From Nitrospira sp. (GTDB lineage: Bacteria > Nitrospirota > Nitrospiria > Nitrospirales > Nitrospiraceae): DNA of 64,000 nucleotides. The notes beneath the pieces were generated by a model that had not been told where the DNA came from, did not search any database, and saw nothing but the letters and a program-made list of their open reading frames with translations. Made by a program: the position numbers and the translations under genes. Shown piece after piece: positions 1 through 64,000 of this stretch. The stretch is from contig JADJXO010000007.1 in assembly GCA_016715825.1 (NCBI GenBank), positions 24,421 through 88,420 of the forward strand, in the 5' to 3' direction. Positions within the stretch are counted from its first letter, which is position 1. Every line of letters begins with the position of its first letter.

Positions 1-532
1 TGATGTGTGGAAGTTCCGGGACGTCGTTCCAATTCTTAGCCGGTTGCCACATACCGTTGACCTTCTGGGTCACGTAAAGGTCCCCGGTCGAGAGATTGCC
101 GGGCTCGTACCTGGTGAAATAAATGACATTGCCGTCATCGGAGAGACTCGGTTCCAGTTCCCATGCGGATGTATTGATGTTCGGCCCCACTGTGGGGTCA
201 ATGCCCGGGCCCAAAGGAATAGGTTCCTGCCAGGTGCCGTTCATGTAGTGCGCCATCCAAATGTCGAAATTATAGGGCACCTCTGGTGATGAAACGCTAC
301 CTGTGCGGCCCGATACGAAGATGGCGGTCTTTCCGTCGGCACTATAGGTGATTTCAATCTCGGCTTCCGACGAATTGATCGGCTCGCCTATATTTTTGGA
401 TAGGGAGGGCGTCGATGTTTCAGGTCCGGTATGTGGCGTATCCATACCTGACATCGAAAATGTCATAGCAGGCAAGAGCAGGAGTGTGAGTGCTACCACA
501 CATAGATGTAAGCGAAGCCTTGGTGTTGCCAT
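1..532 (-). CDS. Secreted WD40-like (PD40/TolB-type) beta-propeller repeat protein, 3' end outside window
   Basis: Hand translation of the minus strand from ATG at 532 (SD-like GAGGCGG upstream) is open to the window edge: MATPRLRLHLCVVALTLLLLPAM (signal peptide)...NIGEPINSSEAEIEITYSADGKTAIFVSGR...NINTSAWELEPSLSDDGNVIYFTRY...GDLYVT, two PD40-like repeats. Not in the ORF track because it has no stop. Confidence 0.78.
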   Translation of the reverse strand, partial: MATPRLRLHLCVVALTLLLLPAMTFSMSGMDTPHTGPETSTPSLSKNIGEPINSSEAEIEITYSADGKTAIFVSGRTGSVSSPEVPYNFDIWMAHYMNGTWQEPIPLGPGIDPTVGPNINTSAWELEPSLSDDGNVIYFTRYEPGNLSTGDLYVTQKVNGMWQPAKNWNDVPELPHI

Positions 533-575
533 ACCGCCTCCTTGTTGCAGCGAACAGGTTAGCCTATCGAGCTTG

Positions 576-1400
576 TTATCCTCTGGCCCGTGCCGTCACC
601 GCGATTGCCTGCATCGTTGTGCGAAATGGACTGTTTCCGCCAAGCCGAGCAAAAGCCGTCGCTACGGTGTTGACGACTGGTTCGGGGGACCCCCCCTGTT
701 GAATCTCAGCTAGAAGCGGCCCCCCTTCAATCATTCCAACTGCCAGTGACTCGGCAGAACTGCTATAGCATTCCATTGGAACGGCCTGAATGGTGATCTG
801 ATCAAACCCATTCGCACTAAGCAAACCCCGTAAGAGTTCGACATCTGCAAAGATAAAGGGCGCTTTGAAAAACTGTGGAGGATTGTCCAGGAATAAAGTC
901 ATGACAGTGTCGTGGACCGCAACACCCCAGGGATTGGCCTCCATGCAATCCCATACGCTCACTGCAAGTCGCCCTCCATTGACCAGGACGCGGCGCATTT
1001 CGCGAAACGCGCGATCTCTCTCCGACACAAACATGAGCCCGAACGGACAAACCGCAGTGCTGAATGAGCCGTCACGAAACGGCAGGTTTGCAATGTCTGC
1101 CTCTTTCCATTCAATTGCGTTGAGGTCTTTCAATTTGGATTGGGCGTATTGGAGCATCCCGAGATTGATATCAGTGGCCGTCAGCGGCATTGACGGCTTC
1201 AATTGAGTTCGTAACTGTCTGGTAAGAATACCGGTTCCACAGGCCATCTCAAGAACAGAGCCTTCGGTAATGGACCCCTCTGTAAGATCAGCGACTCGGT
1301 GCGCGAGGTCAATGACATAGGGTTCAAACAATGTTGGTCTGAGGAGCCGTTCATACAGCTCACAGCTGGGGGCGTAGTCGTGTTCGATACTGCCACCCAT
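576..1400 (-). CDS. Class I SAM-dependent methyltransferase (UbiE-like)
   Basis: Motif I VLEMACGTG, TATDINLGML, EADIANLPFRDGSF, RVLVNGGRL; SD GGAGG upstream. Confidence 0.9.
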   Translation of the reverse strand: MGGSIEHDYAPSCELYERLLRPTLFEPYVIDLAHRVADLTEGSITEGSVLEMACGTGILTRQLRTQLKPSMPLTATDINLGMLQYAQSKLKDLNAIEWKEADIANLPFRDGSFSTAVCPFGLMFVSERDRAFREMRRVLVNGGRLAVSVWDCMEANPWGVAVHDTVMTLFLDNPPQFFKAPFIFADVELLRGLLSANGFDQITIQAVPMECYSSSAESLAVGMIEGGPLLAEIQQGGSPEPVVNTVATAFARLGGNSPFRTTMQAIAVTARARG

Positions 1401-1636
1401 GAACTTCCTCCTTTGTCAGCGACAATAGGTGGCTCTGGTGGAAAGGGGAAACGTAACACATACTACTCTTGGCGGAGTTGCTCATCAACTGAGCAAGGCT
1501 TGGGATTCAATGCATCAGTGGAGGCCTCGCTGTCGTAGATGGGAGGCTGGGGTGATGGTGTGATCGTTACGCTCGTGGTTCGTCAAGCCCAGAATCCTGG
1601 CAAGGGTACGGGAGTAGGGTGGAGTTGCGGCTGCAC

Positions 1637-1894
1637 CTAGTCAAGATCTTCGGGAAAACTGCTCCGAAACCTCCTACGTAGATCGGCGAACGATCTTGTG
1701 AGGGAGTTCTGGGAGGGGGAAGCATGAAAATGATCTCCGGACTTGCTGCGAGTCCCAATGGGTTTAGACCAGGACTGTTCGGCGGTACAAAACCGGCTCA
1801 CGTCGACCCAGGCTTCGCCTCCAATCGAGATCGGTTCTGAATGGAGTGGAGGGGAAGCTTTGTGCCTTGTGTAGATGAAGAAGGAGAAGTCCAT
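1637..1894 (-). CDS. Hypothetical small protein (85 aa)
   Basis: ORF with GGAG 10 nt before ATG in an otherwise empty 800-bp gap; no recognised motif. Confidence 0.3.
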   Translation of the reverse strand: MDFSFFIYTRHKASPPLHSEPISIGGEAWVDVSRFCTAEQSWSKPIGTRSKSGDHFHASPSQNSLTRSFADLRRRFRSSFPEDLD

Positions 1895-2223
1895 TTTGTG
1901 ATGTCTCCAGTTGCTGTTGGAAACCTTACAGCGCCACCTCCTTCTTGCCTATTCCCTAATAGTAGTCCCACAGAGTTGCACCGCGACACGCTTCCTACTC
2001 CAGACGGCTGCCCCATATCTCTGCGCTACATCAGCAAGGGAAATGCCGGACTCAGGCAGCTTCGGAACTGTCGAGAATTCCGTCATATCGCATTGCCTGC
2101 GAAGACAAGTGCTTCTGTCTGCGGTAAAGCCAGAAGTCCTACCTCTGTATTCGAAAGGATGCAGGGAGGTCGCGATGTCCGCGGAGGACCTAGAGAGGCC
2201 AGTAATGGGTGTAGGGGTGTGTG

Positions 2224-2643
2224 CTAGAACTCCCCCATATTCACTTGCCGGACTCGTTCCGCCGGGATACTAAGTGCGGCTAGGAGGTACTGCTTGAACT
2301 CCTCGGTGTATGGCTGAGTCGCGAGGGCCTGTTGCATACAGAGGAGCCAGGCGTCGCGTTCTTCGTACCCTATGGGGAATCGCTTGTGGGCACCAGGAAT
2401 GCTGATTGGCCCATAGTGTTGCTGAAAGAGTCTTGGTCCTCCCAGCCAGCCGCACAGGAAATAGGTCAATTTTCTGCGAGATTCGGTGAGATCGGGTGGG
2501 TGCATTTTTCTGATCGTTTCAGCTTCCGGCAACGTATCCATATTGGCATAAAAGTCATCCACCAACTTGGTGATACCCCCGAGCTCGCCTGCTGCTTGGT
2601 AAGGAGTGGTCTGATCGCTACTGTCTTGGTCTTCCAGGGACAT
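2224..2643 (-). CDS. Group II truncated hemoglobin (trHbO-like)
   Basis: LVDDFY (B10 Tyr), FLCGWLGGPRLF, proximal His in GAHKRFPIG, ERDAWLLCM (G8 Trp). Confidence 0.92.
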   Translation of the reverse strand: MSLEDQDSSDQTTPYQAAGELGGITKLVDDFYANMDTLPEAETIRKMHPPDLTESRRKLTYFLCGWLGGPRLFQQHYGPISIPGAHKRFPIGYEERDAWLLCMQQALATQPYTEEFKQYLLAALSIPAERVRQVNMGEF

Positions 2644-2664
2644 TTGGTGTTCGAGGGTATGGCG

Positions 2665-3756
2665 TCAGAGCTTGGTGTAAAAGGGGAGGGTCTGAATAGT
2701 TGCCGGATATCGGTTGTTCTCATGTTCCACGGTCAAGGCGGTACCAGGCTTGCTGAAGTCTCGCAGCGGAAATCCGAATGCCACGACTTGGTTGAGTTGA
2801 GGGGAATGTGCCGCACTGCTGATCCACCCTACTTCACGATCGCCGCTATAGAGCTTAGCACCATGTGGTGGAATGACGGAATCCTTCAGAACCAGTCCGA
2901 CAAGCTTGCGGCGGACGTTGCCGTATGTATCCATACGCGCGACGACTTCTTGCCCCGGATAGCACCCTTTGTTCAAACTGAACGCTTTGCCCTCGAGGTT
3001 CGCCTCGGGTGGAACAATCTCTTCGTTCAAGTCCGGTCCGGCTTTCGGGAGACCGGCCTCGAGGCGCAAGGCCTCTCGTGCCTGGCTACCGATGGCCTTG
3101 ATTCCAAACCTGGCGCCGGCTTGCATGGCAGCCGTCCATGCGGGCAGCAGGCTGTCTGCCGGAAGCAATATCTCGATATCGACCTCTCCGGTCTCTTCCG
3201 TGCGTGCTACCAATGCATGATGCCCGCCGATATGCGCGGTCACGAAATCGATGGGTTGTAAATCTGTGACATCTACTCCGAATGCTGATTGGACAACATG
3301 AGTGGTCTTTGGCCCACTGATCAAGAGTAGCCCCCAACTCTCAGCGCAGTTTTCCATCTTGGCGTTGGTTCCGTAGAGCAGGAACTTACGAAGCGCCTGA
3401 AACGTCGTCTCCCCAATTTCGCCGACATCTTCCACCATGACGGCATCACTTTGCATGTACAGGCGGAAATAGGTGAGCATCTTACCCTTATGAGTCAAAA
3501 AGCTGGAATAGCGGCCTTGGCCAGATTGGAGAGGAAGGATGTCGTTGCTCACGACGCTTTGCAGCCACTTCACACGATCCTCACCCGTGACTCTGAGCTT
3601 GCCGCGATGGGAGAGATCAGCGATTCCCACGGTTTGTCGAACGGCATGATGCTCAGCGGCAACATCGCCATAGTGCCCTGGCATGTCCCAGCCGGTGACC
3701 GCTTCGAACGTTGCCCCGAGTTGGGCATGTTGTGAATGCAGGCGTGATTGCTTCAT
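2665..3756 (-). CDS. ygfZ: YgfZ/CAF17-family folate-binding Fe-S cluster maturation protein (GcvT-like fold)
   Basis: GcvT-type N-terminus (IADLSHRGKLRVTGEDRVKWLQ) plus the YgfZ signature KGCYPGQEVVAR. Confidence 0.88.
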   Translation of the reverse strand: MKQSRLHSQHAQLGATFEAVTGWDMPGHYGDVAAEHHAVRQTVGIADLSHRGKLRVTGEDRVKWLQSVVSNDILPLQSGQGRYSSFLTHKGKMLTYFRLYMQSDAVMVEDVGEIGETTFQALRKFLLYGTNAKMENCAESWGLLLISGPKTTHVVQSAFGVDVTDLQPIDFVTAHIGGHHALVARTEETGEVDIEILLPADSLLPAWTAAMQAGARFGIKAIGSQAREALRLEAGLPKAGPDLNEEIVPPEANLEGKAFSLNKGCYPGQEVVARMDTYGNVRRKLVGLVLKDSVIPPHGAKLYSGDREVGWISSAAHSPQLNQVVAFGFPLRDFSKPGTALTVEHENNRYPATIQTLPFYTKL

Positions 3757-3819
3757 CGTCCTTTGAGAAGCCTACGAGTGGTTGTGATGAATGTCACGGA
3801 AGACAACGAGCTCCCGCCA

Positions 3820-4203
3820 TTATGAGGAGGCGACATGTCCTGTCACCAATTCCTCTACTAATGCTTTCGTCCGAGCCGAAAACTCATTGCGGGACACGAT
3901 CTTGGTTACGCCGAGTACCTTTGCGCGATTCCAGGTGTCCACTTCCTCATGGTTGGCAAAGGCCAGTGTGGGAATCGCACACAATCCTGGATCGCCATTC
4001 AGCTGTTCCAATGCGTGAAACGCATCAAGAGTTAAATCGTTCATATTGAGAATGATCAAGCTTGGGCTTGCCGACGCGGCCTTGTCGATGATGTCCTGCT
4101 GAGCTCGGGCTTTCTCTATCTGGAACTCCGTCTGGCGCAGCGCATCCTTGACTTTCGTGTAGAAGAACAAGTCGGTGATGGCCACGAGGATAGTCTTGTG
4201 CAT
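3820..4203 (-). CDS. CheY-like receiver-domain protein lacking the phospho-acceptor Asp
   Basis: Receiver fold pattern (ILVAITD...PSLIILNMN...IPTLAFANH...GVTKIVSR); Asn at the phospho-Asp position. Confidence 0.72.
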   Translation of the reverse strand: MHKTILVAITDLFFYTKVKDALRQTEFQIEKARAQQDIIDKAASASPSLIILNMNDLTLDAFHALEQLNGDPGLCAIPTLAFANHEEVDTWNRAKVLGVTKIVSRNEFSARTKALVEELVTGHVASS

Positions 4204-4213
4204 GAGTACGACC

Positions 4214-4729
4214 TTAGTTCAGTGAGCTCACCAGCCGCCCGAGGGCCCTTCTGGCAAGTTTATAATTCGGATCCAGCGCGAGCGCTTTCTTGTACGACTC
4301 GATGGCGTCGGTCCAGTTTCCCAACCGCTCGTATACCCGGCCGAGATTCAAGTGGGGGTAGGCAGGACTCTCGTACCGCTTGGCCTGCATCGCTTTCTGA
4401 AACCAGGTAATGGCCTCCTCGAACGCACCCTTTTCGATCATGTATGCCCCGATATCGTTGTAGGGGTTGCCGAAATCCGGGTCTTGCGCAATAGCTTTGT
4501 GGCATTCTTCGATGGCGTCATCAAGCCGTCCCATAAAGCTATAGGTCCACCCCAAGAATGTGTAACCCTCGGCAGTGGGATGGGTTGCGATCGATTGCTT
4601 GTAGAGGTTGACCGCTTCTTCAAAGTCCCCTTTCATCTGTCGTTCAAAGGCCTGTTGGAACAGATCCCATGCGTGGCGCTTGTCTTCCTCGCGCCCTTCG
4701 CCTTGAAGGAGGAAATCTTGAACGTCCAT
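4214..4729 (-). CDS. Tetratricopeptide repeat protein
   Basis: Four TPR motifs (AEGYTFLGWTY, PYNDIGAYMIEKG, PHLNLGRVYERLG, KKALALDPNY). Confidence 0.9.
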   Translation of the reverse strand: MDVQDFLLQGEGREEDKRHAWDLFQQAFERQMKGDFEEAVNLYKQSIATHPTAEGYTFLGWTYSFMGRLDDAIEECHKAIAQDPDFGNPYNDIGAYMIEKGAFEEAITWFQKAMQAKRYESPAYPHLNLGRVYERLGNWTDAIESYKKALALDPNYKLARRALGRLVSSLN

Positions 4730-4812
4730 GTTTCGAAAACACCTCTAGGCAGTCGTCAGCGCGGTGTAGAACAGCCATGAAACCGTTGCGGTTTGACGAC
4801 CGAGAGTTGCCG

Positions 4813-5613
4813 TTACTCCTGTTTGAGTTTCTTCTTGATCAATTCAGCTCCGTACCGTCCCGAGAGTAACATGGACCCGAAAGCGGGTCCCATTCTCGGT
4901 GTGCCGTAGACGGCGGCGACGGCCAACCCGATCACGAAACAATTGGGATAGACCTCTCCCGTTCGGTCCATGATTTCTTCTTCAGATCGCGCCACCCACA
5001 TGGCTCCGTTTCCTGGTACTTTATTATACAGATTTCGTTTATGGAGAAGCTCGACCACGATGGCATCATGGCCGGTCGCATCCACCACGATTTTGCTCTC
5101 GAGGGCAATCGGATCAACATGGATCAGATCATGGCCTGCCATTTCGGCCGTGGTGTTGTTGACGACGACTCCCTCCAGTATGCCATCATTGCGGATGATC
5201 AAGTCCAGCACGCGCGTCAGGTTCATCACCTTGGCGCCGGCGTTGTACGCGGCTGAGATCAGGGCGCCTGTCGCGTGTGGGGGATCGACCATATACATTC
5301 CGTCGCATTCTTTGATCTTTTTGCAGGGAACGCCGATTTCATCGAGAATCTCATTTGCCGGTTCGCAGATTGTGGCTTTGTTCATAAGGTAGCCACCGGA
5401 CCAAAATCCTCCACCCAGGGCCAAGCTTTGCTCGATGAGCAGCGTTCGAAATCCCATAGAGGCTAGATCATGCGCACAGATTAGTCCAGACGGCCCTGCA
5501 CCGACGATGATGACATCGCTTTCGATGAGCTGATCGAACTCTTTATAGTATTCCCGGGCGATCTGCCTGGTGATATCTCGTTCACGTAACGGCGCAGGCT
5601 TCGGTTTTGCCAT
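4813..5613 (-). CDS. thi4: Thi4 thiazole synthase, His-type (sulfide-dependent)
   Basis: IVGAGPSGL Rossmann motif, GGGFWSGG, HVDP (His where suicide THI4s have Cys), VDATGHDA, PRMGPAFGSMLLSG; directly after thiC. Confidence 0.93.
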   Translation of the reverse strand: MAKPKPAPLRERDITRQIAREYYKEFDQLIESDVIIVGAGPSGLICAHDLASMGFRTLLIEQSLALGGGFWSGGYLMNKATICEPANEILDEIGVPCKKIKECDGMYMVDPPHATGALISAAYNAGAKVMNLTRVLDLIIRNDGILEGVVVNNTTAEMAGHDLIHVDPIALESKIVVDATGHDAIVVELLHKRNLYNKVPGNGAMWVARSEEEIMDRTGEVYPNCFVIGLAVAAVYGTPRMGPAFGSMLLSGRYGAELIKKKLKQE

Positions 5614-5622
5614 ACAGCTCTC

Positions 5623-7557
<1,935 letters not shown>

Positions 7558-7601
7558 TTATCGCAAGTGATAGTTTTGCTCACGACAACGGTTTCCCCAA
7601 T

Positions 7602-7638
7602 AAAAAAGCCGTCTCCCCAGTATGCCAGGAAGGCGGCT
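7602..7638 (-). terminator. Intrinsic terminator of the TPP riboswitch expression platform
   Basis: Minus strand AGCCGCCTTCC-loop-GGGAGACGGCT followed by a T6 run, between aptamer and thiC start. Confidence 0.7.
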
Positions 7639-7666
7639 GACTCCTCATCAGGGTCCGCTGTCGTCC

Positions 7667-7749
7667 GGCTTCCCTACGCTGGTATTACCCAGGTCAGGTT
7701 GTGAGGGTCGTCCGATCATTCGGACTCTCAGCTCTAGGCTCCCCTAGCG
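7667..7749 (-). ncRNA. TPP (THI-box) riboswitch aptamer
   Basis: Minus strand CTAGGGGAGCC...GCTGAGA...GACCCT-CACAACCTGA-CCTGGGTAATACCAGCGTAGGGAAG matches the TPP consensus; upstream of thiC. Confidence 0.96.
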
Positions 7750-7759
7750 ATTCTTAGTG

Positions 7760-7788
7760 ATCGTATTACTCTAGGGTTGTGAAGTCAA
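7760..7788 (-). promoter_or_regulatory. Sigma70-type promoter of the riboswitch-thiC transcript
   Basis: Minus strand TTGACT-N17-TACGAT ending about 10 nt before the aptamer. Confidence 0.62.
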
Positions 7789-7860
7789 TCGGCTATTAGA
7801 CCCAGCATGCCCACTATCCTTTGGGGCTCGAACTAGGACTTTTCCGCACGAGGCTATTCA

Positions 7861-7889
7861 TTGATTGTGAGGGAAGGCTATCGTAAAAT
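7861..7889 (+). promoter_or_regulatory. Sigma70-type promoter of nadA
   Basis: TTGATT-N17-TAAAAT, 26 nt before the nadA GTG. Confidence 0.5.
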
Positions 7890-7915
7890 GACCTTTCTTT
7901 TTCGTTGGAGGATCT

Positions 7916-9019
7916 GTGCCAGCCATTGCGACAGTCCCAAAGCCGATTGACACGTACCAGGCGCTACCCGCCGAAGAATTGCGTCGGCGGATCATAGCAG
8001 CCAAGCAGCTACTGGGTGAGCGAGTCATGATTCTGGGCCATAACTACCAGCGGGATGAAGTCATCCAGCATGCTGATTTTCGTGGTGACTCGCTGTTGTT
8101 AGCCAAACTGGCCGCCGAGCGCTCCGAACGACCCTACATCGTATTTTGCGGCGTACACTTTATGGCTGAGACGGCGGATATCCTCAGCCGTTCCCAGCAA
8201 ACAGTCATCCTGCCGGACATGGCTGCGGGCTGTTCCATGGCGGATATGGCTGCGATCGAGCAGGTTGATCAATGTTGGGAGGCGCTGGGGCGCGTGATTC
8301 CAGTCGAGGAGACCGTGATGCCGGCCGTCTATGTGAATTCGGCGGCGGTCCTAAAGGCGTTTTGTGGAGAGCATGGAGGGATTACGTGTACATCATCCAA
8401 CGCCAAAGCAGTGATCGAATGGTGTTGGGCGAGGCGAGAAAAGATTCTCTTTTTCCCGGACGAACATCTCGGTCGGAATACGGCCAATAAGATGGGTATT
8501 CCGCGCGAGCAGCTGATCGTGTGGGACCCCTATCAACCCAACGGCGGGAATACCAGAGACGCCATCAAGCGAGCTACTTTGATCCTGTGGAAGGGGCATT
8601 GCAGTGTCCATCAAATGTTCCAGCCGGTGCATGTGGACCATTTTCGCAAACAATATCCAGACGGGAAGGTGATCGTCCATCCAGAGTGTCACGAGGATGT
8701 GGTGAACAAGGCCGATCTCATCGGATCGACCGAATTCATCATCCGGACCGTGACGGCTGCGCCGGCCGGTACGACGTGGGCGGTCGGGACGGAGCTGAAT
8801 CTCGTGAATCGTTTAAAACACGAACTCACCGACAAAAAAGTCTTCTTCTTGTCTTCTACGGTTTGTCAGTGCGCCACCATGTTTCGGATCGATGCGGCGC
8901 ACCTGTGCTGGGCCATGGAGAATCTGGCAGACGGTCACGTCGTCAACCGCATCGTGGTGCCGGAGGACGATAAGCAGTGGGCAAAAATCGCACTTGACCG
9001 TATGATGGCAGTGAGTTAG
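7916..9019 (+). CDS. nadA: Quinolinate synthase A
   Basis: ILGHNYQ, FCGVHFMAET, AGCSMAD, YVNS, GHCSVH, VHPEC, GTE motifs. Confidence 0.96.
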   Translation: MPAIATVPKPIDTYQALPAEELRRRIIAAKQLLGERVMILGHNYQRDEVIQHADFRGDSLLLAKLAAERSERPYIVFCGVHFMAETADILSRSQQTVILPDMAAGCSMADMAAIEQVDQCWEALGRVIPVEETVMPAVYVNSAAVLKAFCGEHGGITCTSSNAKAVIEWCWARREKILFFPDEHLGRNTANKMGIPREQLIVWDPYQPNGGNTRDAIKRATLILWKGHCSVHQMFQPVHVDHFRKQYPDGKVIVHPECHEDVVNKADLIGSTEFIIRTVTAAPAGTTWAVGTELNLVNRLKHELTDKKVFFLSSTVCQCATMFRIDAAHLCWAMENLADGHVVNRIVVPEDDKQWAKIALDRMMAVS

Positions 9020-9092
9020 GGCTGGTACCTACCCCCTTCCTTCCGGTATATTCCCTCGATTCCGTATGATGGTGTGAGTGTGCTGGTGTTCC

Positions 9093-11915
9093 ATGTCTAC
9101 TGATTACAAGTCGACACTCAATCTTCCCAAGACCGATTTCCCGATGAAGGCGAACTTGCCTCAGCGGGAACCTGCGATGCTGGCCTGGTGGGGGGAGCAG
9201 AAGCTCTACGACCAGATTCAGGCCTTGGGGAATGGGCGGCCTCGGTATGTTTTGCATGATGGTCCTCCGTATGCCAACGGCCGTATCCATATCGGACATG
9301 CCCTGAACAAGGTCCTCAAGGATATCATCGTTAAGTCGAAGACGATGGCAGGCTTTCATGCGCCCTATGTGCCGGGGTGGGATTGCCACGGGTTGCCGAT
9401 TGAGCATCAAGTCATGAAGGAGCTCGGCGACAAGAAAAAGGACTTGAACGTGTCGGCCATCCGCAGGCTGTGTCGTGAGTATGCTGAGCGATACGTCACT
9501 ATTCAACGAGAGGAATTCAAACGGCTCGGGGTGCTGGGTGAATGGGACCATCCCTATCTGACGATGACGTCGGCCTATGAGGCCACGATCATTCGTGAGT
9601 TCGGGAAGTTTGTCGAGCGTGGCGGGGTCTACAAGGGGCTCAAGCCGGTACTCTGGTGCACGCATGATCAAACGGCGCTGGCGGAAGCGGAAGTCGAATA
9701 TGATGATCATACATCGCCATCGATCTATGTGAAGTTCCCGGTCGTCACCGCGCCATCGGTTCTGGCGAACACCTTTCCTGGTATGTCTTTTCCGGATGGG
9801 ATGAAGCTGGTGTCCGTCGTCATCTGGACGACCACGCCATGGACCCTGCCGGCCAACCAGGCTGTCTGCCTCCACCAAGATTTCGACTATGCTTTTGTTC
9901 AGGCCGGCAATGAGCTGCTGATCGTGGCGGAAAAGCTTGTGGACAACGTCACGAAGGCTTGTGGGATCAGTGATTATCGTGTCGTGGGAGTGAAAAAAGG
10001 TGGAGAAGGTTTTGAGGGCTTGGAAACGCAACGACCGTTGTCCACCGGCCTGTCACCTATCTTGCTTGGGGATTTTGTGACGCTTGATCAGGGGACTGGT
10101 TGTGTTCATATCGCGCCCGGCCACGGTATGGAGGACTATCTGCTTGTGCTGGAGCACAACGCGAAGGCGTCGCCTGGTGAGCGGCTTGAAATTCTCGCAC
10201 CGGTGGACAACAGTGGCCGGTTTACAGTGATCGTGAAGGAATTCGCCGGCCAGCAGGTCTTGAAGGCCAATCCGAAGATTGTGGAGTATCTGCAGGGGAA
10301 CGGGCGTTTGCTGGGGCATGGTTCGCTGAACCATTCGTATCCGCACTGTTGGCGGTGTAAGAATCCGGTGATCTTCCGTGCGACCGAGCAATGGTTCGTC
10401 TCGATGGAGACGAATGACTTGCGGAGAGAAGCTCTGGCGGAAATCGAACGAGTCCGATGGATTCCGAGCTATGGGCGTGATCGGATCTTCGGTATGATCG
10501 AAAACCGTCCGGACTGGTGCCTTTCACGTCAACGTGTGTGGGGTGTACCGATTCCAGGGTTCACCTGTCTCGGATGTCATCATGTGTTGGCCGAGCCTTC
10601 CATCATTGAGCATGTGGCGGTTTTGATGGAATCAAAGGGGGCGGATGTCTGGTTCGAACAATCCGCTGGTGACTTATTGCCGGTTGGAACAACCTGTCAG
10701 AAGTGTGGCGGAACAGGGTTTGAGAAAGAGCGGGACATTCTCGATGTCTGGTTTGAATCCGGTGTGAGCTACGCGGCTGTGCTGAAGCCAAGAAAGTGGG
10801 AAGCCGATTTGTATCTCGAAGGGTCCGACCAACATCGGGGCTGGTTCCATAGCGCCCTGCTCGCTGGTGTCACGACGGATCATCGCGCCCCCTACAAAGC
10901 GGTGTTGACCCATGGGTTCGTCGTAGACGGGCAGGGGAAGAAGATGTCCAAGTCGGCCGGGAATGTCGTCGCGCCGCAGGATGTCATTAAACAGTCGGGC
11001 GCGGAAATCCTCCGTCTGTGGGTGGCGGCTCAGGATTATCGTGAAGATCTGCGCATCTCACAGGAAATTCTGACTCATCTGATCGAGGCCTATCGAAAGA
11101 TCCGCAATACTTGCCGATTCTTGTTGAGCAACCTCTATGACTTCGATCCGAACTATTTCCGGGTGCCTTATGAGGATTTGCCCGAATTAGATCGTTGGGC
11201 GCTTTTGCGGCTGGGCGAATTGATTCAGAAGGTGACAAAAGCTTACGAGGACTTCGAATTCCATCTCATCTTTCATGCGATCAACAACTTCTGTTCGGTC
11301 GACATGAGCGCAATTTATCTGGATATCCTGAAAGATCGACTGTACACCTTTCGCAGGGATTCTCATGCTCGGCTAAGCTCACAAACGGTGTTATTCGATG
11401 TGGTGGTGGCGCTTACGAAATTGATGGCGCCAATCCTTAGCTTTACATCCGAAGAGATCTGGCAGAAGTTGCCGGAAGCTGCCCGTATGAGCCCCAACGG
11501 TCAAAGCGTTCATTTGTCCTCATTTCCTGAGATAGACCCAAGATGGAACGATGCGGGGTTGGATAGCCGATGGAATCGACTGCTGGAGGTTCGAGTGGCC
11601 GCACAAGCGGCTCTAGAAGAACAGCGCCGAGAAAAAGTGATCGGTTCCTCTCTTGAGGCTGGTATCCGGATTCAAGCAAATCCAGATAAGTTTGGACTTC
11701 TCAAACAATACGAGCAAGTCCTGCCGGGTATCCTCATCGTCTCACAGGTTAAGCTGGAAGAGGTTCACAACTTGCCTCTTAAGCCGGACTTTCGAGTTCT
11801 TGTCTATAAAGCCGAGGGCAATAAGTGCGAACGCTGTTGGAACTATCGCGATGCTGTCGGCAAGGATCATGACCACCCGACTCTCTGTGAGCGATGTGTG
11901 GAGGCCGTCTTATGA
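9093..11915 (+). CDS. ileS: Isoleucine-tRNA ligase (type 1)
   Basis: [41 protein letters not shown]-terminal Zn finger CERCWNY...LCERC; start at ATG 9093 ([16 protein letters not shown]). Confidence 0.98.
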
Positions 11916-12436
11916 ACGCGTCTTGGCTTCGCAATATGGCGCTGGCACTGGTGACCGGCAGTATCGTTCTGCTGGATCAGCTGACCAAGCAGCAGATCAT
12001 GCAGACGATGCGCTTACACGAGTCGATCCCCATCATCCCCAATCTTTTCAGCCTGACCTATATTCGGAATCCAGGCGCGGCGTTCGGGTTATTGGCTGGG
12101 AGCAGCAACGCGTTTCGGATGGTGTTTTTTGGGCTGACCTCGATCTTTGCACTCGGGTTGCTCGGCACGATCCTGGCGCGGATGCCTGAGCAGGACCGGG
12201 TTGGCCGCGTCAGTGTGGCGGGAATTCTCGGCGGCGCGATCGGTAACTTAATCGATCGATTGCGGTTTGGGGAAGTGATCGATTTTCTGGATGTCTATAT
12301 CGAGAACTATCACTGGCCCGCGTTTAATGTGGCGGATTCCGCCATCACCGTCGGCGTGACCTTCCTGATCATTCACTTCGCATTTGAGAAGAAATCCGAC
12401 TCCTCCACCGCCTCAGAGCCTAATTCCGTTCCCTAA
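11912..12436 (+). CDS. lspA: Lipoprotein signal peptidase II
   Basis: [38 protein letters not shown]; ATGA overlap with ileS stop (conserved ileS-lspA operon). Confidence 0.97.
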
Positions 12437-12467
12437 TTCAAATTTCGCCTTGTGTGTAGGCGTCTTT

Positions 12468-12503
12468 GGTCATTCGTTTCGGGCCGACCCGGCACGAATG
12501 ACC
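12468..12503. terminator. Hairpin between convergent lspA and DUF2024-like gene
   Basis: Perfect 10-bp stem GGTCATTCGT/ACGAATGACC. Confidence 0.5.
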
Positions 12504-12515
12504 GCGACTTCTTTG

Positions 12516-12776
12516 CTAGGCGGGCATGGGGACGATGAATCCACCCTTCTCTTTGACCTGTTTCTGCTGCTCCGATGAAAACATCACGAGTGGTTCGCTG
12601 TGACAAAACTGGCATTCCTTCGTCGTCACCACAGCATTGGGCTCACCGATGCTGACCAAGTACTCCTTGGCAAGCTTGAGCGCGGTCGCTTCATCCGTCG
12701 TCATCACATCGAAGTGAATGCGACCATTCTTTCCATGAACCCACGTATCGTAGACATGAATCGTATCTGAAGCCAT
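12516..12776 (-). CDS. DUF2024-like small protein
   Basis: HVYDTWV...IHFDVM...AKEYLVSIG...ECQFCHSE...GGFIVPM pattern; SD GGAG before ATG 12776. Confidence 0.78.
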   Translation of the reverse strand: MASDTIHVYDTWVHGKNGRIHFDVMTTDEATALKLAKEYLVSIGEPNAVVTTKECQFCHSEPLVMFSSEQQKQVKEKGGFIVPMPA

Positions 12777-12788
12777 GCACAACTCCTT

Positions 12789-13664
12789 TCAACGAACGAC
12801 CAACAAGACCAACACTCCGAGCATAATACGATAGTAGGCAAAGACCCGCAAGGTGTGCCGTTTGACATAGGTGAGGAAGGCAGCGATGACGGCCCAGGCG
12901 ACAAGGAATGACACGACCATGCCGAGCGCGAGCGCTAAAAAGTCTTGCTCGGTAAAGGTTCCGCGTGCCTTCCAGGTTTCGTAGAGTGTGGCCGCAATGA
13001 TGGTCGGGAGAGCGAGAAAAAAGGAATACTCTGTGGCGACCTTGCGATCGAGGCCTGCAAGTAGGCCACCGATGATGGTTGAACCGGATCGTGACATGCC
13101 GGGAATCAGTGAGGCGCATTGCGCGACGCCGATCCAGAACGCCTGCATCGGTGAAACTTGATCCAGGCTTGTCGCGTGACTCGTGCGTTTGGTGGCTTCG
13201 ACGATCAGGATGACGAAGCCTCCGAGAATCGAAGTCGTCGCCACGGTCTGGGGGGTGAACAGATGTGACTTGATCCATCCATGTGCAGCGAGCCCGAGGA
13301 GGGCAGCCGGGAGAAAGGCGATCCCTAACCCGATCAAGAACCATAAGTTGTGATGCTGTTGCATCGAAGCCTTGATTCGATCTGTCCAGGACGCATGCGA
13401 CCCGCTTGTGCTGATGGAACGAAATGTCTGTTGTTCCTGCCAGGCGCCGGAGAGAAGCCGACCGATCTTTTCCCGTTCGAACACGATGACGGCGAGAATC
13501 GCTCCCAACTGAATCGAGATTTCCGCGTTGGCCGCCACGTCTCCGGTGAACCCAAGGGCATGGCCGACAAGGATCAGATGCCCGGTGGATGAGACGGGAA
13601 GAAACTCGGTCATCCCCTCCACGACTCCAAGAATCACGGCGAGTGCTGGACCCCATTCGTTCAT
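12789..13664 (-). CDS. uppP: Undecaprenyl-diphosphate phosphatase
   Basis: GVVEGMTEFLPVSSTGH, IQLGAILAV, PGMSRSGSTI, EYSFFLALP; start at ATG 13664 after GGAG. Confidence 0.96.
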   Translation of the reverse strand: MNEWGPALAVILGVVEGMTEFLPVSSTGHLILVGHALGFTGDVAANAEISIQLGAILAVIVFEREKIGRLLSGAWQEQQTFRSISTSGSHASWTDRIKASMQQHHNLWFLIGLGIAFLPAALLGLAAHGWIKSHLFTPQTVATTSILGGFVILIVEATKRTSHATSLDQVSPMQAFWIGVAQCASLIPGMSRSGSTIIGGLLAGLDRKVATEYSFFLALPTIIAATLYETWKARGTFTEQDFLALALGMVVSFLVAWAVIAAFLTYVKRHTLRVFAYYRIMLGVLVLLVVR

Positions 13665-13960
13665 GCTGTACTCCACTTCCGATTGTGGACCATCAAGGTT
13701 TCGCCCTCCATGGTCATGTCTGATAGAATGTGTCGGATAATCACAGAGCGACGCCGATCCGTCAAGCGCATTGGTTCTTCTGATCCGGCTATTGCGGAAC
13801 AGCGCTGGTTGGTCTCGAACAAGAGCAATTATGTTGACAATACCGAGGGGTTGGCATACACACAAAGAACGCCATCACATGAACGGGGATATGGCGGGAT
13901 GCAAGTAGGGATTCGTATGAAGCACATTCAAGCCGCAGGATTTGATGGAGGGAGGATCGC

Positions 13961-14647
13961 ATGAAGCGCGAGTGGACGGCAATAGTATTGGTCGGTGCCG
14001 TGTTGACTACGGGTTGCGTCTCCAACAAGAAATATCAAGAAGCGCTGACCGAGGCGGACACCGCCAGGATGGAATTGGAAAAGGCTCGCCAACAGAAGGG
14101 TGCGATGGAACAGCAGGTCCGCACGCTCAAGGAGCTGAACGTCAAATTCAACAACGAGGCCGAGGCTGCTCGGGATGAATTGCAACGGTTTGAGCACGGA
14201 CGTGATGCAGAACGAGGCACGCTCGAGGCACGAACCAAAGAACTCGAAGATAAGGTGCGAGCGTTATCAGCCCAAAATCGGAATGTGCGGCAGGAATATC
14301 AGGACGTCAAGCGTCACAACGACACACTGAAATCGTTGGTAACTCGCTATCAAAAAGAGCTGAAAGATCGTTCTCAATCAGGGTCGGCGGCGCAGGCCGC
14401 CACAGTGACTCCCAAACAGGGTTCAGGGGGGACGGCCTCGGCCGCACCAGGGACGACTTCAGCGTCGTTGAATATCAATAAAGTTTCGGCCAACGATATG
14501 GTCCTCTTCTTGGGGCTCAAACAGGATGAGGCCGATCGGATCGTCAATAATCGTCCCTATCGTGTGAAAGGTGAACTGGTGGCGAAGAATGTCGTCCCAA
14601 AGGAAACCTTCGACCTGATTAAGGACCGCATTTCCGTGAGCCCATAG
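13961..14647 (+). CDS. Lipoprotein with coiled-coil stalk and C-terminal ComEA-like helix-hairpin-helix domain
   Basis: Lipobox LTTGC, about 110 aa of heptad-rich helix, low-complexity linker, then LNINKVSANDMVLFLGLKQDEADRIVNNRPY...KDRISV (HhH_3-like). Confidence 0.72.
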   Translation: MKREWTAIVLVGAVLTTGCVSNKKYQEALTEADTARMELEKARQQKGAMEQQVRTLKELNVKFNNEAEAARDELQRFEHGRDAERGTLEARTKELEDKVRALSAQNRNVRQEYQDVKRHNDTLKSLVTRYQKELKDRSQSGSAAQAATVTPKQGSGGTASAAPGTTSASLNINKVSANDMVLFLGLKQDEADRIVNNRPYRVKGELVAKNVVPKETFDLIKDRISVSP

Positions 14648-14676
14648 CGCTCTGATCGGTTTCAAACGGGACATCG

Positions 14677-14708
14677 AGGGCCGTTCTCCGACGAAGGAGA
14701 ACGGCCCT
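14677..14708. terminator. Strong hairpin between convergent genes
   Basis: 13-bp perfect stem AGGGCCGTTCTCC/GGAGAACGGCCCT followed by T-rich TGTATTTTT. Confidence 0.75.
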
Positions 14709-14756
14709 TGTATTTTTACCGAGCAGTGTCGGACTGTTCTGGACGATTGCCTATGG

Positions 14757-16121
14757 TCAGTGTAGCGGAATTCTGACCGTAAGTTCGGATGCTGAGGGAT
14801 CTCGAGTGACGACATAGGTCGCTTGTTCTTGACGGTTGGATGCCTCAGGAGAAGCGGAGGATTCTTGAAGGTGTCCCCGTGGCGATGGTGTCACCACGTC
14901 GGAGTCCATCGTGGAAGGGGTATCGAATGGCATGAGAGACAAACGGACCGTAATGGAACGATGGCCGGCAAGGATCGGGATTCTCCTCCGCTGATGGGCC
15001 AACAACCGCGATGAAATCGGGTCTCCTGCCGCGAAAGGGAACAGGAGGTGAGGTGGTTGAGAACCGGCCTCTCCCCATACCTGAAAGAAGCTATCCTGAT
15101 TTGCCTCGATCATAAGGTCCAACGAACCTGCCCGGAGAGAGGTTTCCCTCTTTCGGTCATCGTGCAGGTCCTTCATTCCGTTCATGACAAGACTGTAACG
15201 AATGCCTAAGGGCTTAGTGGTTTCTGTAAGTGTTTTTGTCAGATTCGCATCCCGTTCACCTTTATGGGTAGGTCGGTCGAACTGCTGTACCGAATGGCTA
15301 CCTTCCTGCTTTTCCTTTATCGCGCTCGAAACGACCTCCGCTGGTTCTCCATAGAACAAGGAGCGTGCACTCAGTGCTGAACCGACTTGAGGGGGTTGTG
15401 CGTCGGTAGTCAGCGCGTGAGGCGGTGCGATGCTAGAGGCGGAGGTCAATGGCACGCTCGCAAGGTCTTGACCTCCTGAGGTCGATGCGTGTTCTGCCGA
15501 ACGGGGGAATGATGGTGGGGTTGATGGAGGATGTTCTCTTGATGCATCCGCCCCCTTCTGCAGGGTTGCCCGCTCTTTTTTCGCTTTAGCCATTGTTGAA
15601 GTTGCTGGTTTGGACGTGTCTGCGGTGAGTGCTTGGTTGCCGGCCGGAGTGATTGATTTCGTTTTTTCCGGCGTCTCCTTCCGAGATTCTTTGATCCCAG
15701 GGGTGGCCGGTTTCTCTGCGGCGGGTGGAGAACCCGGTGGGGGTGGGGCCATTATCTCTTCACCGGCGACGGATCGTGCAGCCTCTTTGAGGCTTTCTTG
15801 GTAGATGTTGATGCCAAGGACAAGTGCGAAAAGGGTTGCAGCGAGGCCACCAGCCCAGGCGAGTCCAGCTGGTCTGCGGAACCAGCCGAACCATGACACG
15901 TTGCCTCCGTCAGTTGTCGAAGTTGTTTCACGTAACGATCGCAAAAGCTTCTCACGCACCACGGGATCCGTCAGCAGTTCCTTGAGCGCTTGTTCGTCAG
16001 CAAACAAGTTGAAGAGCTGCTGATCGTGTAGGGCGGTGCTGTAGAGCCGGTGTTTCTCCTCCGGCGTTAACGTATCGGCCGCAAATCCACCGAGCAGCTT
16101 TTCGAGATCGTCGTCAGGCAT
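14757..16121 (-). CDS. Putative membrane-anchored anti-sigma factor with Pro/Thr-rich linker and DUF4384-like C-terminal domain
   Basis: Directly after an ECF sigma gene; N-terminal helical domain (LEKLLGGFAADTLTPEE), one TM (WAGGLAATLFALVLGI), long disordered linker, C-terminal beta domain (LGIRYSLV...MIEANQDSFFQVW). Start could be 16154. Confidence 0.62.
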   Translation of the reverse strand: MPDDDLEKLLGGFAADTLTPEEKHRLYSTALHDQQLFNLFADEQALKELLTDPVVREKLLRSLRETTSTTDGGNVSWFGWFRRPAGLAWAGGLAATLFALVLGINIYQESLKEAARSVAGEEIMAPPPPGSPPAAEKPATPGIKESRKETPEKTKSITPAGNQALTADTSKPATSTMAKAKKERATLQKGADASREHPPSTPPSFPRSAEHASTSGGQDLASVPLTSASSIAPPHALTTDAQPPQVGSALSARSLFYGEPAEVVSSAIKEKQEGSHSVQQFDRPTHKGERDANLTKTLTETTKPLGIRYSLVMNGMKDLHDDRKRETSLRAGSLDLMIEANQDSFFQVWGEAGSQPPHLLFPFAAGDPISSRLLAHQRRRIPILAGHRSITVRLSLMPFDTPSTMDSDVVTPSPRGHLQESSASPEASNRQEQATYVVTRDPSASELTVRIPLH

Positions 16122-16180
16122 TGAAACCCGTGGTTCGTGACATATGAACCGCATCGTGTCCGGGACTCAGGACCATCTCG

Positions 16181-16681
16181 TCATTCCCAACTGCCACCCA
16201 TCAGAGTTAATAATTCCCTCCGACAGCGCAAGTCCCACGTATAAATTGTATTGATCGACGTCTGCCTCATCAATTGCTGAATCTCGGGAAAACTTTTCCC
16301 TTCTAACTTCCACGTGAATAGTTTGCGGCATCGTTCGCCAAGTCGGGTCATGGCCACGAGCAGCCGATCGACACGCTGCTTCTGGTCAAGTTGAGTTGCC
16401 GGGTCGTCCCGGGTGTCGGTGAGCGGCAGATCTTCCACCGATTCTTGATTGTACTCCCCTCGCCGCAACGCTTTCCGATGGGCATCCAGCATCTTGTAGC
16501 GGAGGACCTGAAATGCCAGGGGGACGAGTTCAACTAATTCCGTGACCTGGGAATACTTCTCGTGCAGGACCGTCAACACCTCTTGTGTCAGGTCTTCAGC
16601 GCGGTCTCTCGATACACGTGATGTCGCGAACGCCAGGATCCTTTCACGAAGGGTAGCCAATATCTGATCTCGGTTCATCAT
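16181..16681 (-). CDS. ECF-type RNA polymerase sigma-70 factor
   Basis: Region 2 (RAEDLTQEVL...AFQVLRYKMLDAHRK) and region 4 (LGERCRKLF...GKSFPEI...INTIYTWDLRCR). Confidence 0.9.
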   Translation of the reverse strand: MMNRDQILATLRERILAFATSRVSRDRAEDLTQEVLTVLHEKYSQVTELVELVPLAFQVLRYKMLDAHRKALRRGEYNQESVEDLPLTDTRDDPATQLDQKQRVDRLLVAMTRLGERCRKLFTWKLEGKSFPEIQQLMRQTSINTIYTWDLRCRRELLTLMGGSWE

Positions 16682-16684
16682 CGT

Positions 16685-17722
16685 CTAGGAATTCGCCGAG
16701 AGGGACAGGGATAGGAGTTCACTAAGTGAACGGAATTCAACCCGAAGTCCTGTGCAAACTTCCACCTGTCGGTCAAATCGATTCTTTGTGCGGACCATGC
16801 GCCATAGTGTGCCGGGACTGACTCGCCCCCACGCAGCCAGATGGAACACGGACAAAGGATAGTCCGTCCCAAACAGGAGACGCGAATGAAGTTCAGGGTA
16901 ATGCCTGAGATGCAGGAGCATCTTCATACGATGGGGTTGGGTGAGGGCGGAAATGTCGGCATAGAAGTGTGGATAACATCGGCTCAGCTCACGAAAAGTA
17001 GAAAGAAACTTTTCATAGAGCATGAGGCCATAACTACAGGCGTGCGCCGCGATGACGGTCACACCTTCGTCAAGGGCCAGACGCAGCCGCTCAGGATCTC
17101 CAAGCGATTGATCCTTTCCGATCAGACTGAATTCATACCCGACGTGACTCAAGAAAGGAAGTTTGCGCTGAGCCAGAGCGCGGTAAAAGGCGATATATTT
17201 CCGATCAGATGGATCGAAGTGCTGGGCATTTGGCAAGGCCTTGATCAGGACTGCGCCTGCATCGGCACAGCGATGCACCTCATCGATGGCGTCGTTACGT
17301 TGCGGATTGATGGAGGGGCCCGCCATGAAGACATCCGGATAGGCGCGCACGGCACCGAACACGTAGTCGTTACTAACCAAGAAGTCGGTATGTTGACGAT
17401 TCAGCGAGCCGGATTGATCATAGAATCCATCCATGCCAAGCAGGACGGCCTTCGAGACGTAGCGGGAGGCGCGGAGTTCGCTCACGAGGTGATCGAGATA
17501 GCGCTGATTAGCCGTGCGTGGTTCAGCCGGCGAGAGGTCGTGTTTCCAGATGAGAAAACGGAACAACGGGCTGCGGAGGAGTTTTGGCGAGATGAAGCAG
17601 CCGTTGTCGCCGTCCGGCAACGCGGCAAGATGGACATGGCAATCGATGAGGGACTTCCTAGCCGTATCTCGTGAAGCGCCGTTTGTGAAGCGTGGGTCGG
17701 AATCGATCATTGCTTGGTCCAT
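16685..17722 (-). CDS. Amidohydrolase 2 family metal-dependent hydrolase
   Basis: IDCHVH, FLSHVG, VIAAH, YADISAL, LLFGTDYP. Confidence 0.9.
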   Translation of the reverse strand: MDQAMIDSDPRFTNGASRDTARKSLIDCHVHLAALPDGDNGCFISPKLLRSPLFRFLIWKHDLSPAEPRTANQRYLDHLVSELRASRYVSKAVLLGMDGFYDQSGSLNRQHTDFLVSNDYVFGAVRAYPDVFMAGPSINPQRNDAIDEVHRCADAGAVLIKALPNAQHFDPSDRKYIAFYRALAQRKLPFLSHVGYEFSLIGKDQSLGDPERLRLALDEGVTVIAAHACSYGLMLYEKFLSTFRELSRCYPHFYADISALTQPHRMKMLLHLRHYPELHSRLLFGTDYPLSVFHLAAWGRVSPGTLWRMVRTKNRFDRQVEVCTGLRVEFRSLSELLSLSLSANS

Positions 17723-17761
17723 CCTTCTGGTACCTGGGACCTTCCCTTCACGAGATACCTT

Positions 17762-20700
17762 TCACGCTTCACCCGAGGGGAGCCGCTCCAGCGCGATTCG
17801 CTTCACACCGCGCAGATCCAGCTTGCCGGTTCCCAACACCGGCAAGGCCTCGACTTTCACAAACTGACTCCGCGAGGGGATAAAGAGGTTGGGAAGGCCG
17901 GTGGCCGATAGCTTCACCAGGATATCGGGAATCAGGCTATCATCTAGTGTATGAAGGACGACCAACCGCTCGCCTTTCTTCTCATCTGGAAGGCCGGTGA
18001 CAGCAAAGACTTGTGTTTCTGCTTCGGCCGCCTGCTGCAAGGCTTCTTCAACTTTCCCGTGCGGAACCATCTCGCCTCCGATCTTGGAAAAGCGAGAAAG
18101 TCGGTCGGTGATCATCAGGAAGCCATCGTCGTCCATGGAGGCGATGTCCCCGGTGATATACCACCCATCCCGTATGACCTGGGCGGTGAGGTCTTCGCGT
18201 CCCAGGTAGCCCTTCATGACGTTCGGGCCTTTCACCAACAACATCCCGGGGGTGCCGACAGGCAGCGGAGTGTACCTATCAGGATCGACGATCTGTACGG
18301 ATACGCCCGGGAGCGGCTGGCCGACGGTCCCTCGTCGCGACGCCGGTTGATAGTAGCCGGCGGCGCGAAAGTCCGGACAGTTGACGGCAATGACCGGAGC
18401 ACATTCCGTGACACCGTAGCCTTCGATTGGTCCGATCCCAAACTTGTCCTCGATAGACTGTGCAAGTCGAGCCGATAGTTTTTCTGCGCCGGTGAGGATC
18501 ACACGCACCGAACTGAATTGCTCCGGAGTGCAGCGGCGGGTATAGAGCTGCAAGAAGGTTGGAGTGATGACGATGAACGTGAGACGGTAGTGGCGAATGA
18601 GTTCCCCGATGGCCGCGACGTCAAGAGGCGAGGGATGAAAGACCATCGCCGCGTTATTGAACATCACGAACCAGAACACCATGTAGCCGAATGAATGAAA
18701 GAAGGGCAAGATGCCCAGGACGCGTTCATCTTGATAGAGATGGAGCATTTGCGTGGCGCCTTGGCAGTTGGAATCGATACTGAAATGGGAGAGCATGACG
18801 CCTTTCGGCTCGCCGGTGCTGCCGCTACTGAAGATGATCGTGGCCAGGCTATCTGGGGTGAGCGGGGTTGCCTGCCCGCAAGCACGCTCGATGAGGCGGC
18901 AGGGAGCGAACAAGGCCAGGAAGGTCGCATAGAGTTTCTGCCCCGTGCCGATCGTCTCGGCAATGTCCTCCAGCCATATCACCGACGGCCCATCCGGCAG
19001 TTCGAGCTTGGCTTTTTCGACGAAGGTACGGCTCGTGAGAACCGTGTGCAGGTCCGCCAGGCGCACCGCGGCTTCCAAGCCGGATTTCCCGACCGTATAG
19101 TTCAAGTTTACGATGGTCTTTCCGCAGAGGGCGACGGCCACATTGACTAGGGCTGTGGCGACTGTCGGCGGCAGCAAGACACCGATGTGCTGTTGGTCTT
19201 GCCAGTGTGGGCGTAGTGTGCGTGCGAGGACGATGGAGCCGATCAAGGCCTGTAAGGACGACACCCGGGGGCGATTCTGGTCGGCCATGGCCATGCGGAA
19301 TGGGTAGCGACGCATGGCCGAAATAAACTGGCGATGAAGAGACCGACGACCCGATTTCCTGAGCTGCCAGGCGACTTCGCCAAGCGCCTGAATCGTTCTG
19401 CGGACAGCGTCCGCCGTTGTATCCGGGGGCAGCGGTGCACCGAATGAGACGGTGATGGGGTAGGGAAAACGTTCAGGAAGCTTCCACAGAAACCGGCCGT
19501 GATTGAAGCTGAAGATGCTGCCCCAGACGCGATCAAGGTGAACCGGGATGATGGGCGTCGTTCGTCCCTTGACGATCCGTTCGAAACCACGGCGGAACGG
19601 CAGGAGCGTGCCGGTGCGGGTGATCTGACCTTCGGGGAAAATGCAGACCAGCTCGCCGTCATCCAACGCCTGTCCTGCCGAGCGCAGAGCGCGAAGAATC
19701 AGGCGAGGACTTCCCGATGAAGAAATCGCGATGACGTTGAGCCGCCTCATGAAGGGCTTGAGGAGTGGGTGATTGGCGTAGTGCTCATCGACCACGAACC
19801 TCACCGGACGATCCAAACTTGCGAACAGCAGGAACCCATCGATGAACGACACATGATTGGGGACCAGCAGTGCCCCGCCTTTTCGTGGGATATGATCCTG
19901 TCCGATCACAGTGAGGTGGTACAGAACACGGGGTAGCAGGGCGACGATGAATCGCAGCAGGCTGTTCGGCAGTAACCTCACGACAACCAGGGTTCCGATC
20001 ATTGACAAGACAGCACAGGCCAGCAAGATGTCGCTGGCTGACAAACCGAGCCGTGACAGGAGACCAGCGCCTAGAGAACCGGCAAGGATTCCCCCGAACA
20101 CGAAGGTATTGCCGAGAGCGATGACGGCGCCACGACGGTCAGCCGGAGCTCGCCACTGAATCAGCGCATTGATCGGGACATTAATAAACCCGCTGGCGAC
20201 ACCGAGTCCACCCATCAACACGAGCGTCCAGGTCAGGCTCGGTGGGATGAGGCCAAGGATGAAAAGACCTAGCGCCAACCCGATCGCTCCCGGTGGGATC
20301 AGACCGATTTCAATCTTGGAAGCGGAAAGTCGGCCGGCCAGGACCGACCCGATACCGATCCCGATGGCAAGGATGGCCATCGGAAGACCGGAAAGTGCGT
20401 CTGAAAGTGCTAACCGGCTCTTTGCATAGATCAGCATGTCCTGCCCGAATAGGCTCGCAATGGTCCAAAACACGACATTGATCCCAATCGCGATGCTGAG
20501 CAGACGGTCAGTACGCATGGTTGCCCAAGCCACGGCCAGGGTTTCGGCAACGCCGCCCTCGGTTCTGGCTGGAGGTACAGGCGGAATTGCATAAGCTGCT
20601 GCGGTTCCCATGGCGGCAACGATGGTCAAGATGAGACCGGCTTGCCAGGGAGCGGTTTCGCTGTATTGAAGGAGAACACCGCCGGATGAGGTTCCTGCGA

Positions 20701-21208
20701 TGATCGCTGCAAACGTCCAGAGTTTCAGCAGGCCATTTCCCATGGAAAGCCGCTCATAGGGAAGCAGCTCCGGCAGGATGCCGTACTTTGCTGGGCTGAG
20801 AATCGCGCTATGAACCCCCATGGCTCCGAGGACGACGAGGAGGGCCGTGCCGCCGGTGGGATGACTCCAGAGCACCACCGTTCCGGCTCCCATCAAGGCC
20901 ACTTCAACGATCTTCATCGCGATGATAACGGTGCGCTTGCTGAATCGATCCGCAAAGACTCCGGCGACCAGGGAGAACAGCATGAGCGGCAGCGTGAACA
21001 CGACGAAGGCGATAGTAGCCTGAGTCTGAGAAGCCGCTTCAAAAGCGGGGCCGGTTTGGCCGACAGCCGCAGCGACCTGGTGGATCAGGAGGAGCGCGAC
21101 CATCAACTTCCAAGCGTTGTCATTGAACGCGCTGCAAAACTGGGCGAAGAGGAGGGCACGAAGGGGATGGGAGCGAAACTGGGTTTCAGAACCGGCTGGA
21201 GTGCTCAT
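17762..21208 (-). CDS. aas: Aas-type fusion: MFS lysophospholipid transporter + acyltransferase + acyl-ACP synthetase
   Basis: N-terminal MFS (AQFCSAFNDNAWK), PlsC motifs NHVSFID and IFPEG, AMP-binding FSSGSTGEPKG, YGVTE, TGD, LGTGKLD. Confidence 0.93.
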   Translation of the reverse strand: MSTPAGSETQFRSHPLRALLFAQFCSAFNDNAWKLMVALLLIHQVAAAVGQTGPAFEAASQTQATIAFVVFTLPLMLFSLVAGVFADRFSKRTVIIAMKIVEVALMGAGTVVLWSHPTGGTALLVVLGAMGVHSAILSPAKYGILPELLPYERLSMGNGLLKLWTFAAIIAGTSSGGVLLQYSETAPWQAGLILTIVAAMGTAAAYAIPPVPPARTEGGVAETLAVAWATMRTDRLLSIAIGINVVFWTIASLFGQDMLIYAKSRLALSDALSGLPMAILAIGIGIGSVLAGRLSASKIEIGLIPPGAIGLALGLFILGLIPPSLTWTLVLMGGLGVASGFINVPINALIQWRAPADRRGAVIALGNTFVFGGILAGSLGAGLLSRLGLSASDILLACAVLSMIGTLVVVRLLPNSLLRFIVALLPRVLYHLTVIGQDHIPRKGGALLVPNHVSFIDGFLLFASLDRPVRFVVDEHYANHPLLKPFMRRLNVIAISSSGSPRLILRALRSAGQALDDGELVCIFPEGQITRTGTLLPFRRGFERIVKGRTTPIIPVHLDRVWGSIFSFNHGRFLWKLPERFPYPITVSFGAPLPPDTTADAVRRTIQALGEVAWQLRKSGRRSLHRQFISAMRRYPFRMAMADQNRPRVSSLQALIGSIVLARTLRPHWQDQQHIGVLLPPTVATALVNVAVALCGKTIVNLNYTVGKSGLEAAVRLADLHTVLTSRTFVEKAKLELPDGPSVIWLEDIAETIGTGQKLYATFLALFAPCRLIERACGQATPLTPDSLATIIFSSGSTGEPKGVMLSHFSIDSNCQGATQMLHLYQDERVLGILPFFHSFGYMVFWFVMFNNAAMVFHPSPLDVAAIGELIRHYRLTFIVITPTFLQLYTRRCTPEQFSSVRVILTGAEKLSARLAQSIEDKFGIGPIEGYGVTECAPVIAVNCPDFRAAGYYQPASRRGTVGQPLPGVSVQIVDPDRYTPLPVGTPGMLLVKGPNVMKGYLGREDLTAQVIRDGWYITGDIASMDDDGFLMITDRLSRFSKIGGEMVPHGKVEEALQQAAEAETQVFAVTGLPDEKKGERLVVLHTLDDSLIPDILVKLSATGLPNLFIPSRSQFVKVEALPVLGTGKLDLRGVKRIALERLPSGEA

Positions 21209-21217
21209 CCGTGCAGC

Positions 21218-23064
21218 CTATTGTGCCTGATTCGTAGCGTTGGAGGAAATAGGCAACCCTTCCAGCTCCATGATCCGTAGGGCATTCGTTGTGGGACAAG
21301 GGCCAGGTCGAAACTGGTAGTCGAACGTCAGCGCCCCTGCCGAGACAGTCTCCTGAAAGTGTGCGTTTGTGAGGCCGGGTACGGCGTGCTCCAGATCGGC
21401 TAATTCCAGGTCGTGCGTGCTCACAAGGCCATACCCGTTCCCTTTGGCGAGTTCCGTGATGTACGCCCGACTCCCGATGAGCCGCTCCCGATTGTTGGTG
21501 CCTTTGAAAATCTCATCGATCAGGAACAATGTGGGTGGCGCGGTCGACTCCTGAGTCGCATCCAGGATGGCTTTGAGTCGTTTGACTTCCGCGTAGAAAA
21601 ACGACAAACCGGCATCGAGCGAATCATCGACGCGGATACAACAGGCCAGCCGGCTCCATGTCCATTCGAACGAGTGCGCGCAGACAGGCCCCCCGGCTTG
21701 TGCGAGACAGAGGTTGATGCCGATCGTGCGGAGAAACGTGCTCTTGCCGGACATGTTTGAGCCGGTGATGAGGTGGATCGAGCCACGCCCGGCTAAACGA
21801 ACATCGTTAGCCACGCGGGTGTTGACGGACAGCAGCGGGTGTGCAAGGCAATCAGCCTGCACACGTGGAGGGGTGCCGTTCTGTTCGCCGGTCAGAGTGA
21901 GTGGAGTCGGCCATGTGTAGGTGGGGTGGAGATACGCAAAGGTGGCCAGTGCCGACGCCGCTTCGACTTCCGCCAAACAGTTCAGCCACTGCGGGAGGGC
22001 TTGTTTGATCTCGTGTTGCGTACGAATCAGCCGGCGCAGAAACCAGAGATCCCATGGGCACAGCGCGTTGATTGCCAGATGGACGAGTGGGTGCGCCTTG
22101 ATACTGATCGCGTGCAACGTGCGTGCGGCGCGTGCGAGCTGCAATGTGGGACTGGCGTCGCCGATCAGCGTGGCCCATGTTGAAGCGAGTGCCGTGTTTC
22201 GTTGTCTCGCGTACCGCTCAATATAACCAAGTAGCGTGGCTAGACGCTCAGTTTCGTGATGCAGGCCGACGGCGTGCTCCAGCAACTCTTCTCCTTGATC
22301 CGTCATGAAGTAGATCAGGACGTAGGCTGCGAACGAAAACATCCAATAGCCGGGGAGTAGGCCGAAGATCGTGGCGAGGGCCAGGCTGATGGTCGTCAGG
22401 GCGAGGAGGCTTTGGACCACAAGGATGGTATCGAGGTGCGGCAAGTTGATCGGATGCTCCGCGACGGCGGCCAACCGCGCGCCGTTGATTTCTTGGTCTC
22501 CTGTGAGTTTCGCATCGAGTGCAAGACGGTCACGAAATAAGGATCGGGGTGTCAGTTCTTTCACCAAAGATTGCCGTGCAAGCCAGTCTGCAGGGGGCGT
22601 TGGTTGCTCTAGGAGCCAGCTCTGTAACCGTGCTCGGCCATGGTCCGACACCGTGGTGTCGAGGAGATGGTGAGGGAATGCGCGCCGAAGAGATCCAAAT
22701 CGGCGGCGAACGGATGAGCTTTCGGGGCCTCACCGGGCCGTGGTGGAATCGCAGACCAATCCAATACCATCCGAGCCAGATGCGTCAGCTTGATCTGTCT
22801 CCAATGGCGAAGTCGGTGAATCCCAGATTCTACCCTGTTATGATACGCCGCCACGGTGATGAAGAGAGCCAGGAACAGCCCGAGACTGAGATTTCCGCTC
22901 TGGTACCAGTCGAGCTTGTAGAGCGTGATCGTCACGACGAGGCTGATGAGGAAAATGGCCAGCCGCCACCGTGTAAAGGATGCGCTGATACCGGTGCCGC
23001 GTTCGATGAGCCGATCCGTCCGACGAATGATCGTGGTGAGTTGCGCGCTTCGTGAGGTGGTCAT
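21218..23064 (-). pseudogene. MutS domain V-like ATPase with N-terminal TM helices, split by a 1-nt frameshift near 22671
   Basis: ORF 22609-23064 ends ...ADLDLFGAHSL; ORF 21218-22651 continues HLLDTTVSDHG...; ATPase motifs TGSNMSGKSTFLR, SFFYAEV, LIDEIFKGTN, STHDLEL. Sequence CAT TCC CTC AC CAT CTC CTC GAC lacks one base. Confidence 0.85.
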
Positions 23065-23199
23065 ATATACGCGACATTACTGGGAACAGATTCGCACGTC
23101 AAATGACAATCTGAGTATCTGTCGATCTGTTGAATGCAGAAACTTCAAATGGCCCACCTCAACAGATCATCAGATCAACACATTCCGTGACGGAGTCAC

Positions 23200-24075
23200 A
23201 TGCCGGACCAGTGGATCGATGTCTGTATCCAGGAAAAGCTGGATGCAGGGGAGTTATTGAGTCGGTTGAATGATGCGGCAGTGCAAGGCGCATGGGAAGA
23301 TCATGGCGTGATCCATCTGTATTGGCCGGAGGCTCAGTGGAGCGAGGCACGGCTTGTCTCATTGCGGCTGGCCCTCGCCGACCTGGCGCCGTCGCTTGGG
23401 GAGGTTCCTGTGTCGGTGAACCAGGTTCCCTCCCAGGATTGGAACGAAGTCTGGGCTCGTTCCGTGCAGCCCCTCTGGATCGGAAAACTGGTCGTTCGAC
23501 CCAGTTGGGAGTGGGTCACGCTGGACGCGAACGACATCGAGATCGTGCTGGATCCGAAACAAGCCTTCGGCACCGGTCATCATGCGACGACGCGCATGGT
23601 GCTCATGTGGTTGCAGCAAGACATCCGCGGTGGAGAAAGGGTGCTGGATGTCGGTGCCGGTAGCGCCATCTTGGCCATGGCTGCGGTAAAGCTTGGTGCG
23701 GCGTCCGCTGTCGGTGTTGAGATTGATCCTGTCGCGGTCGATTGTGCGAGAGAGTATGTCGCCCAGAATGGATTGAACGATCAGATCGACATCCTGTGCG
23801 GGACGTTGGCTGATTTGCCACTGGAAAGGCAACCAGTCGCCGATCTCGTGTTGGCTAATCTCGATCGACAGACGGTCTTGAATCTTGCCGACGACTTGGC
23901 CGGGTTGGTGATGCAGGGGGCGAAACTCGTGGTCTCCGGCATTCTCGTTGAACAGCAGGTTGAAATCATCGATCACTTGTCCGGTCTTGGCCTGGTGTGC
24001 ACGGAGCGGTGTGAGGAAGAGGGGTGGGTAGCCATGAAATTTTTGAAGCCAGACCCGTGTGACGGAGAGGGCTAA
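23200..24075 (+). CDS. prmA: Ribosomal protein L11 methyltransferase
   Basis: QDWNEVW, VVRPSWE, LDPKQAFGTGHHATT, VLDVGAGSAILA, VSGIL. Confidence 0.94.
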   Translation: MPDQWIDVCIQEKLDAGELLSRLNDAAVQGAWEDHGVIHLYWPEAQWSEARLVSLRLALADLAPSLGEVPVSVNQVPSQDWNEVWARSVQPLWIGKLVVRPSWEWVTLDANDIEIVLDPKQAFGTGHHATTRMVLMWLQQDIRGGERVLDVGAGSAILAMAAVKLGAASAVGVEIDPVAVDCAREYVAQNGLNDQIDILCGTLADLPLERQPVADLVLANLDRQTVLNLADDLAGLVMQGAKLVVSGILVEQQVEIIDHLSGLGLVCTERCEEEGWVAMKFLKPDPCDGEG

Positions 24076-24077
24076 CG

Positions 24078-24560
24078 ATGCCGAGCAGGCCGCCCTATCC
24101 CCATGTGCATCAGATCAACGTATCCGACGGGGGAGTTCCGAAACTCCCCGTCTGGGAAGCCACGCTCAGTAAAGAGGGGCTGGCTGGCGATCGGCAGCGC
24201 AACCTCAAGTTCCACGGTGGATCGGATCGTGCCGTCTGTTTGTATTCGCTCGAGCTCATTGAACGACTTCAAGATGAAGGCCACTCGATCGAAGCCGGGT
24301 CATCCGGGGAGAATCTGACTTTGTCGGGATTGGAGTGGGATTTGGTGAAACCCGGCATTCGATTGACGGTTGGACCTGATGTCGAACTTGAGGTCACCAG
24401 CTATACGACTCCCTGCAGCCACAATGGCCGCTGGTTTCGTGATGAGGACTTCTCGCGCATTGCGCAGAAGCTCAATCCCGGCTGGAGTCGTGTCTATGCC
24501 AAGGTGCTGCACGGGGGTGTCGTAAGGCCGGGAGACGTGGTGGAGATAGAGAGCGAATAG
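24078..24560 (+). CDS. MOSC domain protein (YiiM-like)
   Basis: GLAGDRQ, HGGSDRAVC, GENL, EVTSYTTPC, YAKVLHGGVVRPGD. Confidence 0.9.
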   Translation: MPSRPPYPHVHQINVSDGGVPKLPVWEATLSKEGLAGDRQRNLKFHGGSDRAVCLYSLELIERLQDEGHSIEAGSSGENLTLSGLEWDLVKPGIRLTVGPDVELEVTSYTTPCSHNGRWFRDEDFSRIAQKLNPGWSRVYAKVLHGGVVRPGDVVEIESE

Positions 24561-24656
24561 CCGATGGCATATCGCGTATGGCAAGAAGCACAACCTTTCT
24601 CATGCCTCTTTACTTGTGACATCAGCTATTGGCCATAGGCTCTTGGAGTTAATCTG

Positions 24657-25316
24657 ATGGAACGCAAACTTGAACCAGAACTCATGGACGATCCTAAGCA
24701 GGTTGAAGCCTATGGCAAAGCTGATTTCGAAGAAGAAAATCAGGGATTCGTTGAACGGTTTCGGGAATACTTCCCGGAGTTTGCACAGGGGATGGTTCTG
24801 GATCTTGGGTGTGGTCCGGGTGATATCCCCATCCGGTTCGCCAAGCTGTATCCCGATTGCCGAGTCATCGGGATCGACGCTTCTGCGCCGATGATTCAGC
24901 TCGGAGAACAGGCGGTGCAGCAGGCCGGTTTGACGGATCGCATTACGCTGCGCTGCGAACGGTTTGAAGAGATTGCCGGTGCCAGAATCGTCGATGCCGC
25001 GATCTCGAACAGCCTGCTTCATCATCTGCCGAATCCGTTGCAGCTCTGGCAGAAGCTTCGCCAGCTTGTGAAGCCCGGGGCACCGGTGTTGGTGATGGAC
25101 CTGCTCCGGCCAGACTCGCCGGAAGCGGCACAGGCCATCGTCGATCAATATGCCTCCAATGAACCGGACATTCTGCGCCGGGATTTTTACAATTCCTTGC
25201 TCGCAGCTTTTACTGAAGATGAAATCGGTACGCAGCTAGCTCGCATGAATCTCACCAGGTTGTTGATCGACATCCCCGATGACCGGCATTGGGTGGTTGG
25301 GGGAATCATTTATTGA
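24657..25316 (+). CDS. Class I SAM-dependent methyltransferase
   Basis: RKLEPELMDD, VLDLGCGPGD, GIDASAPM, SNSLLHHL, DFYNSLLAAF. Confidence 0.9.
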   Translation: MERKLEPELMDDPKQVEAYGKADFEEENQGFVERFREYFPEFAQGMVLDLGCGPGDIPIRFAKLYPDCRVIGIDASAPMIQLGEQAVQQAGLTDRITLRCERFEEIAGARIVDAAISNSLLHHLPNPLQLWQKLRQLVKPGAPVLVMDLLRPDSPEAAQAIVDQYASNEPDILRRDFYNSLLAAFTEDEIGTQLARMNLTRLLIDIPDDRHWVVGGIIY

Positions 25317-25323
25317 GGGGTAT

Positions 25324-25677
25324 ATGCGAGAAGATTCATGGATCATCTTGAGAGGACGATTGCGTGATTGCTGGACTTTGGTGGGTAGCTTTATCTTTAT
25401 CGCAGTCATTTCTGCCGGGTGCGGTGAACGAGAAAACTTCCTAGAAATAGAGATGCCGACGGATCTTCGAAGTATTGAACCGGCATCATCTTCAACTGGG
25501 TCGACAAGTACTGGGGTTGAGCCAGGAAAGGTGATCGCGACTCTGAAAGCAGGCGAGACGGCCCATGTCGTCGCTGTCTACCACGGTGAGAATTTTGATG
25601 GCTTCAAAGTCAAGCTTGCCGACGGTACTGAGGGACTTATTCTTGCCGGGGACACCTTCAAGGTCGTAACTCGGTGA
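25324..25677 (+). CDS. Small lipoprotein with SH3-like C-terminal domain
   Basis: Lipobox ISAGC after a hydrophobic stretch; VIATLKAGETAHVV...FKVKLADGTEGLI is SH3b-like. Confidence 0.62.
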   Translation: MREDSWIILRGRLRDCWTLVGSFIFIAVISAGCGERENFLEIEMPTDLRSIEPASSSTGSTSTGVEPGKVIATLKAGETAHVVAVYHGENFDGFKVKLADGTEGLILAGDTFKVVTR

Positions 25678-25810
25678 GTCCTGGCTAAAACAACTCCCAA
25701 CCCTGCTTGTCACACACAGAAGCATCACGTGCCAACTTGCTGCCTGATAACGAAAGGTATACCGGGCATTGTGCTCAGTAGGTAGCTCTTATCCGGGTCA
25801 GGAAACATAG

Positions 25811-26662
25811 ATGGTCAGACGCGAGATGAATGCAGACGGCGTTCCGATCGTCATCCAACAGGACCTCTCTCCCACCGTATATCTTGACCACTGGGCTTTG
25901 CGGAAGTTTTCACAAGACTCTGTGCTGGCAAAGCGGTTTACACGCACGTTGGAAGGACGCGGAGGTACGCTTGCGCTCTCTTGGCTGAACCTGGCTGAGT
26001 TCTCAAAGGTCACTGACCAAGACCAAGGAAAGATGGCGGAAGAATTTTGTGCAGCTAATTTCCCGAGAATCTTTTTTCTCGACTCGGACCCGTTCTCAGT
26101 AATCCAACGGGAGGATGAAATATTGTCTGGCCGTATTAGGGTGCCTGTCCCACCACACGCTGATGCTGGATTTCTTAGCGCGTTCGACCAACTGAATTCG
26201 GACACGCTTACTGATTTCACGATGCGCAAACTCTTCCGAAGAGTTCAGAGCAATCGTCTGCACTCTGATTTTGACAAACTAGCCGACACCGTGGCCCAGC
26301 GCATTGAGGCGCTAAGGAATAAGCATAATCAGAGACGAGAGCTGCGCTCTGCAGTAGCGCGGTTGCCAGCGGGCCTTAAGATTCAACGGGGGACTCGATA
26401 CGTTCTCCGGGAGTTGGCGCGAACGCTTCTCCTTGATAAGGGCGTGAAGGTGTCGAGGAATCATGCGATTGACTTCATGCATGCTGTTGTCCCGCTTTCG
26501 TATTGTGAGTACGTGCTCTTAGACAAGCACTGGGAGACCCAGGTTGAAAAGGTTCGCTCACGCCTTAGCAAAATGGCTTTCAATGTGTCGCTCGCACGGG
26601 CCTATTCAGAGAAGCCTGAAAGAATCGAGAAATTCTTTTCTGATCTGGAGAGTAGGAGCTAA
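25811..26662 (+). CDS. Hypothetical protein with PIN-like acidic motif arrangement
   Basis: 283-aa ORF: VYLDHW (beta1 Asp), LSWLNLAE (Glu), NHAIDFMHAV (Asp), YVLLDKHW (Asp). Confidence 0.62.
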   Translation: MVRREMNADGVPIVIQQDLSPTVYLDHWALRKFSQDSVLAKRFTRTLEGRGGTLALSWLNLAEFSKVTDQDQGKMAEEFCAANFPRIFFLDSDPFSVIQREDEILSGRIRVPVPPHADAGFLSAFDQLNSDTLTDFTMRKLFRRVQSNRLHSDFDKLADTVAQRIEALRNKHNQRRELRSAVARLPAGLKIQRGTRYVLRELARTLLLDKGVKVSRNHAIDFMHAVVPLSYCEYVLLDKHWETQVEKVRSRLSKMAFNVSLARAYSEKPERIEKFFSDLESRS

Positions 26663-26844
26663 AACTGCAGTCGACATGATCAACGAAGATGAAGCTAGGA
26701 GTTCGTCTTGCTCCGTGCATACTCGCGTGCGGACATATCTGGCGTCACATTGTGTTCTGTACAAACACGATCTTAGGGATGGTGCCTGCACAGATCGCCG
26801 CGCGTCGACTTTCTAGGCGACCTAATCACGACCATTGCTCGTTG

Positions 26845-27050
26845 TTACTGCAGCGCATCCGGTGGAGCTTTGAGGAGCTTGGCGAAGCGGTTCTTATCGA
26901 TAGACTTCTCGTACGCCTCTTCCGGTGAAATCCATTTCTTCGTGAGGAGATCCTGAATCGCGTCATCCAAGGTCTGCATGGCTGAGGCGATCGGAAGCGT
27001 TTTGGCGTTCCGGATAAGATTGCTGACGGCTGGGGTGCAGACCAAGATCT
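26845..27050 (-). repeat. Distal orphan copy of the pilT 3' end (206 bp, with an internal 24-nt deletion)
   Basis: Aligns to pilT 29564-29793; translates ILVCTPAVSNLIRNAKTLPIASAMQT/LDDAIQDLL...PPDALQ*; GKNVGMQT lost between two CATGCAGACC repeats. Confidence 0.95.
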
Positions 27051-27106
27051 TTAGCTCTCTCACGGGCGTTTCATCATTCTATTCCCGTATTGCCTGATAA
27101 TTGGCA

Positions 27107-27141
27107 TTGCCGATGGTGTCTCGGTTATGTACACTGTACAT
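27107..27141 (+). promoter_or_regulatory. brnTA promoter with overlapping palindromic operator
   Basis: TTGCCG(27107-12)-N17-TACACT(27130-35) with extended -10 TG; perfect inverted repeat ATGTACA-C-TGTACAT (27127-27141) covers the -10. Confidence 0.75.
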
Positions 27142-27426
27142 ATGCATGAGTTGCGCTTCGAATGGGATGAAGCAAAGAATCGCAGCAATATAAAAAAGCA
27201 CGGCGTCTCATTCGAAGAAGCGCAGACGGTATTTCTCGATGATCATGCGATCAGATTCTACGATCCCGATCACTCCGGCGACGAAGATCGCTTTCTCATG
27301 CTGGGTATCAGCTTCAGAATGCGGGTACTGGTTGTCTGCCATTGCTACAGGGAAAGTGATCGAGTTATCCGGATCATCTCGGCACGGAAAGCCACCCGAA
27401 GTGAAACCAGAATCTATAAGAGGTGA
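27142..27426 (+). CDS. brnT: BrnT family type II toxin (RelE-like ribonuclease)
   Basis: FEWDEAKNRSNIKKHGVSFEEAQTVF...EDRFLMLG...VIRIISARKAT. Confidence 0.94.
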   Translation: MHELRFEWDEAKNRSNIKKHGVSFEEAQTVFLDDHAIRFYDPDHSGDEDRFLMLGISFRMRVLVVCHCYRESDRVIRIISARKATRSETRIYKR

Positions 27427-27429
27427 TAG

Positions 27430-27648
27430 ATGAGAGAACAATATGACTTTTCGAAGATGAAGGGTGTTCGGAATCCCTACCGGAAATTGCTCAAGAAGCC
27501 CATCACGATTAGATTGGACGGCACAACAATATCTTATTTTAAAGGACTGGCCGATGAGCTTGGCATGCCGTATCAGCATCTTATCAATCTGTACCTGAGG
27601 GATTGTGCCCTCAACCAGAAAAAGCTGGAGCTCAAGTGGGCATCCTGA
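27430..27648 (+). CDS. brnA: BrnA family antitoxin (ribbon-helix-helix)
   Basis: MREQYDFSK...NPY...KKPITIRLD...YFKGLA...MPYQHLINLYLRDC; 3 nt after brnT. Confidence 0.9.
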   Translation: MREQYDFSKMKGVRNPYRKLLKKPITIRLDGTTISYFKGLADELGMPYQHLINLYLRDCALNQKKLELKWAS

Positions 27649-27820
27649 TGTTTTTGCGAGGTCAGGCCATTGTTTCATTGTCTCTTGTGGCGCCCCATCA
27701 ACCTCGAAAGGCAAAGAAGGTTTATCTCTTGTTCAGTTAGGCACTACGCTAACTGGGAGGCCATAAGGGACTAGTTGTAAGTGAATCGCGTATCGTTCTC
27801 TATGACGACGTGAATCGAAG

Positions 27821-27968
27821 CTACTGCAGCGCATCCGGTGGAGTTTTGAGGAGCTTAGCGAATCGGTTCTTGTCGATGGACTTCTCGTACGCTTCTTCCG
27901 GCGCAATCCATTTCTTCGTGAGGAGATCTTGAATTGCGTCATCCAAAGTCTGCCTGCCGACGTTCTTC
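27821..27968 (-). repeat. Proximal orphan copy of the pilT 3' end (148 bp)
   Basis: Translates KNVGRQTLDDAIQDLLTKKWIAPEEAYEKSIDKNRFAKLLKTPPDALQ*; 16 substitutions vs pilT by hand alignment, 13 synonymous. Confidence 0.95.
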
Positions 27969-28049
27969 TTAAGCCTATGGGGGTCGGTATCTTGAGCTTG
28001 TGATTTGATCTCCATACGGGTTTGCTGCCCGTTCAGATCGCCACGTGCC

Positions 28050-29099
28050 TCAAGGGCAAGTTACCGGTTGTTGGATAGTAGTCCAAGAACCATTGGTCTC
28101 CTGTCGCTGAAGCCTGCAAACAGGCGCTGGTGGTGGAGTAGTCGAAATCGTGCCAACCGCGATTCGGTCCCAATGGAAGCGGACGGTCTGGTCCCCTGGC
28201 AATGTGCCCGCCACGACTCCCGCAAAATATGTGTAGATGGGACGGTTTGTCAGGGCGCTTGGTAGAGCCGGGAGGCCGGTCTGTGCAAAGTAGCGATAGC
28301 CGTTCACATAGAGTTCGAGAGAGGTAGGCGTAAGCTCAAGCCGAAATCGATCACGGCAATTCACATCAGGGTCGGAACCATTACAGACGCGAAACTTCGT
28401 GGCCCCCTCTCCCCAGGGTCCTCCGCCCTCCGAAACCTGCCCGACTTTTTGGAAGAAGGACATCTCCCAAATTCGGCCTCCCTGATTAATTCCACGAGCA
28501 CTATTGTCGAAAAGTGAACAGACGATAATCCGATCCGTCTGGAGCCGGCATCCGAGGGTATAGTGACCGGGGAAGTGATCATATGCGTATAGTGCATCGG
28601 CTCGTTCTCCCGTCGGATTCTGGGCCGTCGTAATGACGATCTCGCCCCAAATCCCGTTCCCGTAGCTCTGTACTCCGGCCGCAAAATCAGTTTCGATGAT
28701 CAATTTGTCGTTATCGAACTGGAAGGCGCGTTCGGGCCGCAGCACGGTTCCCCCTTTTCGATCAGCCGCGACATCTTGCATCCAATGGTCGTTATGGCGG
28801 AAATGCGCAAAACGTGTGGTAGCGCCTAATTGGAATTCTCGGTAGCCATTTCCCATGGGTGCATTGGACAAACCATGTTGAAAATCATCCGTCCAGGCAT
28901 TCCCTCCTTGATGAAAGGTAGCGGAACCGGTGGCACCCTCAGGCAGACACCAGATAGGGACAGCCGGAGGCAACGCGCCAATTGGTGTTCCACGCGAGGT
29001 GCACCGGGCGTCTTGTGCCCAGGAGGCCAGAGGTAGGCTTATCACCAAGCTGGCTGACACAACGATGAGGAACAACCGTGACACATGATGTCGGGACAT
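28050..29099 (-). CDS. Secreted protein with probable concanavalin A/LamG-like beta-sandwich, 8 Cys
   Basis: Start at ATG 29099 after GGAG; signal peptide MSRHHVSRLFLIVVSASLVISLPLASWA; RFRLELTPTSLELYVNG and VRFHWDRIAV resemble LamG/GH16 end strands. Confidence 0.68.
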   Translation of the reverse strand: MSRHHVSRLFLIVVSASLVISLPLASWAQDARCTSRGTPIGALPPAVPIWCLPEGATGSATFHQGGNAWTDDFQHGLSNAPMGNGYREFQLGATTRFAHFRHNDHWMQDVAADRKGGTVLRPERAFQFDNDKLIIETDFAAGVQSYGNGIWGEIVITTAQNPTGERADALYAYDHFPGHYTLGCRLQTDRIIVCSLFDNSARGINQGGRIWEMSFFQKVGQVSEGGGPWGEGATKFRVCNGSDPDVNCRDRFRLELTPTSLELYVNGYRYFAQTGLPALPSALTNRPIYTYFAGVVAGTLPGDQTVRFHWDRIAVGTISTTPPPAPVCRLQRQETNGSWTTIQQPVTCP

Positions 29100-29563
29100 G
29101 ATGGAACTCCTTTCGATGCTGGATACCGTCGTGCGCAAAAGTATGAACTCGTGTATAAGGCGTGCTTGGTCAACTTGGACATATCGGTAGCCCCTAAGAG
29201 ATGCATGTCCCATTCCACAGACGGACCGTAAAGGATTGTACAAACCTAAGGGAGTCAACCGGTTCTGTGGAGTGATTATGATGCGTGCGTGACCATTGTG
29301 TAATGGTTGTAGGGATAAGCCTTCATTTCACCGTCGGATGATACGTAACAGGCAGTGGCTAGGGTGAAACATTGGTCTGTGTACATGGCAAACTGCGAGG
29401 CTGACCTCATGCTTGTTGAGTGATGATGTTCTGGGAGGCAGAATTCTTGGGTGAGCAGGAGAGCGGCGTCGTTGTTGTGTACCGCGCTATGAATAAGAAG
29501 GCGTACACCAAAAGAGTGGTGCAGTCGAAAGTCTGGGCTTGATATGCAGTGGCCCATCCATGA

Positions 29564-30643
29564 CTATTGCAGCGCATCCGGCGGGGTTTTGAGGAGCTTG
29601 GCGAAGCGGTTCTTGTCGATGGCCTTCTCGTAGGCCTCTTCCGGCGAGATCCATTTCTTGGTGAGCAGATCCTGAATTGCATCATCCAAGGTCTGCATGC
29701 CGACGTTCTTCCCGGTCTGCATGGCTGAGGCGATCTGAAACGTTTTGGCGTCCCGGATGAGATTACTGACGGCCGGGGTGCAGACCAAGATCTCCAGCGC
29801 TGCACACCGTCCCTTCTGATCAATTCGCTTAAAGAGGTTCTGCGCGACGATGACGCGCAGCGCCGTAGAGAGCGTGTTGCGAATCTGCGGTTGCTCCGAG
29901 GACGGGAAGACTTCGATGATGCGGTCGACCGTCTTCGCGGCATTTTCCGTGTGCAGCGTGCCGAACACCAAATGCCCGGTTGCCGCTGCTTCCACCGCCA
30001 GCGCAATGGTCTCGAGATCTCGCATCTCGCCGACGAGGATAATATCCGGATCTTCTCGGAGGGCGCCCCGCAGAGCTGAGCCGAAGGTGACGGTGTGGAG
30101 GCCGATTTCTCGGTGGTTGACGATGCAGCTCTTGCTTTGATGGACGAACTCGATCGGATCTTCGATGGTCAGAATATGATCTTTCCGATTGCGGTTGGCA
30201 TAGTCGACCATCGCCGCCAAGGTGGTGGATTTACCGCTCCCGGTCGGCCCCGTCACGAGCACCAGCCCTTTCCGTAGCATGGCCGCGCGTGTCAGTACGG
30301 GGGGGAGGCCCAGCTCTTCGGCAGAGACGATGGTGGTGGGAATCTTCCGAAACACTGCGCCAATGCCGTGCTTGTGGTTGAAAAAGTTTGATCGGAACCG
30401 GGCAACGCCGGCAATTTCATAGCCAAAGTCCACGTCACCGGTCGCTTCAAAGACTTCCTTCTTGGAACTCGGCGCGATCTCGTAGAGCATCTCATGAAGG
30501 GCCTGGTTCTCGAGCATGACGGTTCCCGGCAGACGTTCCAATTCACCGTTGATCCGAAAGCCTGGAACTTGGCCGGCAATCAGATGAAGATCCGAAGCCT
30601 TGTGTTCAAGCATCATACGGAACAATTCATCGATTTTTGGCAT
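29564..30643 (-). CDS. pilT: Type IV pilus retraction ATPase
   Basis: ASDLHL, Walker A GPTGSGKST, TIEDPIE, ALREDPDIILVGEMRD, GHLVFGTLH, AIRNLIRE-like AVSNLIRD, GMQTLD. Confidence 0.96.
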   Translation of the reverse strand: MPKIDELFRMMLEHKASDLHLIAGQVPGFRINGELERLPGTVMLENQALHEMLYEIAPSSKKEVFEATGDVDFGYEIAGVARFRSNFFNHKHGIGAVFRKIPTTIVSAEELGLPPVLTRAAMLRKGLVLVTGPTGSGKSTTLAAMVDYANRNRKDHILTIEDPIEFVHQSKSCIVNHREIGLHTVTFGSALRGALREDPDIILVGEMRDLETIALAVEAAATGHLVFGTLHTENAAKTVDRIIEVFPSSEQPQIRNTLSTALRVIVAQNLFKRIDQKGRCAALEILVCTPAVSNLIRDAKTFQIASAMQTGKNVGMQTLDDAIQDLLTKKWISPEEAYEKAIDKNRFAKLLKTPPDALQ

Positions 30644-30798
30644 GGGGCGTCAGTCTCCTTGTGAGTTGCACCTCCACTATACGGGTTTTTTGTATAGCGA
30701 CAAGCAAAACTCGGTTCGCGCACGACTGATCATAAGCCCGCCCAGAAGGGCGGCCAGCCTCTTGTGCGAACCCAGCCGATTCGATTACTGTCACCCTC

Positions 30799-31509
30799 AT
30801 GGAAGGCCAAACCAACGAACCGACAACCTCGGATGAGACGTCCGACAAGATCGTCATCTATTGGGAGCGGGAATACTCGACCGCCTTTCCGCCGGAGCGG
30901 CTGAAGCTGGACTTTCACCCCCATCGGCCGATGTTGAGCAACATGACGTTGGATGAGCAGCGGGCGCTTGCCGCCGGCGGCTACAAGGTGTTGCCGGATG
31001 ACTGTGGGCCGGTGCGAACGGTGGGCAACTATGGCTGGCTCATCCGCTGTCCGGCGGACGTGAAATTGCGCCGCACCGCCGAGGGTGTTCGGTGGCAATC
31101 GCCTCAGATCCTGCCGGAAGAGCGACTCCTCGGGTACAAGACCTTTTCCGGCATGTATGTCGATGTGATTCTGAACAGCGGCTACCCAAAACTCTGTTGC
31201 GGAGTTCGTCTCTATTATCCGAAGCATGTCGGCTTGATGATGAAGGATATGCCCAATCACTTTTATCACTACCCGGAACGGACCTTCACCGTGTGGGAAG
31301 GGATCAAGACGCAGGAGTACAAGCGCACCCCGAATCAGTATGCGTGGTTGCCGGACTACGAAGCCTTCACCGCCAACTTTCTCCTGCAGCTTCACAAGCC
31401 CACCTCGATCAAGCGTGGTGATCCGATCGGGATCATCTTGCCCGTTCTCTTGCCAAGACAGTTTGTGCTGGAGGAAATTCAGCACCCGCCTGCTTCGGGA
31501 TCTGAGTGA
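30799..31509 (+). CDS. Hypothetical protein (DUF6065/dUTPase-like pattern)
   Basis: 236-aa ORF divergent from pilT; YGWLIRCPADV and IKRGDPIGIILP resemble DUF6065-type proteins. Confidence 0.6.
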   Translation: MEGQTNEPTTSDETSDKIVIYWEREYSTAFPPERLKLDFHPHRPMLSNMTLDEQRALAAGGYKVLPDDCGPVRTVGNYGWLIRCPADVKLRRTAEGVRWQSPQILPEERLLGYKTFSGMYVDVILNSGYPKLCCGVRLYYPKHVGLMMKDMPNHFYHYPERTFTVWEGIKTQEYKRTPNQYAWLPDYEAFTANFLLQLHKPTSIKRGDPIGIILPVLLPRQFVLEEIQHPPASGSE

Positions 31510-31542
31510 GTGTGTCGGGGGCAGTTAAGGTGTGATCGCGCA

Positions 31543-32355
31543 ATGATGCGGATTCTACAAGTCCTCATCGTGTTGAGCGTCCTATGGGACCCTCTACTGG
31601 TTCCAGGCCAGTTAGAGCGCCTGAAGAAATTCAAGCATGTCGGCGCGGGTGTCACCGACACACCGATGATCGAGATCCCGGCCGGACAATTCCTCATGGG
31701 GCTTGATGGGGTTCAGGCGTTGGAGGATGAGCGACCGGCACATCGCGTCTGGCTCGATGCCTTTCAGATCGATCAATATGAGGTCACGACGGCTGAGTAT
31801 GCAGAGTTCCTTCGTACAGGACAGCAACCACCTCCTTGGCAATGGGAGACCGTGGCACTTGCTCGTCATGGTGATCGACCGGTCATCGGCGTGAGCTGGC
31901 ATGATGCGGAGGCCTATTGCCGGTGGAAGGACAAACGACTCCCGACCGAAGCCGAATGGGAAAAATCAGCGCGCGGCACCGATGGACGGTCCTATCCCTG
32001 GGGCAGTCAGACGCCGACGAACCAACGTGCCAACTTTGCGCTTGGCGCGCGGTTTAGTTATGACGGTGTGCTTTCGCCGGTGCAATCACATCCTCGTGGC
32101 AGAAGCCCGTTTGGTCTCCATCATATGGCGGGGAATGTGTATGAATGGGTTCAGGACTGGTATGCGATCGACTCTTACGACAGCTCACCGGATCCAAGCC
32201 CAACCGGGCCGGTACAGGGTCAATTCAAAGTAGTGCGCGGCGGTTCGTGGTCGGATCTGCCGAAGTATCTCCTCACCTATGGGCGATTCAAGCTCTCTCC
32301 AGATACCCGCAACAGCTATACGGGGTTTCGCTGTGCAAGATCCATCACTCAGTAG
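31543..32355 (+). CDS. Formylglycine-generating enzyme (SUMF1/PvdO) family protein, catalytic Cys pair absent
   Basis: IPAGQFLMG, IDQYEVT, PVIGVSWHDAEAYC, RLPTEAEWEK, MAGNVYEW, RGGSW, GFRCA; N-terminal signal peptide. Confidence 0.9.
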   Translation: MMRILQVLIVLSVLWDPLLVPGQLERLKKFKHVGAGVTDTPMIEIPAGQFLMGLDGVQALEDERPAHRVWLDAFQIDQYEVTTAEYAEFLRTGQQPPPWQWETVALARHGDRPVIGVSWHDAEAYCRWKDKRLPTEAEWEKSARGTDGRSYPWGSQTPTNQRANFALGARFSYDGVLSPVQSHPRGRSPFGLHHMAGNVYEWVQDWYAIDSYDSSPDPSPTGPVQGQFKVVRGGSWSDLPKYLLTYGRFKLSPDTRNSYTGFRCARSITQ

Positions 32356-32413
32356 CTGCTGATCAGGGACATGACAGGGTATCAGGTGCCGGTGTCGTGG
32401 TGGCGACCTGAAC

Positions 32414-32749
32414 TCAGGGCTTTGCCGAGGTTGAGGCATCGCCAAGTCGTGGGGCATTCGAAGGGAGTCTGTCATTGGGTTGGGGAGCCGTCAAGGGCGG
32501 CACCGTCGGCCTCTTCACCAACTTGTGACGGAATGAGGATGGTGGCGTCGAGGGTAAAACCAAGTTTGGATCCGGACGGGAGTGGCTGGTGGCTGAATCG
32601 AGTGTCGCGGCTGGTCTGGGCTGGAATGTAGGTCTATGAATCAAGCTGTGACGGCCACTCTTCACTGTTTCGGCACTCAGGATACTTGCACACAACACGA
32701 GCATGACCGTCGCCACCGAGCCGATGAAGATGTGCTTAGAATGAAGCAT
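32414..32749 (-). CDS. Hypothetical exported Pro/Ser-rich protein
   Basis: Signal-peptide-like FIGSVATVMLVLCASILSA followed by low-complexity sequence. Confidence 0.45.
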   Translation of the reverse strand: MLHSKHIFIGSVATVMLVLCASILSAETVKSGRHSLIHRPTFQPRPAATLDSATSHSRPDPNLVLPSTPPSSFRHKLVKRPTVPPLTAPQPNDRLPSNAPRLGDASTSAKP

Positions 32750-33012
32750 TGTGATCATGTCCTGTGGATCAGCGTACACGCGAGATCACGGTAGTACGCA
32801 ACCGGTATGCCAAAGAGGAAGACGAGGCTTGGTAGGGGGACACCTTCTCATAAGGTCGCATTGCACCAGGTTTCTGTCGGATAGTGAACGTCTACTGGAC
32901 GGTTAGGACGGGTAGGTTGTACCAAATGGCATTTCCAGACCGAACCACTTGGAACAGGCTGGAGCGAGGCCACTTCTTGTGGAGCCATGTCAGGTTGGTC
33001 CGGACTGGCTGG

Positions 33013-33789
33013 TTAGCGCTGTGTGGAGGTGAGGTGCCGGGTCAACCAGTCCGCAATGACCTGGGTCATGCGGATGAAATCCTGACCCTTGGTGAACTGA
33101 TGATCGGCGCCGGGGACCAGCTCGAGGTGTTTCTTGACTCGTAACGCTTCGTACAGCTGTCGACTTTGATGAAGCGGGACATGTTCATCCTGGTCTCCTT
33201 GGACGATCACCGTGGGCACCGTGATGGATCGAGCGGGATCGTAGGCAATCTGTCGCAGGCAATCGTCATAAAAAGCATACTGTAGTTTCACTCGGTCAGG
33301 ACCGCCCATGATATTGGGAATCGTGTCGGTTGCCTTCCACTGCGCCATGCCCTCCTCTCCAAACTCCAACCGTAGCTCTTCCGCGAAATCCACCACCGGG
33401 CATTTGAGCGCGAGGCACGTGAGGTCCGCACGTTGTGAAGCAGTGAGTATCGAAACCAGGCCGCCAAAACTCGATCCCATCAAACCGATATGCCGAAACC
33501 CTTTCTGCTGCATCAAATCGATCGCTGCGATGGCCTGTTCGACGGCCACGGTGACGGTGATCTGATCGAACGGCCCCTCGCTTTCCGCCTGCCCAAAGAA
33601 ATCAAAGCGAAAGGTAGCGATGTTTTGCTCTATGAGCATTCGAGTCAGGGCGTTGTTCGTCGAGCTTGTTTTTGACGAAAGAAAACCGTGACACAGCACT
33701 GCGATCTTATCCGTTTCTCTGCTGGGTTTGGTCAAGATAGCGGCCACTCGATGGCTGTGGGAATCAAGAAATGAGAATCGTTCTTCCAT
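33013..33789 (-). CDS. Alpha/beta hydrolase
   Basis: LCHGF, FRFDFFGQAESEG, nucleophile elbow GSSFGG, QGDQD, GADH triad pattern. Confidence 0.92.
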   Translation of the reverse strand: MEERFSFLDSHSHRVAAILTKPSRETDKIAVLCHGFLSSKTSSTNNALTRMLIEQNIATFRFDFFGQAESEGPFDQITVTVAVEQAIAAIDLMQQKGFRHIGLMGSSFGGLVSILTASQRADLTCLALKCPVVDFAEELRLEFGEEGMAQWKATDTIPNIMGGPDRVKLQYAFYDDCLRQIAYDPARSITVPTVIVQGDQDEHVPLHQSRQLYEALRVKKHLELVPGADHQFTKGQDFIRMTQVIADWLTRHLTSTQR

Positions 33790-33857
33790 GGTCGGATTGT
33801 AACAGAATCCGATGGCGTGGTCAGGTGGGAGACCAGGGGAGAGGCTCATTCATACTG

Positions 33858-35180
33858 TCAGCTTGGAGTTGCCGTCGGACTCGACTCATGGTGGGAGGCA
33901 AGGTGCTTAGGTTGTTTGGACACCATGGCGGTCAGCTTGACCGCGAAGAGAAGAAAGCTGGCCAATAACAGAACGACACATGTCCACATCGTTGTGTGGA
34001 TATAGATCGAGCTCAGCGGGACATTCCAGGTGAGGGTCGCCAAGATACCGATCCCCATCGTTCCGAGAGAAAGCGTGGCAATCTGTATGGATCTCCAACG
34101 ATTCATGATGGCGGCGAGTTGATCACAGTAGAGAGTACGTTTCTTGTGACCGGCGACGCGACGGGCGGCAAGGGCTATGGGAAGAAGATGAGAGCATGTA
34201 CCCATGGTCGCGTTCATGATGAAGCCGACGAATGCCATATGGGTGTAGGCAACCAGGTGGAGTGTGCCGTATGGCAACACCGGGGGGCTGGACCAGTTGT
34301 TCGCTCCGATCAGGATACCAAGCAGGACGGTGAACAGGAGAAAGAAGCTCGAGACCAGGAGATGGTCCGATGCGGCGCTTCCGGTGTGGGCGGAGGAGAG
34401 CCACGTTCCGAACAGGTTGCCGATCAGGAGTCCAACGCTCACGAATAAAACGGCACCAGCCAGCATTTCAACCGGAACGGATGAATTCAAAAATCCACCG
34501 ATCAGGGCGACCACTCCCATCGCCAGGAAGATGGTCGTGAACCGTACCAGCCTCGGGTGTGCGAGCGTCGTGCTCCAGACGGTCGGCAGGATCTGGTGCA
34601 TCATGTGGATGAGGGCCAATGTCGCAAACCCGAGCACGACAAGATGGATGTGCGCAAGCCGTACATAACCGTGGTGTTCTGGGAAAACCCCGAACGCCAT
34701 GAGCGCTCCGCAGATCGATCCGCCGACAAGGCCGAAGAACAGGAGCGCGATGTACCACGATGGGCCGAACGACCAGTTCCAGGTCGGCCTGGCACCCGTC
34801 CATATGCCGCGGATGAGAGCGAGAACCCCGGCAATCACGACGAGGCCGGCGATACCCACAACCAGATCGCGATGCAACCAAAAGCCGACGAGCATCACGA
34901 TTACGCCGCCGTTTAATGCCCAGAATGTGAAGGGGCGAGCGTCTGATCCTAGGTTGGCTTTCGACTCAGGTGGAGCGACGAGCAAAAGAAGCCCGCCGAG
35001 AATAATCTGCGCCACTCCGCCGATCAGCGTTGCATGAACGTGGAGTGACCGTACCCATGACGGCAGTGGAGTACCACGGACCAACCCGATAAGGATCGCC
35101 AACCCAAGCATGGAGCCGAGGGTGAGCCAGGTAAAACCTGTCAGGCAGAATGTAAGAGGCGAAGAGTCCCGTGCGCGCAT
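33858..35180 (-). CDS. Polytopic membrane protein with repeated His-bearing helices (heme-copper oxidase subunit I/NnrS-like pattern)
   Basis: About 12 TM segments; three similar motifs LHVHATLIGG, AHIHLVVLGF, YTHMAFVGF. Confidence 0.7.
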   Translation of the reverse strand: MRARDSSPLTFCLTGFTWLTLGSMLGLAILIGLVRGTPLPSWVRSLHVHATLIGGVAQIILGGLLLLVAPPESKANLGSDARPFTFWALNGGVIVMLVGFWLHRDLVVGIAGLVVIAGVLALIRGIWTGARPTWNWSFGPSWYIALLFFGLVGGSICGALMAFGVFPEHHGYVRLAHIHLVVLGFATLALIHMMHQILPTVWSTTLAHPRLVRFTTIFLAMGVVALIGGFLNSSVPVEMLAGAVLFVSVGLLIGNLFGTWLSSAHTGSAASDHLLVSSFFLLFTVLLGILIGANNWSSPPVLPYGTLHLVAYTHMAFVGFIMNATMGTCSHLLPIALAARRVAGHKKRTLYCDQLAAIMNRWRSIQIATLSLGTMGIGILATLTWNVPLSSIYIHTTMWTCVVLLLASFLLFAVKLTAMVSKQPKHLASHHESSPTATPS

Positions 35181-35192
35181 CCGGTTCGTCCC

Positions 35193-35993
35193 CTAGCGCT
35201 CCAAGAAATAAAAATGATCGGTGGGACCCTGTCCGTGGCCGATGGCGAGGCCATGTCGAATCGCTTCCGTGACATATGATTTTGCTGCCTGCGCGGAATC
35301 CAAGACGGAACGCCCGCGAGCCAGATGCGCCGCCAGGGCAGAGGCGAAGGTGCAACCGGTGCCGTGGGTGTGGCGTGTCTCAATGAACTCCCCCTTCAAC
35401 ACGTTGAAGAACCGTCCGTCGTACAGCAAGTCGGTCGCCCGTTCCTCGAGGAGATGACCACCTTTGATCAGGACGTGCGCACATCCGAATTGGTGAATCA
35501 CCTTCGCTGCTCGTCGTGCATCGGCTAATGATCGTATCTCAATTCCTGACAGTTGCTGGGCCTCATGCACATTGGGCGTCACGATCAAGGCAAGTGGAAG
35601 CAGCTTCGTTTTGACGGCTTGGACAGCCTCCGGTTGCAACAGGGGATGGCCGCTCTTGGAGATCATGACCGGATCCACGACGAGGTTGGCGACTTTCTGA
35701 GGAGTCAGTATGCGTACGACGACCTCGACGATGGCGGAAGACGACAACATGCCGGTCTTGACGGCAGCCACGTCGAAATCGTCGAAGACGGCGTCGAGTT
35801 GCGACGCAATGATCGCAGCAGGCAGTTCGAACACATCTGTCACTTCCTCGGTATTTTGAGCCGTGACGGCTGTGATCACAGACATGGCAAAGACACCGTT
35901 CGCGGACATCGCCTTGAGATCGGCCTGAATTCCTGCGCCTCCGCCGGAGTCCGATCCGGCAACGGTGAGTACTTGCTTCAGCGTAGTCGGCAT
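35193..35993 (-). CDS. thiD: Hydroxymethylpyrimidine/phosphomethylpyrimidine kinase
   Basis: AGSDSGGGAGIQADLK, VKTGML, VVDPVM, TPNVHEA, KGGH, THGTGCTFAS. Confidence 0.96.
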   Translation of the reverse strand: MPTTLKQVLTVAGSDSGGGAGIQADLKAMSANGVFAMSVITAVTAQNTEEVTDVFELPAAIIASQLDAVFDDFDVAAVKTGMLSSSAIVEVVVRILTPQKVANLVVDPVMISKSGHPLLQPEAVQAVKTKLLPLALIVTPNVHEAQQLSGIEIRSLADARRAAKVIHQFGCAHVLIKGGHLLEERATDLLYDGRFFNVLKGEFIETRHTHGTGCTFASALAAHLARGRSVLDSAQAAKSYVTEAIRHGLAIGHGQGPTDHFYFLER

Positions 35994-36003
35994 GACGGTC
36001 TTT

Positions 36004-36972
36004 CTAAGGCGACTTTTCCGAGGAACCCGATGTGGGGCCGAGCGTCAATCCATCAATCGTGAAGGACGCATGTCGCCTTGGTAACTTTTCGTAAAAGTGA
36101 AAGGTGAACTGTGTGCTCGGCTCACCCGCTGATGCGGTGAAGATGAGGACGGCCCGTCGTTTCCGGTTAGGTGATAATTCGAGGCCACGCGTACAGAGAC
36201 CTTCTCGATTGTCTTCGACTGCCTGGCGCCAGATCGTGCCATGTTCATCTTTCAGAACCGTCTCGTGCAACTGACACAGAAGCTTCAGGTCGCGCGGCGA
36301 ATGGTTTTCAATCGTGGCATCCAACGTCACTCGACCCTGTCGCTTGTCGATCGTCGTCACGACAAACTCGTAGGACTCGTTCCGATGAGTCCCCAAGCCG
36401 ATCGGAGGCGGAAGCTCACGAAGGTTTTCTGCGACGACTTCCGGCTGCGACGACGCCTCTTTTTTAGAGAACGAATTCAAGAGGCCTGTTTTCGGTAACG
36501 TCGCTCGCGCGGCGCCGATGGGCTGGCCGTTCGAAGGATTGATCAGCTTAGCGGTGACCTGCAGGCCGTCAGGAGTCTCGATCGAGACTCCGCTGACGAA
36601 GGCGTCGGCGCGGATTGCTTTTGCCACACGCTGGGCCGCCTTCGTATGGTCGGAGTCGATCTGATCGACGTGGAGTTGCTTCAGCGTGGAGTTGATCAGT
36701 GTTCGATCGACGATCGTCAATTCTCCTGCCAGCATGAGCTGAGTCCCGAGCTCCTCGGCAAGGAACGGTCCGACTTTTGTGGGTTGCCCTTCGGCGTCTG
36801 TGAAATCGAGAATAGCCAGACGTTGCTTCTTGGCCTTTGTCGCGGCTTCGGTGATGGCGTCGGCTAATTGTTTGAGGGTGTCTTCATAACTAGCGCCGGC
36901 CCATGACGCGGTCGGATGAGGAAGTGTCGACAAGAGGGAGACGAGCAGTATGAGAGGGCGGATCATAGCCAT
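36004..36972 (-). CDS. Exported protein with FlgO/CsgG-like N-terminal domain and Ig-like C-terminal domain
   Basis: Signal peptide; RLAILDFTD...FLAEELGTQL...IVDR...LQVTAKLINPSNGQPIGAA pattern; start at ATG 36972. Confidence 0.7.
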   Translation of the reverse strand: MAMIRPLILLVSLLSTLPHPTASWAGASYEDTLKQLADAITEAATKAKKQRLAILDFTDAEGQPTKVGPFLAEELGTQLMLAGELTIVDRTLINSTLKQLHVDQIDSDHTKAAQRVAKAIRADAFVSGVSIETPDGLQVTAKLINPSNGQPIGAARATLPKTGLLNSFSKKEASSQPEVVAENLRELPPPIGLGTHRNESYEFVVTTIDKRQGRVTLDATIENHSPRDLKLLCQLHETVLKDEHGTIWRQAVEDNREGLCTRGLELSPNRKRRAVLIFTASAGEPSTQFTFHFYEKLPRRHASFTIDGLTLGPTSGSSEKSP

Positions 36973-37148
36973 TGAGATGATGCCATTATACTCAGGGCCG
37001 AGCGAGAGTCTAGTAGCGTCAGAAAACAGCGACGCTCTGGCATCGTTTCGACGTGCACGAGTATTCCTAGATGATTTCCAAGACATAAACCGGTATCTTC
37101 ATCCCTCGACCTACGTAATGCGGAACATCGAGGTAAGGAGGTTCCTTC

Positions 37149-37298
37149 ATGGCGAAGAGTAAAAAGTATCGGGGCGAGGTGCCTTTGCATGATCGATACG
37201 GGCCGGAGGCGAAATACGCGGTCGAAGCCGAGGCGCTGCTCCCGGCGCCATCCAACAAGACGAAAGGACTTCCTCCTATGATGATGTCTCATGGCTGA
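37149..37298 (+). CDS. 49-aa small ORF overlapping the start of the DUF2130 gene
   Basis: TAAGGAGGT 6 nt before ATG; MAKSKKYRGEVPLHDRYGPEAKYAVEAEALLPAPSNKTKGLPPMMMSHG*; below the ORF-track length cutoff. Confidence 0.6.
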   Translation: MAKSKKYRGEVPLHDRYGPEAKYAVEAEALLPAPSNKTKGLPPMMMSHG

Positions 37299-38556
37299 AC
37301 CAACGATCATCTGCCCCAGTTGTAAGACTGAAATCAAACTCACGGAATCCCTTGCGGCACCGCTCATTGAATCGACACGTCATGAGTATGAAACGCGGTT
37401 GGCCCAGAAAGATGCCGATGTGGCCAAGCGCGATACGGCTTTGCGGGAGCGGGAAGAAGCCCTCTCCAAGGCGCAGCACACGCTCGATGCCCAGGTCGAA
37501 GCAAAACTTCATGTCGAGCGCGCCAAGATTACGGCCGAGGAAGCCAAAAAAGCCAAGCTCGCCTTACAGAATGATCTCGATCAAAAAGCACAAGAAGTCA
37601 TGGATCTTCAGGAAGTCATTAAGCAGCGGGAAGCTAAATTGGCCGACGCGCAGAAAGCACAAGCGGATCTCTTGCGTAAGCAGCGCGAGTTGGACGATGC
37701 CAAGCGTGAACTCGAATTGACCGTTGAAAAACGGGTGCAAGAGGGATTGGCGGCGACCAGGGAACAAGCCAAGAAAGAAGCGGAAGACGGGCTCAAGCTC
37801 AAAGTCCTTGAGAAAGAGCAAACCATCACCTCGATGCAGAGGCAGATCGAAGAGTTGAAGCGAAAGGCCGAACAAGGGTCACAGCAGCTTCAGGGGGAAG
37901 TCCAGGAATTGGAATTAGAGGCATTGTTACGGGAGAAGTTTCCGTGGGACACGATTGATCCCGTTCCCAAAGGCGAACACGGCGGGGATGCGCTGCAGCG
38001 TGTTGTGGGCTCTCATGGGCAGCCCTGCGGGACAATCATTTGGGAGTCGAAGCGGACCAAGAACTGGAGCGACGGATGGCTGGTCAAGCTCCGTGAAGAT
38101 CAGCGGACTGCCAAGGCTGAGATGGCGGTCATCGTGAGTCAGTCGCTTCCTAAAGACGTTGAGACATTCGGTCTGGTCGATCACGTGTGGGTGACTCACA
38201 CGAAGACCGTGTTCCCATTGGCACTCGCACTCCGCCAGACCCTTATCGAAGTCGCCTCATCACGACAAGCGTCCGAGGGCCAACAAACCAAAACAGAAAT
38301 GATCTACCAATATTTGACCGGGCCCCGCTTTCGGCATCGAGTCGAAGCCATCGTCGAAGCGTTCTCGACGATGAAGGAAGACCTTGATAAAGAGAAGAAG
38401 GCGATCACCAAACAATGGGCCAAGCGGGAGGAACAGATCGACCGGGTGATGCAGGCGACGGCGGGGATGTATGGAGACCTTCAGGGAATCGCCGGAAAAA
38501 CCATTCAAGAGATCGAGGGACTGGAGCTTCCCGCACTCGGTCCTCCCACCTCCTAA
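37291..38556 (+). CDS. DUF2130 domain coiled-coil protein (RmuC-like)
   Basis: IICPSCKTEIKL, long coiled coil, GSQQLQGEVQE, VPKGEHGGD, IIWESKRTKNWSDGWLVKLREDQR. Confidence 0.88.
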   Translation: MAEPTIICPSCKTEIKLTESLAAPLIESTRHEYETRLAQKDADVAKRDTALREREEALSKAQHTLDAQVEAKLHVERAKITAEEAKKAKLALQNDLDQKAQEVMDLQEVIKQREAKLADAQKAQADLLRKQRELDDAKRELELTVEKRVQEGLAATREQAKKEAEDGLKLKVLEKEQTITSMQRQIEELKRKAEQGSQQLQGEVQELELEALLREKFPWDTIDPVPKGEHGGDALQRVVGSHGQPCGTIIWESKRTKNWSDGWLVKLREDQRTAKAEMAVIVSQSLPKDVETFGLVDHVWVTHTKTVFPLALALRQTLIEVASSRQASEGQQTKTEMIYQYLTGPRFRHRVEAIVEAFSTMKEDLDKEKKAITKQWAKREEQIDRVMQATAGMYGDLQGIAGKTIQEIEGLELPALGPPTS

Positions 38557-38767
38557 TCCACAGGATAGAGATAGAGTGCGAGAATAGAAACCGGCATTTC
38601 TTACGGTTTAGCGCCTATTTAGCCGGACTTTCTCCGACTCCCAACGCCAGGAAGCTTGCGAGCCCTGCTCGTATCCTCCAGACGGAGTTTGACAAGAGCG
38701 CTGAGGAGTGGGGTACACTGCGCCCCCAGAGTCTCCCTACATACTCCCACTGCCCAAGGAGGCATCC

Positions 38768-40072
38768 ATGCGGAACAGCTTCTGGTTGAAGGTGCTCAGC
38801 GCAGCAAGTCTCTGTCTTCTGTGTGTCACAAGTTGGGCCGGTGCCGAAGAACCGGCGGGTGCCGTGAATGAAGCGCGCCTGGTTGCGCAATACAACTACT
38901 CGATTCACATCCTGGCCATGTTGGTGGTGGGGTTCGGATTTCTCATGGTGTTCGTCAGGCGGTACGGCTTCGGCGCGACGACCGGCACCTATCTCGTGGT
39001 CGCAACCGGATTACCGCTGTATATGGTGCTCCGCGCGAACGGAGTGGTGGGACATGAGATCAAGGCCCATTCGGTTGAAACACTGATGTTGGCTGAATTC
39101 TCCGTCGCGACGGCGTTGATTGCGATGGGAGCGGTGCTCGGCCGTTTACGCGTGTTTCAATACGCCTTACTCACCCTGTTGCTCGTGCCGCTCTACGCAC
39201 TCAATGAATATGTCGTGCTGGACAACGGCTTGGGGCTCACGAAAGGGTTTCAAGATTCAGCCGGCTCGATCGTGATTCACGCCTTCGGTGCGTATTTTGG
39301 CTTGGCCGCGTCTCTGGTCCTGACGACCGCGCAGCAACGTAGTCAGCCGATCGAATCCGATCCGACCTCCGATCGATTCGCCATGCTCGGATCGATGGTG
39401 CTCTGGTTGTTCTGGCCAAGCTTCGCGACGGCGATCGTGCCGTTTGAGGAAATGCCGCAGACGATCGTGAACACTATTCTGGCCTTGAGCGGGGCGACGC
39501 TCGCCACCTACTTCCTCAGCACGTATTTTCATCATGGCAAGACGTCGATGGTGGATATGGCGAACGCTGCATTGGCCGGCGGGGTCTCGATCGGCTCGAC
39601 CTGTAACCTGGTGAGTCCGGTCGGGGCTTTCTCGATCGGGTTGCTCGCCGGTGCCTTGTCCGTCATCGGGTTTGTGTTTATCCTTCCCGTGCTTGAATCC
39701 AAGATCAAGCTGATCGATACCTGTGGCGTCCACAACCTGCATGGAATGCCGGGCTTGCTCGGGGGACTCTGTGCCATCGTTGTCGTACCCGGCATTGCCG
39801 GCGTGCAGCTGACCGGTATTGCCTTGACGCTCGTCATTGCGGTGGTCGGTGGAGTGATCGCTGGTGCGGTGATCAGGGCGACCGGTACGACCGAACAGGC
39901 CTATGAAGACTGCCATGAGTTTTCCCACGTGCCGGGTCCGGAGAGTGAACGGAGGGTTGAAGAGATGGCGTTGGGCGCCAAAGCCGATATCGAAGTGTTA
40001 CAGAAAGAACTGCTGGCTCGGGCTGCGTCAAAAATGCGATCGGGGAAGGAAGAGGCAAGCCCGACTGCGTAA
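38768..40072 (+). CDS. Rh-type (Rh50) ammonium transporter
   Basis: GFGFLMVFVRRYG, GAVLGR, DSAGSIVIHAFGAYFGL, FAMLGSMVLWLFWPSF, NAALAGGVSIG, DTCGVHNLHGMPG; Rh rather than AmtB signature; start at ATG 38768 after AGGAGG. Confidence 0.94.
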   Translation: MRNSFWLKVLSAASLCLLCVTSWAGAEEPAGAVNEARLVAQYNYSIHILAMLVVGFGFLMVFVRRYGFGATTGTYLVVATGLPLYMVLRANGVVGHEIKAHSVETLMLAEFSVATALIAMGAVLGRLRVFQYALLTLLLVPLYALNEYVVLDNGLGLTKGFQDSAGSIVIHAFGAYFGLAASLVLTTAQQRSQPIESDPTSDRFAMLGSMVLWLFWPSFATAIVPFEEMPQTIVNTILALSGATLATYFLSTYFHHGKTSMVDMANAALAGGVSIGSTCNLVSPVGAFSIGLLAGALSVIGFVFILPVLESKIKLIDTCGVHNLHGMPGLLGGLCAIVVVPGIAGVQLTGIALTLVIAVVGGVIAGAVIRATGTTEQAYEDCHEFSHVPGPESERRVEEMALGAKADIEVLQKELLARAASKMRSGKEEASPTA

Positions 40073-40199
40073 TCTACAAGCTGGAGATTTCGAGGGGGGA
40101 CGACCTGTACATCTGTCACGCATCGGTCGAGTGCCACTGCGTTGTAGACTGCCAGGGTCGTCCGTTTCCCTTCGGCACATGAGGCGGGTAGCCGTTTCT

Positions 40200-41087
40200 T
40201 TAGCCGGATGACATCTGCCGCACGTTGAGTGTTCCGCTCTTGATGTGGAGATCCCGCTGCGGAAAGGGGATCTCGATGCCCTGCTCTTTGAATGCCCGGC
40301 TGATCGCGAAATACAATTCACTCCGCAACACGCCGGGCACCGTCGAAAAGTCCCTCGTCCATACGCGAAGCACGAAGTTCAACGCACTGTCGCCGAATGA
40401 GTCGAAGAGCACGGAAGGTCCCGGTTCTTTCAGGACTCCAGGGTGAGCCCTCGCCACCTCGAGCAGTACGCTGCGGACTTGCTCGGGATCTGAGCCATAC
40501 GATACCCCGACCGGAAAGTTAAACCGCACATTCCGGTTCGTATAGCTCCAGTTGACGACCTTCGAGGAGATGAAATCGGCGTTCGGGACAATGATTGCGA
40601 TGTTGTCGTTCGTCACGATCGTGGTCGCGCGCGGCGAGATATTGATGACATCGCCGTTGACGTTGCCCACTTCGATGCGGTCTCCGACCTTGATCGGTCG
40701 TTCCAGCAAGAGAATGATCCCACTCACGAAGTTGTTCGTCACACCCTGGAGGCCGAATCCGACGCCGATGCCTAATGCGCCGAAGAGAACAGTCAAGGAG
40801 CTCAGGTTGATACCGGCTGTTTGGAGAATGATGATCAGACCTAAGGCCAGGAAGACCATGCGCACGATGTTGCCGACCGCGTGCCTGACACCCAGGTCGA
40901 CCTGGCTGCGCACGAGCAGTCCTTCGACGATCCAGGTTTTCAGTTTACCGGTGATATAGAAGAGCGAGACGACCAATACCGTCAGATACAGCATCGTGCC
41001 CAGCGTGATCGTCGTGTCTCCGATCGAATACAGAGGAATTTTCGTGAACGTCCCGAACGGTTCTAAGAGGTCAAAGATCCGATCCAT
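40200..41087 (-). CDS. mscS: Small-conductance mechanosensitive channel
   Basis: GALGIGVGFGLQ, NNFVSG, PIKVGDRIEV, IIVPN, FGDSALNF, IEIPFPQRDLH. Confidence 0.93.
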   Translation of the reverse strand: MDRIFDLLEPFGTFTKIPLYSIGDTTITLGTMLYLTVLVVSLFYITGKLKTWIVEGLLVRSQVDLGVRHAVGNIVRMVFLALGLIIILQTAGINLSSLTVLFGALGIGVGFGLQGVTNNFVSGIILLLERPIKVGDRIEVGNVNGDVINISPRATTIVTNDNIAIIVPNADFISSKVVNWSYTNRNVRFNFPVGVSYGSDPEQVRSVLLEVARAHPGVLKEPGPSVLFDSFGDSALNFVLRVWTRDFSTVPGVLRSELYFAISRAFKEQGIEIPFPQRDLHIKSGTLNVRQMSSG

Positions 41088-41099
41088 GGCTACTCCGTT

Positions 41100-42269
41100 C
41101 TAACTGGCTGAATGGTCGAAAAACCAGATCAACGAAAAGAACACGAGATGTTGTCCCGGAGTCACTCCGATCCTCCCGGGACCGATGAAGTCTCCTGTGA
41201 AGAAGCCGCCCTCTGCACCGCGCGAGTCGTCGTAACGATGCTCAAGTCTACTAAGGAAGGTATGAAGACCCATACGCCACCTGTATTCACCCGTCGACGT
41301 GATGGCCGTGATGAATTGTTCGGCGCCGGTGATTCTCGCGTTACGATCCCAATAGAACTCAGGACGGAACGCGACGCTCCAGGGACCGCTGATATTCCAG
41401 CCGGCGAAGAGGGCAGCTGCCGTCCAAACGGTGGGAGGATGGCCTGGAAGCTCGGCCGCGTTTTCGGTACCGATGTCGTAGGCTGCAGCAACAATGACCG
41501 GTCCGTCATTCCACTCCACGATGCTGTTTGAGAAAAAGCGCCAGAATTCGACAGCCGTGTTCGACTGATCAGGGCCATAATACAGATTTTCGGTCAATGT
41601 CAGCCGACTAGTGAGCTTCCAGACGACTTGCGTGCCATAGCTGGGTTGATTGTTAATGTGGGAGAGATAGTTGTATCCGTTGATGACATAGAATCCGAGC
41701 TGCACGTCCGCATTAACCGGATAGGTCGCCCCGAGCCCAAAAATGAAATAGGGCGAATTATCAGCCATGTAGGTTCGAGTGTAGTTTAAATTGTACCGTG
41801 AATAGATCGATTGATAGCCGATGTAGCTGTTAAAGAGACCGGCCGTGACCTTCAATCCGTTGCGGATCGGCACAAGAAACGAGATATTGGCACGAGAGAA
41901 GTGCTGGAGCTGATTCGCATGGTCGATCGGTCTATCCCGGCCTGGGATTGCGGGAGGAGCGAGGCCGTCTGTGTCGTTCCCTTCTTGTAGACCGAACTCC
42001 AGTCCCCAGCGCGACCGTTCGGTCGCATCCTTTCTGATGTACCCGACCACCATGTTGAGCGCCGGTTCATTGACGTTGGGCGTTGTGGTTTTGGAGCGCC
42101 ACAGGTGATTCTCCGGAAAGTTGGAGTCGATCACATAGCTCAGGTCGATAGATCCTCCATAATGCCAGTCATTGATACCTGAGTCAGTCTCGGCTGCGAA
42201 GCCTGATAGGGGCAGAGTCCAGATCGCGAACGCCAGGGCTATGAGCTGGAAAGTCTCAGTTCTCCTCAT
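41100..42269 (-). CDS. Outer-membrane beta-barrel porin (BBP2/OmpL-like)
   Basis: Signal peptide; AGLFNSYIGYQSI...NLNYTRTY...PYFIFG...INGYN pattern; amphipathic beta strands. Confidence 0.8.
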   Translation of the reverse strand: MRRTETFQLIALAFAIWTLPLSGFAAETDSGINDWHYGGSIDLSYVIDSNFPENHLWRSKTTTPNVNEPALNMVVGYIRKDATERSRWGLEFGLQEGNDTDGLAPPAIPGRDRPIDHANQLQHFSRANISFLVPIRNGLKVTAGLFNSYIGYQSIYSRYNLNYTRTYMADNSPYFIFGLGATYPVNADVQLGFYVINGYNYLSHINNQPSYGTQVVWKLTSRLTLTENLYYGPDQSNTAVEFWRFFSNSIVEWNDGPVIVAAAYDIGTENAAELPGHPPTVWTAAALFAGWNISGPWSVAFRPEFYWDRNARITGAEQFITAITSTGEYRWRMGLHTFLSRLEHRYDDSRGAEGGFFTGDFIGPGRIGVTPGQHLVFFSLIWFFDHSAS

Positions 42270-42349
42270 TATAGGGCCACCCCGCCTCTTGTCGGTGTCT
42301 TTCCTGGTATCACATTGCGTTACTGTTGAGTCGATTCTGTGGTCTTTGT

Positions 42350-44143
42350 TCATGTGGGCTGGAACGGCCAGAAGATGGGAATGAAGATAGTGGCTAGAAT
42401 CCAGAACAGGAGATTCAGAGGAGCGCCGACACGGAGAAAATCAGTAAACGTGTATTGGCCTGGTCCATAGATCAACGTGTTTGTTTGGTAGCCTACGGGA
42501 GTCATGAAACTGGCCGAGGCGGCGAACGTGATAGCCATGAGAAACGGTCGGGGATCCACCTCGAGTGACTGAGCGGCGGCGATGGCGATGGGTGTGAGGA
42601 GCGCGGCGGTGGCGTTGTTCGACATGGCCTCCGTAAGCAGCGAGGTGATGAGATAGAAGGCCGATACAAGCGCGATGGGACCCCAGAGCCCGACCGTCGC
42701 AAGCAGCCAGTTCGATAACAACAGGGCTGTTCCGGTCTTTTCAAGTGCGACCCCCAACGTCAGCACTCCGGCGAGCAGAAAAATGATTTTCCATTCGACC
42801 GCCTGATACGCTTCTTCCATGGTCAGACAGCCTGTCAGGATGAGCAGTGCACAGCCGCTGATGGCACTGATGACGATGGGAACGACATTGAGTGCCGCTG
42901 CACCTACCACGGCGGCGATAATGGCCAGGGCGGTCAGGAGTTTTTGGGTTCGAAACGTTGAAAGGCCGACATCCGACAGCATGACGAAAGCAGGACTGTC
43001 TCTCAGCCGCTTGAACGAATCGGTTCGCACTTTGAGCAAGAGCATGTCGCCGCCTCGCAGGATGCGCGTATTGAGATTCTCGTGCACGAGTTCGCCGTGA
43101 TGACGGATGGCTAGAACGGTGGCACCGAAATTGTCCTTAAATCGGATGCCGCTGACGGATCGGCCGTCCAACACTGAATAGGGTGCTACAACAGCTTCCA
43201 TCAGCCGGGTCTCGTCGGATTCCAAATCCTTATCGCGCCACTGCATCTCGGATTTCAGCGTGATCCCCTCCCGCTCCTGAAGGCGCGTGATTTGTGCGGC
43301 GTTACACCGGACAAGCAGAATGTCGTCGGCTTGCAACATCGTGTGGGGGCCGGGAAATTGCAATCGACCCGCGTGGCGCCGGACCTCTAGAATTTCGAGG
43401 TCGATATCCTTCCCGAGCGGAGCATCGGCGATCGTTGTGCCGACGGATTGGGCCTCAGGAAGCAGCACGATTTCCGTCAGATACTCACCCATGGCGAACC
43501 GTTGCGTCAGGTCGTCTTCCATTCGGCGGTCCGGGATCATTCGCGAGCCGACGACGAGCATGTACACCGTCCCTCCGAAGAAGAAGACCAGCCCGAGTTG
43601 CGTCATTTCAAACATGCCAAGTCCGGGCTGCCCATACCGTTCGGCGATGGAGCTGACCAGGATATTGGTCGAGCTCCCGATCAGTGTACAGACGCCTCCG
43701 AACATGGATGCGAATGACAGGGGCATGAGGAGTTTGGAAGGGGCCATGCGCATGTTCCGCGCCGTTTCCATGACGACCGGCAGGAGCATGGCGACGGCAG
43801 CGGTATTGTTGATGAAAGCAGAGATGGCGCCGATACCCGTCATCATCGCGAGCGTCATGATCCTCGAACCATACCGGCTGAGTTTGTGTAAGCCCGCCCC
43901 GAGCATATTCACGGCGCCGCTCTTAAACAGTCCGGCGCTCAACACCAGCATCGCACCGACGGTGACGGTCGCGGGATTACTGAATCCCGAAAGGCCTTCC
44001 TCCGGTGTGATGATTCGGCTCATCATCAGTGTGGCGATGATGGTCAGCGCCACCAGATCCAGCGGGACCTTCTCGGTGATGAATAAGATCACCGCAGACA
44101 GCATGACGATGAGCACGAGGGCCATCTCAACGGTCATAGGCAC
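42350..44143 (-). CDS. SLC13/CitMHS-type permease with two TrkA-C domains
   Basis: GFSNPAT, SAFINNTA, PLSFASMFGGVCTLIGSSTN, two TrkA-C domains, SNNATA, FMTPVGYQTN. Confidence 0.92.
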   Translation of the reverse strand: MPMTVEMALVLIVMLSAVILFITEKVPLDLVALTIIATLMMSRIITPEEGLSGFSNPATVTVGAMLVLSAGLFKSGAVNMLGAGLHKLSRYGSRIMTLAMMTGIGAISAFINNTAAVAMLLPVVMETARNMRMAPSKLLMPLSFASMFGGVCTLIGSSTNILVSSIAERYGQPGLGMFEMTQLGLVFFFGGTVYMLVVGSRMIPDRRMEDDLTQRFAMGEYLTEIVLLPEAQSVGTTIADAPLGKDIDLEILEVRRHAGRLQFPGPHTMLQADDILLVRCNAAQITRLQEREGITLKSEMQWRDKDLESDETRLMEAVVAPYSVLDGRSVSGIRFKDNFGATVLAIRHHGELVHENLNTRILRGGDMLLLKVRTDSFKRLRDSPAFVMLSDVGLSTFRTQKLLTALAIIAAVVGAAALNVVPIVISAISGCALLILTGCLTMEEAYQAVEWKIIFLLAGVLTLGVALEKTGTALLLSNWLLATVGLWGPIALVSAFYLITSLLTEAMSNNATAALLTPIAIAAAQSLEVDPRPFLMAITFAASASFMTPVGYQTNTLIYGPGQYTFTDFLRVGAPLNLLFWILATIFIPIFWPFQPT

Positions 44144-44194
44144 GCTCCATACGGAGGGCGACCGTCACTGCGGCTTGCGCACGGAGGGTGATGA

Positions 44195-46285
44195 TCACCT
44201 GATGCTTCCTTCGGATGGTGGAGACTCCTGACGTAGCTGCGGCGAACCCAACGGCCAAATCCTGAGGCCCGTCGGCTGGTAGCTCTTCGGCAGATACTGA
44301 TCGGGAATCGTCGTCCGGTTGCCGTCACGAATTTGGGTGTAATGGGGGGACATGATCTCCAGGCCCGCTTCGTTGAACTGGTCCTGGATATGCTGGTGGA
44401 GTTCCGAGTAGATGGCGGCCATCTTATTCGGAGCGCCGGTATAGGCATTGATTTCGTAGGTCACGTAGAAATCATTCAAGCTGGTTTGCAAGACGAAGGG
44501 CTCCGGTGTCTCCAGAATATGCGTGGTCTGTTGAGCAGCGGTAATGAGCAGCTCATGGACCTTCTGCCACGGGGCGGCGTAGCCGATGGTCACGCTCGTA
44601 TGGAGAACGAGCGGTGGAGGTTGCATCGATGATGAACTGAAGTTGATGATGTGCGAGCCAAGGACCAAGGCGTTGGGAATCGTGACGTCGACGTTCTTAA
44701 TGGTTCGGACCCTCGTGACAAGCAGGGTGTTTTCCGTAACGTCTCCGACGGTGTCGGCGATCTTGACTCGGTCACCGATGCTGAACGGTCGCATGTAGGT
44801 CAAGACCACACCGGCAACGATGTTGCTGAACGATCCGGCGGCACCCAGCGAGACGAGGACTCCAAGAAACACCGAGATGCCTCTGAACGCTTCGGAATGT
44901 GATCCTGGAATGTAGGGAAAAATCGCGACCGCGGCGAAGACCAGGACGAAAAAGCGGACGATTTTATAGGTCGGGGTCGCCCATTCACGATGAAAGCCTT
45001 GAAAGGTGATCGCCCCGCGCTCCATCCCATTGAAGAACAAGTGGATGAGCTTGATGACGTAATTGGTGACGACGATGATCATCACGATGGCGATGAGGTC
45101 CGGTACTGAGGCGATAAACTCGTGACCGATCATCCTGACCGGTTCGATCATATAGTTCAGCAGTTCGACCGACAGTTTGCGGGTGGCTTGGAAAAATCCC
45201 AGAACCGATGTGATGTAGAGGTAGGTGAGCGTGACGTACGCTGCCAATCGAATGATCCGCAACAACCCCAGTAGGCCGTCCGAGATTTGCGCGCCGGTCA
45301 GCAGTTCCACGCGCTGAACCTTGAGCGAGTAGGTTGTCGTGAAACCCCAGGCGGACACCTTGTCCAACATGCGTGGGAACAGCTGCTGGAAGGCTTTTAG
45401 AAATCCCCAGAACAGCCCTGTGGCGACCAGTGCTAACAGAAGGCCGATGACCAGCCCTCCTCCGTTGGCGAATAGGGTCTGAATCTGTTCAAAGGGTACC
45501 GCCAGCGACTCCAGAAACCTCTGCTCGAATGCCCGCGTTTGAGAGAAGAGGTTCAAGACGAAGTGAAAGTACCAATAGAGGGCGAGACCGGAGAGGACAC
45601 CTCGAAGGACTCTGCTGCAGAACACAAGGACGTTGCTGAGGTGGTCCGCTGCGATCAGTTCTAAGCCGAGAAGTGAAACGGCGCGCAGTCGTGTCTCGCT
45701 CCACACGTCAAGGGCTTCGTAGAGCTGAGGGAAGAAGACATAAGAGGCCACGGCAAAGAAGATCAACAACGCCGTCGCGACGCCGGCCCATAGCAGATTC
45801 CGCACGTTCAGTTCCGGCCCTGATTCGCGTGTTGGTTGGGTTGGCGGAGAACCTGCGAGGGCTTCTCGGATCTTTTCCGTCTGCTCCTCGGCCAATAGGC
45901 GTCGTGGTTTTCCCGCCGCCTTGGCCTCATTGTCGGTCACGACGAAGAGGACTTCCTCCGACGTCAACACATAAGCGGTCTGTTCATGGTCCTCGACCCT
46001 GAGGCTCTCGATGACAGAAGGTGTCGCCCGAGTCAGGCGATCGAGGCGTGTTTCGATCGCAGCCGCTCGGGAAGCGGCATCGACGTTGGCCAGTCCGGTC
46101 CGAAGCGTGAACAAGGTCTCGCCGTGGAGGCGAACCGGAACGCCCGAACCGGCCCCTGACGATTCGGCAAAGGCGGGAACAGTAATCAGACAGGCCAGCA
46201 GGAAGACGCCGATTGCGAAGGGCATCCGAATGTCTGTCGCGAAGGGGGAGTTCCGGCTACTCAATTGATCGAGGCCCCTTTCCAA
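44195..46285 (-). CDS. MscS-family channel with periplasmic N-terminal domain and extra TM helices
   Basis: C-terminal MscS core (SNIVAGVVLTYMRPFSIGDRVKI, IPNA, LNDFYVTYE, GLEIMSPHY). Confidence 0.9.
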   Translation of the reverse strand: MERGLDQLSSRNSPFATDIRMPFAIGVFLLACLITVPAFAESSGAGSGVPVRLHGETLFTLRTGLANVDAASRAAAIETRLDRLTRATPSVIESLRVEDHEQTAYVLTSEEVLFVVTDNEAKAAGKPRRLLAEEQTEKIREALAGSPPTQPTRESGPELNVRNLLWAGVATALLIFFAVASYVFFPQLYEALDVWSETRLRAVSLLGLELIAADHLSNVLVFCSRVLRGVLSGLALYWYFHFVLNLFSQTRAFEQRFLESLAVPFEQIQTLFANGGGLVIGLLLALVATGLFWGFLKAFQQLFPRMLDKVSAWGFTTTYSLKVQRVELLTGAQISDGLLGLLRIIRLAAYVTLTYLYITSVLGFFQATRKLSVELLNYMIEPVRMIGHEFIASVPDLIAIVMIIVVTNYVIKLIHLFFNGMERGAITFQGFHREWATPTYKIVRFFVLVFAAVAIFPYIPGSHSEAFRGISVFLGVLVSLGAAGSFSNIVAGVVLTYMRPFSIGDRVKIADTVGDVTENTLLVTRVRTIKNVDVTIPNALVLGSHIINFSSSSMQPPPLVLHTSVTIGYAAPWQKVHELLITAAQQTTHILETPEPFVLQTSLNDFYVTYEINAYTGAPNKMAAIYSELHQHIQDQFNEAGLEIMSPHYTQIRDGNRTTIPDQYLPKSYQPTGLRIWPLGSPQLRQESPPSEGSIR

Positions 46286-46447
46286 GGTGGAATTCTGATT
46301 TCAGGAAAAATACGCAGTTATTGTGCCACGGCATCTATCTTTCCGCTAGGGACAAACGGGTATTTGGCATCTTTTCTCTCAGCCGTGATGAGTTGCCTAG
46401 AGGAAATGAGCAATGCATAATGCGGTTGCGAATGGGGTCGAAGTCGT

Positions 46448-47740
46448 GTGGAAGAGCATGGATCGATGGATTCTCTAAGCGTTGAACTCGTACTGGGCTT
46501 GACCGGATTGGTCATCCTGGTCGGCTTGGGGGGAGAGCTGGCGTTCAAACGGACCGGCATTCCCAGCGTGCTGTTCCTGATGGGATTTGGAATCTTGTTA
46601 GGACCGGTTTTTCATGTGGCTGAACCGACCGCCGTCATGAAATTGGCTCCGTACTTCGGAACCTTGGCACTGCTGATCATCCTCTTCGACGGCGGCATCA
46701 ACCTCCATATCATGAAAGTCGTCAGCGAGACGCCGTTGGCGCTGCTTTATTCCGTGCTGGTCTTCGGTCTGACGATTCTCACGATCATGGGCTTTTATGT
46801 GTGGATCACCCATGCGTCATGGTTGCACGGATTGCTTCTTGGCACCATCCTGGGAGGAACCGCGGCCGCCATCATCATTCCGGTGACGTCGCATATGTCC
46901 TCTCTCCGTGATTCGACGAAGGTGTTGTTGAGCCTCGATTCGGCCATCTCCGAAGTCTTTGTCGTGGTGCTGGCGTTGGCCTTGATGGGGACGATGAGGG
47001 AGACCGCCGGTGGGGGGCATTTTATTCGCGAGGTGTTTCATGCCTTTTGGGATGCGATCATGCTCGCGCTCCTGGCCGGCGCACTGTGGGCACGACTATT
47101 GGCCTGGCTCGAGGGGCAAGCGCTGTCCTACATGCTCACGATGGCCGCAATTTTGGTGCTGTACTATGTGGCGGAATTGATCGGCGCCAATGGAGCCATC
47201 ACGATTCTTTTATTCGGCCTCGTGCTGAGTAACATGGAGTTTCTTGTGGGGCACATGGTCAGACCGATCCGCATGTTGATCGGGTACGAGTTGGACCAGG
47301 CACAATTCGTGTTGAGCGAGTTCATGAAACGAATGAACGAAGAACTCTCATTTCTCGTGCGGACCTTCTTTTATGTATTGCTGGGGTTGATACTTGACGT
47401 TTCCGCATTGACCGTCGAGATTGCGTTGATGAGCTTGAGTTTGTTCTGTATCGTCGTGCTCGTTCGGGGTGCGGTTACGGAAGGGCTGGCTCGCGTCAGC
47501 AACTCATGGACATCGAGTGAGCGTCTGGTGATTGCTGCGATGTTCCCCCGAGGTGTGGCGACTGCAGTCATGGCCTTTCTTCCGACGTCCACGGGAATCC
47601 GTGGCACGGAACTGTTCCCGATCTATGCACTGACCGTGATCGTCCTGTGTGTGCTCGGCATGACGCTGGTCTTGACACTGTACCAACGACGGCATCCTTC
47701 GAGTACTGATCAATCAGTTCCGGAGCCATCGGTTTCGTGA
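46448..47740 (+). CDS. CPA1-family cation:proton antiporter
   Basis: RTGIPSVLFLMGFGILLGP, ILFDGG, GGTAAAII, FPRGVATAV; D-S-A-I-S-E where canonical NhaP has ES(L/A)xND. Confidence 0.88.
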   Translation: MEEHGSMDSLSVELVLGLTGLVILVGLGGELAFKRTGIPSVLFLMGFGILLGPVFHVAEPTAVMKLAPYFGTLALLIILFDGGINLHIMKVVSETPLALLYSVLVFGLTILTIMGFYVWITHASWLHGLLLGTILGGTAAAIIIPVTSHMSSLRDSTKVLLSLDSAISEVFVVVLALALMGTMRETAGGGHFIREVFHAFWDAIMLALLAGALWARLLAWLEGQALSYMLTMAAILVLYYVAELIGANGAITILLFGLVLSNMEFLVGHMVRPIRMLIGYELDQAQFVLSEFMKRMNEELSFLVRTFFYVLLGLILDVSALTVEIALMSLSLFCIVVLVRGAVTEGLARVSNSWTSSERLVIAAMFPRGVATAVMAFLPTSTGIRGTELFPIYALTVIVLCVLGMTLVLTLYQRRHPSSTDQSVPEPSVS

Positions 47741-47767
47741 AGACATTTCGAGTAACTGCCTTCCGAT

Positions 47768-49015
47768 TTGACGCTTCTGTCTATGTCGCTGATTGAAACC
47801 ATCACCATTCTCGTGTGCCTCTCCGCCGTGTTCAGCTACGTGAATCATCGGTACATCAAGTTGCCGGTGACGATCGGCCTGATGGCCATCGCCCTGGTGA
47901 TGTCGCTTGCACTCCTGCTGCTCGGGAAGCTCGGGTATGGGATCCAGGCGGAAGCCGAAAGCTTTATCCGCAGTATCGATTTCGATGAGACGCTCTTGCA
48001 CGGCATGCTCAGCTTTCTGCTCTTTGCCGGTGCGCTGCATATCAATCTGGACGATCTGCTGGAGCAGAAATGGTTCATCGGGACGTTGGCCTGTCTGGGG
48101 GTCATGGTGTCGGCCAGCATCGTCGGTGCATTGACGTATCTCTTGCTTGGTTGGATCGGACTGCCGATTCCGTTCATCGGGTGCCTGCTGTTCGGTGCGT
48201 TGATCTCTCCCACCGATCCTATCGCAGTCCTGGGGATTTTGAAAAATGCCAAGGCTCCGAAACAGCTTGAAATCAAGATCACCGGGGAGTCGCTGTTTAA
48301 CGATGGAGTCGGCGTCGCAGTGTTCCTCGTGCTTCTTGCCGTGGTAGAGACCGGGACCATCACGCCTGGTTCCATCGTCCTCCTATTCGTACAAGAAGCG
48401 CTGGGCGGGGCGGCCATCGGGCTCGCCTTGGGGTATCTGACCTATCTGATGCTGAAGTCGATCAATCAGCATCATGTCGAGATCTTATTGACGCTGGCGC
48501 TGGTGATGGGGGGATATGCGCTGGCTGATGCACTCCACGCGTCCGGTCCGATCGCCGTCGTGGTGTCCGGTCTGTTGATCGGCAACCAGGGCCGTCACCT
48601 GGCGATGTCCGAGACGACGCGGGAGTATTTGGATACGTTTTGGGAACTCATCGATGAATTGCTCAACGCCGTGCTCTTCGTCTTGATCGGTCTCGAGGTC
48701 TTGGCCCTGACCTTCAAGCCTGCGTATCTAGAGGCAGGCCTGATCGCGATTCCGCTGGTGCTCTTTGCTCGGTTCGTCAGTGTCAGTCTCCCGGTCCAAG
48801 CGTTCCGATTATTTCAAGAGTTTACCGACCGGGCCACGTTGATTCTGACCTGGGGCGGGCTGCGCGGTGGAATCTCAGTCGCGATGGCGCTTTCGCTCCC
48901 GCCCTCTTCCTATCGGGATGTGCTGATCACGATGACCTACATCGTGGTGGTCTTTTCAATCCTCGTTCAGGGCCTCACCATCGAACGTCTGGTGCGAGCT
49001 TCGTCGCGGGCATAA
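47768..49015 (+). CDS. nhaP: NhaP/YjcE-type Na+/H+ antiporter (CPA1)
   Basis: LLFAGALH, ALISPTDPIAV, GESLFNDG, WGGLRGGIS, VQGLTI. Confidence 0.92.
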   Translation: MTLLSMSLIETITILVCLSAVFSYVNHRYIKLPVTIGLMAIALVMSLALLLLGKLGYGIQAEAESFIRSIDFDETLLHGMLSFLLFAGALHINLDDLLEQKWFIGTLACLGVMVSASIVGALTYLLLGWIGLPIPFIGCLLFGALISPTDPIAVLGILKNAKAPKQLEIKITGESLFNDGVGVAVFLVLLAVVETGTITPGSIVLLFVQEALGGAAIGLALGYLTYLMLKSINQHHVEILLTLALVMGGYALADALHASGPIAVVVSGLLIGNQGRHLAMSETTREYLDTFWELIDELLNAVLFVLIGLEVLALTFKPAYLEAGLIAIPLVLFARFVSVSLPVQAFRLFQEFTDRATLILTWGGLRGGISVAMALSLPPSSYRDVLITMTYIVVVFSILVQGLTIERLVRASSRA

Positions 49016-49068
49016 GCGACGAAACGCCGCCGGAGAATCGCACCGTTAGGTCGCGGATACATGAATGG

Positions 49069-50127
49069 TTATTCCGTGTTGGTCGGCGAACTCGTGAAGA
49101 GTACCATGATGTCCCCGTCCTGAAGGGGACCTGCCTGATCCAGATTCAAATAGGGATACATGGTTTTCTTGCGATAGAGACGGAGCAAAAGATCAGGGTG
49201 TAGGTCGGCAGGGGATTTCCCGATTTCATCAGGCGTGACCGTTCGTTCCACCAAGGCAACGTTACCCCGCGTGGTCAGCAGATCGTCGAGGTACTGCACC
49301 ATGTGCCCTTGATCCACGGCCGCCGCCAGAATGTAGCCGCCGAAGGTTGCGGGAGAAAGAATGGCGTCCGCTCCTCCCTGTTTGAAGAGTTTGACGTTCT
49401 CTTCTTGTTTGGCGCTGACGATGATGCGGACCTTTGGATTGAGGTGTCTGGCCGTGAGCAGGATGAGCGCATTGGCGTCGTCGATACCCGCGGCAACGAT
49501 CACGGCTTTGGCCTTATCGATGACGGCGTCGCGCAAGACGGATTCTTGCGTGGTATCGGCCTGCAAGGCGGCAATTCCCAGGGTACCGGCCAGGCGCACG
49601 CGCTCTTCCGACCTGTCGATCACCAGGATGTGCTCGGCTTTTGTGCCGCGTGCCAGGAGCTCTTTCGTTGCCGACATCCCGGTATGGCCGAAGCCACAGA
49701 CGATGATATGCCTGTCGAGATTCGCCTGGAGTTTCGCCATGCGGTATTCCTCCATGTATTGCCGGATGATCAACTGATAGGCTGTCCCCAGAAACAAGAA
49801 CCAGATGCCGAAACGAACCGGCGTGACGACCAGCCCATCCAACAGTCGCGCACGGGTGGACACGGGAACGATGTCCCCGTAGCCGACCGTCGTCACGGTG
49901 ATCATGGTGAAATACACCACGTCCGAGAAGGACAGCTCGCCGTCGGCATGATCGCGCAACCCATCACGATCCACCCAGAGTAGGGTGAATACAAAACAGA
50001 ACAGAAGAAACACAAGCAGCAGTCGCGTGCCGAGAATTCTGGCCGGAGACCAACCGTTCGGTGTAACCAGGAGGCGGGGACCGACCGTGTCAGTGCGGCC
50101 TCCCCATGCGGAATGATATTTCTCCAT
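49069..50127 (-). CDS. 2-TM potassium channel with RCK (TrkA-N) domain
   Basis: Selectivity filter TTVGYGD; HIIVCGFGHTG RCK motif; LTARHLNP. Confidence 0.93.
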   Translation of the reverse strand: MEKYHSAWGGRTDTVGPRLLVTPNGWSPARILGTRLLLVFLLFCFVFTLLWVDRDGLRDHADGELSFSDVVYFTMITVTTVGYGDIVPVSTRARLLDGLVVTPVRFGIWFLFLGTAYQLIIRQYMEEYRMAKLQANLDRHIIVCGFGHTGMSATKELLARGTKAEHILVIDRSEERVRLAGTLGIAALQADTTQESVLRDAVIDKAKAVIVAAGIDDANALILLTARHLNPKVRIIVSAKQEENVKLFKQGGADAILSPATFGGYILAAAVDQGHMVQYLDDLLTTRGNVALVERTVTPDEIGKSPADLHPDLLLRLYRKKTMYPYLNLDQAGPLQDGDIMVLFTSSPTNTE

Positions 50128-50135
50128 TCGATCAA

Positions 50136-50516
50136 CTACGGTGTGTTCGGGCGTGATTCGGAGTCCTGATCCGCCGTAGAAGCCTCAACTCGTTCGAGTA
50201 CCGGATTTTCTACGAATGGGGAGTAGGTTCTCAGCCGGATCGTCGTGGTGTATCCTTCTGCAACGAGGAGGTCGATCTCCTCGATCTTTTGGGTAAAGGT
50301 CGCCAAGAGCACCCCTTTGGGTGTGGACAAGGTCATCAGTAAGCGATTCGACTCGCGTTCCTTCTTCACGACCCTCCCACTCACAGACTCGATCTGGTTC
50401 GCCGGGATAAACTGTCTGGTATAGGGCTCCAGCAATTCAGGAGCGACGAGATCCACGACGACCGAGGAGAGGAAGCCCAGTATAAATCCGCCAAGCAGGC
50501 CCGCCCATGTTTTCAT
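50136..50516 (-). CDS. Hypothetical membrane-anchored OB-fold-like protein
   Basis: N-terminal TM (GLLGGFILGFLSSVVV) then beta-rich soluble part; 4-nt overlap with upstream gene. Confidence 0.7.
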   Translation of the reverse strand: MKTWAGLLGGFILGFLSSVVVDLVAPELLEPYTRQFIPANQIESVSGRVVKKERESNRLLMTLSTPKGVLLATFTQKIEEIDLLVAEGYTTTIRLRTYSPFVENPVLERVEASTADQDSESRPNTP

Positions 50517-50767
50517 TTGTCTGATCCAGTGTCTTGTGGTGGAGGAACGTTCTTATCTTTTTCCTGAGTCTCCGAGCCCCGTACCAAATGCTCAAGGCGA
50601 TGTAAAATGTCGGCAGTCGTTTCTCTGGCCCCTTTTGCCACATCCTCGGTCTTGTTGGTGAGATGGTCCATCTGCTGTTTGAGATCCTTCAACCCTCCGG
50701 TGCGCTGGAGCGCGACGTAAGCCATGGCGATGGCTATGAGTGACAGGATAATCGCCAAAATTGCCAT
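50513..50767 (-). CDS. Small membrane-anchored coiled-coil protein
   Basis: MAILAIILSLIAIAMAYVAL TM then helical segment; SD GGAG upstream. Confidence 0.7.
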   Translation of the reverse strand: MAILAIILSLIAIAMAYVALQRTGGLKDLKQQMDHLTNKTEDVAKGARETTADILHRLEHLVRGSETQEKDKNVPPPQDTGSDK

Positions 50768-51017
50768 ACCCGTTCTCCCTTCTCAGATCTTAAGATGAAT
50801 CCGACACGCCATGCGACTGTAGTCGGTGTGGTGCCAAGATCATCAAAATGTCAGGAGTCAGTATGGCATGATCCGAAGGGCTTACGCCAGACCGGACAGG
50901 TACTGGTTTTCTGCAACGAGGTACAGGAAGGTATGTAACGGTGTCATCCTCTGCGATCTCAGCGCGGATAAGACAGGACCTAGGCAGAGGATGAGGAGGG
51001 ATTCAATCTCGGCCGTC

Positions 51018-51266
51018 TCATGCCGCCATGTGTGGCGGTCGACTCAGAATCTCCCGTTCCGCATCCAGCCAGTCTTGAAGATCGCAACCTTGCCGATAGC
51101 CCCGTTCCTCGTAGAGGGCATAGGCGCGGGTGGCAATCGTCTCTTGGAGTTCGTCCAGATCCTGACTCTGCTGATGAGCGGGCGAGGACGCCGGGACGTC
51201 ACTCGTGGCAACTGGTGTCACGGTTAGAGCGGTCGTGGTGGTCGCTGTGTGTCGTCGTAACATCAT
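51018..51266 (-). CDS. DUF2934 domain protein
   Basis: IATRAYALYEERGYRQGCDLQDWLDAEREI motif; SD GGAGG before ATG 51266. Confidence 0.88.
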   Translation of the reverse strand: MMLRRHTATTTTALTVTPVATSDVPASSPAHQQSQDLDELQETIATRAYALYEERGYRQGCDLQDWLDAEREILSRPPHMAA

Positions 51267-51274
51267 GCACCTCC

Positions 51275-52272
51275 CTATGCGGGTATGAGAATTTCTTCGG
51301 CCTTCTGCGGAATTGGATTCGGAGCGAACGGCCGTTCGAGACAGTCCAGCGGAAACGTGGGTACCTTGCCGATCCGGCGGATCGATTCGGCGATGCGTTC
51401 CGGTCTCCCCCAATCGCTCCAGAGCACGTCCGTCAGCTCCATCACCGCGACCCGCTCAGGTGCTGGTTGAAGCAGATGGGATGAAAAGTTGTATTGCGGC
51501 ATCTCTCGGTACAGGTCTTCGAGGATGGCCGCCTCGTCCCGAGTCCCCCAGGCCACACACAGCCGTTCAAACAGCGTCATCAGGTCGGGAAAGCAGGTCC
51601 ATCCTGCCTTCCACAAGGCGTCCAGGGTCGCTGTGAGCACGAGCGTGTTCCACAAGCCTCCGGCGCGTAATGCGGCATCAGCCCCTGCAGGATCGGGTTT
51701 TTCGAGAAAGGACGACACGGCATGGACCGAGGTTGCGGAGGTTCCTTCGAGCTTGGCGCCCCGTTGAATCCATCCATATTCGGTCTCCAAGCGATCCGGC
51801 TGAACCCCGAGCAGCCGAGGCGATCCGGTATCGCCTCGGCTGAGGCCACGCCCTGCCGTACTGCCTCCACAAAGCGCCGCTCCGGATAGACGAAGTGGTC
51901 CGAAGGCTGGATGACGACCATTGCCTGGGGGTCGCGGGCGCGTACGTATGAAATCGGTAGGAAAAGGCCCGCCGCTGTGTCGCGATTGAGCGGCTGTTCA
52001 ATCATTTTATGAGTCAGATGCGCGAACAGCTGATTTCGCAACTCGCTTCGATGATGCCGAGCCGCCACGACCACGGTTCGTTTGGGCGAGGCAATCAGCG
52101 CCGCGCGATTGAGGGTACGCTCGAACATCGAACGAGTCCCGACGAACGTGCAGTATTGTTTCGGACGATGGCGGCCCAGCCATCGAAGGACGAGCGGTTT
52201 CACCCGTTCGCCGTCGCCTCCGGCCAGAACGATCGACCACACATTCTTCCCTGTCATGCGCAGCATAGTCAT
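51275..52272 (-). pseudogene. Mannose-1-phosphate guanylyltransferase-like nucleotidyltransferase split by a 1-nt frameshift near 51815
   Basis: N-part: VLAGGDGER, RPKQYC, NRDTAAG, PSDHFV; C-part: LLGVQPDRLETEYGWI, FLEKP, LWNT, WSDWG. CGC CTC GG CTG CTC lacks one base. Confidence 0.86.
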
Positions 52273-52363
52273 GATTTACACCCTTTCTCCGGTGTTATAG
52301 GCCGGCATCCTGCACAACCCGAGTCAAAACCGTCCGTACGCGTCATGCTCCCTCGGCAGACAA

Positions 52364-52627
52364 CTACCGTCTCCAACGACGTCGGCGAGACTGCGGCGGA
52401 GAGTCCGTTGAGACGGATCCGGCAGGATGTCTCTCGAGGCGGTTGGACAAGACCGTGTCATCAAACCACTCCCCGCAATTCACGCAGCGCCACGACGGCC
52501 CCTGCACGGCTTCCGCGACTTCGAGGAACAACGAATCGGTGAAGGACGGCACCACCAATCCCTGACAGCGCTTACAGATGTCCTTCTGCACCGTGCTGGT
52601 TTTTTCAAGAACGTTGTGATCTTTCAT
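52364..52627 (-). CDS. Small zinc-ribbon protein (CxxC...CxxC)
   Basis: CKRCQGLVV...WRCVNCGEWFD...NR...RRRRWRR; GAGG before ATG 52627. Confidence 0.8.
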   Translation of the reverse strand: MKDHNVLEKTSTVQKDICKRCQGLVVPSFTDSLFLEVAEAVQGPSWRCVNCGEWFDDTVLSNRLERHPAGSVSTDSPPQSRRRRWRR

Positions 52628-52727
52628 GATGACCTCGTCTCGTTCCTCTAACAGTCTGCTGAAAAACTCAGAGTATTCATCAACCACCGTTGAAATATGA
52701 CAGAAGGAAGTCCGACACGATACTTCC

Positions 52728-52849
52728 CAGGCTGCTCAAAAAGGCCGTCCAGCAAGGCCGCAGCGAGTGAAGAGGGAAGGCGTACGCTTCGGTACGTTGA
52801 GCCTCTGAGCGATGCGAGAATGCCGCTGGTGGACTTTTTCAGCATCCTG
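52728..52849. mobile_element. 122-bp palindromic non-autonomous element (MITE/REP-like)
   Basis: Imperfect terminal inverted repeats CAGGCTGCTCAAAAAGGCCGTCCAGC / GCTGGTGGACTTTTTCAGCATCCTG and an internal hairpin CGTAC-GCTTCG-GTACG; no coding capacity. Confidence 0.8.
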
Positions 52850-52923
52850 CTAATCACCAAACACGTATCTCCCGCATCCGTCTGCCTGGGTCTGCACCAT
52901 AAAGTACGGGCGGGCGTCGTGCG

Positions 52924-52941
52924 ACTAGGAAAGAACCTTGT
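52924..52941. promoter_or_regulatory. Operator palindrome copy A (ACTAGG-N6-CCTTGT)
   Basis: 1 mismatch to ACTAGG-N6-CCTAGT; in the divergent region 52627/53321. Confidence 0.65.
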
Positions 52942-53139
52942 ACGACGAGCGAATGATCCCGGAAGGAATGGCAATTTCGTCTTAGTGAGGAGAGGCGGCA
53001 TCGCCGGAGGCCAAGCGGAAAAGAGGCGGCCCAACCGCGTCCTTGAGCACAGATTCTTCCCGGATTTTGCTGTGACGATGGCTGCACGGCAGAGCGTTGC
53101 GGTGACGGTAGGCGATTGCTGGTGTCGACGAACGGCAAA

Positions 53140-53157
53140 ACTAGGCATTTCCCTAGT
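53140..53157. promoter_or_regulatory. Operator palindrome copy B (ACTAGG-N6-CCTAGT)
   Basis: Perfect palindrome, followed after 3 nt by a TTAGG half-site. Confidence 0.78.
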
Positions 53158-53320
53158 TCGTTAGGCATCAAAAAATACGGTAAGGTGATCTGTCACCACA
53201 TGAAGTCGAGAAATATCTTCGGTGCGGTCAGCGGTAGCTGAAGAAAGCCTTATACGAATGTGTTGTGCGTGAAGAGCGATGTCCCTCAATCCACATGTCA
53301 CCACACGAGAGAGGCGCGTC

Positions 53321-53686
53321 ATGAACACCTCATTGAGTGCGTGTTTGGTCGGAGCCGCCATTCTGGCCGGGGCTTCGTTCGCATTTGCCAACCCGTCGAT
53401 GTTGCCCACCCATCCCGGCTATCCGATGGGCAAGGCCGTTGATCCCGTGCGGGGTCAATCGCTCGCAAACGATCCCGGGCAGAAGAACGCAGTCGGGGAC
53501 CAAGCCTTACAAGAGGCGGCCGTTACGGACGTCGGCCACGTCACACAGAGCCTGTCCATCAATCGACAGGACGAGCGCATCTTAGAGAAGCCCGGTGCGG
53601 GACTTCTCCCCAAGGTCGACGGTCCGATCATCAAGATCGAACCACCGATACAAGAGGCGACGAAGGCGGTGCCGGAACCACAATAA
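53321..53686 (+). CDS. Small secreted hypothetical protein
   Basis: Signal peptide ending ASFAFA; NPSMLPTHPGYPM...LANDPG...LEKPGAGLLPKVDGP; SD GAGG. Confidence 0.8.
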   Translation: MNTSLSACLVGAAILAGASFAFANPSMLPTHPGYPMGKAVDPVRGQSLANDPGQKNAVGDQALQEAAVTDVGHVTQSLSINRQDERILEKPGAGLLPKVDGPIIKIEPPIQEATKAVPEPQ

Positions 53687-53764
53687 CCACTGTCGGTGAG
53701 CATGAACCCGAACACAGAGCGCAGTGGGTGCATACCTGTTCGTAACCATATAAGGAGGAGAACG

Positions 53765-54238
53765 ATGAGGGACAAGGACTGGAGGGGAGTAGCAACCATT
53801 GGCGTGGCCTGTGTCGGCTTCGTCGCGATGATGGGTCTGGCCGGTTGTGAGGAACGGCAGCCTCCGATGGAGTCAAAGCAGGAGGCACCTGCGCCGAAGG
53901 TTGAGGCTGCGCCGACCGAGGCGGCGAAGCCGGAGACGTCCGAAACGGCAACCGTGGCTGCCTTAGCGGCGCCGGAGAGCTCGGTCGGGCGAGCTGAAAA
54001 TAAGGAAGGGGTGACTCACGCCCAGGCAGGTCATTGGGACGTCGCGGAAGGCCACTTCCGTAAAGCCCTTGAGGCTGACCCAAAACTCGCGGAAGCGCAG
54101 TTCAACCTCGGCTTGGCGTTGAGCAAACAGGACAAACATGACGAGGCGACCACCGCGTTCAAGAAGGCTGCTGAAATGGCACCGGACAATACGATGATTA
54201 CAGAATCTCCGATCCTGAAAGAACACACGAGCTCCTGA
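53765..54238 (+). CDS. TPR-containing lipoprotein
   Basis: Lipobox GLAGC, Pro/Ala/Glu linker, two TPRs (AEGHFRKALEADPKLAEAQFNLGLAL); SD AGGAGGA. Confidence 0.85.
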   Translation: MRDKDWRGVATIGVACVGFVAMMGLAGCEERQPPMESKQEAPAPKVEAAPTEAAKPETSETATVAALAAPESSVGRAENKEGVTHAQAGHWDVAEGHFRKALEADPKLAEAQFNLGLALSKQDKHDEATTAFKKAAEMAPDNTMITESPILKEHTSS

Positions 54239-54252
54239 ACACCGACCCACCA

Positions 54253-54281
54253 AGGCATGCCCTCTCGTATGGGGCATGCCT
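54253..54281. terminator. Hairpin after the TPR lipoprotein gene
   Basis: 10-bp stem AGGCATGCCC/GGGCATGCCT, 15 nt after stop; no T run. Confidence 0.55.
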
Positions 54282-54659
54282 CACATGAGAGCGATCTGCT
54301 TCCCACCCGGTTCAGGATCGCTTCTTCGGCAAACATCTACGGGAGCTGGGCAGCAGCGGGGGAAAGGTCGATGGATAGGGCGCGAGTCATGGATCCCCGT
54401 GGAGCTACGGTTCGGTCGTGGCATAATTCCTCTGTTTCTTCGACGTACATTGGCGCGATTTACCCCTTGTTCATTCAATTGAGTCGGATCAATCGGGAAT
54501 CGGGGCCGCTTTTTTGCGACTGCCTCAGAGGAAGATTCTGGTCAGTATCTTGCTCATACAACCGTGAGGAAGTCGATGCGGCCTGATGAATGCCGAAACG
54601 GCGCAAGAACCACGGTACGTTGTGGGGTAGCGGACAGAGCGGATAATCGGAGGTGAGCC

Positions 54660-55052
54660 ATGCATGTGATGATCGTGACCCATGATGCCGAGCGACAGAC
54701 TCGGCTGACGGAATGTCTACGTGAAAGGGGATATGAGTTGTCCGTGCCCGTGGATCGGCACCACGTCTTGTCGAGCCTGAAGCAGGAACCACCGCAGGTT
54801 CTCGTAGTGGATCTGTACGCGGTGGATCCTAGCGCCACGGAGATTCTCCGGGAGGCACGGAGAGCAGGCTATAGAGGGAAAGTTGTGGTCATGGCCGGCC
54901 CATCGACATCTGCCACGCTTCGAGAATGCTGGCAAATTGGGATAGACCGGGTGGTGGGCGGTATCCAGGTGACCGGCGGGGCGTTTGATCCTTGCTGTGT
55001 CGAGGTCGCCATCCGGGCTTCGTGTGAACAAGAAGTCATGCAACGCGCTTGA
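54660..55052 (+). CDS. Atypical single-domain response regulator
   Basis: VMIVTHD...PQVLVVDL...KVVVMAG...IDRVVG receiver pattern; conserved Lys missing; SD GGAGG. Confidence 0.72.
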   Translation: MHVMIVTHDAERQTRLTECLRERGYELSVPVDRHHVLSSLKQEPPQVLVVDLYAVDPSATEILREARRAGYRGKVVVMAGPSTSATLRECWQIGIDRVVGGIQVTGGAFDPCCVEVAIRASCEQEVMQRA

Positions 55053-55184
55053 GGCAGGATCACGACACAGAAGGCAGCATTCTGCAGAAACATATGAGCA
55101 GGTAAGGGAGCAGGGGGAGCACCCGGCATGTTGTTCGCGTTGGGTTGTTTATGGTAGAAGGCATGCCTCTCAGGAGAGCAGGAC

Positions 55185-55610
55185 ATGAGTACGAGCGGTA
55201 TTCGCCGGGCACATACGATAGGGTCGCGTGTTATTGGGACGGCCTTGTGCCTGTTACTCGTGACGGTGATGGGGGGATCGGTACTGGCTCATGTTGAAGA
55301 AATACCTGAAGCCAGCCCGGGGAACTCTCACGATATCCAACAACCGAGTCCATCGCGAACGAAAGAAGCCGGACTCCAAGCCGCTAGCTGGTTGTTGACC
55401 CTTCCGTATGGAGCCGCGAAGGTGGCCTACGCGATCGGGGGCGGGGTTGTGGGTGGCCTCGCCTGGGCGATGACGGGTGGAAAAGCGGAGGTCGCGAAAT
55501 CCGTCTGGATCCCGTCGATGACCGGCGACTACATCGTCCAGCCGCAGCACCTCACCAAAGAAAAGCCCCTCCGCTTTTTGGGCGTGCCACCTGAGGCGCC
55601 GTCCTCCTAA
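55185..55610 (+). CDS. Hypothetical exported/membrane protein
   Basis: Signal peptide; LTLPYGAAKVAYAIGGGVVGGLAWAMTGG...GDYIVQPQHL. Confidence 0.75.
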   Translation: MSTSGIRRAHTIGSRVIGTALCLLLVTVMGGSVLAHVEEIPEASPGNSHDIQQPSPSRTKEAGLQAASWLLTLPYGAAKVAYAIGGGVVGGLAWAMTGGKAEVAKSVWIPSMTGDYIVQPQHLTKEKPLRFLGVPPEAPSS

Positions 55611-55679
55611 ACTGTTTTCCAGGCCACATTCGCGTCCGGAACGTTCTTCACAGATTCCGCCCGCCCTGTGCTGGGTGTC

Positions 55680-56141
55680 CTAACGAGCCGTCGTCGCGAC
55701 AGCGCGTGGAGGGACTCGGCGCGTCCCGCAGGCCTGTACATGGGAGCAGGCCGGGCACATCGCGTCGATCCGTTCGAGCTCAAACCAGGTCAATCCATGC
55801 TTCTTCAGGTAACGGTTGGCTTCGACCCACGGCGACGGCCGATCTTCCGGCGTGATCTTGTCGCAGAGGTACCCGCATCCCAGACAAAACCGCACCTGAG
55901 TGGACCTGGTGACTTCAGGTCCGTCCCCTTGGCCTGATGCAGAGAGCGAGAGCTGATAGACTGAACTCGAAGGGCGCCGAAATACCAGTCGACCGTCTCG
56001 TGACATGTGATCGACAGCGAAGAAGACCTCACTCCAGTCGTGGGCGGGAAGTAACTGGACCACCTCATCAATCGTGCAAGGGCCGGTGTGGGCCAGGATA
56101 TCGATTACGGCATCTTCGATGGTTGATTGTACGGTAGACAT
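55680..56141 (-). CDS. Hypothetical protein: winged-helix-like N-terminus plus CxxC...CxxC zinc-binding C-terminus
   Basis: GPCTIDEVVQLLPAHDWSEVFFAVDHMSRDGRLVF; CLGCGYLC...MCPACSH; SD GGAGG before ATG 56141. Confidence 0.75.
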   Translation of the reverse strand: MSTVQSTIEDAVIDILAHTGPCTIDEVVQLLPAHDWSEVFFAVDHMSRDGRLVFRRPSSSVYQLSLSASGQGDGPEVTRSTQVRFCLGCGYLCDKITPEDRPSPWVEANRYLKKHGLTWFELERIDAMCPACSHVQACGTRRVPPRAVATTAR

Positions 56142-56240
56142 GACAGCACCTCCTGTCTTGCCATGTGGCATCGATGAATGGGATCGAACCGATCCCCCTC
56201 AGAATTCGGCCTACCATGCTCTAAGATGAGCAACGGAGGA

Positions 56241-56258
56241 ACTAGGCAACAACCTAGT
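56241..56258. promoter_or_regulatory. Operator palindrome copy C (ACTAGG-N6-CCTAGT)
   Basis: Perfect palindrome in the divergent region 56141/56408. Confidence 0.78.
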
Positions 56259-56299
56259 TTGATGACGAACTATCACCAGCCCGCAAGATACTGTTGTCC

Positions 56300-56317
56300 C
56301 CTAGGTGATCGCCTAGT
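56300..56317. promoter_or_regulatory. Operator palindrome copy D (CCTAGG-N6-CCTAGT)
   Basis: 1 mismatch; 59 bp from copy C; a TAGACT hexamer lies at 56340-56345. Confidence 0.72.
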
Positions 56318-56407
56318 GCGCTGAAGTTTGCTTTAGGTATAGACTCCTCTATTCCCGATGCAATCTCTACACCGCTTGTTGCGGTGCTTCGGCAAGGAGC
56401 TTAGTCC

Positions 56408-59400
56408 ATGACTCCAATAGAGACTCAAACAAAGCCGATTGGCTGGATCGTTGCAGCAGCAGCAGCAGCAGCAGCAGGGATATTCGTTTTCGACTTTGTG
56501 ACCCCGCTGGGCATCGCTGTGCCGATGCTCTATGCGTTACCAATTTTGCTCACGAGGCGTATTCCTGGTTGGCGGAGCACTCTTTCCCTGACCGCCTGCG
56601 TTGTCCCCCTCACCTGGGCAGGGATCATCCAGCATGTTGAACAGGTCACGCCCGTGATTGTTGGGAACCGGGCTCTGACGTCGTTTTTATTGCTCGTCGT
56701 TGCCGGGCTCCTACTTAAAGAGAAGTCCATGGCCCAGCAACGTGCCGCGGATCTCATGGCCTTGCGTGAGAGTGAGGAGCGCTATGCGTTGGTGGTGGCG
56801 GGCTCACAGGTCGGGATTTGGGATTGGAACGTGCCTGAGAAACGGGTGTTGTTTTCATCCCGCTGGAAAACGTTGCGCGGACTTGCTGACGATGAAGTGA
56901 GTGATGACGAGATCGAGTGGAGCAGTCGAATCCATCCTGATGATAGAGAACGAGTGATGGCGGCGGTGTACGCGCATTTTGAGGGGCGGACAGCGGTGTT
57001 CTGCGAGGAGTACAGAATTCGCCACAAAGATGGCTGCTGGCTTTGGATTCTGGACCACGGGATCGCTCAGCGGGACAGCGCGGGCAAGGTGATTCGCATG
57101 GCGGGATCCGAAACCGACATCACCGAGCGCAAGCGGACGGAAGAGGTTTTGCGCGAGAACGAGGAACGTTTCCGCACCATGGCTGAGGCGGTCCCCAGTT
57201 TCCTCTTCGAGACCGATGCGGCGGGCCGGAACGTGTGGACCAGTGAAGGCTGGTGTCGCTTCACCGGGCAGACGCCCGAACAAGTGGCCGGACAGGGCTG
57301 GGTCGAGGCACTGCACCCCGATGACCGAACGGCAAACATCGATCGATGGATGCAATGCATGGCGGTTGGCACGCCGTTCGAATCGCAGCAGCGGTTACGG
57401 CGGGTCGATGGAGCCTATGCGTGGGTCATTGCACGGGCGTTGCCGGTGCGCGACCGCCGAGGGGAGGTGACTCGCTGGGTCGGCTCGGTCACGAATGTGG
57501 ACGACATCCTGCGGGTGCAGAAGGCTCTACGCGAGAGCGAACAACGGTTCGCCATAGCCTTCCAGACAAGTCCGAACCCGATAGGGATCACGGAAGTGGC
57601 CACAGGTCGTTGTATTGAGGTGAACGAGGCCTGTTTGCGGCTGTTCGGTTTTAGTCGCGAGGAAGTGATCGGAAACACCACGTTGATGTTGGACATCTGG
57701 CCGAATCCTGAGGACAGAGTGCGGCTCGTCGAGCGCCTGAAAGCCGGCAAGCCGGTGCGCAATCTTGAGTCAAGCTTCAAGACCAAATCCGGGGCCTTGC
57801 GCCATGTGCTTGTGTCTTCCGACCTGGCGGAGCTCGGGGGGACGCTTTGTCTGATCACCGTCGGCAACGACATCACTGAGCGCAAACAAGCCGAAGACAT
57901 GGTCCTCCGTACGGCAGCCGACCTTGCCGAGGCCCAGCGCATCGCCAAGCTCGGCAGCTGGCGGTTCGACGTGGAGACCGACCGCATCGCGCTCTCAGAT
58001 CAGTTATGCGCCATGTTCGCCGTTGAGCCATCGCCGCTTGGGCAGACGTACGAGTCCTTCCTGGCTCTGGTGCATCCCGATGATCGACCAGGGATTGTCC
58101 AGGCGAACGTCGAGGCAAGGGCTCACGGGACATCCTTCGATATGGAGTTCAGGGTCGTGAAGCAGGATGGCTCGATGAAAGTGATGCGCGAGCTCGGCTA
58201 CGCGAGCAGAGATGCGGCCGGCCGGGTCGTCGGTCTGTTCGGAACCGTGCAGGACATTACCAAGCGCAAACAGGTTGAAACGGCACTGCGCGAAAGCGAG
58301 GAACGGCTGCTGTTGGCGCTGGAGAGCGCCAATATGGGCACATGGGAGTGGGATGCCGAGACGGACTCGTTACGGTGCAACCATTGGCAGTTCACGCTAT
58401 TCGGTGTCCGGGTCGAGACTGGTCCTTGCACAGGAACCGAGGCGCTGTCGAGGATTCACGCCGATGATCGTGCACGTGTCTGCACTGCCGTTCGCAGGGT
58501 GCTGGAGGAAGGGGTGACGGTGAGAGACGAGTTTCGAGTCGTCCATACCGACGGCTCGGTGCATTGGCTGTTCGGGTCGGGTCGTCCGGTACAGGATGGG
58601 TATGGTCACCGTCGATTCGTGGTCGGCGTCTGTCTCGACATCACTGAACGCCGACAGAATCAGGAACAGATGCAGGGCCTGAACGAAATCTTAGAGACGC
58701 ATGTGCGCGAACGGACGGCACAACTTGTCGAGGCCAACGAGCGCTGGGATTGGGTCGTGCGCGCGACCAACGACGGGATTTGGGATTGGGATTTGCTCAG
58801 CGACACCGCCTACTTTTCCCCTCGGTGGAAGGAGATGCATGGATTTCAGGCAAACGACCAGCCGGAATCGAGGGAGGACTGGCAGAGGCGTATTCATCCG
58901 GAAGACCAGCAGTCCGTCCTGTCCAGTCTTGAAGAATATCTTTGCGGCGAGAGGGGGGAGTTCTGGGAGGAATATCGCATCCAGCGGAAAGACGGCACCT
59001 CTATCTGGGTGCTCGACCGGGGCGTCGCGATCAGGGATGAGAAGGGGCAGGCTGTCCGCATGGTCGGTGCGGAGACGGACATCACCTGGCGCAAGGGTGT
59101 CGAGCAGGAGGTGCGCCGCAGAGAACAGGTGTTCCACACCCTCGCGGACAATGTGCCGGCTCTCTTTGCCTATATCGACCGTGACGGACGCTATCGGTTC
59201 GTCAATAAACAGTATGAGCAACTCTTCGGGCACTCCGATAAGGAGATCGAGAGCATGTCGGGCTCTGCCCTGCTGGGTCTCGAAGGGTATGCGAAGGTCA
59301 AACCCTATCTGGATAAGGCTCTTGCGGGAGAGCCGGTGTCATTCGAATATGAACTGGAGGTGCCGGGCGGCAGCGTGCATGTCTTGTCGACACGGTATGT

Positions 59401-60169
59401 GCCGGATCGGAGTGACCAGGGTGAGGTCATAGGGCTCTTTGCGTTGAGTACGGACATCACGGCGCTGAAGTCGACCGAGGGGTTGTTGCGCGATCGAGAA
59501 GCGCAGCTCCGCGACCTTGGGGCTAGGTTGCTACGGGCGCAGGAAGAAGAACGGCGGCGGATCTCACGGGATCTCCACGACGATGTGATGCAACGGATGG
59601 GCGCTCTGGCGTTGGAGCTGTATGGCCTTGCTTCCTCCGCACCCTCGCAAGATCTGGAACTGCTCTCACAGCTCAAGGCTTGCGGGGCGTCGGCGGAGCA
59701 ACTGACCACCGATCTCCAACGCATGGCACATCAGCTTCATCCGTCGGTCTTGGAGTTTGGGGGGCTGGAGATGGCCGTGCGCGAACAGGTCAACGACTTC
59801 GGCGCGCGAACCGGATTGTCGGCGGAACTGATCACGCAGGATGTGCCCAAGGAGATCCCGTTGGACCATGCGACCTGTCTCTATCGCGTGTTACAGGAGG
59901 GCCTTCAGAATGTGCAGAAGCACGCCAATGCGACCACCGTGTTGGTGCGGCTCTTGCGCACAGGCCGAGGTTTAGGGCTGTGTATCCACGATGATGGGCG
60001 AGGGATCGAGAACTCCGATGGGGCTGCCCGGCGGAAGGGGCTGGGATTGACCAGTATGGCGGAGCGGGTGGGAATGCTGAACGGCACGTTTCGCGTCCGG
60101 GCAAAACCGAACGATGGGACGGAACTCCACGCCTGGGTGCCGTTGGAAGACGTGAAGTGTGAAACGTGA
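56408..60169 (+). CDS. Sensor histidine kinase, HisKA_3 (NarX/UhpB) class, N-terminal TM sensor and 7 PAS domains
   Basis: TM module, seven PAS/PAC repeats (e.g. GIWDWN...SRIHPDDRE...GSETDITE), RRRISRDLHDD H-box, EGLQNVQKH, DDGRG, GLGL. Confidence 0.95.
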   Translation: MTPIETQTKPIGWIVAAAAAAAAGIFVFDFVTPLGIAVPMLYALPILLTRRIPGWRSTLSLTACVVPLTWAGIIQHVEQVTPVIVGNRALTSFLLLVVAGLLLKEKSMAQQRAADLMALRESEERYALVVAGSQVGIWDWNVPEKRVLFSSRWKTLRGLADDEVSDDEIEWSSRIHPDDRERVMAAVYAHFEGRTAVFCEEYRIRHKDGCWLWILDHGIAQRDSAGKVIRMAGSETDITERKRTEEVLRENEERFRTMAEAVPSFLFETDAAGRNVWTSEGWCRFTGQTPEQVAGQGWVEALHPDDRTANIDRWMQCMAVGTPFESQQRLRRVDGAYAWVIARALPVRDRRGEVTRWVGSVTNVDDILRVQKALRESEQRFAIAFQTSPNPIGITEVATGRCIEVNEACLRLFGFSREEVIGNTTLMLDIWPNPEDRVRLVERLKAGKPVRNLESSFKTKSGALRHVLVSSDLAELGGTLCLITVGNDITERKQAEDMVLRTAADLAEAQRIAKLGSWRFDVETDRIALSDQLCAMFAVEPSPLGQTYESFLALVHPDDRPGIVQANVEARAHGTSFDMEFRVVKQDGSMKVMRELGYASRDAAGRVVGLFGTVQDITKRKQVETALRESEERLLLALESANMGTWEWDAETDSLRCNHWQFTLFGVRVETGPCTGTEALSRIHADDRARVCTAVRRVLEEGVTVRDEFRVVHTDGSVHWLFGSGRPVQDGYGHRRFVVGVCLDITERRQNQEQMQGLNEILETHVRERTAQLVEANERWDWVVRATNDGIWDWDLLSDTAYFSPRWKEMHGFQANDQPESREDWQRRIHPEDQQSVLSSLEEYLCGERGEFWEEYRIQRKDGTSIWVLDRGVAIRDEKGQAVRMVGAETDITWRKGVEQEVRRREQVFHTLADNVPALFAYIDRDGRYRFVNKQYEQLFGHSDKEIESMSGSALLGLEGYAKVKPYLDKALAGEPVSFEYELEVPGGSVHVLSTRYVPDRSDQGEVIGLFALSTDITALKSTEGLLRDREAQLRDLGARLLRAQEEERRRISRDLHDDVMQRMGALALELYGLASSAPSQDLELLSQLKACGASAEQLTTDLQRMAHQLHPSVLEFGGLEMAVREQVNDFGARTGLSAELITQDVPKEIPLDHATCLYRVLQEGLQNVQKHANATTVLVRLLRTGRGLGLCIHDDGRGIENSDGAARRKGLGLTSMAERVGMLNGTFRVRAKPNDGTELHAWVPLEDVKCET
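56453..56476 (+). repeat. (GCA)8 microsatellite encoding Ala8 in the first TM of the kinase
   Basis: GTT-(GCA)8-GGG, in frame. Confidence 0.9.
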
Positions 60170-60247
60170 AGCGTGCGCCTGGTGAACGACGACAGTCAGC
60201 AGAGAAGCGGCTTGCATCGTGCGGAGATGGGAGCGTAGGCTAGTCTT

Positions 60248-60934
60248 ATGCAGGTACCGATCACGACAAAGAAGCCCCGCTTACTTATGGCCGATGATCA
60301 TTCGATCATGCTGGCTGGCTTACGAAAATTGGTTGAAGGCACCTGTGAGGTCGTCGGGGCCGTCGAAGACGGCCGTGCCTTGGTCGAGGCGGCCGAGCGG
60401 TTGCGACCGGACCTGATTCTGGTCGATATTTCGATGCCGCTGCTGAACGGGATGGACGCGGCGAGGCAGATCAGGAAATCGGTGCCGGAGGCCAAGTTCA
60501 TTTTTCTGACGATGCATGCCTCCCCGGTGTTTGCCACCGAGGCGCTTCAAGCCGGGGCCAGCGGGTACTTGTTGAAACAATCGGCGGCGTCTGAACTGCC
60601 GTATGCGATCGACACCGTGCTCAAGGGACAGACCTATCTCACGCCGACCATCACCAGGCCGGTGCTCGAGTCGATAGTGAATCAGAAATCGACGGATCTG
60701 AAAAAGTCGTTGATGCAGTTGACCTCTCGGCAGCGAGAGGTGCTGCAGCTTCTGGCGGAGGGTAAGAGTCCCAAGGACATCGCCGTCCTCTTGAATGTGT
60801 CGGTCAAGACCGTCGACTTCCATAAGACGCGGTTGATGGAGCAACTCAACCTTCACTCTACGCTGGCCTTAGCCAAGTTCGCCATCGCGGAAGGCTTGGT
60901 CAGTGCCGACACCGGCCTCTCTCAGAATTCGTAA
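60248..60934 (+). CDS. NarL/LuxR-family response regulator
   Basis: ADDH, ILVDISMP, FLTMH, YLLK; LuxR HTH LTSRQREVLQLLAEGKSPKDIA...SVKTVDFHK. Confidence 0.95.
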   Translation: MQVPITTKKPRLLMADDHSIMLAGLRKLVEGTCEVVGAVEDGRALVEAAERLRPDLILVDISMPLLNGMDAARQIRKSVPEAKFIFLTMHASPVFATEALQAGASGYLLKQSAASELPYAIDTVLKGQTYLTPTITRPVLESIVNQKSTDLKKSLMQLTSRQREVLQLLAEGKSPKDIAVLLNVSVKTVDFHKTRLMEQLNLHSTLALAKFAIAEGLVSADTGLSQNS

Positions 60935-61166
60935 AGAATAATATTGCGCGTCGGCAGCTGTGGGCAAACTCCGCTCGTATTGCTGGGGCTCAGGGCTAGC
61001 AGTATTTCTTCCTTCCCCTAGATAGTCACCCAGTATCGTTCGTGAGATGAAGTCGGTATTTTCATCGCTGCATCAGTCGTCGATGGAAAAGGATGCGATT
61101 CCCCGATCGCGTGAATCATATCGGGTGATCATGCGGGTATGAGTTGATGTGAGAAGGAGGGGAGCC

Positions 61167-61385
61167 ATGCAGTTATCACGTATCAAAGGGGGCGCCATGG
61201 AACAGAGGTTGACATTGATCAAAGCTTCCGCCGCAGCACCGGATGTCCAGCTCCTTTCGAAGCAGGGATGCGTCCATGGCCGCCTGATTGACGAGGTACG
61301 GACGAGGGGAGGAAAACGGACCGGCAAGGTCCGTTGCCTGGAATGCCAGGCCATCATCGACGATCCTTACCAGGGCATGAAGTAA
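61167..61385 (+). CDS. Small putative metal-binding protein (CxH...CxxC)
   Basis: SD AGGAGG; QGCVHGRLID...KVRCLECQAIIDDP. Confidence 0.72.
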   Translation: MQLSRIKGGAMEQRLTLIKASAAAPDVQLLSKQGCVHGRLIDEVRTRGGKRTGKVRCLECQAIIDDPYQGMK

Positions 61386-61491
61386 GAGTCGATTCTTATC
61401 GGTAAGGCCATAGTCACGTTCATTCTTTCGTCCAGACCAGAGTGAATGGGTGTGAGTGTTCCCTTGAAAGGATTTGGTTGCGCAAGGGCGG

Positions 61492-61509
61492 GATAGGCAA
61501 ATTCCTACT
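61492..61509. promoter_or_regulatory. Operator palindrome copy E (GATAGG-N6-CCTACT)
   Basis: Perfect TAGG-N6-CCTA core upstream of the 61766 gene. Confidence 0.55.
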
Positions 61510-61564
61510 CTTCCACGGTCTCCTCCTTAGAGTTTCAACGCCACCAGGACAAATTCTGTTCACT

Positions 61565-61582
61565 TCTAGCCGATTGCCTAGT
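61565..61582. promoter_or_regulatory. Operator palindrome copy F (TCTAGC-N6-CCTAGT)
   Basis: 2 mismatches; followed after 3 nt by TTAGG exactly as in copy B. Confidence 0.62.
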
Positions 61583-61765
61583 GTCTTAGGGAATGGGAAC
61601 CTGTAATGGTAAACGTGATGATTGTGGGGTTCTGAGGGGTCATGGGAGAAGGGATGTTGAGTTTCAGAACGAGCCATCACAATTTCGTAACCGATCAATG
61701 TGTCCTGAACGGTGCGAAACTCGGGGATCGAGGAGGGCACACGGAAAGAAAGAAGGAGGCATCTC

Positions 61766-62116
61766 ATGCGTACTTTCACATGGTTGGGGGCTCTGCTTTT
61801 CATCACCTTGTTACTGGCCACGCAGAGTGAGGCGGGCGGGCATCCGAAGTTGGCGGATACTGCCACGAGCGATCATCACGATCTCGCGATGTACTATGAG
61901 GAAGAGGCTCAGAAGAACAAGAGCAAAGCGATGGATTGGGAGTTTGCGGCTGATTACTTTGAAAAGTTTCCAGATGCGTACACCGGGAAAATGAAGGTGT
62001 CAGAGCATATCGCGTCGTTGCGTGAGGCTGCTGCGGATTTTCGGAAAACTGCGGAGAAGGACCAGCAACTGGCCAGCAAACACCGGGCGATGATGCGACA
62101 GGGCGTGGGGCCTTGA
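61766..62116 (+). CDS. Small secreted helical His/Met-containing protein
   Basis: SD AGGAGG; signal peptide ending QSEA; DHHDLAMYYEEEA...EHIASLREAA...SKHRAMM. Confidence 0.8.
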   Translation: MRTFTWLGALLFITLLLATQSEAGGHPKLADTATSDHHDLAMYYEEEAQKNKSKAMDWEFAADYFEKFPDAYTGKMKVSEHIASLREAAADFRKTAEKDQQLASKHRAMMRQGVGP

Positions 62117-62527
62117 TGCGAAAGATGGCATCTGCGGGGTCGTCCGTGCGTTGAGACCCGTCGATGGGGGCGGCGTCAGGAGAAGAAGGGCCGCCCCGCC
62201 TCTCGTTTGGTTGTCGGGATTCGGCCGCAATCGTTTTCCCATGCCGTCCTGTTCCTAGTGCCTTCTTGCCGGAGGGCCAGGAACCATCCTAGTTCTCTTG
62301 TCGATTTCGTTTTCGTACATTGTCGAATAAGAAAGGTACGCATTTGTCGGATACCTCGTGATGGCTCGCATTATTCTAATACGCGGGCTGTAACCGAGGC
62401 GGCGGAAGCCTGTTGTGATGTGCTTGCGTGCAGGCCGGGGCGTGAGCCGCAGAAGGAGGAGAGGAAGCGCATGGTAGATCCTCTGGTCGACTCTAGACCA
62501 CGACTCATACGGGTGACGTGGGTGGCA

Positions 62528-62826
62528 GGTGCGCTGGTCGCCGATGTGATGGAGGATAACCCGGCGAGCAAGGCCGGCTTTGAGCGAGGGGACATTATCA
62601 CGGAGCTTGACGGCAAGCCGGTGAGAGATCCGACCCATCTGCGCACGCTTGTGGCGGACTCGGCACCGGGGACGAAGGTGACGTGGTCCGGGAGGTCAAT
62701 CGTCAGGCCGTGACATCGGTCGAAGAGTTTGAAAAGGAAGTCGGCAAGCTGAAAGCAAAAGACCGGGTGCTCTTATTGGTGACGAGGGGACGGGCCACGA
62801 TCTATCTGGCGATCACGCCTGAGTGA
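62528..62826 (+). pseudogene. Remnant of a DegP/HtrA protease: PDZ1 fragment fused out of frame to the end of PDZ2
   Basis: GALVADVMEDNPASKAGFERGDIITELDGKPV...PGTKV, then in another frame EVNRQAVTSVEEFEKEV...VLLLVTRGRATIYLAI*; no protease domain or start. Confidence 0.85.
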
Positions 62827-62877
62827 GTTCTGGAATGCCTGGAGGGGGACGTCTGCATTGTCGAGGTAGGAGGTCGC

Positions 62878-63309
62878 ATGAGCAAACCGCACATTCTGTT
62901 GGCCGATGATCATCCGCACATGCTGGCGAATCTCTGCCGCTTGGCGGATAAAGCCGGCGAGGTCGTCGGAGCGGTCACGGACGGGCGGGCGGCGGTGGAC
63001 GTCTCGCGTCGCCTTCGTCCCGATGTCGTCGTGTTGGATCTCATCATGCCGAGAGTCGGCGGGCTCGATGCGGCGCGGGCGATCCGAAAGGACTTACCGG
63101 ATTGCCGGGTTGTTGTGTGCACTGTTCATGCAAACGAGAACACCAAAGACGAAGCGTTTGCCGCCGGTGCGGTCGGGTTCGTGCGGAAACAATCGGCCCA
63201 CTCAGATCTCGTGCCGGCCATCCATGCGGCTTTGGCCGGCGAAACGTTCGTCAGTCCGTCGCTGGAACATTATGCCGCACCACCGCCGAAGAATAGCGAT
63301 AGCGGCTGA
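62878..63309 (+). CDS. Single-domain response regulator (NarL-type receiver without HTH)
   Basis: LADDH, VVLDLIMP, VCTVH, GFVRK; ends after the receiver; SD GGAGG. Confidence 0.88.
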   Translation: MSKPHILLADDHPHMLANLCRLADKAGEVVGAVTDGRAAVDVSRRLRPDVVVLDLIMPRVGGLDAARAIRKDLPDCRVVVCTVHANENTKDEAFAAGAVGFVRKQSAHSDLVPAIHAALAGETFVSPSLEHYAAPPPKNSDSG

Positions 63310-63444
63310 CCCCTATACGAGTCGCAGAGTGCTAAAGCCGAAATAGCGTTAGAGTGTTACTAAAATCCCACGTGCTTCCTCCAAACAGAGCACCGCCGTG
63401 CGTGAGTTTAGCTCAAAAGTATTGGAACTTAGAAAGGACGATAC

Positions 63445-64000
63445 ATGACGCCAGAGACCTCACTCTCGAAACGAGAATTGCTTCTTCTTACTTCCCTCTT
63501 TCTTTTTGAATCGGCGATCGCGGTTTTTCTGATCGCGCTCCACCTGAAAGGAGAAAGGTCTTTCCAAGGTTTTCTTCCCAGCAGGCCGGGGCTGGTGTTT
63601 CTGTGTGCGGTCGTTGTCTTTGTCATGAGTGGCGCGGATCTCGTTCACCGGTATCTGGTCGACAAACGATCGCCTACGGGTCGCTTTCATCTGGTGGTGA
63701 TGATGAATGTCGTCAGTGTGCTGGTGATTGTGATCACGGGTGAAATCGTCGTGAGAACCGGTTCTCGAAGTCACATGGATGGCGAAGTGTTCGGCAACGT
63801 GGTGTTGAAGCCGAGAAGCTGGGACAAGGCAAGATCACGTCTCCTTCCTAAGTACGTCACTTCCAATCATTCTCGTTATTTGGATTATGATGACGGGATG
63901 GGGTGGACCGTCGTGCCAAACCAGTGCAGCTCGGACGGTCTTTACTGTTCAAGCGTGGAAGGGGCCCGGGCTCCCCAGAAGGGAGTCGTGTTCCCCAAGA
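63445..64000 (+). CDS. Membrane-anchored protein, possibly SGNH/GDSL-type, 3' end outside window
   Basis: Hand translation from ATG 63445 (AAGGA upstream) is open to the edge: three TM helices, GEIVVR, then YDDGMGWTVVPN, typical of the part preceding SGNH domains. Confidence 0.6.
   Translation, partial: MTPETSLSKRELLLLTSLFLFESAIAVFLIALHLKGERSFQGFLPSRPGLVFLCAVVVFVMSGADLVHRYLVDKRSPTGRFHLVVMMNVVSVLVIVITGEIVVRTGSRSHMDGEVFGNVVLKPRSWDKARSRLLPKYVTSNHSRYLDYDDGMGWTVVPNQCSSDGLYCSSVEGARAPQKGVVFPK

Follow-up and report, generated by a model that had tools for sequence, protein, structure and literature searches.

Integrative elements such as phage 21 and e14 at icd and ICESt1/CIME accretion at fda regenerate the 3' end of the protein-coding gene that they target: they supply a diverged replacement end, leave the old end at the far junction and may accrete in tandem, and they depend on a tyrosine recombinase as well as a fixed core site. 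The minimal mobile elements of Neisseria, reportedly described by Saunders and Snyder in 2002, are said to be alternative cassettes between two conserved genes, exchanged by transformation and flanking homology with no mobility genes. Gene-end displacement is also known from the Rhs C-terminal displacement arrays (Jackson et al. 2009, PMC2935791) and from V. cholerae T6SS effector-immunity modules, which undergo sequential displacement (Kirchberger et al. 2017, PMC5361080), and for both either homologous recombination via circular intermediates or homology-facilitated illegitimate recombination has been proposed (PMC2935791, PMC5361080). Furthermore, insertion with long target duplication is known for restriction-modification complexes (Nobusato et al. 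2000, cited in Furuta et al. 2010, PMC2853133); the cases reported in the latter source have repeats of 30 to about 420 bp and are mostly in naturally competent species (PMC2853133).

The locus described here lies in a window, the whole stretch of 64,000 nucleotides of Nitrospira sp. DNA that was analysed. As in the Rhs and T6SS arrays, an intact gene, pilT, is followed by co-oriented fragments of its conserved part that vary in length and have different laterally acquired DNA between them, the newest insert adjoins the gene and there is no mobility gene. In Rhs and T6SS, however, the incoming DNA changes the toxic tip of the protein and brings an immunity gene, whereas at pilT it brings a conserved end from another allele, the cargo consists of separate genes (a toxin-antitoxin pair, a secreted protein and defence candidates) and the host genes are ordinary core genes. 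As in long target duplication, in the form recounted by Furuta et al., the inserts are small and lack mobility genes, the flanking direct repeats are long and align to the single-copy target of an empty-site genome, and the cargo is addictive, although here it comprises toxin-antitoxin and other genes rather than restriction-modification systems, and stacks of two occur. Unlike in that system, the two repeat copies at pilT stem from separate alleles, which share 80-89% identity and differ mainly at synonymous sites, so that the process is replacement and displacement rather than duplication of recipient sequence. The pilT stack also resembles the icd and fda cases in its diverged replacement end, displaced old end and tandem arrangement, but neither a tyrosine recombinase nor a fixed core site was found at pilT.

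Layout of the pilT array

The anchor is an intact PilT/PilU-family ATPase gene of 359 aa (29564-30643, minus strand; TIGR01420 449 bits against a cut-off of 319, Pfam T2SSE 1e-47), the third paralog of its family in the genome, apart from the pilT/pilU tandem. A search of 134 genus genomes detected its 3' end in 83, and the remaining 51 include some with only a diverged paralog and some incomplete assemblies. Repeat search and alignment found three co-oriented copies of this 3' end, all in the window and the only ones in the whole genome, namely the live end (29564-29801), a proximal orphan of 148 nt (27821-27968, minus strand; 89% identical, equal to pilT nt 933-1080, with weak homology beginning about 13 nt before the matched part) and a distal orphan of 214 nt (26845-27058, minus strand). 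The latter equals pilT nt 843-1080 minus 24 nt, owing to an in-frame deletion (live nt 921-944) between two CATGCAGAC repeats. The two orphans match pilT with BLAST E-values of 1e-51 and 1e-62, and every copy stops at the stop codon, with divergence beginning right after it. The proximal orphan has 16 substitutions relative to live pilT, 13 of them synonymous, and nine variant positions are common to both orphans and absent from the live gene. In the direction of pilT the order is pilT, sec349, orphan, brnTA, orphan and hyp283, and G+C falls from 0.58 to about 0.50 over 25200-29500. The original prediction, made from the letters alone, had described the three same-orientation ends terminating at the stop codon, the gene order and the substitution and variant counts; all of these held, and the counts were reproduced exactly on recomputation. 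Its coordinates for the proximal orphan also held, while the distal orphan, given as ending at 27050, reaches 27058.

Adjoining live pilT is a spacer (29100-29563, minus strand) with no similarity to the post-pilT spacers of relatives. The newest cargo, sec349 (28050-29099, minus strand), encodes a secreted 349-aa protein with a predicted concanavalin-A-like lectin/glucanase fold (model pLDDT 90; Foldseek matches to GH16 laminarinases and L-type lectins, E ~1e-6 to 1e-7); it is unique to the source genome among the 134 genus genomes and has homologs in Chloroflexota and others. The middle cargo is a brnT-brnA type II toxin-antitoxin operon (27127-27648, plus strand), consisting of brnT (27127-27426, plus strand; Pfam BrnT_toxin 7e-31) and brnA (27430-27648, plus strand; BrnA and CopG antitoxin matches slightly under cut-offs), with the palindrome ATGTACACTGTACAT at 27127-27141 occurring only once in the window. 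The spacer from the pilT stop to the brnA stop (27649-27820, minus strand) belongs to the brnTA insertion. The oldest cargo block (25575-26844) comprises a spacer, the gene for a 283-aa protein (hyp283; 25811-26662, plus strand) and the last ~100 nt of a 132-aa protein gene (25279-25677, plus strand) that converges on pilT and is present in most relatives at only 48-89% identity. hyp283 belongs to a widespread uncharacterised family (233 homologs); it had no Pfam, NCBIfam or PADLOC match and only weak, partial VapC/PIN matches in a fold search. Beyond this lies a class I methyltransferase gene (24657-25316, plus strand; Pfam Methyltransf_25/31), a conserved core flank with 85-92% aa identity across relatives. 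Of the cargo labels first proposed, 'lectin-like' survives at fold level, but 'PIN-like' and 'SH3-lipoprotein' had no HMM support.

Intermediate states and exchange among relatives

Relatives retain the intermediate states of this array. One Nitrospira species (G016) has pilT followed by hyp283, the 132-aa gene and the methyltransferase gene, without an orphan, and six species, including G013, G041, G104, G117 and G139, have pilT followed by brnA, brnT and an orphan with the junction seen in the window; the sequence of the distal orphan's 5' junction is common to the brnTA-linked orphans of those five. The sequence after the distal orphan stop is identical at 181 of 182 positions to that after the live pilT stop of G016, and the stretch that follows the proximal orphan matches its counterpart behind live pilT in four brnTA carriers at 88-91% identity, whereas control spacers gave no alignment in the same comparison. 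The proximal orphan was the live pilT end of an earlier, brnTA-carrying state. These intermediates bear out the prediction of at least two successive insertions, the oldest farthest from pilT, and the matching flanks, together with the synonymous excess, likewise support the view that the orphans are ends of once-functional alleles and not decayed local duplicates.

The 1.27-kb hyp283 block (25575-26844) begins exactly after the stop codon and is ~99.4% identical to G016 (99.3-99.5%), while the distal orphan beside it is only 84% identical to the G016 pilT end and the core flanks 70-90%. To judge from these identities, the block was swapped between species recently. Its right edge falls within the 132-aa gene, whose 3' end serves the variable region as its recombination arm on the right. 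Meanwhile, live pilT is 91-96% identical to the genes of G016, G094 and G145 over nt 1-480 and 81-92% (mostly 81-89%) from nt 481 onward, and is thus a mosaic whose parts meet near nt 480; the last ~600 nt (29564-30163, minus strand) are imported and form the left recombination tract. Searches turned up no donor that combines a nearly identical pilT end with cargo, a gap that weighs against the displacement model proposed below.

A survey of pilT downstream regions, as the original prediction had proposed, found orphans in 14 of the 83 genus genomes having the anchor pilT 3' end, and the locus is highly variable, its 27 instances having 15 or more cargo sets between them. The 5' boundaries of the orphans fall at no fewer than seven positions from nt 696 to nt 933, each tied to its own cargo, and the unequal boundaries noticed in the window are thus a difference between cargo types. 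The brnTA operon shows 93-98% nt identity among six species (third codon positions 89-96%), against 79-88% for the methyltransferase gene beside the locus (third positions 53-72%). The adjoining spacer has 77-93% identity per 60-nt window and the high-identity block is the operon only, pointing either to homogenisation of just the operon at a later time or to recombination in several layers. The identity of this spacer is below that expected from recent joint travel of the whole cassette, an observation that counts against the displacement model set out below.

Recurrence at other genes and competing explanations

A genome-wide scan recovered 15 co-oriented, downstream 3'-end copies that reach the gene terminus, distributed over 13 host genes, among them one false hit caused by an internal repeat, and only 0-2 copies in each of all other configurations. 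The bias of 3' over 5' copies (15 to 1-2) presumably arises because parting genes from their promoters is selected against. About a dozen other host genes carry the scar, including trpA, uvrA, ribE, a helicase gene and kbl, which is a second stacked case with two orphans, and the cargo at the examined sites is largely toxin-antitoxin pairs. There is therefore no special link to pilT. It had been predicted that natural transformation selectively captures cargo at pilT as the uptake motor, in an integron-like manner without IntI/attC, and the variability of the locus and the presence of ComEC and DprA would suit such a hotspot. The scars at the other genes speak against it, as do a scar at the end of a PIN toxin gene in another Nitrospira, where relatives of the brnTA cassette sit, the status of the anchor as a third paralog, with its 3' end found in 83 of 134 genomes, and two genomes that kept the orphan after losing the gene; this reading is very unlikely and that part of the prediction is not supported. 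Duplication of the pilT end in tandem on the spot, with the copies diverging later and unrelated DNA inserting between them, could in principle also yield same-orientation direct repeats. It is already contradicted by the 13:3 ratio of synonymous to non-synonymous changes, unexpected for a dead copy, by downstream flanks that for each orphan match the live-pilT flank of another species, and by the mosaic live gene itself, and is highly improbable. An assembly artefact mixing strain variants of one locus has a negligible chance of being correct: contig breaks inside the pilT end in the relatives' drafts G136, G139 and G140 do indicate strain heterogeneity at the site, but the copies, at 80-89% identity, are too diverged for mis-joining, the genome assembly has 13 contigs, the closed or near-closed genomes G041 and G145 carry equivalent arrays, and independent short contigs from other public runs span three junctions (26645-26869, 26884-27076 and 27925-28249) with no differences.

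Decayed tandem genomic islands, either integrase-bearing elements or cis-mobilisable remnants of these, with site-specific integration at the pilT 3' end, a replacement end supplied by attP and later loss of the integrases, would leave the same product, gene-end direct repeats flanking each insert. The constant repeat length within each cargo family and the recurrence of the post-stop nucleotides CAACGA and CTTCGA across several cargo types fit such islands. No recombinase was found in ~20 variable loci, a 12-kb insert included; the contig of the window has none either, nor do the surroundings of the genome's 12 other orphan loci, and ~40 cargo proteins from 20 loci contained no integrase or transposase domain, in agreement with the absence of an integrase noted originally. 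Each of the seven tyrosine-recombinase matches in the genome is either on a different contig or distant from all orphan loci, and no tRNA or Rfam RNA was found at the pilT-end site. A recombinase encoded elsewhere may act in trans, but the targets are many unrelated genes, so a single trans-acting integrase fits poorly. Furthermore, brnTA relatives in five contexts have in common the bare operon and its operator and nothing more, and the left tract extends ~600 nt to a breakpoint near nt 480 instead of ending in a fixed core at the gene end. Islands of this kind are accordingly considered unlikely.

Probable serial displacement of gene ends

Recombination is the better fit than site-specific integration, and the array is probably the product of serial 3'-end displacement by homologous and occasional illegitimate recombination, a general system of the host with no dedicated mobile element. 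The predicted recombination-driven capture is upheld to this extent, with 'integron-like' retained only as a loose analogy. The same process has been put forward to account for Rhs/T6SS orphan arrays and insertion with long target duplication. The incoming DNA would derive from another Nitrospira lineage, bringing that lineage's allele of the pilT paralog and, behind it, a different set of genes. The left crossover would be ordinary homologous recombination within pilT and the right join would fall within the 3' part of the recipient's own pilT, either as an illegitimate join, presumably at the first arrival of a cargo, or through pairing with a homologous orphan pilT end already present behind the donor cargo. 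The recipient would thereby keep an intact hybrid pilT with the new cargo next to it and the old end downstream as a dead fragment. In the window, brnTA came first, inserted before hyp283, and sec349 second, inserted before brnTA. Alleles with different cargo share homology only up to the stop codon, which would explain why tracts and copies all end at that point. Retention would be favoured by cargo that is addictive or useful, such as toxin-antitoxin pairs and defence genes, and the orphans would afterwards decay by deletion.

Displacement would depend on RecA, and the DNA may have entered by transformation. ComEC and DprA are present in the genome, as they are in non-competent bacteria too, and a literature search returned no demonstration of natural transformation in Nitrospira. 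The ~99.4% identical hyp283 block, running from the pilT stop to the 3' end of the convergent gene, behaves like the Neisseria minimal mobile elements, although these are described as allelic replacement and not as leaving stacked displaced ends.

The pilT gene and its displaced ends

The gene that anchors the locus is intact, encodes 359 aa and lies on the minus strand (29564-30643); its product passes the TIGR01420 cut-off (449 bits versus 319; Pfam T2SSE 1e-47) as a member of the PilT/PilU type IVa pilus ATPase family. It is a third paralog, as the same genome carries a separate pilT/pilU tandem on contig C1. Two displaced copies of its 3' end (orphans) are co-oriented with this live gene. 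The proximal orphan (27821-27968) comprises 148 nt equivalent to pilT nt 933-1080 and is 89% identical to the live end, while the distal orphan (26845-27058) comprises 214 nt equivalent to nt 843-1080, with an in-frame deletion of 24 nt flanked by two CATGCAGAC repeats. A genome-wide search located three copies of the pilT 3' end and no more. The sequence is also present in samples of sludge, wastewater and biofilters. The stop codon is the common terminus of all three, and divergence starts right behind it. Repeat search and alignment thus agree with the original prediction on the three co-oriented ends and the gene order, and its hand counts proved exact: the proximal orphan differs from the live end by 16 substitutions, of which 13 are synonymous, and nine variant positions common to the orphans are missing from the live gene. 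Orphans decay by deletion elsewhere too, with 1 nt lost in G013 and 54 nt in G094 (two other Nitrospira species).

Over nt 1-480 the live gene is 91-96% identical to its counterparts in G016, G094 and G145, and beyond nt 480 identity is 81-92%, mostly 81-89%. On this profile live pilT is a mosaic, and the drop near nt 480 is what a homologous crossover leaves when it brings in the 3' ~600 nt along with cargo, the genes added behind a pilT end.

Cargo and its order of arrival

A gene for a secreted 349-aa protein (sec349, 28050-29099) lies between live pilT and the proximal orphan, and a brnT/brnA toxin-antitoxin pair (brnTA, 27127-27648; Pfam BrnT 7e-31) between the two orphans. Beyond both are the gene for a 283-aa protein without a family match (hyp283, 25811-26662), a 132-aa protein gene and a conserved methyltransferase gene. 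Across the cargo G+C falls from 0.58 to about 0.50. The sec349 protein has a signal peptide but no Pfam family; its predicted structure (pLDDT 90) is a concanavalin-A-like jelly roll that matches GH16 laminarinases and L-type lectins in a fold search, and the model upholds at fold level the earlier description of this protein as lectin-like. No sec349 homolog was found among the other 133 genus genomes searched; homologs come mostly from Chloroflexota and other phyla, and the closest (72-78%) are on short metagenome contigs without pilT. For the hyp283 protein (model pLDDT 85) the fold search returned no significant match among solved structures; VapC/PIN chains, the fold once proposed for it, appeared only as weak partial matches (best E 0.18). 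The palindrome ATGTACACTGTACAT (27127-27141) is probably the BrnA operator; it overlaps the initial ATG of brnT, and brnTA relatives at other loci conserve it as well. Translation of brnT may in fact begin at the ATG at 27142.

Comparison of the pilT regions of more than 35 Nitrospira species provides the order of events. In the nearest species, G016, pilT is followed by the 283-aa gene, the 132-aa gene and the methyltransferase gene without any orphan, making it an empty-site genome for both inserts in the window. Five others (G013, G041, G104, G117 and G139) have pilT, then brnA and brnT, then an orphan that matches the distal orphan of the window in both 5' boundary (nt 843/847) and junction sequence. 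Past the distal orphan's stop codon, 181 of 182 nt are identical to those past the live pilT stop of G016, and the 172 nt that come after the stop codon of the proximal orphan share 88-91% identity with the live-pilT spacer in four brnTA carriers; the spacer behind the window's own live pilT aligns to neither. Because the orphan flanks match the live-pilT flanks of relatives, the locus passed from pilT-hyp283 to pilT-brnTA-orphan-hyp283 and then to pilT-sec349-orphan-brnTA-orphan-hyp283. These flanking sequences confirm that the oldest insert is the one farthest from pilT, and the original proposal of at least two successive events is extended by intermediate states in living relatives.

Cargo has also been exchanged between species. 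A 1.27 kb block of the window (25575-26844) has 99.3-99.5% identity to G016; it takes in the spacer and the 283-aa gene and reaches ~100 nt into the 3' end of the convergent 132-aa gene. The adjacent orphan is 84% identical to the G016 pilT end and the core flanks 70-90%. This 99.4% block starts exactly past the pilT stop codon. Such a boundary is expected of tracts that extend as far as homology does, since alleles with different cargo cease to be homologous at the stop codon. Among six species the brnTA operon shows 93-98% nucleotide identity (third codon positions 89-96%), far above the neighbouring methyltransferase gene at 79-88% (third positions 53-72%), indicating that the brnTA cassette moved between species recently. 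Intragenomic gene conversion does not explain this conservation, since brnTA copies elsewhere in the genome are distant paralogs only. The high-identity block is the operon alone, the spacer beside it being 77-93% identical, which suggests a later sweep of the brnTA operon by itself among genomes already carrying the cassette.

Several relatives differ further at this locus. G136 has an Mrr-type enzyme there. In G112 (L057, oriented coordinates 2150-13973) the orphan begins at pilT nt 696 and is separated from live pilT by a 12-kb insert with EgtB-like and EgtD-like (ergothioneine-type) genes, a class V aminotransferase, an OpuAC-type binding protein, an MscS-like channel and apparent ABC permease and ATPase ORFs recognised by eye. 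G091 (L064) and G105 (L065) keep an orphan pilT end with no live pilT nearby, the latter apparently deleted after insertion. A methyltransferase fragment behind the 132-aa gene in G091 (oriented coordinates 4899-5042; last ~50 codons, 58% amino-acid identity, E 1.5e-10) may be the same kind of scar at a convergent gene end, on the far side of the variable region. The match to live pilT in G058 (L073, locus coordinates 765-1953) is in two pieces ~100 nt apart (aa 1-214 and 212-359); a MOSC gene directly follows brnTA there, the orphan, the 132-aa gene and the methyltransferase gene having thus been lost. Lastly, a 236-aa gene upstream of pilT in the window (30799-31509) sits downstream of it in G005 (L037), G020 (L038) and G009 (L039), so either pilT or this gene has moved within the locus.

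Probable recombination at the gene end

The inserts sit between direct repeats of the pilT end, as in integrative elements that use gene 3' ends, but the cargo scanned encodes no recombinase and the crossover core is not constant. No integrase or transposase domain was detected in about 40 cargo proteins from 20 loci, the window and the 12-kb insert included (among them a cNMP-binding cyclase, a Sel1 protein, TIR, Mrr, AbiU2-HEPN, an FRG/PDC-S15 protein and RTX/Ig proteins), and a genome-wide search for PF00589 (tyrosine recombinases) gave seven matches, each of which is on another contig or distant from all orphan loci. The integrase-free recombination originally proposed is supported by these results. 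An integron would have IntI with an adjacent attI and promoter, whereas contig C7, which carries the window, has no PF00589 match and so no IntI integrase. The pilT-end site has no tRNA and no Rfam match. One constant crossover core in pilT is not seen across the genus loci and the live-gene tract: the orphans have their 5' boundaries at pilT nt 696, 788, 843/847, 856, 872, 904, 909 and 933, and the left tract in the live gene begins near nt 480. As regards attC sites, which would mark the ends of integron cassettes, brnTA relatives in five genomic contexts have no common terminal site, only the bare operon and its palindromic operator.

Displacement by general recombination is the best-supported explanation. 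Incoming DNA would consist of a diverged allele of the anchor gene followed by foreign cargo, with a homologous left crossover inside the anchor gene and a right join inside the recipient's own gene end; the latter would be illegitimate at the first arrival of a cargo and, in later transfers, would be homologous pairing with the orphan travelling behind it. In recipient coordinates the left crossover would precede the right join, giving the geometry of a normal ends-out replacement. Homology-facilitated illegitimate recombination during natural transformation would depend on RecA and DNA uptake, and would leave a homologous anchor on one side and a microhomology join on the other; the anchor tract is visible in live pilT. 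Campbell-type insertion of a circle, as proposed for Rhs by Jackson et al. (PMC2935791), would leave the same product and by sequence is indistinguishable from ends-out replacement. No near-identical donor combining a pilT end with the cargo was found in genus genomes or among contigs with sec349 homologs. The ends are mosaic, and the best live matches to the orphans are 88-95% identical with no clear nearest allele to either, as each species is represented by a single genome. ComEC and DprA are present in the genome, which does not by itself show competence. A bolder and rather unlikely extension is that Nitrospira, and perhaps many bacteria, have a recombinase-free cassette system, in which small addictive or defensive operons take the end of a core gene along as a movable arm of homology, loop out as circles (live end x orphan) and re-insert at naive alleles in other species. 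If so, such a system would build arrays ordered like those of integrons at the 3' ends of many core genes, a general and direction-biased route of gene gain whose history is readable from orphan order.

Both the architecture and the proposed mechanism match Rhs C-terminal displacement, the sequential displacement of T6SS effector-immunity modules, which has been attributed to homology-facilitated illegitimate recombination (PMC5361080), and insertion with long target duplication, described for restriction-modification genes (Nobusato 2000, as cited in Furuta 2010, PMC2853133). Rhs, CdiA and T6SS arrays likewise consist of an intact gene and, behind it, fragments of the conserved part of that gene in the same orientation; the fragments vary in length and are separated by foreign DNA. 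However, in those arrays the incoming DNA exchanges a polymorphic toxin tip together with the matching immunity gene, whereas the PilT C-terminus is conserved (48/48 and 77/77 aligned codons, 82-94% amino-acid identity) and the cargo consists of separate genes. As outlined in Furuta 2010, insertion with long target duplication involves less than 20 kb without mobility genes and direct repeats of more than 30 bp that are single copy in the empty site; here the repeats are 148 and 214 nt and are single-copy in G016. The cargo in that account is a restriction-modification complex, compared with brnTA and a secreted lectin-fold protein in the window. The window differs from all three in that the anchors are ordinary core genes with a conserved protein end, the cargo comprises toxin-antitoxin, defence-like and secreted-protein genes, and the two repeat copies come from different alleles. 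A literature search on Nitrospira, pilT and genomic islands, or on toxin-antitoxin cassettes with duplicated gene ends, found nothing.

The same scar at other genes

The pilT 3' end was found in 83 of 134 genus genomes, and 14 of these 83 have at least one orphan, with at least seven independent 5' boundaries, each tied to its own cargo. The recurrence is not restricted to pilT. A directional scan of the window's own genome covered 3502 proxy genes and recorded copies of gene termini within 15 kb and outside any comparable gene. For 3' ends copied downstream in the same orientation it gave 15 matches, and for every other configuration 0-2. The 15 come from 13 host genes, of which one, for a cadherin-like repeat protein, is a false match caused by internal repeats. 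Hosts include trpA, uvrA, ribE, kbl, a ResIII/DEAD helicase gene and genes for Sel1 and HEAT proteins, and kbl has two orphans, a second stack in the same genome. The cargo at examined sites is largely toxin-antitoxin pairs (VapBC, a HigB-like protein with an HTH protein, and others identified by sequence only). In another Nitrospira, a brnTA relative lies between the end of a PIN toxin gene and a 74-bp orphan of that same end. The pilT end is therefore a recurrent hotspot but not a pilT-specific one, and the suggested link to PilT as the DNA uptake motor is not upheld. A silent-cassette reservoir for pilT variation, comparable to Neisseria pilS, was also rejected, since orphans decay and metabolic genes bear the same scar.

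The locus reveals no new enzyme and no special role of pilT. It does retain, across living species, every step of accessory-gene entry into a compact chromosome without a mobility enzyme, from empty site to one insert to two stacked, and puts numbers on it: 14/83 genomes with orphans, about a dozen genes in this one genome and a downstream-3' bias of 15 to 1-2. Near-identical cassettes are common to different species. Together these results help explain the spread of toxin-antitoxin and defence genes in nitrifiers that are not yet genetically manipulable. Furthermore, an orphan gene end is a simple annotation marker of recent gene gain, and annotators should not take such ends for pseudogenes of paralogs.

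About a dozen further genes in the genome are followed, in the same orientation, by an orphan that copies their last 78-293 nt up to at most 15 nt from the stop codon; homology up to the stop codon itself was checked in six. These loci include C9:98093-100393, C6:888-3803, C3:360535-364007, C8:53929-55376, C6:42536-45298, C1:1136797-1140055, C3:101711-103914, C8:35810-38546, C13:366771-369878, C3:257555-261809 and C3:67868-71725 (contig:positions), and at several of them toxin-antitoxin pairs lie between gene and orphan. Dense, diverged direct repeats (74-278 bp, 88-98% identical) surround a brnTA relative and a partial brnA copy in G102 (L076, C39:311000-321000), a cluster that is possibly a further stack at another locus.
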